NCBI RefSeq assembly: GCF_006345805.1
Contig: NC_043007.1
Span: forward strand, 72,292,001 to 72,356,000
Reading direction: 5' to 3'
DNA: 64,000 bases
DNA from: Octopus sinensis
Taxonomy: Eukaryota
The notes beneath the pieces were generated by a model. The model was not told the origin of the DNA and ran no database searches. It saw only the letters and a list, made by a program, of their open reading frames with translations. Both the position numbers and the translations under genes were made by a program. Positions within the stretch are counted from its first letter, which is position 1; each line of letters starts with the position of its first letter. Below, in pieces: positions 1-64,000 of this stretch.

Positions 1-534
1 ACAGAATTTTAAAAATCGACACTGCTTAACAAAACCATTCGCAATATATATATATATATATATATATTAAGCCCAAATTTGAAAGCAATACATATAGGCA
101 ATACATAGACAGAGTAATACATACATATTGTAATATACAGAGATAGTAATATCTAAGTACAGTTATGTTTACAGATTGCTGCTGACATCTTCAAAATATT
201 GAATTCTTCATAACACCCACGCAAGCTCGTTTTTAAGGTAGGAGAATAAACCTGTTAAAGTTCATGTCTTCCCCAATGACACTGGGACAAAGACGAAGTG
301 GCGGGGGGGGGGAGACATAGAAACAAAATGAAACAGAAAAGATAGAAACAGCGGAATCAAGTACAAAATTAAAGAAAATTTAATTGGTGTTGGTGATGGT
401 GATGGTGGGGTAAATATGGCGTGGCAAAGATGAAAGGGTGTGAACGGGAAATAGACGCTGTTTCGATTTTTTCTCAATCCCGTATATTACCATAGTGATC
501 TTAACATCTGTATAGACATCCCGCAGATCATCCT

Positions 535-536
<2 letters not shown>

Positions 537-577
<41 letters not shown>

Positions 578-612
578 GCACGCACGCACACACACACAAA
601 CAAACAAACACA
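537..612. repeat. (CA)n/(CACG)n microsatellite
   Basis: Direct dinucleotide run; the overlapping ORF 380..697 is a read-through of it. Confidence 0.95.
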
Positions 613-1118
613 CATATACATCACACTTACGCATAGTGAATTTTAATTGATTCCAGAACGTCCGGAGAATGGTATTTGATGTGCTACTACAAAACATTCC
701 TTGGAACTTACCAGCAAAACATTAGAGCTGAAAAAATTTAACTGAGATAAAAGAAAAAGAAGAAAAAAGTAATAAAAAATACAATCAAAAAGTTGTAGGT
801 GACAGGTGCTATTACAGTGACGCGCCATCTAAAGAAAATGGCGCGAAAGTATGGCAGAAGAATTATAAAAAAAATCTAACAGCAATAAAGAATCAAAGAT
901 CAATTCGTCATTGATGTGATTAGGTGCTACTAAGTCAATCATAACCTTTCTACTTCCGTTTCCATCGGAGAACACAAGGGCTTCAATTTGATTTCACTCT
1001 CATTCTGTTACTCAGTAGAAGAGGGAACCAAACCATGCAGGTAAAACCATATCATCAAACTAGAGTTTACACTGAAAGACAGTCATGTGTGTGCGTGCGT
1101 GCATGGGTGCGTGTGTGT

Positions 1119-1155
<37 letters not shown>

Positions 1156-1366
1156 TGTATAAAATATATAGATGAGAGAGTGTTTGAGGCATGGAAGCAA
1201 AAAGAAAAAAAAAACACTCAGCAACAACGTATACTCACTGTAGATACATTTTGTGACTTATTTGTTTCAAATTTTGGCGCAAGGCCAGCAATTTCGGGTG
1301 TGTGGAGGAGGGGGTAAGTCGACTACATCAAGCCCTGTACTCTACTGGTATTATTCTATTGGCCCC

Positions 1367-1579
1367 TAAGGCGGCGAGCTGGCAGAAACGTTAGCACACG
1401 GGCGAAATGCGTGGCCGTATTTCGTCTGCCGTTACGTTCTAAGTTCAAATTCCGCCGAGGTCGACTTTGCCTTTCATCCTTTCGGGGTCGATAAATTAAG
1501 TACCAGTTACGCACTGGGGTCGATATCTAACCTTGTTTGTCCCCTCTGTGTTTAGCCCCTTGTGGGTAGTAAAGAAATA
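1367..1579 (+). mobile_element. tRNA-derived SINE family B (tail type 1), nested in an opposite-strand family B copy
   Basis: Head GGCGGCGAGCTGGCAGAAACGTTAGC, B-box-like GTTCAAATTCC, tail TGTCCCCTCTGTGTTTAGCCCCTTGTGGGTAGTAAAGAAATA. 17-bp TSD ATTATTCTATTGGCCCC at 1350-1366 and 1580-1596. Confidence 0.9.
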
Positions 1580-1699
1580 ATTATTCTATTGGCCCCGAAA
1601 GGATGAAAGGCAGTGTCAACCTCGGCGGAATTTGAACTCGGAACATAAAGACAGATAAAATGCTGCTAAGCACTTTGTCCGGCGTGTTAACGATTCTTT

Positions 1700-1907
1700 C
1701 TATTATAAGCACAAGGCCTGAAATTTGGGGGAGGGGGATAGTCAATTACATCGACTCCAGTGCTTTACTGGTACTTAATTTATCGGTCCCAAAAGGATGA
1801 AAAGCAAAGTCGACCTCGGCGGAATTTGAACTCAGAACGTAACGGCAGACGAAATACGGCTACGCATTTCGCCCGGCGTGCTAACGTTTCTGCCAGCTCG
1901 CCGCCTT
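1700..1907 (-). mobile_element. SINE family B (tail type 2)
   Basis: Reverse complement has the same head and body but ends in CCCTCCCCCAAATTTCAGGCCTTGTGCTT. Confidence 0.85.
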
Positions 1908-3659
1908 TTATATAAATACATGAGGGTTCTTTTGAAATATGAAAGCAAAAGAAACATTTTTCTTCTTTGAGATCTATCAAAAGGTCATGTGATTCACTGG
2001 CTTCATTCACGTTACTTTGCTGCATGTATGCTTGGTGCTTCATGTTAAAAAAATTTTCCATGCAAGTTTTGGTATTGTACTGTCATAACAGAGACAAAAT
2101 GACGAGAATATTCTGTTCTTAATAACTATGTGCCATAGCTAACAGACAGTTTATAGTGAGTCTAAGCACATACACACAAAGAACAGAACGTCAGAGATGT
2201 ATTGTCATGTAAAACTTTATACATTCTAAGAACTTCACAAAAAGAATAGCACTTTTCTAATGAATGTATCCTGAAGAATGAGTTCGACGAGTAAGTTTTA
2301 CCTTACATTCACTAGAGCATCAATAAGCTAACGGTTTATGGAACTCACATTTCACAGCTCGAACTGATTGTTCTTAGCAGCATCTTTTACTGTTGACCAC
2401 CACCACTGCCCGTCTCTCCTTGTCATAATCATCATCTAACGTCCATTTTCCATATTCGCATAAGTTAGACGGTGCTCGCAGTCCAGGTCAGTCCTTACTT
2501 GCACTTTCAACTGCCCTAGACGCGTTACAGATCTACATCTGGCTTGTACATCCTATTGTACGGTTCTACGACTGGACGCCCTTTCAAAAACCAACCACTT
2601 TTCAGAGCATACTGGATGTATTTCATTATATCACAAGCACTTGACAGGTCGTCATGCCCACAACAGGGCTAAAAGCTCTTCTCGACCCTACGTAAATTCT
2701 GATCGATCACCAATCACTTTACAGAGTGTAGTGGATGTATTTTATTGAAGCACCAGCATTAGTGAGGCTCCTCATCACTGTACATCGGTTTGTTTAGGGT
2801 AACATGACTAATCGATCGAGTAGTGGAAAGAATGATTGTAGATGACTCAGTGTGGCAGAAAGAAGTGCAAGTGTGTAGTGAAAGAGACAGAGTGACTGTG
2901 TGGAGGGAGAGAGAACAGGAGATGGCCTTTCTATGTAAGTGTCACCTACAATGTGATATTTGAAATGTTTACTCTGTTTACGATTGGTCGTTTGACTATA
3001 CTTCCTCGATGGTGTAGCGTGGAGTGTGCGGATGTGCAGAGGTGTGGTAGTGTAGGAGTACCGGCAGCATTCGCGGTCATTTTATATTCATGTGTTTGCT
3101 GTATTTTAAACCATGTAACATTTATGGAAGGGGTGTGGCCAACATGGTTACTGCACAGGGTGACGAAACACACGCTACACTACAGCACTTCCTTCCATAT
3201 TTTCCACTTTTAAAGTTTTGTATTTCATGCAAATCTTATAAGTTTTACCTTCTCGTTCCTTTTGCCCTTCTGGAATTGATGATAAACCATTGCCATCTCC
3301 TCAGATGATTTAATACAATATACATTTCTATTACATCTTTATTATGGTCTCTACAAATAGATGCTTGAATCAATGAAATTAACTTTACAAAATAACTACC
3401 TATATTTAGTTCAGAGTTCAAATATCGCCCCCAACCTCGAAGTCGAATTTGTCTTTCCTTTCTTCTATAGTTGATAAAATAAGTACTAGTCACATATTGG
3501 GGTCTATTTTATATAATTCTTCTTCACTGTGAACTTGTACTAAATTAGAATGGATGCAAAGTAGCTTTTATCTGTATGTTTTGAACTTAACACCGCAAGA
3601 TAACAACCAATTTGTTAGTTTTAAAGTGTGTATGTTGTATCGACTTAAAAAAGTGGTAC

Positions 3660-4545
3660 TTCATCGGTTACATTGACGAAAGTTCCAGTTGATTCAGTCA
3701 ATGGAACAGCCTACACATGAAATTAACATGCAAGTGATTGAGTACTCTACAGACACACGTAATCTTAACGTAATTTTCTGTTGTCAGACGGGAGAAGAGT
3801 ACAGATGTCGTCTGAGTCAATTCTAAAAATTGACCCACCGGATTTCCTCACGGAAGAAGGTAAGAACTGCTCTCTCGTAGTAGCAGCAATTGCAAAAAAG
3901 GTAATATGGAAGACGAGAATGAAAGGCAGACAACATTATCTCTGGTCTCGCCTTGGTGAACGCTTTTACGTTCCATCTGAAAAGGAAGGTGGGGCTGGAG
4001 AGAAGGTGTCTGTCAGAGTGTACGTACAAAAAAATGATGGATGCTTGTTGCACGGATGCTGGGAGTGGAGAGCCCTCCGTGGACACGCTGTAAGGACTTC
4101 CAAAGGGTGTCGGTTAAAAAGACAAGGCTCATGGGGTCGGAGCACACTTGTTTTTTTTAACCTCATATTATCCTTTTATTGTTTGTTTGGTAATTTGCGT
4201 TTCATCCGTTTTCATTTTTATGTAAAATTTCATAATCTCATTCGATGTACATGACCCGCATATCATGTTGTATTGTCCCCCTCTGTGTTGGCCCTTTATG
4301 GGCAATAAAGAAAGGAATCTTAACGTAATTCTCAGGGTGATTCAGCAGGAGACAAAATGTAACAAGGCTGGCCCTCTGAATTGCAGGTACTACCCATTTT
4401 TGTCAGCTGAATGGACCAGTACAACAAGAAATAAAATATCTTGCTCGAGAACGCAACGCACCGCTGGGAATCGAATTCACAACCTTACGATCGAGAGCAG
4501 AATACCTTAACCAATAAAGCACGCGCCTTCACTTGTATCGACTTA
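3660..4545 (-). mobile_element. tRNA-derived SINE family C, interrupted by a LINE fragment
   Basis: Body homologous to 13075-13405 and 52395-52590 (GGAACAGCCT..GAAATTAAC..CTTAACGTA..CAAGGCTGGCCCT). tRNA-like head near 4460-4530. Confidence 0.8.
3776..4315 (+). mobile_element. 5'-truncated Tx1/L1-clade LINE (ORF2 C-terminus plus 3' UTR)
   Basis: 15-bp TSD AATCTTAACGTAATT at 3761-3775 and 4316-4330. Frameshifted peptides VAAIAKKVIWKTR and LVNAFTFHLKRKVGLERRCLSE resemble the Tx1-type ORF2 C-terminal AKxxIWxxR region. A-rich tail ..GGGCAATAAAGAAA. Confidence 0.75.
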
Positions 4546-6015
4546 TGAACATGCACCCAGTATAGTGTTAGTTGCGAGATAAAATCTAAAAACTCTTCTT
4601 TAATGTGTAAACTGACTCCAACCTCAACTTCAATTAAGAGAAGGCAATGTGAAAAAAATCCCATGTAAATTACCAGATAATTGGGATTTTATCATAAGTA
4701 TATTCTCTTTGCTTCAGTGAAGTAAATAATCCATTCTAATCTCATTTTAAAGCCTAAAACGTTGGATTAACTGAAACGGGGGCGGGACACAGTAAATGCT
4801 TCAGAATATTTTGTTCCGGTCTGTTTCTCCCATCCCAAAGATAATTCATTATCCTCTACAATAGATAAGTATCGGTCGTGTTTTGGGTGATCTAACTGAT
4901 TTTACCTCTGTCCTTGAATAACTGCATTGCTGAGAACAAAAAAGAAAGAAAGAAAGAAAAGGAAAAATGATAATAGTAATAATAGTCTATTTCTTATAGA
5001 ACAGCATTTTCAGAAGAAAAAAAATCGGGGAAAAAAAAAACTTGACTGATCTGGGCCCAAAATTGTCCCTGTATCGTTAGCTTTGCTTTCCTTTATTGTG
5101 TTACTTGTAGCATTCATTGGACTGCAGCTATGCTAGGGCATCACCTTCTCTTGTCCAAAGTACATATAACATTATTAACCAATGCCTTCACTGAAGAAAT
5201 AAGTTCTAATTCACACTGCAGCGGCTGAAATGCATTACTGCTGTAGATAAACAATTGCATTATGTCATATCTGACTTAACACATCGTTGTTGAGGACTAT
5301 ACTTTGGTTTCTTCATTCCGTTTTCAACTAGAATTATACACAAGTACAAATGATTTGTTCAATAAAGAATTTGGAATATAAAGCATATCTAAATAGATTT
5401 ATATGATGTACCAACTAATTTATTTCTTTTCAGGCGATTTTTTTTTAACCACAGAGCGGTATATAAAAATTGCACAACAGAACTGAAACAACAGTAAACA
5501 CTGTTTACTTTGTGATTGGTTGGAATAAATAACAATTCTCAGTTTTATTTGATTTATTCTACTCTCCTGGTTAGTATAAACAATTTTCCAATTACGTCAT
5601 TTACAGGATGTTTTCTAAATATAATGAAGCCGAATGGAAATAGGAAGTTGGTCCATCGTTGTTCGCCATTATCCTATCATTCACACGGCGGCAACAGTGA
5701 AATTAGTAACACTCAACTTACGGGTGTAGACGATCTTAATAATGAGTCACATACGAATGGGTGTATATGAACAGCTATTGTAAACATAGTGCTGTTCACA
5801 ATAAAGAGAAATATTTGACACATATATACAATTACTCTAACAATATATTGACATATTTAGCCCACAGTTATTTCAGAAATAGCAATAGATTTAACATATA
5901 GAGACTGAACAGCAAACGCATCGGAATAGACGTAAACGCACATACCAACACAGAGAGTCATTCATACATTTCCTCGCCGGATTACAAACTGTCTTTAGGT
6001 GCAGTTATATACATA

Positions 6016-6186
6016 GGCGCAGGAGTGGCTGTGTGGTAAGTAGCTTGCTAACCAACCACATGGTTCTGGGTTCAGTCCCACAGCGTGGCATCTTGGGCAA
6101 GTGTCTTCTGCTATAGCCCCGGGCCGACCAATGTCTTGTGAGTGGATTTGGTAGACGGAAACTGAAAGAAGCCTGTCGTATATATA

Positions 6187-6228
<42 letters not shown>

Positions 6229-6480
6229 TATATATGTATGTATGTATGTGTGTGTTTGTGTGTCTGTGTTTGTCCCCCTAGCATTGCTTGACAACCGATG
6301 CTGGTGTGTGTTTACGTCCCCGTCACTTAGCGGTTCGGCAAAAGAGACCGATAGAATAAGTACTGGGCTTACAAAGAATAATTCCCGGGGTCGATTTGCT
6401 CGACTAAAGGCGGTGCTCCAGCATGGCCGCAGTCAAATGACTGAAACAAGTAAAAGAGATAAAAGAGAGAGAAAGGAAAA
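6016..6480 (+). mobile_element. tRNA-derived SINE family A, full length, uninterrupted target site
   Basis: A-box-like TGGCTGTGTGG, B-box-like GGTTCAGTCCC, internal (TA)n(TG)n tract, tail ..GACTGAAACAAGTAAAAGAG. Target motif AAGTAGCTTGCT at 6038-6049 is empty. Confidence 0.9.
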
Positions 6481-7334
6481 GAGAGAATAGTACAGAAGCA
6501 ATTTGTTGTTATCTAGTACACATATTACTTCAGACAGAGTTAACGAATCTAAAAAACGTTACATCCTAATGTAAAACAATCGTTCATACTGTACATTACT
6601 TAGATTATAAAAGAACTGAAGACTAACTATTTGCGGGAAGATGTACGATAAATCTGTTACTCTTTAATTTGTTTCAGTCATTTGACTGCGGCCATGCTGG
6701 AGCACCGCCTTTAGTCGAGCAAATCGACCCCAGGACTTATTCTTTGTAAGCCTAATACTTATTCTATCGGTCTCTTTTGCCGAACCGCTAAGTTACGGGG
6801 ACGTAAACACACCAGCATCGGTTGTCAAGCGATGATGGGACGTGGGGGACAAACACAGAGATAAAAACACACACATATATATATATATATATACATATAT
6901 ACGACGGGCTTCTTTCAGTTTCTGTCTACCAAATCCACTCACAAGGCTTTAGTCGGCCCGAGGCTACAGTAGAAGACACTTGCCCAAGGTACCACGCAGT
7001 GGGACTGAACTCGGAACCATGTGGTTGGCAAGCAAGCTACTTTATTTCAACAATTTTGCCACTAGGGCAGCACACAGAGTAGCTACGGGCTGGACAAAGA
7101 CATTAATGGATGATGGTGGTGGTGGATGAAGATGGTGATGGGAGAAGTCAAAAAGCGCCCGCCGACTCTCGCTTCTCTAAAACAATGTTTTTTTTTTTCC
7201 AATAATTTTACAAAATTTCCAAAATTTTACAAAAATTCAAAAATTTGACAAAAATTCCAAATTTTACAATTTACAATTTCAAAAGTTTTTCCAGAGGCAA
7301 TAAACCTCTATCACAATATAACACAAATACAGGT

Positions 7335-8524
7335 TCACGTTACCCGACCGATGAACGCTCTTGCTTTAATGGCGCAATCGTTCTTCGTCAGGTCCCCGCA
7401 TATAGGTATAACTTGCAAGAGATCCTCCGGGAAAGAATTCTCGATCCTGCACATATCATTTTCGAGTAGGACCTCCGCAGCCAGCTGCGAAGGCCACTCG
7501 GGATACTCCATGCAGGACCGCAATCCCTCCCATTGGTTTCTCTTCCTCATCTTACCTATTTCATTCTCTAATGTACCTCCTTTGTAGAAGAGGACTACAT
7601 AATATTTCTCCGGCCCCACAACCGCCGGAGGACACATGGGAGACGCCGTCTGCGTGTTACAATCCGCTGGCGGCGTCCCGTTTCTTTTCTTTCTTTTTTT
7701 CTTTTTACCCTGGGCCACGGGAGGTTGAGGTTCCGGCGTTGCACACGCCGGGTCCACTCTTTCTCCCGTAGCTTCCGGGTCTTTTAGTGGGTCACCATTG
7801 TTTCCCACTTTTCGTTTTCTCGTTGAGGAAGTCACCGCTTCCTCGTTCTGTTTCTCTCCCTCCATTGGTGGGGCAGGGAGAGGCTCTGATATCAACTGCT
7901 CCAGGATCCTACTCTGGTCCCTGGGGCAGTTCTTCTTAATGTGGCCGGTCTCCAAACACAGGTGACACTTGGGGGGGGGCGTCCCTCAAGCATCACCGGA
8001 TACTTGGACCCGGCCATCCTCAAAAAGTCCGGCAAAACCAGACTCTTGGCTGACTGGGTCCATAGAGTCAAAGTAGCCTTTGACCCCTCCCAATCAGCCG
8101 CAGGCTGCATTCTTACGTTCAGGATCTTGGCGCTACCACCACTCAGACCCCGGCGGATAGAATCCTCCACCCACTCGGGCTCAAAGCCGGGTGGCAGGCC
8201 GCAGACCCATAATCTTATTAATTTTTCTCCCTTGTAGCTTGGGAGAAACAAAATCTCTTCGCCCTCAATGGGCTTGCTTGCGAAATTGCAAGCTGCTTTA
8301 GGAGAGTCAAACATCAACCAAATCGTTGCGTATTTGGCTCCCCGTTGAATGTATTTAACGGCTGGCATATAGTCTGCCAGCTCGTTAATAATAGTGGCTT
8401 TCGGAAAAACCATTATGGTGTTGAGTGACTTTGAATAAGTCCTCAATACCACGGTTTTGTCCTCCAGCTCCTTCAGATAACCCTTGGGAGGTGTCAACTC
8501 CCATATGGTTAACTCCTTTGCCAT
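7335..8524 (-). pseudogene. E1 ORF1 (Tx1-like; RRM-like region, CCHC knuckle, C-terminal domain), one frameshift in a C9 run
   Basis: MAKELTIW..TVVLRTYSKS..YATIWLMFDSPKAA..LWVCGLPP..LEGRPP, then after the shift KCHLCLETGHIKKNCP..YPEWPSQLAAEV..stop at 7335. About 396 aa if the frameshift near 7971-7979 is repaired. Confidence 0.85.
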
Positions 8525-8671
8525 AACAAAAGTCCAATAAGAAAAAAACACAATGACAGAACAGAAAGACAGAGCAGAGAAAAGGACGAAGGAAGACAGT
8601 TCAAATAATGGCAACACAGTTCTGCAACTGGTAATCCTCACGAAACAGGGTACTCCAGTTGCAGCACACTC

Positions 8672-8781
8672 GGTTCTCCGTGGCAAATCCAAGCACAATT
8701 GGTTCTCCGTGGTAAATCCAAGCACAATTGGTTCTCCGTGGTAAATCCAAGCACAATTGGTTCTCCGTGGTAAATCCAAGC
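8672..8781. repeat. 29-bp tandem repeat (3.8 copies) in the E1 5' UTR
   Basis: Unit GGTTCTCCGTGGTAAATCCAAGCACAATT at 8672, 8701, 8730 and partial at 8759. Confidence 0.97.
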
Positions 8782-9289
8782 GAACAAATTAATTTTTGAG
8801 GAGGGGCTATGCCTCTCAAAACACACAATTCTCACTAAAAGGTGAGACAATAAATATGCCAACAGGCAGAACAAATACATCCGAAGCAAAGTAAAGCTTA
8901 TTACGCGCAGAAAAGTGTTAACACTAATTAACATTAATGTCAAAAAAGTATTAACGGCAAGCAATAAACCTCACTATGCTTCCAAAAATATCCAAAATGT
9001 CCTACCTGTTGCCGTAAAATGTTCAATATTTCACGTTAACACGTGACATTTGCCGGAGCAGCAAAAAAACACGTCTGAACAGGTCAGAGGCAAGCAAGCT
9101 ACTTACCACACAGTCACTCCTGCACCTATAGCTAAGGATTGTTAACCTTTATCTTAAAGTACTTCGCTTTTTGAAAATACGGAATTCATTTATTCTCAGC
9201 TTCTGTATGTTCAATCTCGTACAAAAGCTGGAAGGTTTCAACAATAATGAACTGCAGTTCTATATTTAAGAGATGAGGAATTATGTACA

Positions 9290-9562
9290 TTATTTACATT
9301 TGACGGATATTTGTCCTCATCTTGTTTGTTGTTAACACAACATTTCGGCTGATATACCCTCCAGCCTTCATCAGGTGTCTTGGGGAAATTTTGAACCTAG
9401 GTTCTCATTCCTAAGGTATTTTTCGATGTTGTTATTATTCAGGTCACTGCCTGGAATCGAACTCGGAATCTCGGGGTTAGTAGCCCGCGCTCTTAACTCC
9501 AATTTTCCGAGTTCGATTCCAGGCAGTGACCTGAATAATAATCCGTCAAATGTAAATAATGA
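9290..9562 (-). mobile_element. tRNA-headed SINE-like element carrying a hammerhead ribozyme, with an inverted partial copy at its 5' end
   Basis: Minus strand GTTAAGAGCGCGGGCTACTAACCCCGAGATTCCGAGTTCGATTCCAGG (tRNA anticodon/T-arm-like). 37-bp inverted repeat 9430-9467 / 9505-9541 and a second arm 9290-9310 / 9541-9562. Confidence 0.65.
9335..9378 (-). ncRNA. Minimal type I hammerhead ribozyme (variant)
   Basis: ACAC-CTGATGA-A-GGCTG-gagggtatat-CAGCC-GAAA-TGT-T-GTGT. Stem I 4 bp, stem II 5 bp with one extra A after A9, near-palindromic stem III, GUU cleavage triplet. Confidence 0.6.
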
Positions 9563-10359
9563 ACTAATTAGTTTCCTTAATGACTAACGGTTCATTAATT
9601 CGCAGCACTTGTGAATGGAATAATAACATATGATACAATATAGGAATTTCACCCTGTGTGTGAGTAACTTTTTATATTATCAAATATGGAAAGATAGCAA
9701 AGATTGACTTTACCTGGATTTGAACTTAGAATATGTAATACTATGACTTAATACCATAAATTAGTTGTTCGATGCTCTGGCATTTCTGTCAATCCACTAC
9801 GAAGACGAAATTGTTGATATAAGAAAATTACAAAATGATAGAACTGCGATGTTAAGCAAATGATTTCTTTCAGACAAGTCTTGTCTGAAAAGTAAAGTGG
9901 ATCGGATAGCTTCAACTAAGTTCTCTTAACCCTAACTCAGAAACAGTGGAAGCAATCTCTGCAATACATTTATGATATATATATATACAAATAAGGATAA
10001 GTTTTGTTTACTTAGATTCAAAGCCCGCAGACAAGGCCCGGAAAATTAAGTATTTATCTAAGACAAAATTTTCTGTCTAAAACAATGGTTTTTGTACCTA
10101 TCATTCACCATTTTTCACATCGGATTGGAATATGCAAATGGAAACAATACGAAATAATAATCAATAAATTCCATACAAAATGTAATCAACTTTTTACAAG
10201 ATCGAAACCTGATCACAATTTTGCCGAAGTATTTCTCAATAAGCATATACAAATTTTATAAATTGTAAACATATTTAGATATTTTTATTGTGTTACTGCA
10301 CCCTACAGAACTCTATTCCAACCTGATTTCTACCTATCTATCTATCTATCTAACTATTT

Positions 10360-12125
10360 TTTTAGATTACTTAGATACGATTCGGCCGAAGTTGGCCCAG
10401 GCCATGTCTAATTTAATAGCACTACCTGGGAGAGATGCACAGTAAGCTCTTGGACACAATAGCCAATTCGAGCAGAGAATTAGTTTTCAGAAACATATCC
10501 GGGTGTGGTTGGTTTGCCTGGTATTTGTCGGAGGCAATCATCTAAGGACCGTTTGAATGCCGTGAAATCACTTCCTCCTTTACGTGGGCTGGCACGATGT
10601 TGAAGAGAGCAGGAACAATTGAGGTGAAATAGTTCTGTCATAGTGTTGTGATAGGATACGCGCATGATTTCTGTAGTGGACATATGGCACGTGGGCCAAG
10701 CCTCGAATGGATTTTAAAGTTGATACATATATCATTTGGGCAATGTTGATGGAATATTTTCCACATCATACAGATGATATAGCACTCACGGCGGCGTTGG
10801 AAGGAATTAAAGCCTGAGCTTTTTGAGTCGATCCCAATAATCAAAGCTTGTCATGTCATTTATTTTTGTGTGTGTGTGTGATTGATCCATGGAGAGCTTC
10901 AATTTTCACAATATTCTGTATCGTGCGGGGTAAGAGCGAGCAAAAGCAGAATAATGGTAGGGGCGTCTCTAGACCGGAAAGTCCTGAGGAACCAGGAGCA
11001 CGCCCTGCGAGCCATGTCAATTTTGCTGTTTATATGAGCACTCCGGGTTATTTTGTTGTCAACAGTAGCACCCAGGTCACTAGTTGGATGCCACGAAGGA
11101 AGAGTGTATGGTTGTTGGAATGCAGTCTCTTTACCGAGGCCAGGTTAACAATACTGGGATTGCTGAAAGCAGAGCAGTATTGTTTCTGCATAATCTCTGC
11201 AGTACTATGGAGAGTGTTGTCTTCCGAAATCAGAGGTCCGACAGATGAGATAGCGACCTTATGATTTTTGGCGAAAGAGAAGAAAACTTTGGGATTGAAT
11301 TTAATTTTCTGGACGGCCCACTTCTCCTCAGTTATTCTTTCATTGGTAATAACAGAATTGAAACAGTTTTGGAGATCAAATTTCTTTGATTCCAGTACAG
11401 CTACGTCTGACAGATGGGAGTGGTGCAGCTGGCAATATTTTAGCCCGTTGATTTTCTTATTTATTCTTTTTAGTTTTCTTATGAGCGCCTTTTTTATTTT
11501 TTTAGGCAGCCTGCATTTTGTTTTGTCCATAGACCGTAGTGGAATGTGGTGTGAACATATGTTTGTGACAGTGTCTACAAATAACTACCACGATGCAGCA
11601 ATGCTACTTGGGGAGAGAGAATCTGTGAAAGACCAATCAACGAGCGAAAGATTGTGGGCGATTTCCTTTCAGTTAGCCTTGTGGAGATCCAAGAGATCAA
11701 AAGGGTGAGCTGGTGCGTGATAGGTTTTTTTTTTTCTAGGCTGCCGAAACTTCAGACTACAAAGAATTATATTGTGGTCTGAGAGGAATTTTCTCCACTG
11801 CAATATCATAGATACTGTTTGTATGGTTACTTAACACTAAGTCCAGGATGTTTTTGTTGAATCTCGTAGGCACGACGAGCACGAGTTGAGGCAGGAAGAA
11901 TTCATTCACGAATTTGAACAGTGATTCCACTGCTGCTTTCTCTGGGGTTGAAATGCACACACTTGTTTTAGTGTATGTGTAGTCCAGTCAATACACGGGA
12001 AATTGAAATCATCCGTCATTAAAATGCCACTGGTTTTGCACTGGTTGATGAAAGACTTGGTTTTCTTGAGGCATTCATCGAAGCATAGTAGTGGCACTTG
12101 GGGGTGGCCTGTAGACCCCAATTAT
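10360..12125 (-). mobile_element. CR1-group LINE remnant (APE endonuclease, tether and C-terminus; RT core deleted)
   Basis: GVYRPP, ILMTDDFNFPCIDW, PTRFNKNILDLVLSN (APE); IKFNPKVFFSFAK..VGPL..QYCSAFSNP (tether); DLGATVD..ARRACSWFLRTF, DYWDRLKKL, QRRRE, FKRSLDDCLRQIPGKP (post-RT). Confidence 0.85.
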
Positions 12126-12262
12126 CACTAAGTGGTTTATTTTATTATGTACAGATAATAATTCACAGTAACCATTGGAGAATGAGATATCTGTATCTGC
12201 AGTAAAAGAACCGCGCAGGAAAACAGCAACAAAGTTTTTTCTTCTATATTCAACTCCACTAG

Positions 12263-12492
12263 GGCGGCGAGCTGGCAGAAACGTTAGCGCGCCGGACGAA
12301 ATGCTTAGCGGTATTTCGTCTGTCTTTACGTTCTGAGTTCAAATTCCGCCGGGGTCGACTCTGCCTTTCATCCTCTCGGGGTCGATAAATAAAGTACCAG
12401 TTTCGCACTGGGTCGATATAATCAACTTAATCCCTTTGTCTGTCCTTGTTTGTCCCCTCTATGTTTAGCCCCTTGTGGGCAATAAAGAAATA
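12263..12492 (+). mobile_element. SINE family B (tail type 1)
   Basis: Full head to tail; TSD TATATTCAACTCCACT on both sides. Confidence 0.9.
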
Positions 12493-12624
12493 TATATTCA
12501 ACTCCACTCTTTCACTCCCTTTAGAATAATGTAAGAGTTTCCAACAGCCATATTTTTGTGGATTATGCTTCTGATTGATTTTTTTGTTTTTTAACATCAT
12601 AAATCTTACGAATAAAAGCTAGCC

Positions 12625-12820
12625 TAGTGGTTAGGGTGTTCTACTTACGATCGCTGAGATCGGGGGTTCGATTCCCGGACCAGGCGACGCGTTGTGTTCT
12701 GGAACAAAGCACTTTATTTCATGATGCTCTGCGATCATTTCGACATTTGACGTGTGGCACACTTGCGCAACTGTACAGGCAACGTCTGATAGAGGGAAGG
12801 CGCTCGTGTACAGCACATAT
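12625..12820 (+). mobile_element. tRNA-derived SINE family D fragment
   Basis: TAGTGGTTAGGGTG..GGTTCGATTCCCGGACC A/B-box-like head; similar head at 33780-34020. Confidence 0.65.
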
Positions 12821-13074
12821 ATTTGATGACTCTAAACAGATCATTTTTGCAGGTCGTTCAGCAAAGAGAGAGCGCTCGTACGTCGATAATTTGTAGTATT
12901 TTCCAGACCTTTTATAGCTCACTCTTTCTTCTACGATCTTGTAGCCTTGATGGTAAATAATTATTTGCACTTAACATATTGGGTTTTTAGACTATTTGTC
13001 TAAGCCAGGCTTTCTTTCCTTTTACTTCTTCCTTTTGTTTATAATGTATGCTCTTACTTTTCACTCTGATGAAA

Positions 13075-13405
13075 ATCTGTTGCCTTAATTTCGAATGCCC
13101 GATCAACGGAACAGCCTACTCGTGAAATTAACGTTAAGGGTACACGTGTACCCTTAACGTAGTTCTGGGGAAGATTCAGCGTGACACAGAGTGTAACAAG
13201 GCTGGCCCTTTGAAATGCAGGTACAACAAAAACAGGAAGAAAGATTAAGAGAAAGTTGTAATGAAAGAGTACAGCAGAGTTCGCCACCCCGCCACCTCTG
13301 CCGGAGCTGCGTATGACTTCAGGTGTTTTCGCTCAATAAACACTCGCAACGCCCGGTCTGGGAATCGAAACCGCGATCCTACGACCGCGAGTTCGCTGTC
13401 CTAAC
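13075..13405 (-). mobile_element. SINE family C
   Basis: Reverse complement starts GGAGACGCAATGGCCAAGTGGTTAGGACAGCG..GGTTTCGATTCCC; the head matches 54400. Confidence 0.85.
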
Positions 13406-13500
13406 CACTTGGCCATTGCGTCTCCACATACTCATGATGTAAAAGGATAAAATTAATGAAAATTTTATTAGTGGCCAGCATATAAAAAAACCTAAAGACA

Positions 13501-13950
13501 TCGAAAAAAGTTTTCTTTGCCTATATGCTGAAAATAGACGCTAAATCGTGAAACCACGTTAAAATATCTTCAATATCATAATTACACACGTGTCGAAACG
13601 AGGGAACAAGTTAATAGGAATTCATAAATTTTAGTTATCTCTGGATCGGATCACTTTCTGGATTAGCCTAAAAAGGTTTTTCTTTCATCTGCTGATAAAG
13701 GAAAACAGGGTTATCCTTCATCGGCCATTGAAAGAAAAACCTTTTTAGGTTAATCCAGAAATTGGTACGATCAATCAAGGAGAAATCTTTTTAAGTTAAT
13801 TCAAAAATTGGTCCAATCCAGAGATTTATGAATTCCTGTTAGCATGTTTCCTCGTTTCGACACGTGTGTAATAATAATATTGAAGATATTTAACGTTGTT
13901 CGACATTTTAGCGTCTATTTTCAGCATATAAGCAAAAATATTCTCTTCGA
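13501..13950. mobile_element. Fold-back/MITE-like element with long inverted arms
   Basis: Arms of about 190 bp, e.g. GCTGAAAATAGACGCTAAA / TTTAGCGTCTATTTTCAGC and ACACACGTGTCGAAACGAGG / CCTCGTTTCGACACGTGTGT. Confidence 0.8.
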
Positions 13951-14269
13951 AGCCCTTATTTATAATTATAATTATATTTCCTCGTTGACAGGCCACTGGT
14001 ATTTACAGAGTGTAAAACACTTTCGGTATACAAATTAGGGACTCCTTCGTAGAGTAACTGCTGCATTTGTTGAGTATATAAGCAGTTTGGCTGCTTGTTT
14101 CTCTGGAGAGTGTCAGAATAACGTAGACGCCTCTGGTGGGAACCCAATAAGGTTCTAAAATTGATTAAGGTTGTTCATCATATTTTTTTCAGTCTGCGGA
14201 GAAATAGCTAAAATTTGTCTGCTTATAATTATACCATATGTTACATATTATTATCTCATACCTTTATAT

Positions 14270-14280
14270 ATGTGTGTATA

Positions 14281-14329
<49 letters not shown>

Positions 14330-14337
14330 ATATGTGT

Positions 14338-14379
<42 letters not shown>

Positions 14380-14505
14380 TCTTCCATGGAATCTGGATGT
14401 TTTGTTGTCTCTTTTTGTATCACCTAGTTGTCCGGATGTTTTGCGCTCTTGTCCCATCTGACACACACACACACACACACACTCACTCACTCACTCACTC
14501 ACTCA

Positions 14506-14579
<74 letters not shown>

Positions 14580-14590
14580 TATATATATCG
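14270..14590. repeat. Compound (TA)n/(TG)n/(CA)n/(CACT)n microsatellites
   Basis: Direct observation. Confidence 0.95.
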
Positions 14591-14964
14591 CGCACGTTCC
14601 GTGAGTATTTATTCAAGGCAAGCAGTTGGTGACGTGTATGTAGTAAAGCACACAGAAAAATAAACGAACCACAGGCGCGTGACTGAGCTGGAGGTAGAAT
14701 TACTTTTGCCTTTATAGCGCGTAAAGAAAACGTTGTTGCAGGAATGTACGCAGCACGTGTACTACAGCAGTACTATGCCTAGTTTTAAAACTAAGATTGG
14801 CAGGGGCGAATTGTGCCTATCTAATCTACAAAAATATATATATTTTGCATTGTATGCATAATAATCACAGTAATCTTCATAGTTTTAGGAAAATGTTACT
14901 ATCGATTTATTTCATTCAGGGTAGGCACTGCCTACCTTGTCTACCTAGGCGACACGTCCCTGAT

Positions 14965-14965
14965 A

Positions 14966-15051
<86 letters not shown>

Positions 15052-15137
15052 CATATACATATATATATATATATGCATACATATATATATATATATTATA
15101 TATATATATATATCTACATACATATATATATATATGC

Positions 15138-15170
<33 letters not shown>

Positions 15171-15197
15171 ATATATATAATATATATATATATATGC

Positions 15198-15268
<71 letters not shown>

Positions 15269-15277
15269 TATATTATT

Positions 15278-15308
<31 letters not shown>

Positions 15309-15310
15309 TA
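14965..15310. repeat. (CT)n-(TA)n-(TAT)n compound microsatellite
   Basis: Direct observation. Confidence 0.95.
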
Positions 15311-16199
15311 TTTCGACACAGAAAAGATGAAAGGCAAAGTCAACCTCGGCGGAATTTGAACTCACAACGTAAAATGCACGAAATGGCGCGCCAGCTCGCC
15401 GCCCTTTTTGTCACTTATGTATTATTAACAAAAGATAATAACTGCTTTAGAAAGGTAGTGAATCATACTTTCAGAACGATTTGCAGGCCAAGTGAAATAA
15501 CAAGGTGTACGTAGATACATACCGGGAATTATGATATTATATTTCATCTAACACACACTCACACAGATAATGGCCAACGGGCGTGTCCTTACAGTGTCGC
15601 TAGAAATTCTAGAAATAGTAGAAGAATCTCTGTGAAATAATACCCAACTATCTTTAAAAAAAGAAAGACATATTGATGGTCATGGCTGGAATGTTTATGA
15701 TAGTAGGTTTCTTTTTTCAGGGTTGCTCTGGAAAAAATAATATATATATCCTCTTTCTATTACGCACACGCCACACACACACACACACACACACACACAA
15801 CACACACACACACACACACTCTCTCTCACACACACACACACAAACAAACAAACGCACATTCTTTCGCATGCACACATTCATATACAAGACAAATTCAAAC
15901 TCAGTATAATGGAGAACGAGATAATTAAATGCGTAATCAACAAGGAAAACAACAGGCAAATAAAATAAAAGGGGAAATAAGAGGAGGAGGAAGAAGATGA
16001 TTATGGTGGTGGTGGTGATGATGATGATGCTCCTCTTCGGTATCCATACAACTCTGGCAGCTGTAAAAGACAGTTTTCCGTACAATATGCCAGGATTTGC
16101 CAACTAAATTGTTATCAGATATCCGAGTTAAGGAAAGATAATATAGACGTGACATCGAATCACTCGTGGAAAGTATTATTATTAATACTATTATTATTA

Positions 16200-16230
<31 letters not shown>

Positions 16231-16703
16231 GTTGCTGTTGTTGTGTTGTTGTTGTTGTTGTTGTTGTTATTCGAGAAAACCGTCCATACACATATACACT
16301 TACAGGCACATACGTACATTTTGCACCAAATCACTGCAATATAGTATGTGATATGGGCTTTCTTGCGGTGGTTGAAAGATTTAGCAGGAACGAATCTGCT
16401 TCTAACCCAGATGTTTAATCCTGCAAGTTTCAGTGAAGAAAAGATAATAATATTGACAGCGTATGACTCACATGGAATGGAACGTGCTTTCTGAAAAAGA
16501 AAATGTTTTGTGCGAGAATTTCACTCCAGACACTGAATTATAAATAAAGTAAAGGAATAAGGATTTATCTCAGCTGCAGAAACTCTTTATTTTGTTTGTA
16601 GGAGAACGTTAGACACAAATTACAGCCAGGTGGACTGAGCTGACACACGTTATGTCTTCTCAACAATGGATATAGGGCTTTTCTAGTATAGTTTTCCATT
16701 CAC

Positions 16704-17062
16704 AAGTGCTTTGCTGAAAAACACCATACGTCTCTCGGTCCAGGAATCGAAACCTCAATCTTACGATCATGAGCCCAACACCCTATTCCATTAAGCTATG
16801 CGCCTCCAAAAAATCCTTTGGCCCGAGGCTATAGTAGAAGGCACTTGCCCAAGTTACCACGCAGTGGCACTTAACTCAGTACCATGTTGTTAGGAAGCAA
16901 ACTTCTGATCACACTGCAGCTCTGAAGCCATAATGTTCATCATCACAAAGGATTTTTTGGAGGCGCATAGCTTAATGGAATAGGGTGTTGGACTCATGAT
17001 CGTAAGATTGAGGTTTCGATTCCTGGGCCGGGAGACGTATGGTGTTTTTCAGCAAAGCACTT
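16704..17062. repeat. Near-perfect 117-bp inverted repeat of a SINE head, 125-bp spacer
   Basis: 16704-16820 is the reverse complement of 16946-17062 with few mismatches. Confidence 0.9.
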
Positions 17063-17571
17063 CATTTCAGTATAGTTTCACTATAGTGATAGCTCTTCAT
17101 TCAACCTTGTGTGATTCTGCACACGCAAACGTATATACACACGAACACACACACATACACGCACACACAGACACGTGTTGGGAATCTTTTGTAAAGGTGA
17201 TACCCAACACCAGGATAGGCCGATTGCCCGTCTTTCCAGAAGCTGCCTTTTGTTTGCTTTTTAGGCAGGTCCGCCATCCATCGTCATCATGTTACTCATT
17301 TTTGTCAGCTGAGAGAAATGGAGCAACGTGAAATGATATTTTGCGGAAAAAATTCCACGTATCTCCCGGGCCAGGAATCGAAACTTCAGTGTTGCGATTA
17401 TGAATCCAACACCCTAGCCACTAAGCCATGCGCCTTCAAGGAATCCTTTGTTTCCAGAGTGGTGCAGGTGTTACTGTGTGGGAAGAAGTTTGCTTCCCAA
17501 CCACATAGTTCCGAGTTAAGTCCCACCCTTGTGGGTGGATTTAGTAGACGGAAACTGGATGAATCTTGTCG

Positions 17572-17627
<56 letters not shown>

Positions 17628-18298
17628 GCGTGTGTGTGTGTGTTTGTGTTTGTGTCTGTGTATCTTCACTACTACTGCTTGACAACTAGTGTTCCTATGC
17701 TTACGTCCCAGTAACTTAGTGGTTCGACAAAAACGCAACAGGCTTTCACAAAATATGGGACTGATTCATTCGACCAAAAAATTTTTCAATACGACGCCCC
17801 AGCATGACCGCAATCTAACGACTAAAATAAATTAAAGGGCGGATGTGTTTCGTACGGAGCGAATTGTTATATGACAGCTATGGCACGCGCTCAGTAATCG
17901 AAAGAGACGGGCCAAGATAATTGGTGGACAGGTCTAATCTGAAGCTGAGCTTTGGAGTAGATTTCCTTGACCTACAGACAGAATTAAGTTGAACCTTATA
18001 AGCTAAGTCCTACGTGGTTTAAGATAGAATTGTACAGTACAGTAATATAGACATTTGTCATCTACAGTGGCCTCTTGTCGACCAGAGCAGGGTGGAAAAG
18101 GTACTAGCTACTTGATGTACCGTGTCAAGGAATTTTAGTTAGTATTCAAGCCCTAATGCTGATAACAATCATTTCTTAACGGAAAAATTCAGTCCAGACT
18201 AGGCATGTGAAAATAAACCCGAATTTTTGTAAAACCAAAATTAATTAAACATGGAATTTAGTAAAGAATAAACATAATCTTTAGTTGTGCAGGGACAA

Positions 18299-18339
18299 CT
18301 TCGGACATGTTTCAGTCCTCTTAGACTTCATCAGCGAAG
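18299..18339 (-). ncRNA. Minimal type I hammerhead ribozyme, canonical core
   Basis: CTTCG-CTGATGA-AGTC-taagag-GACT-GAA-ACATGT-C-CGAAG. Stem I 5 bp, stem II 4 bp, palindromic stem III ACATGT, GUC cleavage triplet. Confidence 0.8.
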
Positions 18340-18839
18340 CAAAGGCTAATCATTACTTCAGACCTTAGGCGAAAAGAGACAGATTTTTTCCCGGGTAAAG
18401 GGGAAGTATGAAAGGCAAGAAATGTACAAAAGTCCATTAACGGACAGTTGTTTTCTTCATGAACTGAAAACCATCGTACAGTTTAACTCAACCACTTAAT
18501 CTCTGGGTATGTTTAGACTGTTGGCAACTGGGCCATCTCGCCAGTATTCACATAACTGTATTCTGTATACTCATAAATATCCCTACTGTTTCAGACGCTC
18601 CGAATAGAGCCACAAGAATTTATACTTCTCTTCTCATTAAACCATTGAATAGAATTCAATTGTTGATTAATTTATCGTAGTCACTGACATACCAGAGTTG
18701 TTTCTAACTTAGAATATTTACTTTCAGTAAAGTGGTGAGAGCCTCTCATACTATGCAATCCCTGTAATGTGTATCATAAAATAAAAGTTAAGCGATTGAG
18801 TTATATATATATATATATATATATATGTAATTAAGTTAA

Positions 18840-19035
18840 TCAGACATGAAAACACAAAGAGAAAACACAACAACGCGGGGACGTGGCACAAATATAGTAT
18901 TATTGGACGCTCAGGAAGGAGGGAAGAGGAAGGTTAACGTTTCGAGCGGAGCTTCTTCGTCAGAAACATAGGAAAAGGAAAGATCCAGAGAAGGAAAGAC
19001 GGAGGAAAAAAATCGCCAACGGTACACACGCGGTA
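18840..19035 (-). mobile_element. Short Penelope-like repeat with a degenerate hammerhead motif
   Basis: GTTT-CTGACGA-A-GAAGC-tcc-GCTC-GAA-ACGT-T-AACC at about 18932-18967, flanked by (TA)n. Penelope assignment is inferred from the hammerhead type. Confidence 0.45.
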
Positions 19036-19045
19036 TATATATATA

Positions 19046-19111
<66 letters not shown>

Positions 19112-19114
19112 TAT

Positions 19115-19148
<34 letters not shown>

Positions 19149-19192
19149 CATATGTATATATTATATATATATGTACATATATGTATATATAT

Positions 19193-19227
<35 letters not shown>

Positions 19228-19288
19228 CATATTATATATGTATGCATATATATGTACAGATATATATATGTATATGTATATATATATA

Positions 19289-19343
<55 letters not shown>

Positions 19344-19444
19344 ATATATTTGTAGAAATGGTAAGGCACAAAAGAATGAAAGAGACCTCGATATTATGTA
19401 AATAGAGGAATTTATCTGTAAATGTAATATGTGACATTTATTCG

Positions 19445-19631
19445 GTAGCCATGATAAAACTCTGAGTTTCAGTGTCGGGGTGGAATCCACACCGCCATCT
19501 CTTCCGTTATCCGGCCATCGGAAAAAAATGGTATGAAAATCATAGCATTTTTTCCGATGGCCGGATAACTGAAGAGATGGCGGCGTGGATTTCCACCCTG
19601 ACATCCGAAACTCAGAGTTTCATCAGGCTAC
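19445..19631. repeat. About 187-bp near-perfect hairpin
   Basis: GTAGCC..AAACTCTGAGTTTC..CCGCCATCTCTTC..CCGGCCATCGGAAAAAAATG paired with its reverse complement; the centre TATGA-AAA-TCATA also pairs. Confidence 0.95.
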
Positions 19632-20080
19632 GACAATTGATTACATATATTATCACATATATTACATTATATATATATATATATATATATTATTTGTTTC
19701 AGTCATTTGACTGCGGCCATACTAGAGCACCGTCTTTAGTCGAAGAAATCTACCCCAGGACCTATTCTTTACACGCCCAATACTTATCCTATCGGTCTCT
19801 TTTGCCGAACCGCTAAGTTACGGGGACACGTAAACTCACCAACATCGGTTGTCAAGCGATGGTGGTGGGGGCAAACACAGACACACAAACATACACATAA
19901 TATACCTCGTTGCAGTTACCACTAGCGTCAATAGTCGAAATATATATACCGGGCGGGGAATGCTGAAAGAGTCGAAGGACGTGGAAATCAGACGTAACCA
20001 CCAGAGGTGAAAACACCCAGGAAGTGGAAAGCAGAAGCAGAGACTGATATATGTATAATGTGTTTTGATATTATATATAT

Positions 20081-20129
<49 letters not shown>

Positions 20130-20164
20130 TCTATTTGGATGTTTTGCGTTCTTGTCCCATTTTG

Positions 20165-20223
<59 letters not shown>

Positions 20224-20479
20224 GTAGTATGTATGTATGTATGTATGTATGCATGCATGTATATAGGCCCCAACCAAACCCTGTGCCACACCAGGAAGGG
20301 CATTTCATCAAAAAACAATACTATGAAATGTCTGGTAAGACATAAGAGAATTTTTCATTGCGAGATTTTAGGGTTGAATCAGATAATCACTCCTGAAAGT
20401 CTACTGTCATTAACTTCAACGTTTGAAGACTGTTTTGGATAGAAAACATCCTGCATTAATAAACCACTGGAAGCGGTGG

Positions 20480-20764
20480 GAGTGGTTCTCAACCGGGGTC
20501 CATATAACCCCTGGGGGGGTCCATGCAAACAAAATAGTAAATTGGGACCTAGAGTCCAGGAAAAGTTTTGCTTTAGATGTATTTATTGCAAGAAACGGCC
20601 GTAGGTAAACCTAGACAAGTTAATGTGTGAAAAATAAAATGGGAATTTTGAAAGAAGTATCTATAAAAACAGTTTTTAAACATTGAGTGGTTGTGGGGGC
20701 ACACCCAAAATAGAATAGTACTCAAAGTAGTCCATAGATTTAAAAAAATAGCTGAGAACCACTG
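20480..20764. mobile_element. hAT (Charlie-like) MITE
   Basis: Terminal inverted repeats (g)AGTGGTTCTCA / TGAGAACCACTG; right flank ATCTAGAT resembles the Charlie target; left TSD not preserved. Confidence 0.55.
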
Positions 20765-21169
20765 ATCTAGATAATGCTCATACTCACACTGCACAAGTCA
20801 TTAAAAATGTTCTCGAATTATTCGAATCGAGAAAATGCTATCATCATACTTATCAGACCTCGCTCCATTAAACTTTCACTTATGTAGGTTATGCAGGTCC
20901 TTGCAAAACCGCATAGACAGGAAAAGTAGGGTTATCAAAGAAAGCAGAAAAATATATAAGCCAAGTAAAAGAACTTTACAAATCAGGCATTAAAAAAATT
21001 CTAAAAGTGAAAAGATAGAACGTGAAGGGAATTATAAAATTGATTAAATTCGCAGAAGTAAATATGTCTTTTTTTCACATACACTCTTAAAATAGAACTT
21101 ACTATACAATTTGATATTATATAATACAATATACTATGTCATACTATAATATGCATATGCTCTTTTACT

Positions 21170-21522
21170 CTTTTACTTGTTTCAGTCATTTGACTGCGGC
21201 CATGCTGGAACACCGCCTTTAGTCGAGCAAATCGACACCAGAGCTTATTCTTTGTAAGCCTAGTACTTATTCTATCGGTTTCTTTTGCCAAACTGCTAAG
21301 TTACGAGCACGTAAACACACCAGCATCAGTTGTCAAGCGATGTTGGAGGGACAAACAGACACACAAACATATACACACGCATACATATACATGCATACAT
21401 ACATAAATACATACATACATACATACATGCATGCATGCATGCATACATACATACATACATACATACACACACACATACACACACACACATACACAAACAC
21501 ACTCACACACACATACACACAC

Positions 21523-21576
<54 letters not shown>

Positions 21577-21700
21577 GACGAATTTCTTCCAGTTTCCGTC
21601 TACCAAATCAACTCACAAGGCTTTGGTCGGCCCGAAGCTATAGTAGAAGACACTTGCCCAAGGTGCCATACAGTGGAACTGAACCTGGGACTATGTAGCA
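21170..21700 (-). mobile_element. SINE family A with expanded internal microsatellite (head truncated)
   Basis: Family A tail and body flank about 230 bp of (TA)n/(CA)n/(TACA)n. Confidence 0.85.
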
Positions 21701-21904
21701 CACGCATGCAGCAATGCATACATACACTCATAGATATCACGCATACGCACAAGTGTAATACGTATATCTATCTATCTATCTATCTATCTATCTACCTCTA
21801 TATAGATTTTTTATTCTTTTATTCTTTTACTTGTGTCAGTCATTTTGACTGCAGCTATACTGGAGCACCGCCTTTAATCGAATAAATAACATATATATAT
21901 ATAT

Positions 21905-22190
21905 TATATATATTCACCTTCGAAACGCAGAGTAGATGAAACCATGGCGACTGAAGAAGGGGACTTTTCCTTGTGTTATTTGTTCTGTTCTCTATTTTTT
22001 CGTTATTTAAGAAAAATGTCCAGTTCTTTGGTTTTGTGTTTATGTTTTCGTTTGTCATTGTGTTCGACGTTTTTTTGGTGTCCTGTACCCATATATGCAT
22101 GCATATATACATGTAGAGGTAGGTACGTACATATATGTATGTATATATGCATATGTTTTATTTATTAATTTATTATATATATATATATAG
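21905..22190 (+). mobile_element. Repeat copy 1 (Penelope-like non-coding repeat); inverted copy at 27770-28135
   Basis: CCTTCGAAACG..GAGTAGATGAAAC..CTGAAGAAGGGGA..TGTTCGACGTTTTTTTGGTGTCCTGTACCC shared with 27770-28135 on the opposite strand. Confidence 0.7.
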
Positions 22191-22382
22191 ACGTTTACTC
22201 ATGCAAACAAATGTAACTCATACACATACGCGCATATAGTTCTGTAGATATGTATACGTCAATGTATAAACGAGATTATCATCATTTAAAGCAATAATTC
22301 GCCAATATGAAGTTATTCATGCAGATAAAAAAAATTCTGTAAACATAACCGCAGGAGTGGCTGTGTGGTAAGTAGCTTGCTT

Positions 22383-23847
22383 CCGGTTACCCAGAGTGCA
22401 ATTGGTTTGTCGTTTGTTGCGAGTCGAACGGTTTTCCTTTGCTGCTTTGAGGTTAGTAATGTACTCGGACCTTAGCGGGTCTGAGCTGTCTTCTTCAGAG
22501 GAGGAGCTGCTGAGAGCAGTAGAAGGCATGGATGAATATTTGACGAAATCGAAGAGTTTCGCAGAGGCTGTGGAGGTGAAGAGAAAAGAGGTGGATTTAT
22601 CAAGAATGAAGGAGCATGGAAAACTGGTGCAGAAAGTGGGTGGCAACGTGACGTTGTCACCCCCACAAAGAATAATGGATGGCATGAACAGAAGAACGGT
22701 CATATACAAAGTTTACTCGATAAAGAGTAAGACGGTCGACCTAATAGAAATAGAGAACATAGAAAAGGCAGTAAAGGAGGAATCCAACGGAGTAATATAT
22801 ATGACAAGAGGATGCCAATATGGGATAATGGTAGTCCAGTTTAGAACAAAGGAGGAGGCAAAGAGGCTGGCGAGTAAAACAGTAAAGACGAAGGAAATGG
22901 TCCTTCTACCAACGTATTTTGGAAGAAGGACTTCCAAGATAAGGGTAGAAGGAATTCCGCCTGATATAAATGTGGCTTGGGTAGCGGCAGCTGTCCTTGT
23001 TGGAACCGAGGGGAAAGTGGCTGTCCTCCAAGCCACAGAAGCAGAAGAAGGAGGGTGGAAAGGAAGGACGCTCGAGTTAATTATTCAGACGGAGGAGGAA
23101 CAACTCGAGAACTCGGCAGAGACTGTGACGCTGGGGGAAATCGTGCTGAGGGTGTGGGTAGAGGGCAGACTACCACGTTGTTTTAAATGTGGCCAAAAGG
23201 GCCACATTAGAGCATACTGCCCTCTACGAAGGACTATGGCTGAGGATATAGTTGCGGAGACAGAAGAGAAAAGAGAGGAAGACAAAATAGACGGAGGAAA
23301 CAATAAAAAGGAGGAAGAATGGAAAATTGCAGAGCACAAAAGGAGAAAGAGGAAAAAAAGAAAAGACACTGAGTATGATGTGACACCCCAGTCCAACCCC
23401 ATCCCACCCAAGACCACTCAGACCCACCCTCCCCATACAGACACCAAACCCACCCACGTTATTTCCCCTCAAGAAAAAAAGAAAAAGAAAGAACAGACAC
23501 CACAAAATTTAGAAGACCCCACCTCCCGGTGAAAAAGGTTATGAATGCATGACGGAGAGAATGTTATCATTAAGTGACAGCAAAAAGGGAAAAAGGATTG
23601 GACGAAAAGAGAAAAAGGACTCAGGATCCAGAGACAGCGAGTTGTATTACTCAGTGTGGGTTGAGTAGCACACTCTTCATAATATCATTTTCAGATATCA
23701 TTCATATTATCATATTTTAATTTGTTCTTCATGTGCATTTTCATATTCATTCATTATATCATATTTTATTTTTTAATTGTTATATGTCCCGACATGTGTT
23801 GTAGTGTCCCCTCTGTGTATTGCCTTTATGGCAAATTTAATAAAATA
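22383..23847 (+). mobile_element. E2: ORF1-only (HAL1-like) Tx1-type non-autonomous retroelement
   Basis: 13-bp TSD AAGTAGCTTGCTT at 22370-22382 and 23848-23860; single ORF; 3' UTR resembles that of LINE 3776-4315; ends ..TGTCCCCTCTGTGTATTGCCTTTATGGCAAATTTAATAAAATA. Confidence 0.9.
22459..23532 (+). CDS. E2 ORF1, Tx1-like gag-type nucleic-acid-binding protein (357 aa from the first ATG)
   Basis: Uninterrupted frame: acidic/coiled-coil-like N-terminus, RRM-like YGIMVVQFRTKEEAKRLAS, KIRVEGIPP, CCHC knuckle EGRLPRCFKCGQKGHIRAYCP, basic low-complexity tail. Another frame stays open to about 23667, so the native C-terminus may be longer. Confidence 0.85.
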   Translation: MYSDLSGSELSSSEEELLRAVEGMDEYLTKSKSFAEAVEVKRKEVDLSRMKEHGKLVQKVGGNVTLSPPQRIMDGMNRRTVIYKVYSIKSKTVDLIEIENIEKAVKEESNGVIYMTRGCQYGIMVVQFRTKEEAKRLASKTVKTKEMVLLPTYFGRRTSKIRVEGIPPDINVAWVAAAVLVGTEGKVAVLQATEAEEGGWKGRTLELIIQTEEEQLENSAETVTLGEIVLRVWVEGRLPRCFKCGQKGHIRAYCPLRRTMAEDIVAETEEKREEDKIDGGNNKKEEEWKIAEHKRRKRKKRKDTEYDVTPQSNPIPPKTTQTHPPHTDTKPTHVISPQEKKKKKEQTPQNLEDPTSR

Positions 23848-23864
23848 AAGTAGCTTGCTTACCA

Positions 23865-25782
23865 CGCATGCGTGAGTTTGTCAGTCACTTACGAGAGTGA
23901 ACACTGTCAAGACGTGCTTGGAAGCTATCTTGAATTAAAGAACTGTTGAAGATGCGACTGCAAGGTAGGCATCTGTCTTCTTAGGGATTTGGTGGGGAAT
24001 TTTAATTTTTTTTATATTGTTTTTTTTTTTCTCGAATAAGAAATCCCTACTGGGTCCTAAACATTTGACTGCTGTGGTCGTGTCGAGTGATTCACTTAGC
24101 TGTGAGAATTGTTGTTTTGGTGGGCGTATCTCAATACCAAAATTTGGAAAATTTATAAATTCATGGAGCAATTTTTGTGTGCTGCGACAGTGAACTGGAG
24201 TACCGGTATAATTGTGTATTACCTGAGTGGCGGAATTGTGTTGCCGTGAATTGAACTGTCTTCTTTCGTTCCTTTTCTCTGCTCTATCTTTCTGTTCTTT
24301 TTTGTGTTTTTATTGGACTTTTTATTTGGAACATTTTGGATTTTGTGTTGAACATTTTTCTTTATTTTTCTTTTGCAAGCATGGCAAATATTGGAGTGGC
24401 AAATTGTGGCCCCCAAGCAGTGGGGAAAAAAACTTTAATGAGAGAACAGTGGTGTTGAGGACATATTCTAAGTCTTTCGACACCATCACTGTGTTCTCTC
24501 AGGCAGATATTGAAAAGGAGTTGGCAGAATATCTTCCAACTAAGTTTATTGTAAGGGGTGTCAAATATGCGACGGTGTGGTTGCTGTTTGACACCCCTGG
24601 GGAGGCTCGAGATTTTGCGAGCCAACCCTTGGAAGGGGAGAAAATTCTGTTTCTCCCCAAATATAGTGGGAGGAAATTGACAAGAGCTTGGGTGTGTGGG
24701 CTGCCGCCCGAAATAGAGCCCGAATTGATAGCAGACACTATCCGTCGGGGTCGGGGTGGCAGCAGAGCGAAGCTTTTAAATGTCAAAATTCTGCCTGCAG
24801 CTGATTGGGTGGGGTTCAAAAGCAGTTTTGACCCTGTAGACCCAATCAGCCGATAATCTGGTTTTTCCAGATTTTTTTAGGATGGCCGGGTGCATGTGCC
24901 CGATGATTCTTGAGGGTCGCCCCCCAGGTGTCATCGGTGCCTGGAGCCTGGCGAAATAAATTAAAACTATCCTCAGGAACAAAGCAAAGTCCTGGAGCAG
25001 TTGATGGAGACTTCTGTAGAAGAAGGAACGAAGGCGGCCGAGGGGGCGAAGTACTCTCCAAAGAAGGACCGCAAGAGGAAGAAGTTAAGCAATAATGGGT
25101 GCTCACCGAAGGATCCTAGGGATGAGGGAGGAGAGGCGAATCTTCCGGTTACGGAGGAGACGCACCCTCCCCCAGTTGAGAAGAAAAAATGAGGAAGAGG
25201 AAGAAAAATGGGGCATTGCCGGCAGTCGGTGACATAGTACCGGAATGTCCCGGAAAAGGAAGAGACACCGTTGGCGGGAATTGTGCTGCCAACGGTAGAA
25301 TTGACTACCTCGACCCCGGAGGAAGACAAATTATTGATCTTCTCCTACAGAGGTGGAGAGGCGGAAAATGTGGTGGAAAATCACTATAAGGGAGTACCTT
25401 TGACTTTCACACGGGAACCCGAATGGCCTCCGCAGATAGCTGTGGAGACCATAACGTTGCCCGTGATGCGTAGGCTGCAGGGACTCAAAGAGGAATATCG
25501 CTTGTGGCCGGGCGACGCCGACTCGGAGCCCGCCTTGGTTTTAAACGAGGTGAGTGCAATGGCGGAGTATACGGGCACAAGTGATGTTGGGGAGGAAAAC
25601 TGACAAGAGGTTGAAAAGACTCAGTGTTATAATGTTTAAGTGTGTAAGAGGCTCAGCGCCTCAATTTGTAAATGGACTATTAAGTTCAATAATTGTAAAA
25701 CGGAAGTAAGAGGTTCAAGACCTCGGTTTGTTTTTTGTGTAAAAAAAATAATGTTCCAGAGAAGTAAAAAAATCGGCGGGCG
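23865..25782 (+). mobile_element. E3: degenerate ORF1-only element, same family as E1, 3' end deleted
   Basis: 5' UTR block GAACTGTCTTC.TTCGT.CCTTTTCTCTGCTCT.TCTTTCTGTTCT and 3' UTR block AGAGAAG..TCGGCGGGCG shared with E1; starts immediately after AAGTAGCTTGCTTACCA. Confidence 0.85.
24381..25603 (+). pseudogene. E3 ORF1 pseudogene
   Basis: TVVLRTYSKS, YATVWLLFDTP, AWVCGLPP, ILEGRPP, decayed knuckle CHRCLEPGEIN*NYP, C-terminal EPEWPPQIAVE. Several frameshifts and stops. Confidence 0.85.
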
Positions 25783-26030
25783 TAACTTAGCGGTTTGGCA
25801 AAAGAGACCGATAGAATAAGTACTAGGCTTACAAAGAAACGTCCTGGGGTCGATTTCCTCGACTAAATGCAGTGCTCCAGCATGGCCACAGTCAAATGAC
25901 TGAAACAAAGAGTAAAAGAATAACCCTAAATAAAAGGTGATTTTTACCCGTTCGCATACACCTAGATGTATTCATGTACACAAGTGTGAGTACATACATA
26001 CATACATACATACATACATACATACATACA

Positions 26031-26066
<36 letters not shown>

Positions 26067-26212
26067 TATATAGCGGTTCGGCAAAAGAGTGATAGAATAA
26101 GTACAAGGCTTACAAAGAATAAGTCTTGGGGTCGATTTGCTCGACTAAAGGCGGTGCTCCAGCATGGCCATAGTCAAATGACTGAAACAAGTAAAAGAGA
26201 AAAAGAGAAAAG

Positions 26213-26251
<39 letters not shown>

Positions 26252-27234
26252 TACAAACACATAATAAATATATAATATATGACATATAATATATCTATAT
26301 ATTATGTTACATATTATATATTTATTATATGTGTTTGTGTGTATGTATGTGTGTGTGTTGGTATGTAATATATGAACATAAATACGCATGCAAATATATA
26401 CACTAAAAAAGATATTGAAATGTATAAGAGTGTAAATCTATATAGAAAGATGAAATAGAGCTAAAGTAAAAAAAAAAGGAAGACTGAATAAGTGAGTGAG
26501 CAAGTGAATGGGTTTGAAGGAGTGAGTGAGTGTGATAACGATGAAGAGACGAAAAACAGACGAACACTTAACCCGATTCCCCTAACAACAATAACTCTAT
26601 AAAAATGTTATGCATTCATTGCTATATACAACGATTGCTCCCGAAAACAATTGCTAAATGTTTGTATAAACCTAGATTGAACGGAAGTATTATAGTAGTT
26701 TGACAGTTTATTTCCGGTGAGGCGAAAGTCGTTCCATTGTCAGCGCTGCCGCCATTGACAAAGCTACTGTCTCGTTTTGTGTCGCCGCTCGCACTGAAAG
26801 ACGACAATCAATTAGGTAGCATTAGACAGAATTGGACAAATAGAAGCCACTCATTGCTCTGCATGGCTGACTACCACCCAACCACAAGCTTAGCCTTCTC
26901 ACGCACTCAACCGGACAACCTTTGACTTATTCCTTTATACATACATACATACATACATACATACATACATACAAATGTGAATTTGTCTGTGTTAACTACA
27001 TCCCAAAGATGGAGCCTTGCTGGAAACTGGCTCCCTCCTCAGTGGAAGATTTATAATAATTAAAAACAAAATAGACATACACACAGACAAGCAGACTGAC
27101 ATACGCCCACACGTACATATACATACGTCTTTTTACAGATATACATGCACAAATAGACACACACACACTATCCATACATTATATATATTTTTTTCGATCG
27201 CATACCGAACACACGTGTTTATATACATACACTC

Positions 27235-27345
27235 GAAGCCTCGCCGAAGAGCTTTCAGATCAACTCCAACACCTGGGAAACGCAAGCTCAAGACTGTCTT
27301 GCCTGGCGAAGCTGCACCAACAGAAGTGCCACCTTTTCTATTCCT
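27235..27345 (+). mobile_element. RTE-clade LINE ORF2 C-terminal fragment
   Basis: Frame not in the ORF track gives KSFQINSNTWETQAQDCLAWRSCT, matching the RTE WExxAxDRxxWR motif. Confidence 0.6.
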
Positions 27346-27492
27346 TCTTGTTAAATGCTGGGTGTTCCGTAAGGTGATGGTTGAGGGGGTTGAGAGGAGG
27401 ACTCGCTATTTGCTCGTGACTAAAAAGCACCCAAAACAATGACTGAAAACAGTACGAGTTACAAAATCATATTTGCTTCCGAGTGACGGCTG

Positions 27493-27573
<81 letters not shown>

Positions 27574-27769
27574 CTGATACTTATTTTATCGACTCTGAAA
27601 GGATGAAAATCAAAGTGGACGTTGGCGAATTTTGAATGTATATATATAATATGTGTGTGTGTGTGTGTATATATGTATATATATAATATTATAAGTATGT
27701 ATATATGTATATATATATATGTATGTATGTATATTATATGTATGTATATTAAATGTATATATAATATAT

Positions 27770-28135
27770 GTATATATTATATGTATATATATATATATAT
27801 AATTAATAAATAAATAAAACATATGCATATATACATACATATATGTACGTACCTACCTCTACATGTATATATACATGCATATATGGGTACAGGACATACA
27901 TATATGTACGTACCTACCTCTACATGTATATATACATGCATATATGGGTACAGGACACCAAAAAAACGTCGAACACAATGAGAAACGAAAACATAAACAC
28001 AAAACCAAGGAAATGGACATTTTTTTAAACAACGAAAAAATAGAGTACAGGACATACAAAACAAGGAAAATTCCCCTTCTTCAGCCGCCTTTGTTTCATC
28101 TACTCCACGTTTCGAAGGTCAAGGCGATACATGAC
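27770..28135 (-). mobile_element. Repeat copy 2 (inverted partner of 21905-22190) with an internal tandem duplication of about 61 bp
   Basis: ATATGTACGTACCTACCTCTACATG..GGGTACAGGACA occurs at 27841 and 27902. Confidence 0.7.
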
Positions 28136-28424
28136 TTAATTGAAGCAATCCTTCCCGCGAAAATCAAATTAAATAAAATTTGAGATTTTTTTTGCGGAGG
28201 GGTAAAAATGGTAACAAAAACAGGACAGTAACGACAGTACAAAATATAAACAGTAAAAGACAGGGCAAGGAGAATAACAGTAACACAAACAAGAAGGGCT
28301 GTTAAGCCGAACGAGATAAAATTTTTTACGAACGCTATTTTTTGAGAACGGCCAAGGAGCAACAGAAAGTGCCGTCTCTACTTGAAGGCAGCCAGGACAG
28401 AAAGGCAGTAGATATATATACATT

Positions 28425-28660
28425 ACTTATAAACAAGGACAAAAGAAAAAAATTCTAATGCCAAATATGCCGAAAATCGACTTAAATCGTCAATAACCAT
28501 ATAATTCATCTCTATAAGTACGCATCTCGAAGTAAACCGACAGAAATTTCAAAAAATTTCGCGTGCTCGTAGTGATGAATTATATGGTTATTGACGATTT
28601 AAGTCGATTTTCAGCATATTTGGCATTAGAATTTTTTTTCTTTTGCCCTTGTTTATAAGT
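28425..28660. mobile_element. Fold-back/MITE-like element related to 13501-13950
   Basis: Inverted arms of about 90 bp (ACTTATAAACAAGG..AATCGACTTAAATCGTCAATAACCATATAATTCATC and its reverse complement); GCC.ATATGC.GAAAAT.GAC..TAAATCG motif shared with about 13520-13550. Confidence 0.8.
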
Positions 28661-28740
28661 TGTTTATATATTTAACCTTTAAAGGTATTTTTTAATATGC
28701 TGGCCATTGATAGAATTTTTTTCGAAAAATTTTATCCTAA

Positions 28741-28807
<67 letters not shown>

Positions 28808-28979
28808 GGTATGTATGTATATATTTATGTATATGTAAAAAAATACAAACTAGGACAAGAGAGCAAAACATTTAGAAGACGATACAAAAAACACGGACGG
28901 GACATTCGAAGCCTTCAATCTTCAGTCAAGAACCGGTTCATCCTAGCAATTTCGGCTGATGTATGTATGGACGTGAAGG

Positions 28980-29280
28980 GGCATGGCTCAGTGTTTAGAA
29001 CATCGAGCTTGCGATCGTGAGGTTGTGAGTTCGATTCCCGGACAGGTCTGCGTGTTGTATTCTTGAGCAAGACACTTTATTCACATTGCTCTAGTTAACT
29101 CAGCTGTAGAAATGAGTTGCGACATCACTGGTGCTAAGCTGTATCGGCTTTTGCCTATCCCTTGGATAACATCAGTGGCGTGGAGAGGGGAGGCTGGTAT
29201 GCATTGGCGACTACTGGCCTTCCATAAACAATCTTGCCCGAACTTGTGCCTTGGAGGGTAACTTTCTAGGTGCAATCTAG
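28980..29280 (+). mobile_element. tRNA-derived SINE family E
   Basis: GCATGGCTCAGTG..GAGTTCGATTCCCGGAC head; CAGCTGTAGAAATGAGTTGCGAC core shared with 47335-47675. Confidence 0.8.
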
Positions 29281-29325
29281 GTGCAATTTAGGGGTCCTAA
29301 ACAAAAGTATGTATCTCTCTCTGTC

Positions 29326-29395
<70 letters not shown>

Positions 29396-29404
29396 GATAT
29401 ATAT

Positions 29405-29444
<40 letters not shown>

Positions 29445-30030
29445 CTAGCTGACATACTCGGTAATTCCCGGGAAAGCGGGGTTTATCCTTCGGTTCCGTT
29501 GCCATAAGTGTTTCGCTAATCCAATAACAATACAAAGTATGTAGCCCTTAAAACGGTTTTTGTGCATTTATTGAGAATAACTAATTGTCTTACACAGGAT
29601 CTTGCTTTTAGGAATTTCCAATAAGTTATGAAATTGTGAAGTCAGTTATGAAATAACATGAAATTAGTTACCCGATAGTAAGAATTCAAATAAAGTAGCC
29701 CCGAAAAGGGATGTAATGCGTTCCCATTACACTCCCATTACACTCCTATAGAACATAGGAGTGAATATTAATAAGATATGTATACTAAAATTGTGAAGCA
29801 TGTTACGTAATAACAGGCTAAACTCTGAAAAAGGCTGTTGTGCGTTCTCAGAGAATATTACCTTCAGGGGAGCTAGTTTTGGTATATTTGTTACTAACCG
29901 AAATAAGTGGCTCTATTTTTTTAGGAAAGTACTATTTACTTGTTTAAGGGTTGTAGTGGAAAAATTGCGAAGACAACTCTAACAATTCAAATACTAAGAA
30001 ATAAACATACTCAATTTCATTTTTACCAAA
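29445..30030 (-). mobile_element. Non-autonomous Helitron-like element (3' end)
   Basis: Minus strand ends in a GC hairpin (29457-29472) followed by CTAG^T at 29445-29448; internal sequence repeated at 30870-31145 and 41750-42185. Confidence 0.55.
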
Positions 30031-30522
30031 TAATTTAGGAAAATGAAGGGGTTATTTCCCATGGCTATTTATAAGGATCCCTCCTATTATCGATTTTTTT
30101 TTCAACAATCTGCGTATGCCATGGGGCGTATTCGAACCCGTATGAAAGCCATTCACTGTGTTTTCTCATGGAGGAAACTTCTCGCTGTGGACAGATAGGT
30201 GTAAGCAAACCAAATCAATTCGCTGGTGGATACATGCATTTCAGAGTGGTTATCTCCTCTTCAGCACCAGGAGCTGGAAAAGCAGACGCTACTTATCGCT
30301 TTCATTCCATATAATTTATATGTGTGTGCGTGCGTGCACGTTGTGTGTGTGCAGTCAGCCTTAGCAAAGTGAATGATTTTCTTGAAGATCGTATTTACAT
30401 CCATGTGTATGATAGTATTGTTATTTAAACGTCTGGTCGAAGCATTCAGCGGAGTACAGGTCCTCATGTTTTCCACAAATGTGACATTAGAAAATAATGT
30501 TTGCTTCTTATTATTATTTGTG

Positions 30523-30586
<64 letters not shown>

Positions 30587-32555
30587 TGAATAATTACGAA
30601 GTGATTTGTTTTAATGAGTAGGATAAATTTTAATTAATCCATTTCAATATCTTACCGATGCTTTATTGAGATAAGCAAACAGTGCCTGCAGAAATTGCAT
30701 ACGTTGTAACCACCTCGCTTTTTCAAATTCAGCAGATCTTTCAGGTCCTTTACTAAGTGGGCTTCCAACATATTTTCCAGATCCCTCCCACCCATTATGC
30801 TTCAACGAAGCTGACTCCGTTTGTGGTATTCTTGTAGAAAAGACTTCTGCATTCAACTTCCACTTTGTAAAAGGGCTGTAATGCGTTCCCAGAGTATATA
30901 GAACATAGGAGGGAATACTAATAAGGTATGTATACTAAAATTGTGAAGCATGTTATGTAATAACAGGCTAAACTCTGAAAAAGGCTGTTGTGCGTTCTCA
31001 GAGAATATTACCTTCAGGGGCGCTAGTGTTGGTATATTTGTCACTAACCGAAATGAGTGGCTCTATTTTTTAGGAAAGTACTATTTACTTGTTTAAGGGT
31101 TGTAGTGGATAAATTGTGAAGACAACTCTAACAATTCAAATACTAGAAAAAAAAGTTCTTCCTGTCCATTCTTTTCGCACTCCCTATTCTCATCACTATA
31201 TATTCACGATCTCCAGGGTAAAAGTTCCTCCGAGTATTCCAACACAATAAGGCGAACCTTTCAGTTCTCTCAAATAGTGTGCTACATAGCTACCGCCTTC
31301 ACTCCTAAACTCTTCTATCGCTCCATCCTTCTCTCTCTACTTCGCTGTCCTGGAATCTATCCCAGTTTTTGAAAACACACGATACAGGGTGTCCGATCCC
31401 ATAGAAGCCAGCCTCTTTGACCCCGCTAAAAACCAATTATCGCTATCACTTTTAATGACTAAAATGAAACGAAAAAAAATTGTAAATAATCCCCTCCATT
31501 ATCATCTTGAGTGTCTCTCCCTCCTAATGGCTGCCTGTATGACTTTGGGAAGCCAGGTCACGTCAAACAATGGAAAAAAATATTTGTAAAAATGATACGC
31601 TAAACAAAATAGTACAAATCATATAAACCTATATGATACTGGGTGTTTTAGATATTTTTATGATGATTACTTTCAGTCAGTTATTGCGTCTAGGTTGTTA
31701 AATATTTTTGAACATTAGAAAAAGGTGTGTTATATGGAAAGTTATTCCACGTGTTTTCTTGAGTGAATTGGGTATTTTCGATTTAATAATTAACAAGTTA
31801 TTCCAGCTTGTCTTTAAGCGAGAGCTCGAAGGACGTTGATGTTGATCAAGGGGAAAGTTTTATTCTTATTATTTTCAGATTGGTGTTAGCTTTCCTCACT
31901 GCAGTACAATTTCTCGTTTTTAGAGCGAAAATAAATAAGTAAATAAAAATAAAGTGATAGGTCTTTTATCTTTTACTTGTTTCAATCATTTGACTACGGT
32001 CATGCTGGGGCACAACATTGAAGGGCTTTAGTCGAACGAATCGATCTCAGGGCTAATTTTTTTAAAGCCTAGTGAATATTCTGTCGGTTTCTTCTGCCGA
32101 ACCGTTAGATTACGGGACGTAAACACACCAACAACAGATGACAAGTGGTGGTAGTGGAACAGATACACACACACACACACACACACAACACACACACACA
32201 CACACGATTGGGCTTCTTTCAGCTTCCGTCTACCAAATCCATTTGGTCGGCCCGAGGCTATAGTAGAAGACACTTGCCCGAGGTGCCACGCAGTGGGACT
32301 AGAAACCAGAATCGTGTGGTTGAGATGCAAGCTTCTTACCACAAAGCCACGCCTGCGCCTATATCTTAATCTTAGATGTTCGGAAAAATATATATAGTAC
32401 TGCTAGTTCTAATTCTCTACATAAATTCTTTATGATTTTAAAGTGTATTCACAATAAGACAAATATCAGATGTTAAACAGATCCTCATTTGCAAGATTAG
32501 TTTGAAAATGAAGGTAGTTGTGTTAGCGTGTATGACATTCAGTATGATCACATGA

Positions 32556-32790
32556 AAGGCAGCGAGCTGGCAGAAACGTTAGCACGCCGGGCGAAATGCG
32601 TAGCTGTATTTTTCTGCCGTTACGTTCTGAGTTCAAATTCCGCCGAGGTCGACTTTACCTTTCATCCTTCCGGGGTCGATAAAGTAAGTACCAGTTACGC
32701 ACTGGGGTCGATGTAATCGACTTAATCCGTGTCTGTCCTTGTTTGTCCCCTCTGTGTTTAGCCGCTTGTGGGTAGTAAAGAAATAGATAT
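32556..32790 (+). mobile_element. SINE family B (tail type 1)
   Basis: Full length; TSD ATT(C/T)AGTATGATCACATGAA. Confidence 0.88.
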
Positions 32791-35534
32791 TTAGTATGAT
32801 CACATGAAGACAGGTTCGATTCCCAACGAGATGTACACTGCATTTGACTTTCGCATACGTATATTTACGTGTGTGTAAATATATAGCTTATTTCTTGCGA
32901 ACCAAAAGTATTAGGTATCGAGGCATCTTCTTTTTTTTTATTAATGAGATAACGTAATTGCATCCTGGTATTTATCTGATCTCACTCTTCAGTAATATCA
33001 AAGAAGAAGAAGGCTGACGACTTAGAATAATATTACATTTCTGATTAAACTAAAAATAGCAGCGGAAGACGAAATAATTAGAGATAAACGGAGCAAAGTT
33101 CGGGCCGGTAGACTAGTGAGGTTAAAAGCAGTTGAAGAAACCGATGAACAAATAAATGAAGAGATAACTTGAATGGAAGAGATTTAGAAATTTCGAAGAG
33201 TCGAATTAATATTTAATCAGGTTCCCAGACGTTTTAACTCTGACGTCAAATGGCTGATAAAACTAGCGGTAACTTTCACTGGAGTTCGACCGTGTCGCTG
33301 ATTACGCACTCATAATTATCTTCTTCTTCTTCTTCTTCTTCTTCTTCTTCTTCTTTATTATTATTGTTGTTATTATAATCATTTTTGTTATTTGTTGTTT
33401 GTGCCTTTTCTATATCTATCGTCATTGCAACGACTGTAATATCTTTTGTTTGTTGTTATTGTTGTAGACAGTTATATTGCGAAACAAAAGTTTTTTTTTT
33501 TTTCCTTTTTGCGTTAGGTACAATGCAAATTCTTTTCTACTCTAGGCACAAGGCCCGAAATTTTTGGGAAGAGGGCCCAGTCGATTAGATCGACCTCAGT
33601 ACACAGCTGATATTTAATTTATCGACCCCGAAAGGATGAAAGGCAAAGTCGACCTGGGCGGAATTTAAACTCAGAACGTAACGGCAGACAAAATATCGCT
33701 AAGCATTTCGCCCGGCGTGCTAACGATTCTGCCAGCTCGCCGCCTTTGATACAATGCAAATTACGAAGGTACGTGATTTAGTGATTAGGGTGTTGTACTC
33801 ACGCTCGTTAGAATCGTGGGTTCGATTCCCAGACCGGGTGACGAGTGGTGTTCTTCAGCTAAACATTTCATTTCATGTTGCTCCAACACCCGCTTTTCAA
33901 TCAAGGAGAAATGTTGGCCGCCTCGCCTAGCAGGCGGGTTGGCGTTATTCGAAGGCTAAAACGATGCGAAGTGCATTGCGACCAGCGATGTATAGCCTGG
34001 TTGGTCACGTGATCACACTGCAAATTATCTTGGATTGAGGTGTAGTCAGTTGAATCGATCCAGTATATAGATTACCGTTACGTATTTTCCTTTTCAGTAA
34101 ATATTACATCGTGGCCCACATGGACGAGATACAAGGTCAATACCGATAGAGATTACAACTCTGTAAAAAGATAAAATTCATTATTCCTTGGTGTTTAACC
34201 CGGCAATTCATCGGTTCTAACACTTCGCAGTTCTTCCATAGTTTAGAAACTTGGCATCAGGTCACAGATTTGAGGTGTTATATTTAACTCCTTGTTTAGT
34301 TTAAACACCAACACTTGACCCTTGGTGCTCTTTTGTAAAATATTCTGTGTTATAAGTATTCAAGTTAGTATGAAAGGTTCCGAAAGCGTCGTGGGAATTA
34401 CTCTTCCTTCCTCTACGATTTTGCGATAAATTTAGTAAACAATATTTCTGAGTGATAAATTAGTAGAGTCGTTAGAGAGTGGGGCAAAATGCGTTGCAGT
34501 ATTTATTTGGTGGCGAGCTGGCAGAATCGTTAGTACACTGGGGGAAATGCTTAGCGGCATTTTGTCCATCTTTACGTTCTGAGTTCAGATTTCGCCGTGG
34601 TTGACTTCGCCTTTCATCCTTTTGAATTAAGTAAAATGAGTACCAGCTGGGCACCGAGGTCAATTTTATTGACTTATCATCTCCCCCAAAATTGCTGGCC
34701 TTGTGCTAAAATTTGAAACGAATATTTCTATGTTTTTAGATTAGATCTTTAGTCTGCTCGTATTGGGGTGTCAGTTAAATTCGTTGTCTTTTTTTTTTTT
34801 TACATGTTATTTTGGAAATGCATAGCTATATGTGTTGTGCGCATTTTTGAAAATATAGCAGTGGGGTCAATTATAGAATAATATCGAGGAATCCTTTTCT
34901 AAATTTTAAGTTCCTTAGAACCTACGGTTATGTCTGATTCCATACGTGAGTCTGGTGTATCGCATTCAGCATTTACAGCGGAAAAACTTGGAACTAAACC
35001 TTCACAGAAAACAATTGTTTGTGAATTTGACGGTGGCAGCAGTAAATTTTATCTCCTACATGTCATTAAAATGTAAATGTGAGCATTGTCATCAGACAGG
35101 TTTTATATCACCTATGCATAAATACAGCTCATTGAAAAATTAGAATTATTTTCTTCTTAAGTTTTTCTCCTATATTCAGTGAACGGCGAGCTGGCAGACA
35201 CGTTAGCGCAACGGGCGGAATGCTTAGCGGTATTTCGTCTGTCGTAACGTTCTGAGTTCAAATTCCACCGAGGTCGACTTTACCTTTCATCCTTTCGGGG
35301 TCGATAAATAAAAGTACCAGTTTCGCACTGGGGTCGATGTAATCGACTTAATCCCTTTGTCCGTCCTTGTTCGTCTTCTCTATGTTTAGCTCCTTGTGGG
35401 CAATAAAGAAATATATATTCATTGAATTCCGTAAATCAGAGTACCCGCTCCTCTATTCTCAAAATTCTTTTTTTTTTCAGCATGTGACATTCGCATTCTT
35501 TGCATTAATTAATCACTCTATCTATCTAACCTAT

Positions 35535-35611
<77 letters not shown>

Positions 35612-36489
35612 CATCCATACGTAGACAACATATCTTTCTAATTTTCTGTTTTTCTTGTTTATCTGTTTATCCTTCCACTTTCTCCTCTCCTCTCACACAC
35701 ACACGCACACACATCTCCGTCCAGAGACTCACTCATACTTTCATTACTCTCTACCCCCATCCACCCACTTTCTTCTTTAACTTATTCTTCCTTCCCGTGT
35801 CTTTTTTCAGCATATCTTACCTTCATGTCATCTTTTCAAAAGTGATCATCTTCTTTGCTGTTAAGGACTTGCAACTTAATACACACCGACCGTACTGGCC
35901 CAAATATTCTTAAACTCCCACCTCTGCCCCATAATCCTGTAATCTGTTGCTTTAATCAACAAAAGCATTCCGTCGTTTTCTATTTATTTATTTATTTATT
36001 TACTTATGTATTTATTATTTATTTTCTTTTTTCTCCTTTAACATACTGATTCTAATATCACCGTGGGCGTCCGTTCTTGTAGTCAGCCACTCGCTGCTTC
36101 TGAGACATATCTTGTCAGTTTGATCTTTCGTTGATAACACTGACCACTAGGTCAACTCCATATTTCGCCCTATCAATTTACCAAAAAATAACTAAACAAT
36201 TTTAGTTCGGGTCCGAAAGCAGACATAGGGGAGCTACATCTAATTTTACTACCAAGAATAACAATAACAGTGACATCGCCATCACCGCCGCCGCCGCCGC
36301 CACTACCACCACCATTGCCGTACCCTCTAAATAGAAGCTGGAAGAGGAATAACAACACAAATGTTATCATTGCGCACATTCTCCAGACCCTCAAAGAACC
36401 GAACTATCAGCAAGTAGCACCACTGACTTCATCTCAATCAAATACAAAAAAAAAAAATGTCAAAGTTGGTGGTTCTGTCATTGCCAACA

Positions 36490-36586
36490 CCATCACCACT
36501 ATCATCATCCTCATCATCATCATCGTCATCATCGTCATCGTCATCATCATCATCATCTCATCATCATCATCATCATCATCATCCTT

Positions 36587-36636
<50 letters not shown>

Positions 36637-36840
36637 TATTATCATCATCATCATCATCATCATCGTCATCATCATCATCATCGTCATCGTTATCGTCATT
36701 GTCATCATCACCATCACCATCACCATCACCATCATCATCCTCATCATCATCATCGTCATCATCATCATCGTCATCGTCATCGACATCGTCATCGTCATCG
36801 TCGCCATCATCATCATCATCATCATCGTCATCGTCATCAT

Positions 36841-36871
<31 letters not shown>

Positions 36872-36890
36872 AACAACAACAACAACACTC
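36490..36890. repeat. About 400-bp (CAT)n/(CGT)n/(CAC)n trinucleotide tract
   Basis: Produces poly-S, poly-H, poly-D and poly-M ORFs in several frames, typical of a non-coding triplet repeat. Confidence 0.95.
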
Positions 36891-37171
36891 ATTCATCTAT
36901 TTACATATTTGTCGATATGGGTCTCTATAATCATCGTTAAAATAAAAACTGCTACATGCATAACTCCACCATACTGTCTTACAAAACGAAGAAGAGCGAA
37001 TTGCCTGAAAACGAAGTAAAACGGGATGGTCATAGCTGGAACACTTATGATCATAGTTCTGTTCGATTAGGGCTGCCTTGACGTTGAGCAACACTAACAA
37101 CCTCATCTCATTATTTTACAAATAAAACTCCAGTGGTTGTATTTCCTCAAACAACAGCCAATACTTGTATG

Positions 37172-37198
<27 letters not shown>

Positions 37199-37202
<4 letters not shown>

Positions 37203-37290
37203 GACCCTGTAAGACCCTACAAGACCTTGCAAGACCCTGTAAGACCCTACAAGACCTTGCAAGACCCTGCAAGACCCTGCAGACCCTGCC
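37199..37290. repeat. 10-bp minisatellite AAGACCYT(G/A)(T/C), 8 units plus a partial, with 30-bp higher order
   Basis: Units end tgt, tac, tgc, tgt, tac, tgc, tgc, tgc. Confidence 0.95.
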
Positions 37291-37635
37291 TCAGTAAAGC
37301 TGGACTCATGAGTCATCTTCGTAGTCATAAAACGAGACAGATGAGTGACAACCTGGCCACTAGTGGTGGTGTAACACACCATACTAATCATATCTGTCGG
37401 GCATGTGGAAGAGAGTGTAATTCGGCAGGAGGACTTAAACGACATGCAAAGGTACATGAAGCCCAGTTACAACTACAGCCGGCTATTACCAGTAAAGGTT
37501 TTAGTTGCCAATTTTGTACAAGACATTGTAGATCTTTAGCTGGGCTAAAAAGTTACATTCGATCACAGCACCAGTAACAGTTAAGCTTCGTGCAATGGCC
37601 ATACTCGATAACGAGGGGGCAGCCATAATGTATGT
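37281..37635 (+). mobile_element. RTE-type LINE 3' end with C2H2 zinc-finger motifs
   Basis: CRPCLSKAGLMSHLRSH, CRACGRECNSAGGLKRHAKVH, CQFCTRHCRSLAGLKSYIRSQH, then a short 3' UTR GGCCATACTCGATAACGAGG..GCAGCC and (ATGT)n. Confidence 0.7.
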
Positions 37636-37689
37636 ATGTATGTATGTATGTATGTATGTATGTATGTATGTATGTATGTATTTATGTAT

Positions 37690-38850
37690 GCATTCAGTTT
37701 ATTTCAAGATTTCTTGCCATTAGAGGAAGAACCGGTTTCTAACCTAGATCCAAGGCTCCTTCATTGGAATTTCAACATCAACAACAGGGTATTTTTGTCT
37801 GTATGTATGTACGTATGTATGTCTGTCTGTCTGTATGTGTGTGTGTGTGTATGTATGTGAATGTATGTATGGCAGATTTGTATGTTTTATATATGTATTC
37901 TCATGCATATAGTTGCATATCTAGACATGCTCATATATATTTAAATGATAAACTTCTGGAAAGTTTTACAGATGTTTACATTCCAAGGATGGATTGGATC
38001 TGTAGTCTTCGAATTAGCTTTTTCCTTTCTGGTTTTGAGAAGAGCGTTACATATCCCAGGGCCTCAATAATTACAGGTATAAACCTGAACTTGCAATCTG
38101 GATAGAGTAACTGCAGATTTCTCAATAGTTCAGCATAGGTGTTCTCTTTTTCACTGATTTTCAGCTTTATGTTAACATCTGCAGGGCAGCTAATTTCCAC
38201 AACTGTTCGCAATTTCTCTACTCTATCCCAAATCATTATATCAGGTCTATTGTGCTTACATTTTATTGAGGTCTTCACTGGGACAGTCCACCAGCATTCC
38301 TTTATATTATGAGTGGCTATGGCTTCTACCATATTGTGGGTTCTTATTTCTTTTATCTTCGGGATTATTCTTCCGACGGATTTCATTATAGAGTGTCCTA
38401 GCTATAATATCATGTCTCATCAGTGGATAATACCGTGATGACATTTTTGGACAACTTATGACGTGGAACTTCACAAAGTCTGCATCGATTATCACATTAT
38501 ACTGCTTTCCCTGCATTTCTATCCCTTTTGTGCATCAGGTACCTAGTTGATATTTCCTGTTCCTGGATTGCAAACGCATACCCTTCAAAGTGGGAGGTAG
38601 TAATCCGGCTATTGGTCCATGATAAACTGCTTTGATGATCGATGTTACTATCATCACGGAGCTTTCTACTAACATATCCCAAGCATAGTCTTCTGCTCAT
38701 ATAGTCTCATCCTTTCATCTGATGATACGTTGCGATAGAGTCGTGCAACTTCTTTGGGCATGTATTCTAAGTTATCAGACAAAGAGTGTTGCTCAAGGAG
38801 CTGCCTTCCAAGTCATATGATGTTATCAGCCTCATGTATGCAAATTTGGT
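37690..38850 (-). mobile_element. R4/Dong-like RLE non-LTR retrotransposon, 5'-truncated and degenerate
   Basis: EGYAFAIQEQEISTRY, HVISCPKM..RHDIIAR (decayed CCHC region), NRPDIMIWD..VVEISCPADVN..EKENTY (PD..E..K restriction-like endonuclease). (CATA)n at both ends. Confidence 0.8.
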
Positions 38851-38972
38851 ATGTATGTATGTATGTATGTATGCATAGATAGATAGACACATTCATACAT
38901 ACACATATATATAAATACAGGTATATTGAGAGAGTAAGATGTATATATGTGTGTGTGTATATATAATTATAT

Positions 38973-39008
<36 letters not shown>

Positions 39009-39190
39009 AATAATAATAATAAATATTAGGGAATTAATCCAAATTTACAGGGAAAAATCAGATTTAGGGTTAAATCCAATTTTATAGTAAAATATTATAT
39101 AATATAATTCGAGACAAAACCACTATTTTAAAACCAAACAAGAAAAGACTTAATCAATACATAAAATTTTAATATAAATTAAATAAACCG

Positions 39191-39234
39191 CCACAACAAT
39201 TGTTTCATGTCTGCTACCGACAATCTTCAGGTGG
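39191..39234 (-). ncRNA. Minimal type I hammerhead ribozyme (near-canonical)
   Basis: CCAC-CTGAAGA-TTGTC-ggtagca-GACAT-GAA-ACAATTGT-T-GTGG. Stem I 4 bp, stem II 4 bp with a U-U at 10.1/11.1, palindromic stem III ACAATTGT. Confidence 0.6.
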
Positions 39235-39249
39235 ATTTTCGATCTAAAA

Positions 39250-41230
39250 ATATCAATATTTTAAAATATAATTTAATATAATTTAAAATAATAAAATAAT
39301 AAAATTATCAATGAAAATAAAAATATATAATCTATATATAATCTATATATAATCAATATATAATCTAAAATAATCTAAAATAAACCCTATAAACAATTGA
39401 ATATAAAAACCTATTATAAAAGTTCTCATATTTAAAAATGTACAAAAACCAAAAAACAACAAGCAAAAAACAAAAAACAAAAACCAAAAAACAAACAACC
39501 AAAAAACAAAAAACAAAAAACAAAAAATAAACTATATATACACACACATGCTCATACACTCAACACATTACTTATTCATACTTCCTCACACACACATACA
39601 ACACTCATTCATAAACAATATACATATACCCGCTCACACATACATATACATACACATACATACAGAACACGATATATACCAATATATAAACACCCACACC
39701 CATACAGATAAATAAATTACGCAAACAATCGCACACACACACACACATTCACACATACATAAACACTCAAAAGAAAACCGAACAATTCTTTGCTCGTGGA
39801 TATCAAACGTTTTTTAAAAAATTATGAATGGAAATGAAATCCATACATACAAGTATAAATATAACTATACAACCCCTAACACAATACACACAAATACGCA
39901 CCCATATATACACACACCCACAAACATAACCATATACACACTCACACATACATATATATACGTACAAATCTCGATAGAAACAAACTTTAATAAAACGACC
40001 ATGATAAACGAAAACTCATATATATATTAATATATATATATAATAGTGTGTACACGCAGACGGGTGCAATCACACACACATTCAAAACTTACATGTATAC
40101 AAGTGCATAAATAATCACACCCAATTACAAAGCACTCATACACTCCCAAATCTACACTTACACTTGTACACTCGCACACATACATACACACCCATACCTA
40201 CATACAAAAATTCTCATTAAAATAATCATGATAAATAAAATCCATACATACATGTATAAATATAAAGATACAACCCCTTACACAATACACACAAATACAC
40301 ACACCCACAAACATAACCATATACACACTCACACATACAAATACATACGTACAAAACTCGATACAAGCAAATACGCACACACACACATTCACACATACAT
40401 AAACATACAAAAGAAAAACAACATTTCTACACATAATACGATATATAAAATACTCCATAAGTAATCAGATTATCATAAGTAACAAGATTAACAAAAGGAG
40501 AAAAATAGACATACCTTCTAATCAGTATCAAATTTTGAAGTGAATTTTAACACTATCCGTTATTACAATAAACAAAAATTACGTTACCATGGAACCGAAC
40601 ATATAAAAATAATTTGCGCTACGTAAAAACAGCGTCATTAAAATTATGAATGGAATATACAAACCTTTCTACAAATTCTTTAAAAAAACCATAAAAAACG
40701 AAAACTCATATAGATATTAATATATATATAAAAAAATGAGTGTGTACACGCAGACGGGTGCAATCACACAGACATTCAAAACTTGCATGTATACAAGTGC
40801 ATAATTAATCACACTCAATTACATAGCACTCATACACTACCGCATCTATACTTACACTTGTACACACGCATACATACATTCACACCCATACCTACATACA
40901 AAATACTTATTAAACTAATCATGATAATGAAGTCCATACATACAAATATAAAGATAAAGATAAAACCCCTTTCATACACAATACACACAAATACACACAC
41001 ATATATACACACACCCACAAACATAACCATATACACACTCACACATACATATACATACGTACAAACTCGATATATACACTAATATTCATTCCCACACTCA
41101 ATAAAATATTAAGTAAATACAAAACAAAGAAATACCAATTAAATACCAACTATAATTAAAGCCTAAACTATATAACTAAAAATATATATATGGTCACATA
41201 TAACTAAAAATATATATATGGTACTCTAAA
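39250..41230. repeat. About 2-kb strongly G-poor tract with an imperfect repeat unit of about 400 bp
   Basis: TCCATACATAC blocks near 39838, 40240 and 40932; GAAAACTCATA..GTGTGTACACGCAGACGGGTGCAATCACAC near 40010-40080 and 40700-40770. Confidence 0.8.
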
Positions 41231-41257
41231 CTAAAAACATATATATATATATATATA

Positions 41258-41646
41258 CTAGCAGTATTGCCCCGCGTTGCTCGGGTTTGTTGCGACCCTT
41301 TAGAATTGGAATTTTCGAAAAGTAAAAATTTTGCATTAGGTAGCTTGTTATTCTCTTTAAGAGAACATTTTTCTGGTTGAAATACACCGATAAATGGTGA
41401 CACAGTAGTCAAAAAATCGTAAAAAATAGGGATTTTCATAGAAAAAATCACCTTTTTGATGTAAATAATTTTTGGTCTTAACATGGTCCGATTTGTATTT
41501 TATCTTCTACGGAATGAAGAGCAAGCCTTCTTCTATCATACTCTCAATTTTGGTCAACATGCGCCGCAGGGCCTCGGAGGAGATAGTGTTAGTTGAAGGC
41601 TACCAAACCTGCCATACACAGACAACTTCAGCTTTATATATATAGA
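41258..41646 (-). mobile_element. Non-autonomous Helitron
   Basis: Minus strand starts A^TCTATATATATAAAGCTG and ends with hairpin CCCGAGCAACGCGGG (41271-41285) followed by CTAG^T. Confidence 0.75.
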
Positions 41647-42544
41647 TAGATATATTAAAATTATAATTTAGGGTATCTAAGAGATAACGCCATGCTGAAA
41701 ATAGCAGCCAAGATCTCACTCTAAAACCACATTGTACATTTAATTGTACATAGATCTTGTTTTTAGGAATTCCCAATAATTTATGAATACCCAAATTGTG
41801 AAGTCGGTTATGTAATAACATGAAATCAGTTACCCAATAGTAAGAAATCAAATAAAGTACCTCCGAAAAAGACTTTAATGCGTTCCAAGAGTATGTAGAA
41901 CTTGGGAAGAAATACTAATAAGGTATGTATACTAAAACCGTGAAGCATGGTACGTAATAACAGGTTAATCAGATATGAGATAATAACAATTCAAAGTAAA
42001 TAACTCTTAAAAGGGCTTTTGTGCGTTCCCAGAGCGGCGCTAGTGTTGGTGTATTCGTGAATAAGTCACTAACCGAAATAAGTGGCTCTATTGTTTAAGA
42101 AAATACTATTTACTTAAGGGTTGTAGTGGATAATTTGCGAAAATAACTCTAACAGTTCAAATACTAAGAAATAAGCATACTCAATTTGTCAGGGAATACT
42201 CAGAGCGAAATGATATTCTATGTGACCAGGTATTTCTCATTATTCTTACAGAAACTGAAAGAGAACTGTTTCATGCGTATGTTTGGTCTAAGTTAAAACA
42301 AAGATCAAACCGTTGGCTACTGTTTGAAATGGTTTCAAAATAATGATGGCCATGATTCCTTTCTGTTTATTAATTTGATGAAAAAGAGGCAACGCTAATA
42401 ATATTTCAGATCCTTCTGATATGAGACGAAAGATTAGATAGCTGAAGACTTTACAGTATATAAATCAAGTATTTTAATGTACACAATGTCTGGACAGCAT
42501 TCTATTGTAAAACACATTTAAGTAATTATTGAGTGCTTAGACCT

Positions 42545-42975
42545 ATCTTTTATCTTTTACTGTTTCAGTCATTAGACTGCAGTCATGGTGAGGCACCACC
42601 TTGAAGAATTAAAAAAAAATTTTAGTCGAATGTATCGACCCCAGTACTTACTTTTAAAAGCCTGATACTTATTCTATCGGTCTCTTTTTGCCGAACCGCT
42701 AAGTTACTGGGACGTAAACACGCAACCACCGGTGCAGGGGAGGGGACACAATCATATACACAAAGACACACACACATGTATATATATATTATATATATAT
42801 ATATATATACGACGGGCTTCTTTCAGTTTCCATTTACCAAATTCACTCACAAGGCTTTGGTCGACCCGGGGCTATAACCGGAGACATTGCCCGAAGTGCC
42901 ACGTAGTGGGACTGAACCCAGAACCACGTGGTTGAGAAGTAAGCTTCTTACCACACAGCCACGCTTCCGCCTATG
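42545..42975 (-). mobile_element. SINE family A (AAGAAGC target variant, empty)
   Basis: Full head to tail; head reads GGCTGTGTGGTAAGAAGCTTAC. Confidence 0.8.
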
Positions 42976-44295
42976 CTAAATGAGCAGACTCATTCCGTCT
43001 CTGTGTATATCCATGATTACATTATCCAATGTATATATTTACTTTTTCATATGCTGAAACTGAAGGGAGATTTGGCTGATTTTTTAGCAGGTCAAGCGAT
43101 TACTTAAGAAACTCCCTCGCTGGTATGTTTGTTGAAAGGTGAGATGATCTGGTGTAGAAGCTGCAAGTCTCTTAACCGTTCTCCACCATCATCATTTCCA
43201 TTCGTTTTAGATATTAAGTTTCTATCAACGACAGCAGAGAGCTTAAAATATTGTTCTATTCGTTGTATTGTTTTTCTTTTCCCCCATCGAAACATTAATG
43301 TTCTTTATATCTTTGTGTGTGCACAAGCTCTATATTTCGCTCCGTTCTTTCATTTGTGGTTTATTATTTCTATTTAACCACTCTTATTACATTATTCCAG
43401 TCTGGGATCTACAAATTCCTTCGTAACTGACTGCTTGTACAACTGTGATTTCTGTATTTGCTGTCGAATACAAAGTTTCAACAACTGATAATTTTTATCC
43501 TGAACGTGTTATTCGATACCTTATTTCCTTTCTGTCCATGGAAGTCCAATTCATATATCAATATTTCCATTAAACATTTGTTGATTTACGATAAAAGTAT
43601 GATTTCAATATAAAATATGTTTGTTCCGGCAAAACAGAGATGAGCTGCAATATCTAATAGAGAGCGGAATGCAGTAAGTAATAAAACAGCCAAGAGAAAG
43701 ATGTCGAGTGGAACTTCATAAATAACTATCCTTGGACCGAAAATTCACGCAGAAAAAAAAGGGCCTGAAACGTTTTTTCTTTTATTTTATTGAAATAATT
43801 GCATGGTTGCTTCAGTCATTGTAAACTGAAATATGGTTTACTCTGGTAACATTTCAAAAGAAATTTTTATCACTATTTTCTCTAATCTTGTAAATACCGA
43901 AAGAACATCCACGTAATCGATTGATTCGTTAGAAATAGCATCGAAATCTAATTTCATCATACCGCCTTCAAAATAGATGAATATGTTAGATGAAACCAAA
44001 CCTGAAAATAGTTGCCAGAAAAGAAGGGGCGGTATTTAGAGTCAGCGCACGAAAACAGTAAAATTATTTGGTTGGTCAAAAACCTATATTTCAACTCCGA
44101 TTATTCGTAGATATAACATTTAGATTAGAGTTATACCAAATTATCTATTTGATGTCTCATAGAAATTTCATTTGCATGATTGTTGCTGATTGGTAATAAC
44201 TAAATTGTCAGTCGGTTACTATAAAAGAGTTTATTACAACTTACATACTAGATTCATAAATATTTCATTCATTTAGTTTAATATTTCTCCTGACA

Positions 44296-45090
44296 AGAGT
44301 GGCGAGCTGGCAGAAATGTTTGCACGCCGGGCGAAACGCGTAGCCGTATTTCGTCTGCCGTTACGTCCTGAGTTCAAATTCCGCCGAGGTCGACTTTACG
44401 TTTCATCCTTTCGGGGTCGATAAATTAAGTACCAGTTACGCACTGGAGTCGATGTAATCGACTTAATCCGTTTGTCTGTCCTTGTTTATCCCCTCTGTGT
44501 TTAGCTCCTTGTGGGTAGTAAAGAAATAATAATCGTTAGCACGCCGGACAAAATGTTTAGCGGCATTTCACCTGTCTTTACGTTCCGAGTTCAAATTCCA
44601 CCGAGGTCGACTTTGCCTTTCATTCTTTCGGGGTCAATAAACTAAGTACCAGTTGGACTCAGGGGTCGATATAATCGACTTAGCCCTCCCTTAAAATTGC
44701 TGGCCTTGTACCAAAATGTGAAACCCAATATTTTTTTGACTTTAAAGCGGTCAGTTAGTACTACGTGCAAAATGCTTAACGGCATTTCGTCCTCCTTTAT
44801 GTTCTGAGTTCAAATATCACCGGGGTTTACTTTGCCTTTCATCCCTTCGGAGTCGATAAAAAAGTACAAGTTGATCACTGGGGTCGATGTAATCGACTTA
44901 ATCCGTGTCAGTCCTTGTTTGTACCCTCTGTGTTTAGCCCCTTGTGCGTAGTAAAGAAATAGGTATTTCGTCTGCCGCTACGTTCTGAGTTCAAATTCCG
45001 CCGAGGTCGACTTTGCCTTTCATCCCTTTCGGGATCGATAAATTTCTGCAGCTCCGAAATCGCTGGCCTTGTGTCAGAATTTGAAATTAA
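44296..45090 (+). mobile_element. Cluster of tandem/nested SINE family B copies
   Basis: At least four consecutive body repeats (GTTCTGAGTTCAAATTCC..GTCGACTTT..) with both tail types. Confidence 0.85.
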
Positions 45091-45539
45091 TATTTCTTCT
45101 AACTTTAAAGTATATTTTCTCCAAATCAATCATTTAATTATTTATACGTATGCGATGTTATTCTCATTGCTGGACACAGCGACCACATAAGACATTAGTG
45201 TATTACTATTTCAGATTATGCTACTACAAATAACAGTTACTGCATGGGAATATTGTAATTCTTCTTATAGTAACTGCTATCTGTATATAAGATAAGGATT
45301 TAAAACAGCTCTCCGTAACAAGCTCTCGAACTTTGAAGAGTGAAACTCGTAGTTGAAATAATCAAGACAAAATTTGTCCTAGATTGATTTGAACATTAGA
45401 ATAAAATCATACATACGTACACGTGCGTGTGTATGAATGTCTGTGCGCGCGCGCGCGCGTGTGTGTGTATGTGCGTGTGTGTCTTTGTGTCTGTGTCTGA
45501 GATTGATTTGAACATTAGAGTAAAATCATACATACGTAC

Positions 45540-45582
<43 letters not shown>

Positions 45583-45745
45583 GCCGCAGGCGTGGCTGTG
45601 TGGTAAATAGCTTGCTTACCAACCACATGGTTCCAGGTTCAATCCAACTACGTGGCAATTTGAGCAGGTGTCTTCTACTATAGCCTCGAGCCGGCCAAAG
45701 CCTTGTGAGTGGATTTGGTAGACGGAAACTGAAAGACGCCATTCG

Positions 45746-45785
<40 letters not shown>

Positions 45786-46044
45786 TGTGTGTGTGTGTGT
45801 TTGTGTGTGTTTTATATATATACACGTTTTACCTTATACGATTTATCATCTTCATTTGCGTCTTGTAGTTATGGTTTCCTTGTAGTTTTTTGCTTTATTC
45901 TTGTAGAGTGATTATTGTGTCCTTTCGACTCTCACCTCCATATTTTACAATAATTTATATATTTTAAGCCTAGACAGTGAAATGTAAGATTTTGACTGAT
46001 CACAGAATATTCGTATGCTAACGTCAATAAGTTGGTATTTAAGA

Positions 46045-46500
46045 CGGCGTGCTGGCAGAAACGTTAGCACGCCGGGCGAAATGCGTAGCCGTATTTCGTC
46101 TGTCGTTACGTTCTGAGTTCAAATTCCGCCGAGGTCGACTTTGCCTTTCATCCTTTCGGGGTCGATAAATTAAGTACAAGTCACGCATGGGTCGATGTAA
46201 TCGACTTAATCCCTTTGTCTGTCCTTGTTTGTCCCCTCTGTGTATAGCCCCTTTGTGGGTAGTAAAGAAATAGGTTTTTAAGGCGGCGTGCTGGCAGAAT
46301 CGTTAACACGCCATGCGAAGTGCTTAGCGGGATTTCGTCTGTCTTTATATTCTGAGTTCAAATTCTGCTGAAGTTGACTTTGCCTTTCACCCTGTCGGGG
46401 TTGATAAAATAATTACCAGTTGAATACTGGGATAGCTGTAATCAGCATACCAACTCACTCGAAATTCCTGGCCTTGTGCCAAAATTTGAAATCAATAAAT
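46045..46500 (+). mobile_element. Head-to-tail dimer of SINE family B (tail 1 then tail 2)
   Basis: Two heads (G(A/G)CGGCGTGCTGGCAG) near 46045 and 46282. Confidence 0.85.
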
Positions 46501-47198
46501 TGGTATTTTCCGAAAACAGATGATCAATACGTATGAAACACAATTCCTAGTCAATGAGGTTTTAAGTAAATCATAAATATTTATTTGAAGAGGACGTTTG
46601 CTATTTCAAGAGTTTTACCACTGTCGACAAGACTGAACACTCAGCAGGTCAACGATGAACTCATACCGTTTGCATGGATGAATTGGGCTATCTTGAGTAA
46701 ACTGTCTCAGTGACAATCGGAAGAAAATGACGGTGGAAGCATACGAACCACTAACCTCAATGTTGGTATCAGGCACTTTGATCTTTTCAGTATCTTCACA
46801 CTCATATGTATATGATATCGATATTATATACAGTTACATATATGACTTTCCTCGAATGCGGCGTCTGTAAAATGGCTTCAATCCTAAACGAAACTGAATC
46901 GCAAATTTACTATAAAAGTAGAAAAATTTTAGTTTCAAATTTTAGCACAAGGCCAGCAATTTCGAGGACAGGGTAAGTCGATTACATTGACCCCCCCAGC
47001 GCTCAACTGATAGTTGCTTTATCGACCCCGAAAGGATAAAAGGTAAAGTCTAACTCGGCGGAATTTAAACCCAGAACGTAAGGATGGACAAAATGCTGCT
47101 ATTTTGTAATGGCGCGGTAACGATTCTGCCAGCTCGTTAAGTAGGAATATATTACAAGTTAAGTAATAGAATCTTGCGCTAGCAACTCATGGATGTCT

Positions 47199-47232
<34 letters not shown>

Positions 47233-47268
47233 CTTCGTTACATACATATTTGCATGTATGTATATATG

Positions 47269-47329
<61 letters not shown>

Positions 47330-47334
47330 GGGTA

Positions 47335-47675
47335 AAGACCCCCTTCGGTCATGAGTGACCATGGGTTTGCACCTAGAGAGTTACCCTCTGAGGCACAAGT
47401 CTGGGCAAGGTTGTTTTTATGGAAGACCAGTAGTCGCCCATGCATACCGGCCTCCCCTCTCCACGCCACCAGTGTTATCCAAGGGAAAGACAAAGGCCGA
47501 TACAGCTTGGCACCTGTGACGTCGCAACTCATTTCTACAGCTGAGTGAACTGGAGCAACGTGAAAATAAAGCGTCTTGCTCAAGAACACAACACGCAGCC
47601 CGGTCCGGGATTCGAGCTCACAACCTCACGATCGTAAGCTCGACGCTCTAACCACTGAGCCATGCGCCTCCACAT
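47335..47675 (-). mobile_element. SINE family E, full length
   Basis: Reverse complement GGAGGCGCATGGCTCAGTGGTTAGAGCG..CTCGAATCCCGGACC; tail ..CCCATGGTCACTCATGACCGAAGGG. Confidence 0.88.
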
Positions 47676-48309
47676 ATATATATATATATATATATACATG
47701 TTTGCATGTATGTATGTATATATATTTATAAATGTAGATATGCATATACACACACAAATACACCTACTCAACGCCACCTCCCTTGCACACACACACGCGC
47801 GCGCGCGCGCGCATGAAAAATGAACTAAATGCCGGAACATGACTTGTCATTGTGAAAACCTATCCATAGACTTGATATGTTATTTGAGATCCGAAACTTT
47901 ATCATAAATTTGACAAGTATCTACTCAAGTTCAACCTTGTCGGATCGCTTTCTCCCTTTAGAGTCCGCTTTTATTATTCCACTTACAAACAACATTTTCA
48001 CATGGAATTCTACACGATCTGATATTCGAGGTATTTTTACCATTGAATCAAATCCAATATTTCCTCAAACCAAATCACGTTAATGCTTTTGTTTTCCTAT
48101 TTCTTTTTCCTGGGTTGTGTCTTGATTATTAGAGACTTTGTTTGTAAACCGCTCTGGTTCAGGCAAATAATAGCTCTCATATGCATGTATTTAACCCCTA
48201 TGCAAATTTCTGAAACTGTTTGAAATGGTCTTCACTGATAATGTATTTTTGGTGTTCAGTAAACTCATCGTCAACAATGTTTCAAGCATGTTTGAATGAC
48301 GTAAATATT

Positions 48310-49220
48310 GGTTTCAAATTTGGCACAAGGCCTGCAGTTTCCAGAGAGGGGTAAGTTGATTGCTTTGATCCCACCGTTCAACTGGTACTTATTTTATTAA
48401 CCCCGAAAGGCTGAAAGGCAAAGTCGAACCTCGGTGACATTTGAACTCAGAACGTAAAGACGGACGGAATGCCTATTTCTTAACTACCCACAAGGGGCTA
48501 AACACAGAGAGAACAAACAAGGACAGATAAACGGATTAAGTCGATTATATCGACCCCAGTGCGTAACTGATACTTAATTTATAGACCCCGAAAGGCTGAA
48601 AAGCAAAGTCGACCTCGGCGGAATTTGAACTCAGAACGTAACGGCAGACAAAATACGGCTACGCATTTCGCCCGGCGTGCTAACGTTTCTGCCAGCTCGC
48701 CGCCTTCATATGACATAAACAGTACGTATGTTACAGGCTGAATAAAGTAATATCGGTTTCAAATTTTAGCACAAGGCCAACAATTTCGGGAAAGAGTTTA
48801 AGTCAATTATATCGACCCCAGTGCTTTACAAGGCGGCGAGCTGGCAGAAACGTTAACACACCGGGCGAAATGCGTGGCCGTATTTCGTCTGCCGTTGCGT
48901 TCTGAGTTCAAATTCCGCCGAGGTCGACTTTGCCTTTCATCCTTTCGGGGTCGATAAATTAAGTACCTGTTGCACACTGGGATCGATGTAATCGGCTTAA
49001 TCCCTTTGTCCGTCCTTGCTTGTCCTCTCTGTGTTTAGCCCATTGTGGGTAGTAAAGAAATATATATCGACCCCAGTGCTTTACTGGTGTTTATTTTATC
49101 GACCCTAAAAGAGATGAAAGGCAAAGTCGACCTCAGCAGAATTTAAACTCAGAACGTAAAGACAGACGAAATGCTGCTAAGCATTTTGCACAGGACGGTA
49201 ACGACTTAGTCATTTCGCTG
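48310..49220. mobile_element. Nested SINE family B copies in both orientations
   Basis: Tail-1 copy 48830-49060 inserted in a minus-strand copy with TSD TATATCGACCCCAGTGCTTTAC; a further nested pair at 48310-48705. Confidence 0.85.
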
Positions 49221-50237
49221 CTTTAATAAATAAAATAATAAAAAAGATCTAAGAGTTCATGCTAGTTCGCCACTTTTGAATTCACTTTACTTGCATGTCA
49301 GTTGCTTGACCATAACCACTTAAGCATATTCCTTAGTGGCTGACAATATGTGCATCTCTGATCATGAGCAGGAGTAGTGGGGGAGCATTATAGCCACGTG
49401 TTGAGAAGGATTCTTTGCGGGTTTGTATAATTGTAAGAAAAGCAAAGTTTGAAGGAAATATTAACTATTTTTCATGCTTTCTAGGAGTAAGCAATAACAG
49501 TTGTCACCCAAGGACAAAAATCGTGTTACACAGTGTTATAATGTAATTTTGATTCCATTAGGTTCAAAGGTCTATTCATATTTTTCTGCTTAACCATACT
49601 ATACACAAATACTTTTGTTGGTATTATAGTGTATTTCTACAGAAATTTCCCGACGTTTATAACGAATATACGTTTTAATCTATTAGCCAATTGAATGAAC
49701 CACTTGGTCAAGATGAGGTTTCATAAATTAAATACGTATCTTTTCTGCAATCACACTGCTAGAGTAGATAAGGATTTATGTTTCAATAGCCAATCTAGAG
49801 TGCTTTTGCAGTCAAAGCACTATTCACTGTTTCGCTTTCTCCAAAGCAAACTCCGTAAATGGGTGCGTACAGTAATGAGAAAGAATATACGAGATTGGAA
49901 TAGCTGTGTATTATGTTAATATCAGTTTTTCCTTGCTAAACATGTCTGATATATTATTGATGTGAAATTTCGTTCGGTTCTTTATTTACAACTGCTTTGT
50001 GATGATATGTGTATTATTTTGTATTTTGCATTGTTGTTATTGCTGTTATTAATATTGTTGTTGTTGTTGTGGCCTTTGTCATTGTTATTTTATCTTGAAA
50101 CAACATCTAACAATGTGTACACTTTGTGATTGATGCGTTTTATCTGCCACATCATCGTTTCCATCATCTCGAAACAGGCTTTTAGGATGTTACAGTCAAT
50201 CTCTGAAAGTAATGTCTGATTTATTATATTTCTATAG

Positions 50238-50360
<123 letters not shown>

Positions 50361-50494
50361 CCTCTCTCTATCTATCTCTATCTCTCTCTGGTAGAAAGTA
50401 TGAGCTGTCAGAAAAAAACAACTTGCCGAATCTATTGGTCTGTTTGAAGGCAGATTACCCGTTACAGGAACTGTGTTGAGCATATCTATTTCTT

Positions 50495-50718
50495 TACTAC
50501 CCACAAGGGGCTAAACACAGAGGGGACAAACAAGGACAGACAAACGGATTAAGTCGATTATATCGACCCCAGTGCATAACTGGTACTTATTTTATCGCCC
50601 CCGAAAGGATGAAAGGCAAAGTCGACCTCGGCGGAATTTGAACTCAGAGCGTAACGGCAGACGAAATACTACTACGCATTTCGCCCGGCGTGCTAACGTT
50701 TCTGCCAGCTCGCCGCCC
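50495..50718 (-). mobile_element. SINE family B (tail type 1)
   Basis: Full length; TSD GTGTTGAGCATAT. Confidence 0.9.
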
Positions 50719-51531
50719 GTGTGTTGAGCATATACATCAATATACAGTGTTGAGCATATCATCAATATACTTAGCTAATTTTTGCTTATTCTGCCCAAGT
50801 TATAAACACGTATCATGCTGTAAAAGTTAGGGGCTGTGGTATAATTGTGAAAATTTTTCTTACTCTCAGTGTTGAGTTAATCCGGCACCCGGTTTAACAC
50901 TACCTCTTGGTTCATGTCTGCCTTGAGTCGATTCTATTCTATTGCAGGAATTCCTGCCAGATCCGATGATAACCTCCTCTGTTCCACTCACCAGATATGG
51001 AGACCTTGGAAGGGCGCTGCCCACTCTTAACCCGTTTGTATCATAAAAATGGTGACAAAAAGAATATCAGTTAGATCTGGATTAAGATAAAAGAATTCAC
51101 CGAGTAGACATGCATTAGCCAATTTTATCCTGAACGTGCATAAAGCGGAAAATTTGATGAAGCCGCCATTTCATGCAGCTATAAGTTACAAATTAACTTC
51201 AAAATCCATATCTTTTTTCTATGTAATTTTATGAACGGCATTTTATAAAATGTTCTTTTCATAGTTACCGAATTTATATGTAATGGGGGATTTTAATGTG
51301 AGTATTCAAAGAATAATTACCAAAATGCATAAAAGCAATAGAATATTGTGTTACACGCATAACATTCAAAGGAATTATATATTTCTTTTGTAGACTATAG
51401 CAAACACATGCACTGCGTGTATATATGTGTGTGTGTGCACGTGTGTATGAGTGTGTATTTGTGCACGTGAGTATGTGTGTATGTGTGCGTATGTATGTAT
51501 GTATGCATGTATGTATGTATGTATGTATGTA

Positions 51532-51576
<45 letters not shown>

Positions 51577-51736
51577 GCACACACTCATATACATATATAT
51601 CTACACACACACACATATATATATGCATACATACACTCGAATTTCAGTTTATTCAGCAAATTCCAGTAAATTGCAATAAAAATCTTGCGTGCTGATCTAC
51701 ATTACTTTCAAAAAAGCAAGTGCCGCTTCGTATAAA

Positions 51737-52190
51737 TTTAAAAATAGAAAAGCTCTTGGCACTGATGAGATTCCGACAAAAGTGCTCAAAAGATCGAGAA
51801 CAGGATGCTGGATCTTATTCGGAATCTTAGATGTAATTCGTGGGTAAAGGATAGAATTTTTCAAGATTACTAATGCGTTATTGAAGGTGTTCTACAGAGG
51901 GAAAAAAAAGTAGCAATGACGAATGCGATGATTTTCGAATAATTTCTCTTCTCAGTGGTGTAGGGAAAATATAAATAGAATTATTTTTGACAAGCCCGTT
52001 CAACAAGTTGGGGTACTTCTTCCAGAATCTGAATCATCTTTTTTCTGCTGGATGAGAAAACTATAGCATGATATTTCCAGCAGGGCAGTTTTAAGAAAAT
52101 ATATGATCAGGGACTTGAACTTTCTCATTGCTTCATTGATCATACATATAAATTTGATTCAGTAAATTGCGATGCATTATAGGAAATTTC
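51737..52190 (+). mobile_element. Degenerate RTE-clade LINE reverse-transcriptase fragment
   Basis: FKNRKALGTDEIPTKVLK (KAPGxDGIP), CDDFRIISLLSGVGKI (NYRGISLL), CFIDHTYKFDSVN (FIDLxKAFDSV). Many stops and frameshifts. Confidence 0.75.
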
Positions 52191-52288
52191 CAGAAATGTC
52201 TGTTGCTCAGATTAGTTTTAAAATATTGATAACTTTCTGCATAAAACCGGTATGGTTTTACATTTCAAACAGTTTAATTGTTAATCAC

Positions 52289-52345
<57 letters not shown>

Positions 52346-54399
52346 CATCTGATAAGAGACTTCTTTTAAGTTGATGATTGTCATCTCAGCTGGGCAAAAA
52401 TGAGTTGCACCTGTATTTCAAAGGGCCGGTCTTGTCCCTTTTGTGTCCCGCTGACTCTCCATGAGAACTATGTTAAGGGCACGCATGCCTGCGAAGTGCT
52501 CAGCTGCTTGCATGTTAATTTCACGAGCAGGTTGTTCCGTTGATCGGATCAACTGGAAACCTCGCTGTCGTGACCGACGGTGGGTCAATTAGTTATTTCC
52601 TTCATTTGATAGAAATTGAATGACACAATGAACCCTGAAGTCTAAAGATAAGACCAGACATAATTCTTTGTCTCGAATCAATACGCTTCTTGTTATCATT
52701 TTGCCATCAGATAAACAATCATCCTAAGAGTGGTTATTACAGACCAGCACCTATTATAAGTAAGTGATTGCGTTCTAGTTAGTTCATCTTCCAAGCAGGC
52801 TATTACAGTTTTTATATAACCTCTTTCCATTTTCCCAAATAACGTTTGCTCTTTACAAATGGGATAACTAAAAAAGTAATTTATGATCTATAGGGATCAG
52901 GACAAAGACTCTTTACCTTGTAGTCAATAGGGAGAAGCAGGGAAGCTTGATTTGAATGCTACTAGCAAAGAGAAAGAACTATTATTACCAGTCTCTTCAG
53001 TTGTGTCTTTTAATCAAAAGCAAAGCTACTTGCCTGAAAAACACCGTTGCTCAGCAAGCAACACCATAAATCTTATATGGGGGTTGAACGTAAAAACAAA
53101 ATAATATTTGTAAGAGGGTGGACTTGTAAGAGTGAACTGTAGGAGTAATACACTATCGTTTATGGCTAGACTACAGTTTCTGACATGAATAAGGCTTGAG
53201 TTTCTTAGATAACAAAAATCATTATTAGAAATGTGTCTGGTATAAGGACTGAGTATTCCAACAGTTAGGATATATTTGTGAGTTGGAAAAACGAAATATC
53301 GAAAATAATTATTGTTTGAGAACATAAAAAGAGATCAAAGAATTATTTTATTTTCAAATGTTAGTTCAGGGTCTTTGGTCACATTTTATAAAAAGTTTGA
53401 CGCTCGTAAGTCAGAATGTGGGTGCAATATTTTTGTGGATTAAGAATTGGACAGAGAAACTGTCATCACAATGAAAATTTATACGACGATGGCTTTATAA
53501 TTCCAAGAAGGGAATCAAGTATATATTTCCTCTTTCTTTTTGGTTTGTTGACTTCGAGTAGACATAACAAAAACCTCCATTTCTATTGTATATCTATGCA
53601 CTGGTTTACCTTCTTGCACTTATATGTTAACAACCTGCTTACTCTTCTCGTGTCCCCCAACAATTTACATTGCTGTATGCTATTTCGTTTTATGATGTCT
53701 CGAACTGTGATAAAAGTACATTTTCACTGCTTCTCTTCGATACTATTTTTATGCACAAGAATTACATTTTAAGTTTTTGCATAAGTATACATTGAGAAAC
53801 CAAACATATCTGTGGAAATACTGATTCAAGTCACAGTGTCACCAATCTTTAGATATATCACACGCTAATAGAAAGAGACTGCGACAAATATTAAGTTAGA
53901 AGTGGATAGTTTTAAGAATTTAGCAGGCAGACTTTGGTTCTATCGGCATTCATCACAGTTTTCATTTAGATAAATCCTAAATCATATGAAAATATTGCTT
54001 CTTTGTGATTCTGTTGCAGATCTAGAAGCAGGTTAATAACTTCATTTGGATAAAAGAAAAAAAAAGACGTATAATTAACCATAAATTTGTTTGTAGTTGT
54101 TTAATATAAAAGTAGAGATGAAGGTGAGTTGTTGCTCAAACTCAGATTACTTAAACTTTTAAATTTAGTCTTTTTTTCAATTCGGCTGCCATTCACACAT
54201 TTTTCTGTCAAATTCCCCCAAATCACAGCCTATCGTTTTAAGTAAAGAAAGAACATAGAGGACCATATAAATGTACACATGTCTGAAGAGATGGGGCTCT
54301 TTTTGATTATAGCTTTACTTAACCAAAATAGACCCGGGGTTAAACAACAACAACATCAACAACAAAAACAACAACAATTACAGCGGCAGCAGCAACAAC

Positions 54400-54790
54400 A
54401 GGAGGCGCAATGGCCCAGTGGTTAGGGCAGCGGACTCGCGATCGGAGGATCGCGGTTTCGATTCCCAGACCGGGCGTTGTGTGTGTTTATTGAGCGAAAA
54501 CATCTAAAGCTGCACGAGGCTCCGGCAGGGGGTGGTGGTGACCCCTGTTGTACTCTTTCGCTCCGGCTTTCTCTCACTCTTTCTTCCTGTTTCTAGTCCC
54601 CGTCTTCCTACGCAACCGCTGTGCCTGGGTGCGCATTCATCCATCCGTCGATGCTCTCGGTGTCGGGGGTTGACCTACTTTCTCTTCTGCGGGTCTTACG
54701 AATAGCAAAGGACCACGTTTCGGACTTCTCCCACTACACTCTGGGACGAAGACCGCTTAGCTCAACAAACAAACAAACAAACAAGCAGCA
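54400..54790 (+). mobile_element. SINE with family C head and an alternative 3' half ending in (AAAC)n
   Basis: First 190 bp or so match the reverse complement of the 13075-13405 head region; the sequence diverges after CTTCCTGTTTCT. Confidence 0.7.
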
Positions 54791-55279
54791 ACAACAAGAG
54801 CAACAACATTATTCCGTGAGAGCATCTATCATATCATTCAGCTTACTAGAAATAAAACATAAACTCTTGCACAACACCTTATGGTCTTAAGTACGAAGGG
54901 TCGTTCTACCCAGCTACTTGGTCTGGTGCATTAGATTGAGAAGTCGTGACATCACAGTTGTCTCCTCATCCAAACGCCTCAGCAGCATTGATGTGTCACA
55001 CGACCTTCAACAAAAGAGAGGCACAGTGGCTGCACCTGGTTTTTTTCATTAGCTTAGACTCTTGTTACGGTCAATGTGTTGTGACCTTAGATAAAGCAAT
55101 ATCATTCTAATTGTAATAGCCCAACCCTATTGGAAAATAAGTAGCCCTTCTACTAACTTTTATTGTTTTAGAAATGAAAAAAAGTAAAGGGGTTTTCCTT
55201 TAGCTCACTGGTTCACCTTCCTCCTTAAGGCATGAGAAATAACTGAGAGAAACCCAAGATTTAAAATATTCACTATCTT

Positions 55280-55510
55280 ATTTCTTTATTGCCCACAAGG
55301 GGCTAAAATTAGAGGGGACAAACAAGGACAGACGAAGGGATTAAGTCGATTACATCGACCCCAGGGCGTAACTGGCACTTAATTTATCGACCCTGAAAGG
55401 ATGAAAGGCAAAGTCAACCTCGGCGGAATTTGAACTCAGAACGTACCGGCAGACGAAATCCCACTAAGCATTTCGCCCAGCGTGCTAACGATTCTGCCAG
55501 CTCGCCGCCA
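55280..55510 (-). mobile_element. SINE family B (tail type 1)
   Basis: Full length; TSD ATATTCACTAT. Confidence 0.88.
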
Positions 55511-58329
55511 TATATTCACTATTTTAAAAGTAAAGGACACACCAGATGCGGTTGTCCACGATACACTATTTCAGAGAAGAAAAGACAGAGTAATTATGAT
55601 AAGAATGCTTTTGATGGTAGGTATACCCTATTAATGCCCATTTCAATCTTAACAACTCAACTGCTTAAGATTCAGCTCTCAGCGTAGAAATAATACTGAA
55701 ACTGTAATTTCTGATCTAAAGCTCAGTTTTATAGCGATTTTTTTTTCTTTTGAGTGAAAATATTTTCCTCAAACGCTCTTTTATTTGTTTTAGTCATTTG
55801 ACTGCGGACATGCTCGGGCATTACCTTGAAGGATTTAAGCAAACAAATCAGTCCAAGGACTTATTTTTTAATGTCTTTTTGGCCGAACTGCCAAATTATG
55901 AGGACGTAAAAAAAGCAACACCGGTCGTCAGTCGTTAGAGAGAACATACATGAATACACGCACGCACGCACACTATGTGGAAGCCAGTCATGTATATATA
56001 TATATAATCAAAATAAGCAACAAGAATGACTCTGGTAATTTTGTACGATCATTTCGTACTACATCATTTTATTAAATGTTGTAAGTATTACAACAGATTT
56101 AAAATGCTGAGTACTCATCAGCCAATTATAGAGGTTTTCCATTAATACAAAAATGTTCAAATCAAGTGGCAACATTATAGAGAAGGTAGATATATAGACA
56201 AAGATGAGGACTTAAATTTTAAGAACATATGAGGTAGTGGAGTCCCTCCACTGACTGACTAAGATTTGGCTGTTCCAGACTGCAACATATATATATATAT
56301 ATGTACGACGGGTTTCCACAGTTTCCACCTACCAAATTCACTCACAAAGCATTGGTCTGCTCGGGGCTATTGTAGAAGAGACTTACCTAAGGTGTTGCGC
56401 AGTAGAAATGAACCGGAAACCACGTGATTGCAAAGCGAGCATATAAACCACCCACCCATGCCTGCATCCATGTTCCTAAAAATGGAAATCGACATTTTAG
56501 GAATAAGCCAACAAGGATCAATTTTTCTTTAGTAAGGGTTCTGAAATTAATCAATTTCCGAACCTAGACTATTTTCCCCGCCATGATGCCTTAAAAAAAA
56601 AAAACTATTCATCGTCCCTTATTAACCTGCAAGCTGTCAAATTTCTGCCACATGCCCATATGCCTATAAATTAAAGTTTCACTCAACACTTAGCTTCTAT
56701 AAGAGCCGTGTGTCTATAAATGCACAAACTCTCGACCAACTGGTTTGTTTTCTACTATTGAACCCAAACGGCTACAAACTAGATTCTGACTCGTATGCAC
56801 TACAATTTACGAAATAACATCCAGTTGTTTCAGTTTATAGATAAGGATTTAGGAAAATTTAATTGAATTTTTAGTAGCAAAATACATTGCTTACGTTTTA
56901 ACTCTTTAGTTGAGACGGTTTTTATCTATGATTCTAATCTCGAGATCTCGCTTCCCGCGATTTTATTCCTTTTGTTTTTGTACTTTTAATACACTCTTCC
57001 ATTTAATGTCCCTTAGTTCTCAAGTAATGGATGGATTCTCATTATGTTTTAATATTGTTTATCACAACTTCGTGGCAAATAACATGCGTCGTACGTGAAT
57101 TTCCTGCACTATTCTCGTTGCTGCTGTTTAATTTTCTATTCAAGATTAATATAAACAGTCTGAAGTATTCCTCTTAACCGCTTCTCCCACTGCTTTTAAC
57201 TGGAGTTGATTACTCACGACCAAGTCGATATCTTTTGGAGATTTATCGCCGCCGTTACTACTTCCAACGACTGTGCTGTCGTAAATGATATAATTAATTT
57301 TATAAAAACCCTTAGATGAATACGTTTAACGATAACGCTTACCTATAGTACAAACAGTACAAAAGACTTCCAGTTGTTTTCAAAATCTATTATTCTTTGT
57401 TTTAAATGCCGTTCAAACTTCACAAGATCCTTTTTTATTCAGAGACAATATTTGTCAGTCGTATTTTATAGGCTTGTATGTAGTTTTCTGTCTCATTTAA
57501 TTCCTGTAATATTTCTAGACAAGTACTTTTTGGTTTCAAGAGGACTAAAGTCGTTATTAATGACTTTATGTGTATGCGAAGGGAACAAAAACATAGATTA
57601 TGATGTTGTCAGTGAAGTTTTTGTTTAAATGTGACAAGGACTTCACAAGTCTTCTTACACTAATAATTTTGAATAACTGCCGCTCATAAATCGTTTTTCT
57701 TTATAAAGAAATAAGTGCTAGCTCAAAAGGGCACAACAATAACTGACCAAGAAAAGCAACTAAAAGCGAAAGAGATATCTTGAAATAGTTGCTTCCGTTA
57801 ATTTTATGAAAATAAACTATAAAAACTGAGGTGAATGTTCCTTCACTGTTTTTCTACATTCATGGGGACAGCCCTTTTTTTGGCGTGTGCTTGGCCCATG
57901 ACTACAAGCTACTGACAACGACTAACAAGACAGAAATGCGAATGTAGTATTCTCGCTGGCTGCTGATTGGCTGATTTTCGTCTGCCTCTGATATATATTA
58001 TGTTTTAAACACAGCACGTCCATACGCGATACTATCTCCAGACGAATATCGTATTATATTTGCTTTACGTGCTGTCTCTACATTAATTATAATACACAGG
58101 ATAGCTCATTTGCATAATATTTCTGTTTAGTGTTCAGAAAAGTAGGACTGAATTGTAAAAACAGCTGTTCAGATATACAAGAGGAATACAGCAGTAAATA
58201 GATTTTTTAAAAATTAGCATGGTTGTAAGCGGAAGTGAATTCTTTTACCAATGTATCATGTCTTCTAACAAGACTTAGTTCAGGCACCAACAGTTTGAAA
58301 TCTTGAGTCATATTACATATTTCTTTTGG

Positions 58330-58570
58330 AATTGCGTTTAACTGATTCGTTAGCTATTCCAACCAAGATTCGATCACAAAATAATCCTCTCGTTATTCTA
58401 ATTTCCTCAAGTTAGTTTTAAGGATCACAATTTTAACTTTTATGACGATATAAATACTCACTACTATGAATGTGTAGAATCTGCATGTTATTGCTGAAGC
58501 TACAATTTTTTGAATAATTTTTTTTTGAAGCTACAATTCTTTTGAAGCAATAATTTTGTTTTGAATCTTT
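58330..58570 (-). mobile_element. Possible highly decayed Gypsy-type gag fragment
   Basis: ICDRILVGIANESVK resembles the IRDRIVVGI gag motif; upstream frames are broken by stops. Confidence 0.35.
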
Positions 58571-61500
58571 GCATAAAACAATCGCATTTAGCGTTATATA
58601 TATATATATATATGTATGTATGTGTGTGTCTGTATGTATATCTATATGTATATATATATACATATGCGTGTATATGTATGTCTATATATGTGTGTGTGTC
58701 TGTATGTATAAGCGTGTGTGTATATATATGTGTATGTGTGTGTATGTGTGTGTGTCTGTATGTATATCTATATGTATATATATACATATGCGTGTATATG
58801 TATGTCTATATATGTGTGTGTGTCTGTATGTATAAGCGTGTGTGTATATATATGTGTATGTGTGTGTATGTGTGTGTGCGTGTGTGCGTGATTGTGTAAG
58901 TGTTTGTGTGTGCGTACGTGTGTATACATATACACACGCACATGCATGCATATAATGTTGTGAACATTTATTTTAAATGCAAGAACGTGAAAGACATTCG
59001 CAGCGGAAATATATTTCGGAGAAAAGCACGTCGTGCTGAGCTCCAAGTGATAACAGCAGACTACCAGATACAACATTTCAGCATGATTTCGCCCCTTCAG
59101 TAGCAAATGCCGCTTCGGTCATTTGGAGTAAGCCGGAATGCTGGTGTATGCTGAGGAGAATTAATCTAGTACAAGCACAACAATCAGTAGGCGTCAATAC
59201 AAAGATGTGTGCATGTAAAAACATTTGCTGCGAATTTTATCTTGCAGATGAAATTCTTATTGAACCGAATTCCAACTAACGTCGGCAGAATATCAGACAC
59301 GGTATTTCGGTATGACATCGCACCTTCATTCTCGATGTATTTTTTTCATACAAAGCCTCCAGTTTCAGGTGAAACAGTTTCGTCTAATCCCCAATGGCTT
59401 AGAAAACGTAAGACTCTCTGCTAATCAATACCAGATAAGTTAAGCTAGGATATTACATATTGTTCTCTCATTTTACGGCTATTGGTTGGTAGACTTGACT
59501 TTATCAATCAATCCGCTTGGTGGTGTGTTTATGTCCCCGTTCCTTTATCAATCAATCCGATGCTGGTGTGTTTATGTCCCCGTTCCTTAGCGGTTCGGCA
59601 AAAGAGACCGATAGAATAAGTACTGGGCTTACAAAAGAACAAGTCCCGGGGTCGAGTTGCTCGATTAAAGGCGGTGCTCCAGTATGGCCGCAGTCAAATG
59701 ACTGAAACAAGTAAAAGAGTAAAGAGAGAGAGAGAGAGAACTGGTAGAAATGGTTGAGCATTCAACGAAATGACTTGCAGCATTCAATCATGCCAAGATA
59801 GGATTTATCTTTCATTCTAACGAGTTCTCGATATATAAAAAGAGTAACACCCAATTGTGGTTTCCTGTCTCTGTTAGAAATTAATAATCAATGGTAACTA
59901 TGGATAGACAGAATCGGTAAGGTGTCTGTTAAAATGATTTGCGGTATTTCGTTATGAGTTCAAATTCCGTCGCAATTTATTTTACTTTCCATCCTTGTGG
60001 AAGTCGATAATCAAATATCTGTCATGCATCGTAAGCAATATATTGATGGAATTGACTGAAGCAGTTTTTCGAAATTTTAATATTTAACAAGTGCCAATGT
60101 TAGTTCTTTTATCTATTTAGGTATTTATTTTGTTCTACACTATGTTGTATAATTTTATTACTTCAGAATTTTTGCATTAAATGCTTATGGTTGTCGGTGT
60201 ATTTCTTTCTGCCAAATATTTCACAATTCTATGATAGATTGTGTTTATATATTTACATTCCAACTTTTCTCAATTACATTTCCATGGAGGTTCAAGTACG
60301 TATGTATCTATGTTTTACTTATTTTTTTCATTATTTTGGTTTATTTGCCCAATCATTTATTTATTTATTTGTTTATTCACTTTCAACATATTTAAATAAT
60401 TATATAGTTTGGTTAGTAGCAGCACCACATTCTCTGGGGTTGAATTACAAAGATGGTAATCTAGATAAACTATCATTACATAAAAACTGATAATCTTTTA
60501 CACTCGAAAAGCTATCATTTATTTACGTAAAGTGAATGACACTTTGATCAAATTTCGATAAGGCCTTCATCAGTATTATTCATCAGTATTATTCACTTTG
60601 ATACACAACCACACATATACCCTTCCCCGCTCTCATACACCATAAGCTGTTTTATCAGTGCCATGTGGAAACTCAAGCTATAAAATCCTCATTTCTTCGG
60701 CTGAATTGTCAACCTTGGACGTTTGAGTAGGTAGAATTAACAACTTTGAGATCGTCAGACAATGAAAAGCAATGTATTTTAATCATAGCAGTCTGATGTT
60801 TTCTGCAATTTCTCTGGCTGTTTATTTACTTCTTTATTACTTATAGATTTAATTAGTTACATAATATCACACACAGAGATTAGATATGAAAGTAGGTATG
60901 GCGTATCCCGCTGAGCAAGAAGTAATCCGACAAGCTGAGTTCGTGATGTGATTTCGTTTCCTATTTGAAACCATTTGAGTTGCACAAACCACAAAATATT
61001 TTTTGAGAGAGGCAGGAATATTAACCAGTCTCAAACCGTCTCCTAGAATTTGCTCATTTGTGCGCCTGTGTATGTACGTATATATTTACATATGCATATG
61101 TGCATGTATAAATGTCAGCGCGCGCGCATTTATGTATGTATGTGTGTGCGTGTGTGCGTATATATATAAATATATGTACGCACTCACCCACACACATACG
61201 CATACATATTCATACATGCATAAGTTATCGCTTTTCCTATCTGCGATTATCTTGATATGGAATGTAAGTTATGTTACTTTAAACGTTTCAAGGTTTGAAA
61301 CACTATGTCGTGTCAAACATCACTTCCGGTTTCATCTCAGAGAAAGCATATGAGATTTGTAAACACTTATTTGATCGACGCACCTCTTCCAGTGGAAACA
61401 TATCCAGTCTAATTGAAAGTTTTCGCCAGAAGAATTATATATTAAATATAATATTCGCCCTAACGGGTAGTTAATATAAGTTATAAAAGAATCCGGTTTA

Positions 61501-62269
61501 AGTTATGCGACTGATCTACGACTTTTGAGAACCAAAATAACTTTACAATGGACCAAATATTTGTCCGACCTGTTATAATTGTCGCTACTACTGGTACTAC
61601 TTCTAGTATTTTTACTCTTGTGGATTCATTTTCCTATTTCCTTTCATATCTTTTTGTTTTTCTCATTTTTTATTTCCTTTCCTTCTCCTGCACCATCATC
61701 ATCATAATCATTATTCTCACCACCACAAAAGCTGCCGCCACCACCACCACTACCACTGCTTTTGGTGCGGCTGATGGTAGTACGAGTGGAACGGCCCTAG
61801 ATTTGTATAAAAATCGGCTTTAAATTTTGCCTCAAGGCCAGCAATTTTGGGGGAAGGGAGTCAATCGATTTACATCGACTCCAGTTCTCAGATGATATTT
61901 ATTTTATCGACCCCGAAAGGGTGAAATGCAAAGCCGATCTCGGAGGAATTTGAACTCAAGACTAGTATATAATAATTGCCACATTGTATCGTGAGCCCTT
62001 ATATATAACGGGTATTTTTTTTTTATACGTATTACTGGTGAAGACTGATTTAATTGGAAAAAGTTGTGCGATTCGACGTTATTATTTGTGTTACATTTGG
62101 GTCGAGGAATTGGAATCGGAGAACCCCCCCAAAAAAATTATAAATAAATAAATAACATTCTTTTAGTTTTCTATTGGCTTTAGTCATTGTATTTATTCTG
62201 TGGAACCGTGCCTCCAAACGTTTCGAAAGTCAAAGAGACGGATCTAATTGACTCTCCACTTGCATGGGA

Positions 62270-62713
62270 CTCACCATAAAATCTCACTTGGGCAAGTGTC
62301 TTCTACTGTAGCCTCGGGCTGACCAAAGCCTTGTGAGTGGATTTGGTAGACGGAAACTGAAAGAAGCCCGTCGTATATATGTATATATATATGCATGTGT
62401 GTATATGTTTGTGTGTCTGTGTTTGTCCGCCCTAACATCGCTTGACAACCGATGCTGGTGTGTTTACGTCCCCGTAACTTAGCGGTTCGGCAAAAGTGAC
62501 CCATAGAATAAGTACCAGGTTTACAAAGAATAAGTCCTGGGGTCGATTTGCTCGACTAAAGGCGGTGCTCAGGCATGGCCACAGTCACATGTGTGAAACA
62601 AGTAAAAGAGTAAAAGAGTAAAGAGTAAACTTAACTCCATACATAGACATAGATAGATAGATACATACATACATACATACATACATACATACATACATAC
62701 ATACATACATACA

Positions 62714-62745
<32 letters not shown>

Positions 62746-63160
62746 AGGTGTGGCTGTGTGGCAAGAAGTTTGATTCCCAACCACTTGGTTCCAGGTTCTG
62801 TCTCACTGTGTGACACCTTGGCAGGTGTGTTCCAGTATAGCCCCGGGCCGATCAATTCCTTGTGAGTAGATTTGGTTGACAGAAACTGAATATATATAAG
62901 TGTGTGTGTGTGGGGGGGGGGGGTGTTTGTATTTGTGTGTGCATGCGTGTGTGTCGTTGTATCTGTGTTTGTCCTCTCCATCTCTTGACAACCGTGTTTA
63001 TGCCACCGTAACTTAGCGGCTCAGCAAAAGAATCCGATAGAATAAGTACCGGGCTTTAAAAAAATTAAGTATGTGGATCAATTAATTCGACGAAAATTCC
63101 TCGAGTGGTGTCCCAGCATGGCTGCAGTCTAAGGACTGAAACAAATAAAAGATAAAAAAG
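62270..63160 (+). mobile_element. Two SINE family A copies separated by (TACA)n
   Basis: Body and tail at 62290-62620 and a diverged full copy at 62745-63160. Confidence 0.8.
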
Positions 63161-63165
63161 GTATA

Positions 63166-63212
<47 letters not shown>

Positions 63213-64000
63213 ACACACACACATACACGCATGTAAATATGTATGTATGTATAACATTCATTAATATATTCGTATTTCAGTGCTCATTTTTATGTTTGAC
63301 GTATATTAACACACATACACTCACACACACAACACTCACACACACACACACACACAACTCCCTCTCTCTCTCACACACACTCATACAATTACGCACACAC
63401 ACACACATTAACCTCTGATTTCGATCAGCTGTGCTTCTAGCTTCAGAGTTAATGAACCAATACATGCAAACTCACGAAAGTCTGTTCTCTAGGAACGGTT
63501 CCGTTGAAAAGAAAAAAACCCTGAAGTTTCGCGTTACGACTCCTCAACGGAATATACTCAAATACATTTAAATGGCCTCCTGAGAGAGTCGTGCTTATAT
63601 TTGACTTCATATCGTAAGTAGGATTATGGTGGCAATATTGTAAGTCGTGCTGTGGTTATTCGGTGTAAAAAAAAATCCAGTAGAATTACAATTGGCTGCA
63701 AACAGAGGGAAACAGTTGTTAGGCTTCGTTATAGAATATGTACAGGGTAGAGGAGAAAAGGTGTAGAAACACTAAGAGAAATGTCATCAAAAAGGTGCTT
63801 TCTGTATTTATTGGTTTTAAATATAGTGACTTTTATCTTTATGGTCAGAGAGCAGACTTCATACCATACACCCACACCATGTTTCTTTTTTCTTTTTTTT
63901 TTTTTTCATAGAATGGTGTTCGTCTTCTTGCATTTATGTTTAAAGGTTCTTTATTTCTTTATAAATATTACTTGTGTAAATTAATGTAGATTTGTTTGTT

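What the first reader, a model, noticed from the sequence alone, without database searches (positions are those of the whole stretch)
7027..23864. ORF1-only retroelements insert at one site in the tRNA head of SINE family A
Seen: E1 (-) and E2 (+), about 15 kb apart and divergent in sequence, each split a family A SINE at TGTGTGGT^AAGTAGCTTGCTT. Their TSDs start at the identical base and differ only at the far end (16 vs 13 bp). E3 follows a 17-nt copy of the same target. Copies carrying AAGAAGC (about 32335, 42945) or AAATAGC (45605) are empty, as is one AAGTAGC copy (6038). Established: a fixed first nick with a variable second nick is the signature of sequence-specific target-primed reverse transcription. 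Tx1-clade LINEs are known to target multicopy RNA genes, and HAL1 elements are ORF1-only L1 derivatives. Inference: this is a HAL1-like parasite of a Tx1 LINE whose endonuclease targets a SINE, using SINE copies as abundant safe-harbour sites and disrupting their Pol III promoter between the A and B boxes. I do not know of this combination being described.
Basis: partly seen in the sequence, partly recalled or inferred. Interest (0 to 1): 0.92.

Follow-up and report, generated by a model that had tools for sequence, protein, structure and literature searches.

The report
ORF1-only retroelements homing to SINE heads
An octopus genome carries a family of small retrotransposons that encode only an RNA-binding ORF1 protein and insert at one exact nucleotide of an abundant SINE, which extends known site-specific retroelement behaviour to a new target rather than revealing a new kind of element.

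Summary
E1 (7043-9089, minus), E2 (22383-23847, plus) and E3 (23865-~25782, plus) all sit at GGT^AAGTAGC in the head of SINE family A. Their 3' junction is fixed and their target-site duplications are 16, 13 and 17 bp. E2 and E3 are stacked in a single SINE copy.

I found three more independent insertions at the same nucleotide in O. sinensis, O. vulgaris and O. bimaculoides. One is a 140-bp 5'-truncated copy. An E2-like element in O. sinensis instead splits a different SINE (family B), with an 18-bp duplication.

All full-length copies are 1.5-2.0 kb and encode only ORF1 (two RRM-like domains plus a CCHC knuckle). None has a reverse transcriptase. ORF1 shows purifying selection (dN/dS 0.34).

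New here: the last ~75 nt of these elements is homologous to the 3' tail of SINE family B. It also matches a 5'-truncated fragment of a longer, non-ORF1 element at 3779-4315. That points to a shared LINE partner acting in trans.

The Tx1 assignment remains untested because no reverse transcriptase was recovered. The AAGTAGC versus AAGAAGC occupancy contrast is uninformative, since many perfect sites are empty.

Verdict: a new variant of target-specific, non-autonomous non-LTR retroelements.

The parts
7043..9089 (-). E1, a full-length ORF1-only retroelement of 2047 bp: 5'UTR about 565 nt, ORF1, 3'UTR about 290 nt
   Evidence: Junctions read. Translation. A 97% identical copy lies at a different locus in O. 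vulgaris (L004 about 8629-10613).
7335..8524 (-). E1 ORF1 (about 395 aa conceptual). It has two RRM-like domains, a CCHC knuckle and a C-terminal region. A +2 frameshift in the homopolymer run at 7971-7979 breaks the frame.
   Evidence: The L004 copy lacks the 2 extra bases and is open.
7027..7042 (-). 3' copy of the 16-bp target-site duplication of E1 (AAGTAGCTTGCTTGCC)
9090..9105 (-). 5' copy of the 16-bp target-site duplication of E1
9106..9131 (-). Head of the SINE family A copy split by E1, including the A-box-like TGGCTGTGTGG equivalent
   Evidence: BLAST to the reference copy, positions 6-42
6650..7026 (-). Remainder of the SINE family A copy split by E1: body, microsatellite and tail
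7043..7117 (-). E1 3' tail of about 75 nt, homologous to the tails of E2, SINE family B and the fragment at 3779-4315
   Evidence: In the last 37 nt, 28 positions match E2 at the same offset from the end (P about 6e-8).
8663..8781 (-). Tandem repeat in the E1 5'UTR, 29 bp x 4.1 copies
22340..22369 (+). Head of the SINE family A copy that hosts E2 and E3
22370..22382 (+). 5' copy of the 13-bp target-site duplication of E2 (AAGTAGCTTGCTT)
22383..23847 (+). E2, a full-length ORF1-only retroelement of 1465 bp
22459..23532 (+). E2 ORF1, intact, 357 aa. It has tandem RRM-like domains plus a CCHC knuckle.
   Evidence: AlphaFold model with pLDDT 73-88 over residues 70-250. Best PDB fold matches are tandem-RRM proteins.
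23848..23864 (+). The 3' duplication copy of E2 (first 13 nt). It is also the 17-nt 5' duplication copy of E3 (AAGTAGCTTGCTTACCA).
23865..25782 (+). E3, an older ORF1-only element of the E1 group with its ORF broken by stops and frameshifts. Its 3' end and the adjoining SINE middle were removed by a deletion.
   Evidence: It is about 80% aa identical to P0006, the O. sinensis copy in L002.
25783..25910 (+). 3' part of the SINE family A copy that hosts E2 and E3
   Evidence: tail positions 53-181, 91% identity
6008..6455 (+). Empty reference copy of SINE family A. The target would lie between 6037 and 6038.
3779..4315 (+). 5'-truncated copy of a longer, non-ORF1 coding element with the same 3' tail. 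It is the candidate autonomous LINE partner. It is flanked by an 18-bp duplication (3761-3778 and 4316-4333) inside a third SINE.
12263..12491 (+). Example copy of SINE family B carrying the same 3' tail. Its own duplication is ATATTCAACTCCACT.

Best explanation
E1, E2 and E3 belong to a diversified family of non-autonomous non-LTR retroelements found in Octopus genomes. They keep only an ORF1, which encodes a tandem RRM-like protein with a CCHC knuckle.

They integrate by target-primed reverse transcription. The bottom strand of a SINE head is nicked at one fixed position: GGT^AAGTAGC of SINE family A for the E1, E3 and E2 lineages, and GGC^AGAAAC of SINE family B for an E2-like lineage. cDNA synthesis starts from the element's conserved 3' tail. 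A variable second nick leaves 3-18 bp duplications.

Reverse transcriptase and endonuclease are borrowed in trans from a LINE that recognises the ~75-nt tail. This tail family is shared with the abundant SINE family B and with a longer coding element, of which a 5'-truncated copy lies at 3779-4315.

Shown: the junctions, their independence, the ORF1-only architecture, ORF1 conservation and the shared tail.

Inferred: mobilisation in trans, the partner endonuclease as the source of specificity, and an L1/Tx1-type partner.

Insertion separates the A-box-like and B-box-like motifs of the SINE. It lands in a very abundant and presumably neutral site.
For: Same-site insertions:
- Six independent insertions lie at the same nucleotide of SINE family A. 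They are window E1, E2 and E3, L002 in O. sinensis, L004 in O. vulgaris and a roughly 140-bp tail-only copy in L003 in O. bimaculoides.
- One E2-like element lies in SINE family B with an 18-bp duplication (L001).
- All are in the same orientation as the SINE.

Independence of the events:
- Duplication lengths differ.
- The sequence flanking the host SINEs differs: the upstream flank of E1 has no match in L004.
- The host SINE bodies of E1 and the L004 copy are 92% identical. This falls within the range of random SINE pairs (mean 85%, maximum 96%). The elements themselves are 97% identical.

ORF1-only architecture:
- Full-length copies measure 2047, about 1985, 1465 and 1597 bp.
- No long ORF other than ORF1 lies within any copy. 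The only ORFs of 170 aa or more in the window are the E1-E3 ORF1 pieces and low-complexity frames.
- The ten longest of the 226 ORF1 homologues (E <= 1e-10) were scanned against Pfam; none has an RT or APE domain.

ORF1 function:
- dN/dS is 0.34 (P = 0.003).
- E2 and the L004 copy have intact frames.
- The predicted fold is tandem RRM with a CCHC knuckle.

Shared tail:
- Alignment and nhmmer link the E-type tails, 18 SINE family B copies and the fragment at 3779-4315.
- E1 and E2 share 28 of their last 37 nt although their ORF1 proteins are only 26% identical.

Literature:
- Tx1-clade LINEs target repeats, including other transposons (PMC4494074).
- RRM plus CCHC ORF1 is the Tx1-like type in animals (PMC5203782).
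- O. vulgaris has 13 recently active L1-Tx1 families (PMC13282606).
Against: - No full-length partner, reverse transcriptase or endonuclease was recovered, so clade assignment and trans-mobilisation remain inferences.
- The fragment at 3779-4315 has no Pfam hit. Its identity as an ORF2 C-terminus rests only on my recollection of L1/Tx1-like motifs.
- SINE family B carries the same tail family but is widely dispersed. If one partner serves both, its endonuclease cannot by itself explain the strict site use of the ORF1-only elements.
- The sample is small: seven insertions and about 154 kb of sequence.
- The small 3' hairpin is not statistically supported.
Confidence: 0.75

Rival explanations
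1. The target is chosen by the element itself rather than by the borrowed endonuclease. Either ORF1p binds the SINE head and recruits the partner's enzyme, as HeT-A Gag directs telomere targeting, or read-through transcripts carry downstream SINE sequence that anneals to other SINE copies.
For: - SINE family B shares the tail family yet is dispersed, while 7 of 7 ORF1-only insertions are in SINE heads.
- ORF1 is under purifying selection.
- HeT-A Gag is required for telomere targeting, and HeT-A has no reverse transcriptase (PMC5537684).
Against: - Tail subtype tracks the target. The TGGCAAAWTT...GAAATA tails go with SINE family A. The TGGRYAAATAAAGAAAT tails go with SINE family B and dispersed sites. 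This fits two partner subfamilies equally well.
- E1 and E2 ORF1 proteins are only 26% identical yet use the same nucleotide, while E2 and the family B-targeting element are 41% identical. The target therefore does not follow ORF1 phylogeny.
- There is no test of DNA binding.
Confidence: 0.17
2. The copies are dead-on-arrival, internally deleted products of full-length site-specific LINEs. They are not a self-propagating ORF1-only family.
For: LINE copies are often rearranged. No transcription or mobility data are available.
Against: - The same ORF1-only layout occurs in at least four divergent lineages and three species.
- Two copies at different loci are 97% identical and have the same structure.
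- dN/dS is 0.34.
- No ORF2 remnant lies between ORF1 and the tail.
Confidence: 0.06
3. SINE head, element and SINE body form a composite unit that is copied as a whole, by SINE-type retrotransposition, segmental duplication or gene conversion. The shared 'site' would then be inherited rather than re-targeted.
For: E1 and the L004 copy both have 16-bp duplications.
Against: - Duplication lengths of 3, 13, 16, 16 and 17 bp and different element 5' ends.
- Host SINE bodies are no more alike than random pairs.
- Stacked E2 and E3 in one SINE.
- T-runs inside the elements would stop Pol III.
- Unrelated outer flanks.
Confidence: 0.02

Closest known systems
Target-specific Tx1-clade LINEs: Tx1L in the Tx1D transposon, Keno in U2 genes, Mutsu in 5S, Kibi and Koshi in microsatellites, Tx1-Mar in Mariner-N4_AMi (PMC4494074)
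   Same: - Precise insertion into a multicopy repeat, including other transposons.
- Fixed orientation.
- Type I ORF1 (RRM plus CCHC).
- Non-autonomous passengers share the target, as SINEU does with Tx1-Mar.
   Different: - No reverse transcriptase or endonuclease in these elements.
- The target is the head of a SINE.
- A specific non-poly(A) tail is shared with a SINE.
- Clade membership is untested.
HAL1 (half-L1) of mammals (PMC5753468)
   Same: A non-autonomous LINE derivative that retains only ORF1 and amplifies as such.
   Different: - HAL1 derives from L1, has a Type II ORF1 and a poly(A) tail, and inserts without site specificity.
- The octopus elements are strictly site-specific and have no poly(A) tail.
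HeT-A of Drosophila telomeres (PMC5537684)
   Same: A Gag/ORF1-only non-LTR element with no reverse transcriptase of its own. It has a strictly defined target and relies on a partner (TART or TAHRE).
   Different: - HeT-A adds to chromosome ends without an internal nick.
- It belongs to the Jockey clade and has a host function.
- The octopus elements insert into interspersed SINE copies and leave duplications.
SINE/LINE pairs with a common 3' tail (stringent recognition; Ohshima and Okada 2005, cited in PMC4758252)
   Same: A conserved ~75-nt tail is shared between a SINE (family B), the ORF1-only elements and a longer coding element.
   Different: Here one of the tail-sharing passengers encodes a protein and is site-specific.

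Membership tests
Tx1 clade of non-LTR retrotransposons | Reverse transcriptase domain groups with Tx1 in RT phylogeny (RTclass1) | not testable with these tools
   The elements have no reverse transcriptase. The candidate partner is represented only by a 537-bp 3' fragment with no Pfam hit.
Tx1 clade of non-LTR retrotransposons | APE-type endonuclease with sequence-specific nicking | not testable with these tools
   No endonuclease sequence was recovered. The 13-18 bp duplications fit an APE-type LINE but do not prove it.
Tx1 clade of non-LTR retrotransposons | ORF1 of Type I (RRM domains plus CCHC knuckle) | tested here: met
   zf-CCHC hits just below Pfam's curated cut-off (20.3 and 16.4 bits vs 20.8), with CX2CX4HX4C spacing read. 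Tandem βαββαβ model. Best PDB fold matches are tandem RRM proteins. This feature is not exclusive to Tx1.
Tx1 clade of non-LTR retrotransposons | Insertion at a specific sequence of a repeated target | tested here: met
   Six of six E1, E2 and E3-type copies lie at GGT^AAGTAGC. One E2-like copy lies at GGC^AGAAAC of SINE family B.
HAL1-type ORF1-only LINE derivative | Encodes ORF1p only and amplifies in that form | tested here: met
   Element lengths are 1.5-2.0 kb and no second ORF is present. Two copies at different loci are 97% identical.
HAL1-type ORF1-only LINE derivative | Derived from L1, with a poly(A) tail and L1-type (TT^AAAA) dispersed insertion | tested here: not met
   The 3' ends are ...GAAATA with no poly(A) tail. 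Insertion is site-specific.
Target-primed reverse transcription products | Fixed 3' junction, variable duplication, 5' truncation | tested here: met
   The 3' junction is always ...AAATA|AAGTAGC. Duplications are 3, 13, 16, 16 and 17 bp. The L003 copy is 5'-truncated and about 140 bp long.
HeT-A-like Gag-only targeted element | Gag/ORF1 only, reverse transcriptase supplied by a partner, defined target | tested here: inconclusive
   ORF1-only structure and a defined target are met. Supply of reverse transcriptase in trans is inferred from the shared tail. Telomeric addition and the Jockey clade are not applicable.
tRNA-derived SINE (host, family A) | tRNA-related head with A and B boxes | tested here: inconclusive
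   By eye, TGGCTGTGTGG matches the A box at 10 of 11 positions and GGTTCAGTCCC matches the B box at 9 of 11. ARAGORN finds no tRNA and Rfam gives no tRNA match. The tRNA origin of octopus SINEs is published (Ohshima and Okada 1994, cited in PMC4758252).

The most novel reading that the evidence does not exclude
The ORF1 protein of these elements, or their read-through RNA, may itself steer a borrowed and otherwise loosely specific LINE enzyme to one nucleotide of a SINE head. That would be a HeT-A-like, Gag-directed targeting system acting on interspersed repeats. It would explain why SINE family B, with the same tail family, is dispersed while 7 of 7 ORF1-only insertions are in SINE heads. 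It would also explain why ORF1 is conserved in an element that has lost everything else.
Probability: 0.15. Interest if true: 0.85.

Novelty: new variant of a known kind. Interest (0 to 1): 0.62.

Why it matters
- It adds SINE heads to the list of safe-harbour targets used by site-specific non-LTR retroelements.
- It shows an ORF1-only lineage that has diversified (ORF1 down to 26% identity), has been retargeted between SINE families, and has persisted across Octopus species.
- Three kinds of passenger share one 3' tail: a SINE, ORF1-only elements and a longer coding element. They differ in insertion specificity. This gives a natural system for separating the contributions of tail recognition, endonuclease specificity and ORF1p to target choice.
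- Each insertion separates the A-box-like and B-box-like motifs of a SINE copy, so the family is a parasite that disables copies of another parasite.

Tried and rejected
- Three protein searches (E2 ORF1, E1 ORF1 and a profile) returned only eight proteins, all ORF1-like or chimeric gene models and none with a reverse transcriptase.
- The profile search of 1.84 billion representatives gave 226 hits at E <= 1e-10. Most are short; eight of the ten I looked up are from octopods and the two longest are from unnamed ENA/JGI contigs. The ten longest have no RT or APE Pfam domain. Their contigs cannot be looked up.
- Two metagenome scans for the long ORF1 relatives P0141 and P0154 found nothing.
- Look-ups of P0001, P0002 and P0004 found no encoding contig.
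- L003's own ORF1 element (P0005) has an unclear 5' boundary and a 3' end in an assembly gap, so it is uninformative.
- Rfam and ARAGORN did not confirm a tRNA origin for the SINE heads.
- A 4-5 bp hairpin in the tail (TGCC...GGCA) is not better than shuffles.
- A gapped global alignment of the E1 and E2 tails was not convincing on its own. The position-locked ungapped comparison and the nine-sequence alignment were.
- I first read the recurrent [tail]+[SINE family B position 15 or 48] junctions as insertion hot spots. The host heads are not visible upstream, so template switching or dimeric SINE families are equally possible. I do not rely on them.
- Pfam and BLAST of the 3779-4315 open frame gave nothing.

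Full report
**Origin of the window**

The window is octopus DNA. The ORF1 proteins encoded in the finding match only Octopus bimaculoides, O. sinensis and O. vulgaris entries. More distant homologues include Argonauta hians.

**Check of the observation**

- E1 lies on the minus strand at 7043-9089. On that strand the SINE family A head runs ...GGAGTGACTGTGTGGT. It is followed by AAGTAGCTTGCTTGCC (9105-9090) and then the element.
- E1 ends ...GGCAAAATTGTTGAAATA. The same 16 nt follow it (7042-7027), and then the rest of the SINE (AACCACATGGTTCC...).
- E2 lies on the plus strand at 22383-23847. It is flanked by AAGTAGCTTGCTT at 22370-22382 and 23848-23860.
- E3 begins at 23865, after AAGTAGCTTGCTTACCA.

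E2 is not followed by the SINE body but by E3. E3 has lost its own 3' end in a deletion at about 25782, where the SINE 3' part (25783-25910) resumes.

The simplest history is as follows:
- E3 inserted first and made a 17-bp duplication.
- E2 later used the same nick in the upstream duplicate.
- E2 has an intact ORF and E3 is decayed, which fits this order.

**The encoded protein**

- E2 encodes an intact 357-aa protein.
- The E1 frame is broken once, by two extra bases in the homopolymer run at 7971-7979.
- E3 has several stops.
- E1 and E2 proteins are homologous but only 26% identical (E = 2e-24), so they are not duplicates.
- E3 belongs to the E1 group.
- Both E1 and E2 have a CCHC knuckle by motif spacing, with Pfam zf-CCHC scores just below the curated cut-off.
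- An AlphaFold model of E2 residues 70-250 (pLDDT 73-88) shows two βαββαβ units.
- Its best PDB fold matches are tandem RRM proteins such as IMP3 RRM12, raver1 and hnRNP A1 UP1.
- This is the Type I ORF1p architecture, which in animals is associated with Tx1-like elements (PMC5203782).
- No copy contains any other long ORF. The window contains no reverse transcriptase-like long ORF.

**Independent copies elsewhere**

Loci were fetched through ORF1 homologues or found by the 3' tail. Both routes are blind to the target.

| Locus | Species | What was found |
|---|---|---|
| L002 | O. sinensis | E3-like element after ...GGCTGTGTGGTAAGTAGCTTGCTT\|CCTGTGCATGCGT |
| L004 | O. vulgaris | E1-like element, ORF1 open through most of its length (no +2 frameshift; it ends about 19 codons earlier than in E1). 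It is flanked by AAGTAGCTTTCTCACC and AAGTAGCTTGCTAACC. Its 3' junction ...TTGAAATA\|AAGTAGC is identical to that of E1. |
| L003 | O. bimaculoides | Tail-only copy of about 140 bp: ...GGCTGTGTGGTAAG\|CAGAGTTCGGCGGGCG...GAAATA\|AAGTAGCTTGCTT. It is 5'-truncated with a 3-bp duplication. |
| L001 | O. sinensis | E2-like element of 1597 bp (41% aa identity). It splits a different SINE, family B, at GAGCTGGC^AGAAAYGTTAGCACGCCG with an 18-bp duplication. |

All insertions have the orientation of the SINE.

The L004 copy is not orthologous to E1, for three reasons:
- The upstream flank of E1 has no match in L004, so the loci are not orthologous.
- The host SINE bodies are 92% identical, which is inside the range of random family A pairs (mean 85%, maximum 96%).
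- The elements themselves are 97% identical.

Family A heads occupy about 9e-5 of the position/orientation slots in the 154 kb examined. Three blind hits on that slot have a chance probability near 7e-13.

A fixed 3' junction, variable duplication lengths and a 5'-truncated copy are the signature of target-primed reverse transcription.

**What does not hold**

At least 11 heads with a perfect GTGGTAAGTAGCTTGC are empty in L004 alone.

The 'tRNA head' is not recognised by ARAGORN or Rfam. However, A-box-like and B-box-like motifs flank the site, and a tRNA origin of octopus SINEs is published (Ohshima and Okada 1994, cited in PMC4758252).

**A self-propagating ORF1-only family**

- The same layout (5'UTR, ORF1, roughly 300-nt 3'UTR) occurs in E1/L004, E3/L002, E2 and the L001 element. 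That is at least four lineages in three species.
- Between E1 and the L004 copy, ORF1 has 15 synonymous and 18 non-synonymous differences. This gives dN/dS of 0.34, with P = 0.003 against neutrality.
- The protein therefore matters for propagation.

**A shared 3' tail: the lead to the partner**

- E1 and E2 share 28 of their last 37 nt at identical distance from the end (P about 6e-8). The rest of their 3'UTRs aligns at only 47% identity in a gapped global alignment.
- The same tail family, about 75 nt long, ends the abundant SINE family B. An example is 12263-12491, with its own duplication ATATTCAACTCCACT.
- The same tail also ends a 537-bp element fragment at 3779-4315.
- That fragment carries an open frame unrelated to ORF1 (...AAIAKKVIWKTRMKG...). 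It sits in a third SINE with an 18-bp duplication.
- nhmmer found 25 such tails in 154 kb: 18 on SINE family B, 6 on ORF1-only elements and this one fragment.
- The fragment is most simply read as the 3' end of a 5'-truncated autonomous LINE. It would be the shared partner, or a close relative of the partners.
- It has no Pfam hit. Its resemblance to L1/Tx1-type ORF2 C-termini is only my recollection.
- Tail subtype tracks the target. E1, E2, L003 and L004 tails (TGGCAAAWTT...GAAATA) go with SINE family A. The L001 tail resembles the family B and fragment tails (TGGRYAAATAAAGAAAT) and goes with SINE family B.
- Since E2 is closer in ORF1 to the L001 element (41%) than to E1 (26%), the target follows the tail and not ORF1. 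That is what trans-mobilisation by two related partner subfamilies predicts.

**Most likely mechanism, and what remains open**

The most likely mechanism is as follows:
- A LINE, plausibly of the L1/Tx1 group, supplies an APE-type endonuclease and a reverse transcriptase. O. vulgaris has 13 recently active L1-Tx1 families (PMC13282606).
- The enzyme recognises the tail.
- The endonuclease nicks the SINE head at a fixed position.
- ORF1p from the element coats its own RNA.

Tx1 elements are already known to target other transposons (PMC4494074).

The difficulty is that SINE family B carries the same tail family but is dispersed. Either the partners differ, or the ORF1-only elements contribute to their own targeting, as HeT-A Gag does at Drosophila telomeres (PMC5537684). 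I give the latter about 15-17%.

Membership in Tx1 cannot be tested here because the defining reverse transcriptase is absent.

**Comparison and novelty**

The closest known systems are:
- target-specific Tx1 LINEs and their passengers;
- HAL1, which is ORF1-only but derives from L1, has a poly(A) tail and is not site-specific (PMC5753468);
- HeT-A, which is Gag-only and targeted, but to chromosome ends.

Full-text searches of the held library found no description of a SINE-head-specific, ORF1-only non-LTR family. Repbase and Dfam could not be consulted.

I rate it a new variant of a known kind. It is of solid interest to transposon biologists, and of higher interest if ORF1p proves to set the target.

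Noticed in passing
window 3779-4315 (duplications at 3761-3778 and 4316-4333): A 5'-truncated copy of a longer coding element has the same ~75-nt 3' tail as E1, E2 and SINE family B. It is inserted antisense into the body of a third tRNA-like SINE with an 18-bp duplication, AATCTTAACGTAATTYTC. It is the candidate autonomous partner. Its open frame has no Pfam hit.
   Followed up: partly
window 12263-12491, plus 17 further copies in the window, L001 and L004: SINE family B (GGCGGCGAGCTGGCAGAAWCGTTAGC...) ends in the same tail family as the ORF1-only elements. It is dispersed and often lies next to (TA)n tracts.
   Followed up: partly
window 44526/44527, 44961/44962, 48474-48476; L004 36695, 36879, 38541: Recurrent junctions join a SINE family B tail directly to SINE family B position 48 (four cases) or position 15 (two cases). 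Position 15 is the nick site used by the L001 ORF1-only element. Possible explanations are insertion hot spots with homology-mediated 5' joining, template switching, or dimeric SINE families. This is unresolved.
   Followed up: partly
window 10480-12121 (minus strand): A decayed LINE fragment with what look to me like APE-endonuclease-type motifs (FNFPCIDW, PTRFNKNILDLVLSN) and the start of an RT region, by recollection and not scanned against Pfam. Its 3' end is microsatellite-like and unrelated to the tail family described here.
   Followed up: no
window 8663-8781: The E1 5'UTR contains a 29-bp tandem repeat with 4.1 copies and 96% matches.
   Followed up: no
window 9432-9541, 13516-13936, 19477-19598: Three palindromic, MITE-like inverted repeats with arms of 48-68 nt that are 88-91% complementary.
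   Followed up: no
L003 5660-7100 (O. bimaculoides): A more distant ORF1 relative (P0005 region) has a conserved C-terminal motif (Y..LK...GD..D.PG) shared with P0004 and with longer homologues (P0014, P0035, P0124). Its 5' boundary is unclear and its 3' end lies in an assembly gap, so its target is unknown.
   Followed up: no
P0002 (O. bimaculoides A0A0L8GU38) and P0007 (O. vulgaris): Public gene models fuse fragments of these ORF1 elements to host exons (C2H2 zinc fingers, SAM domain). These are probably annotation chimeras caused by intronic or adjacent element copies.
   Followed up: no
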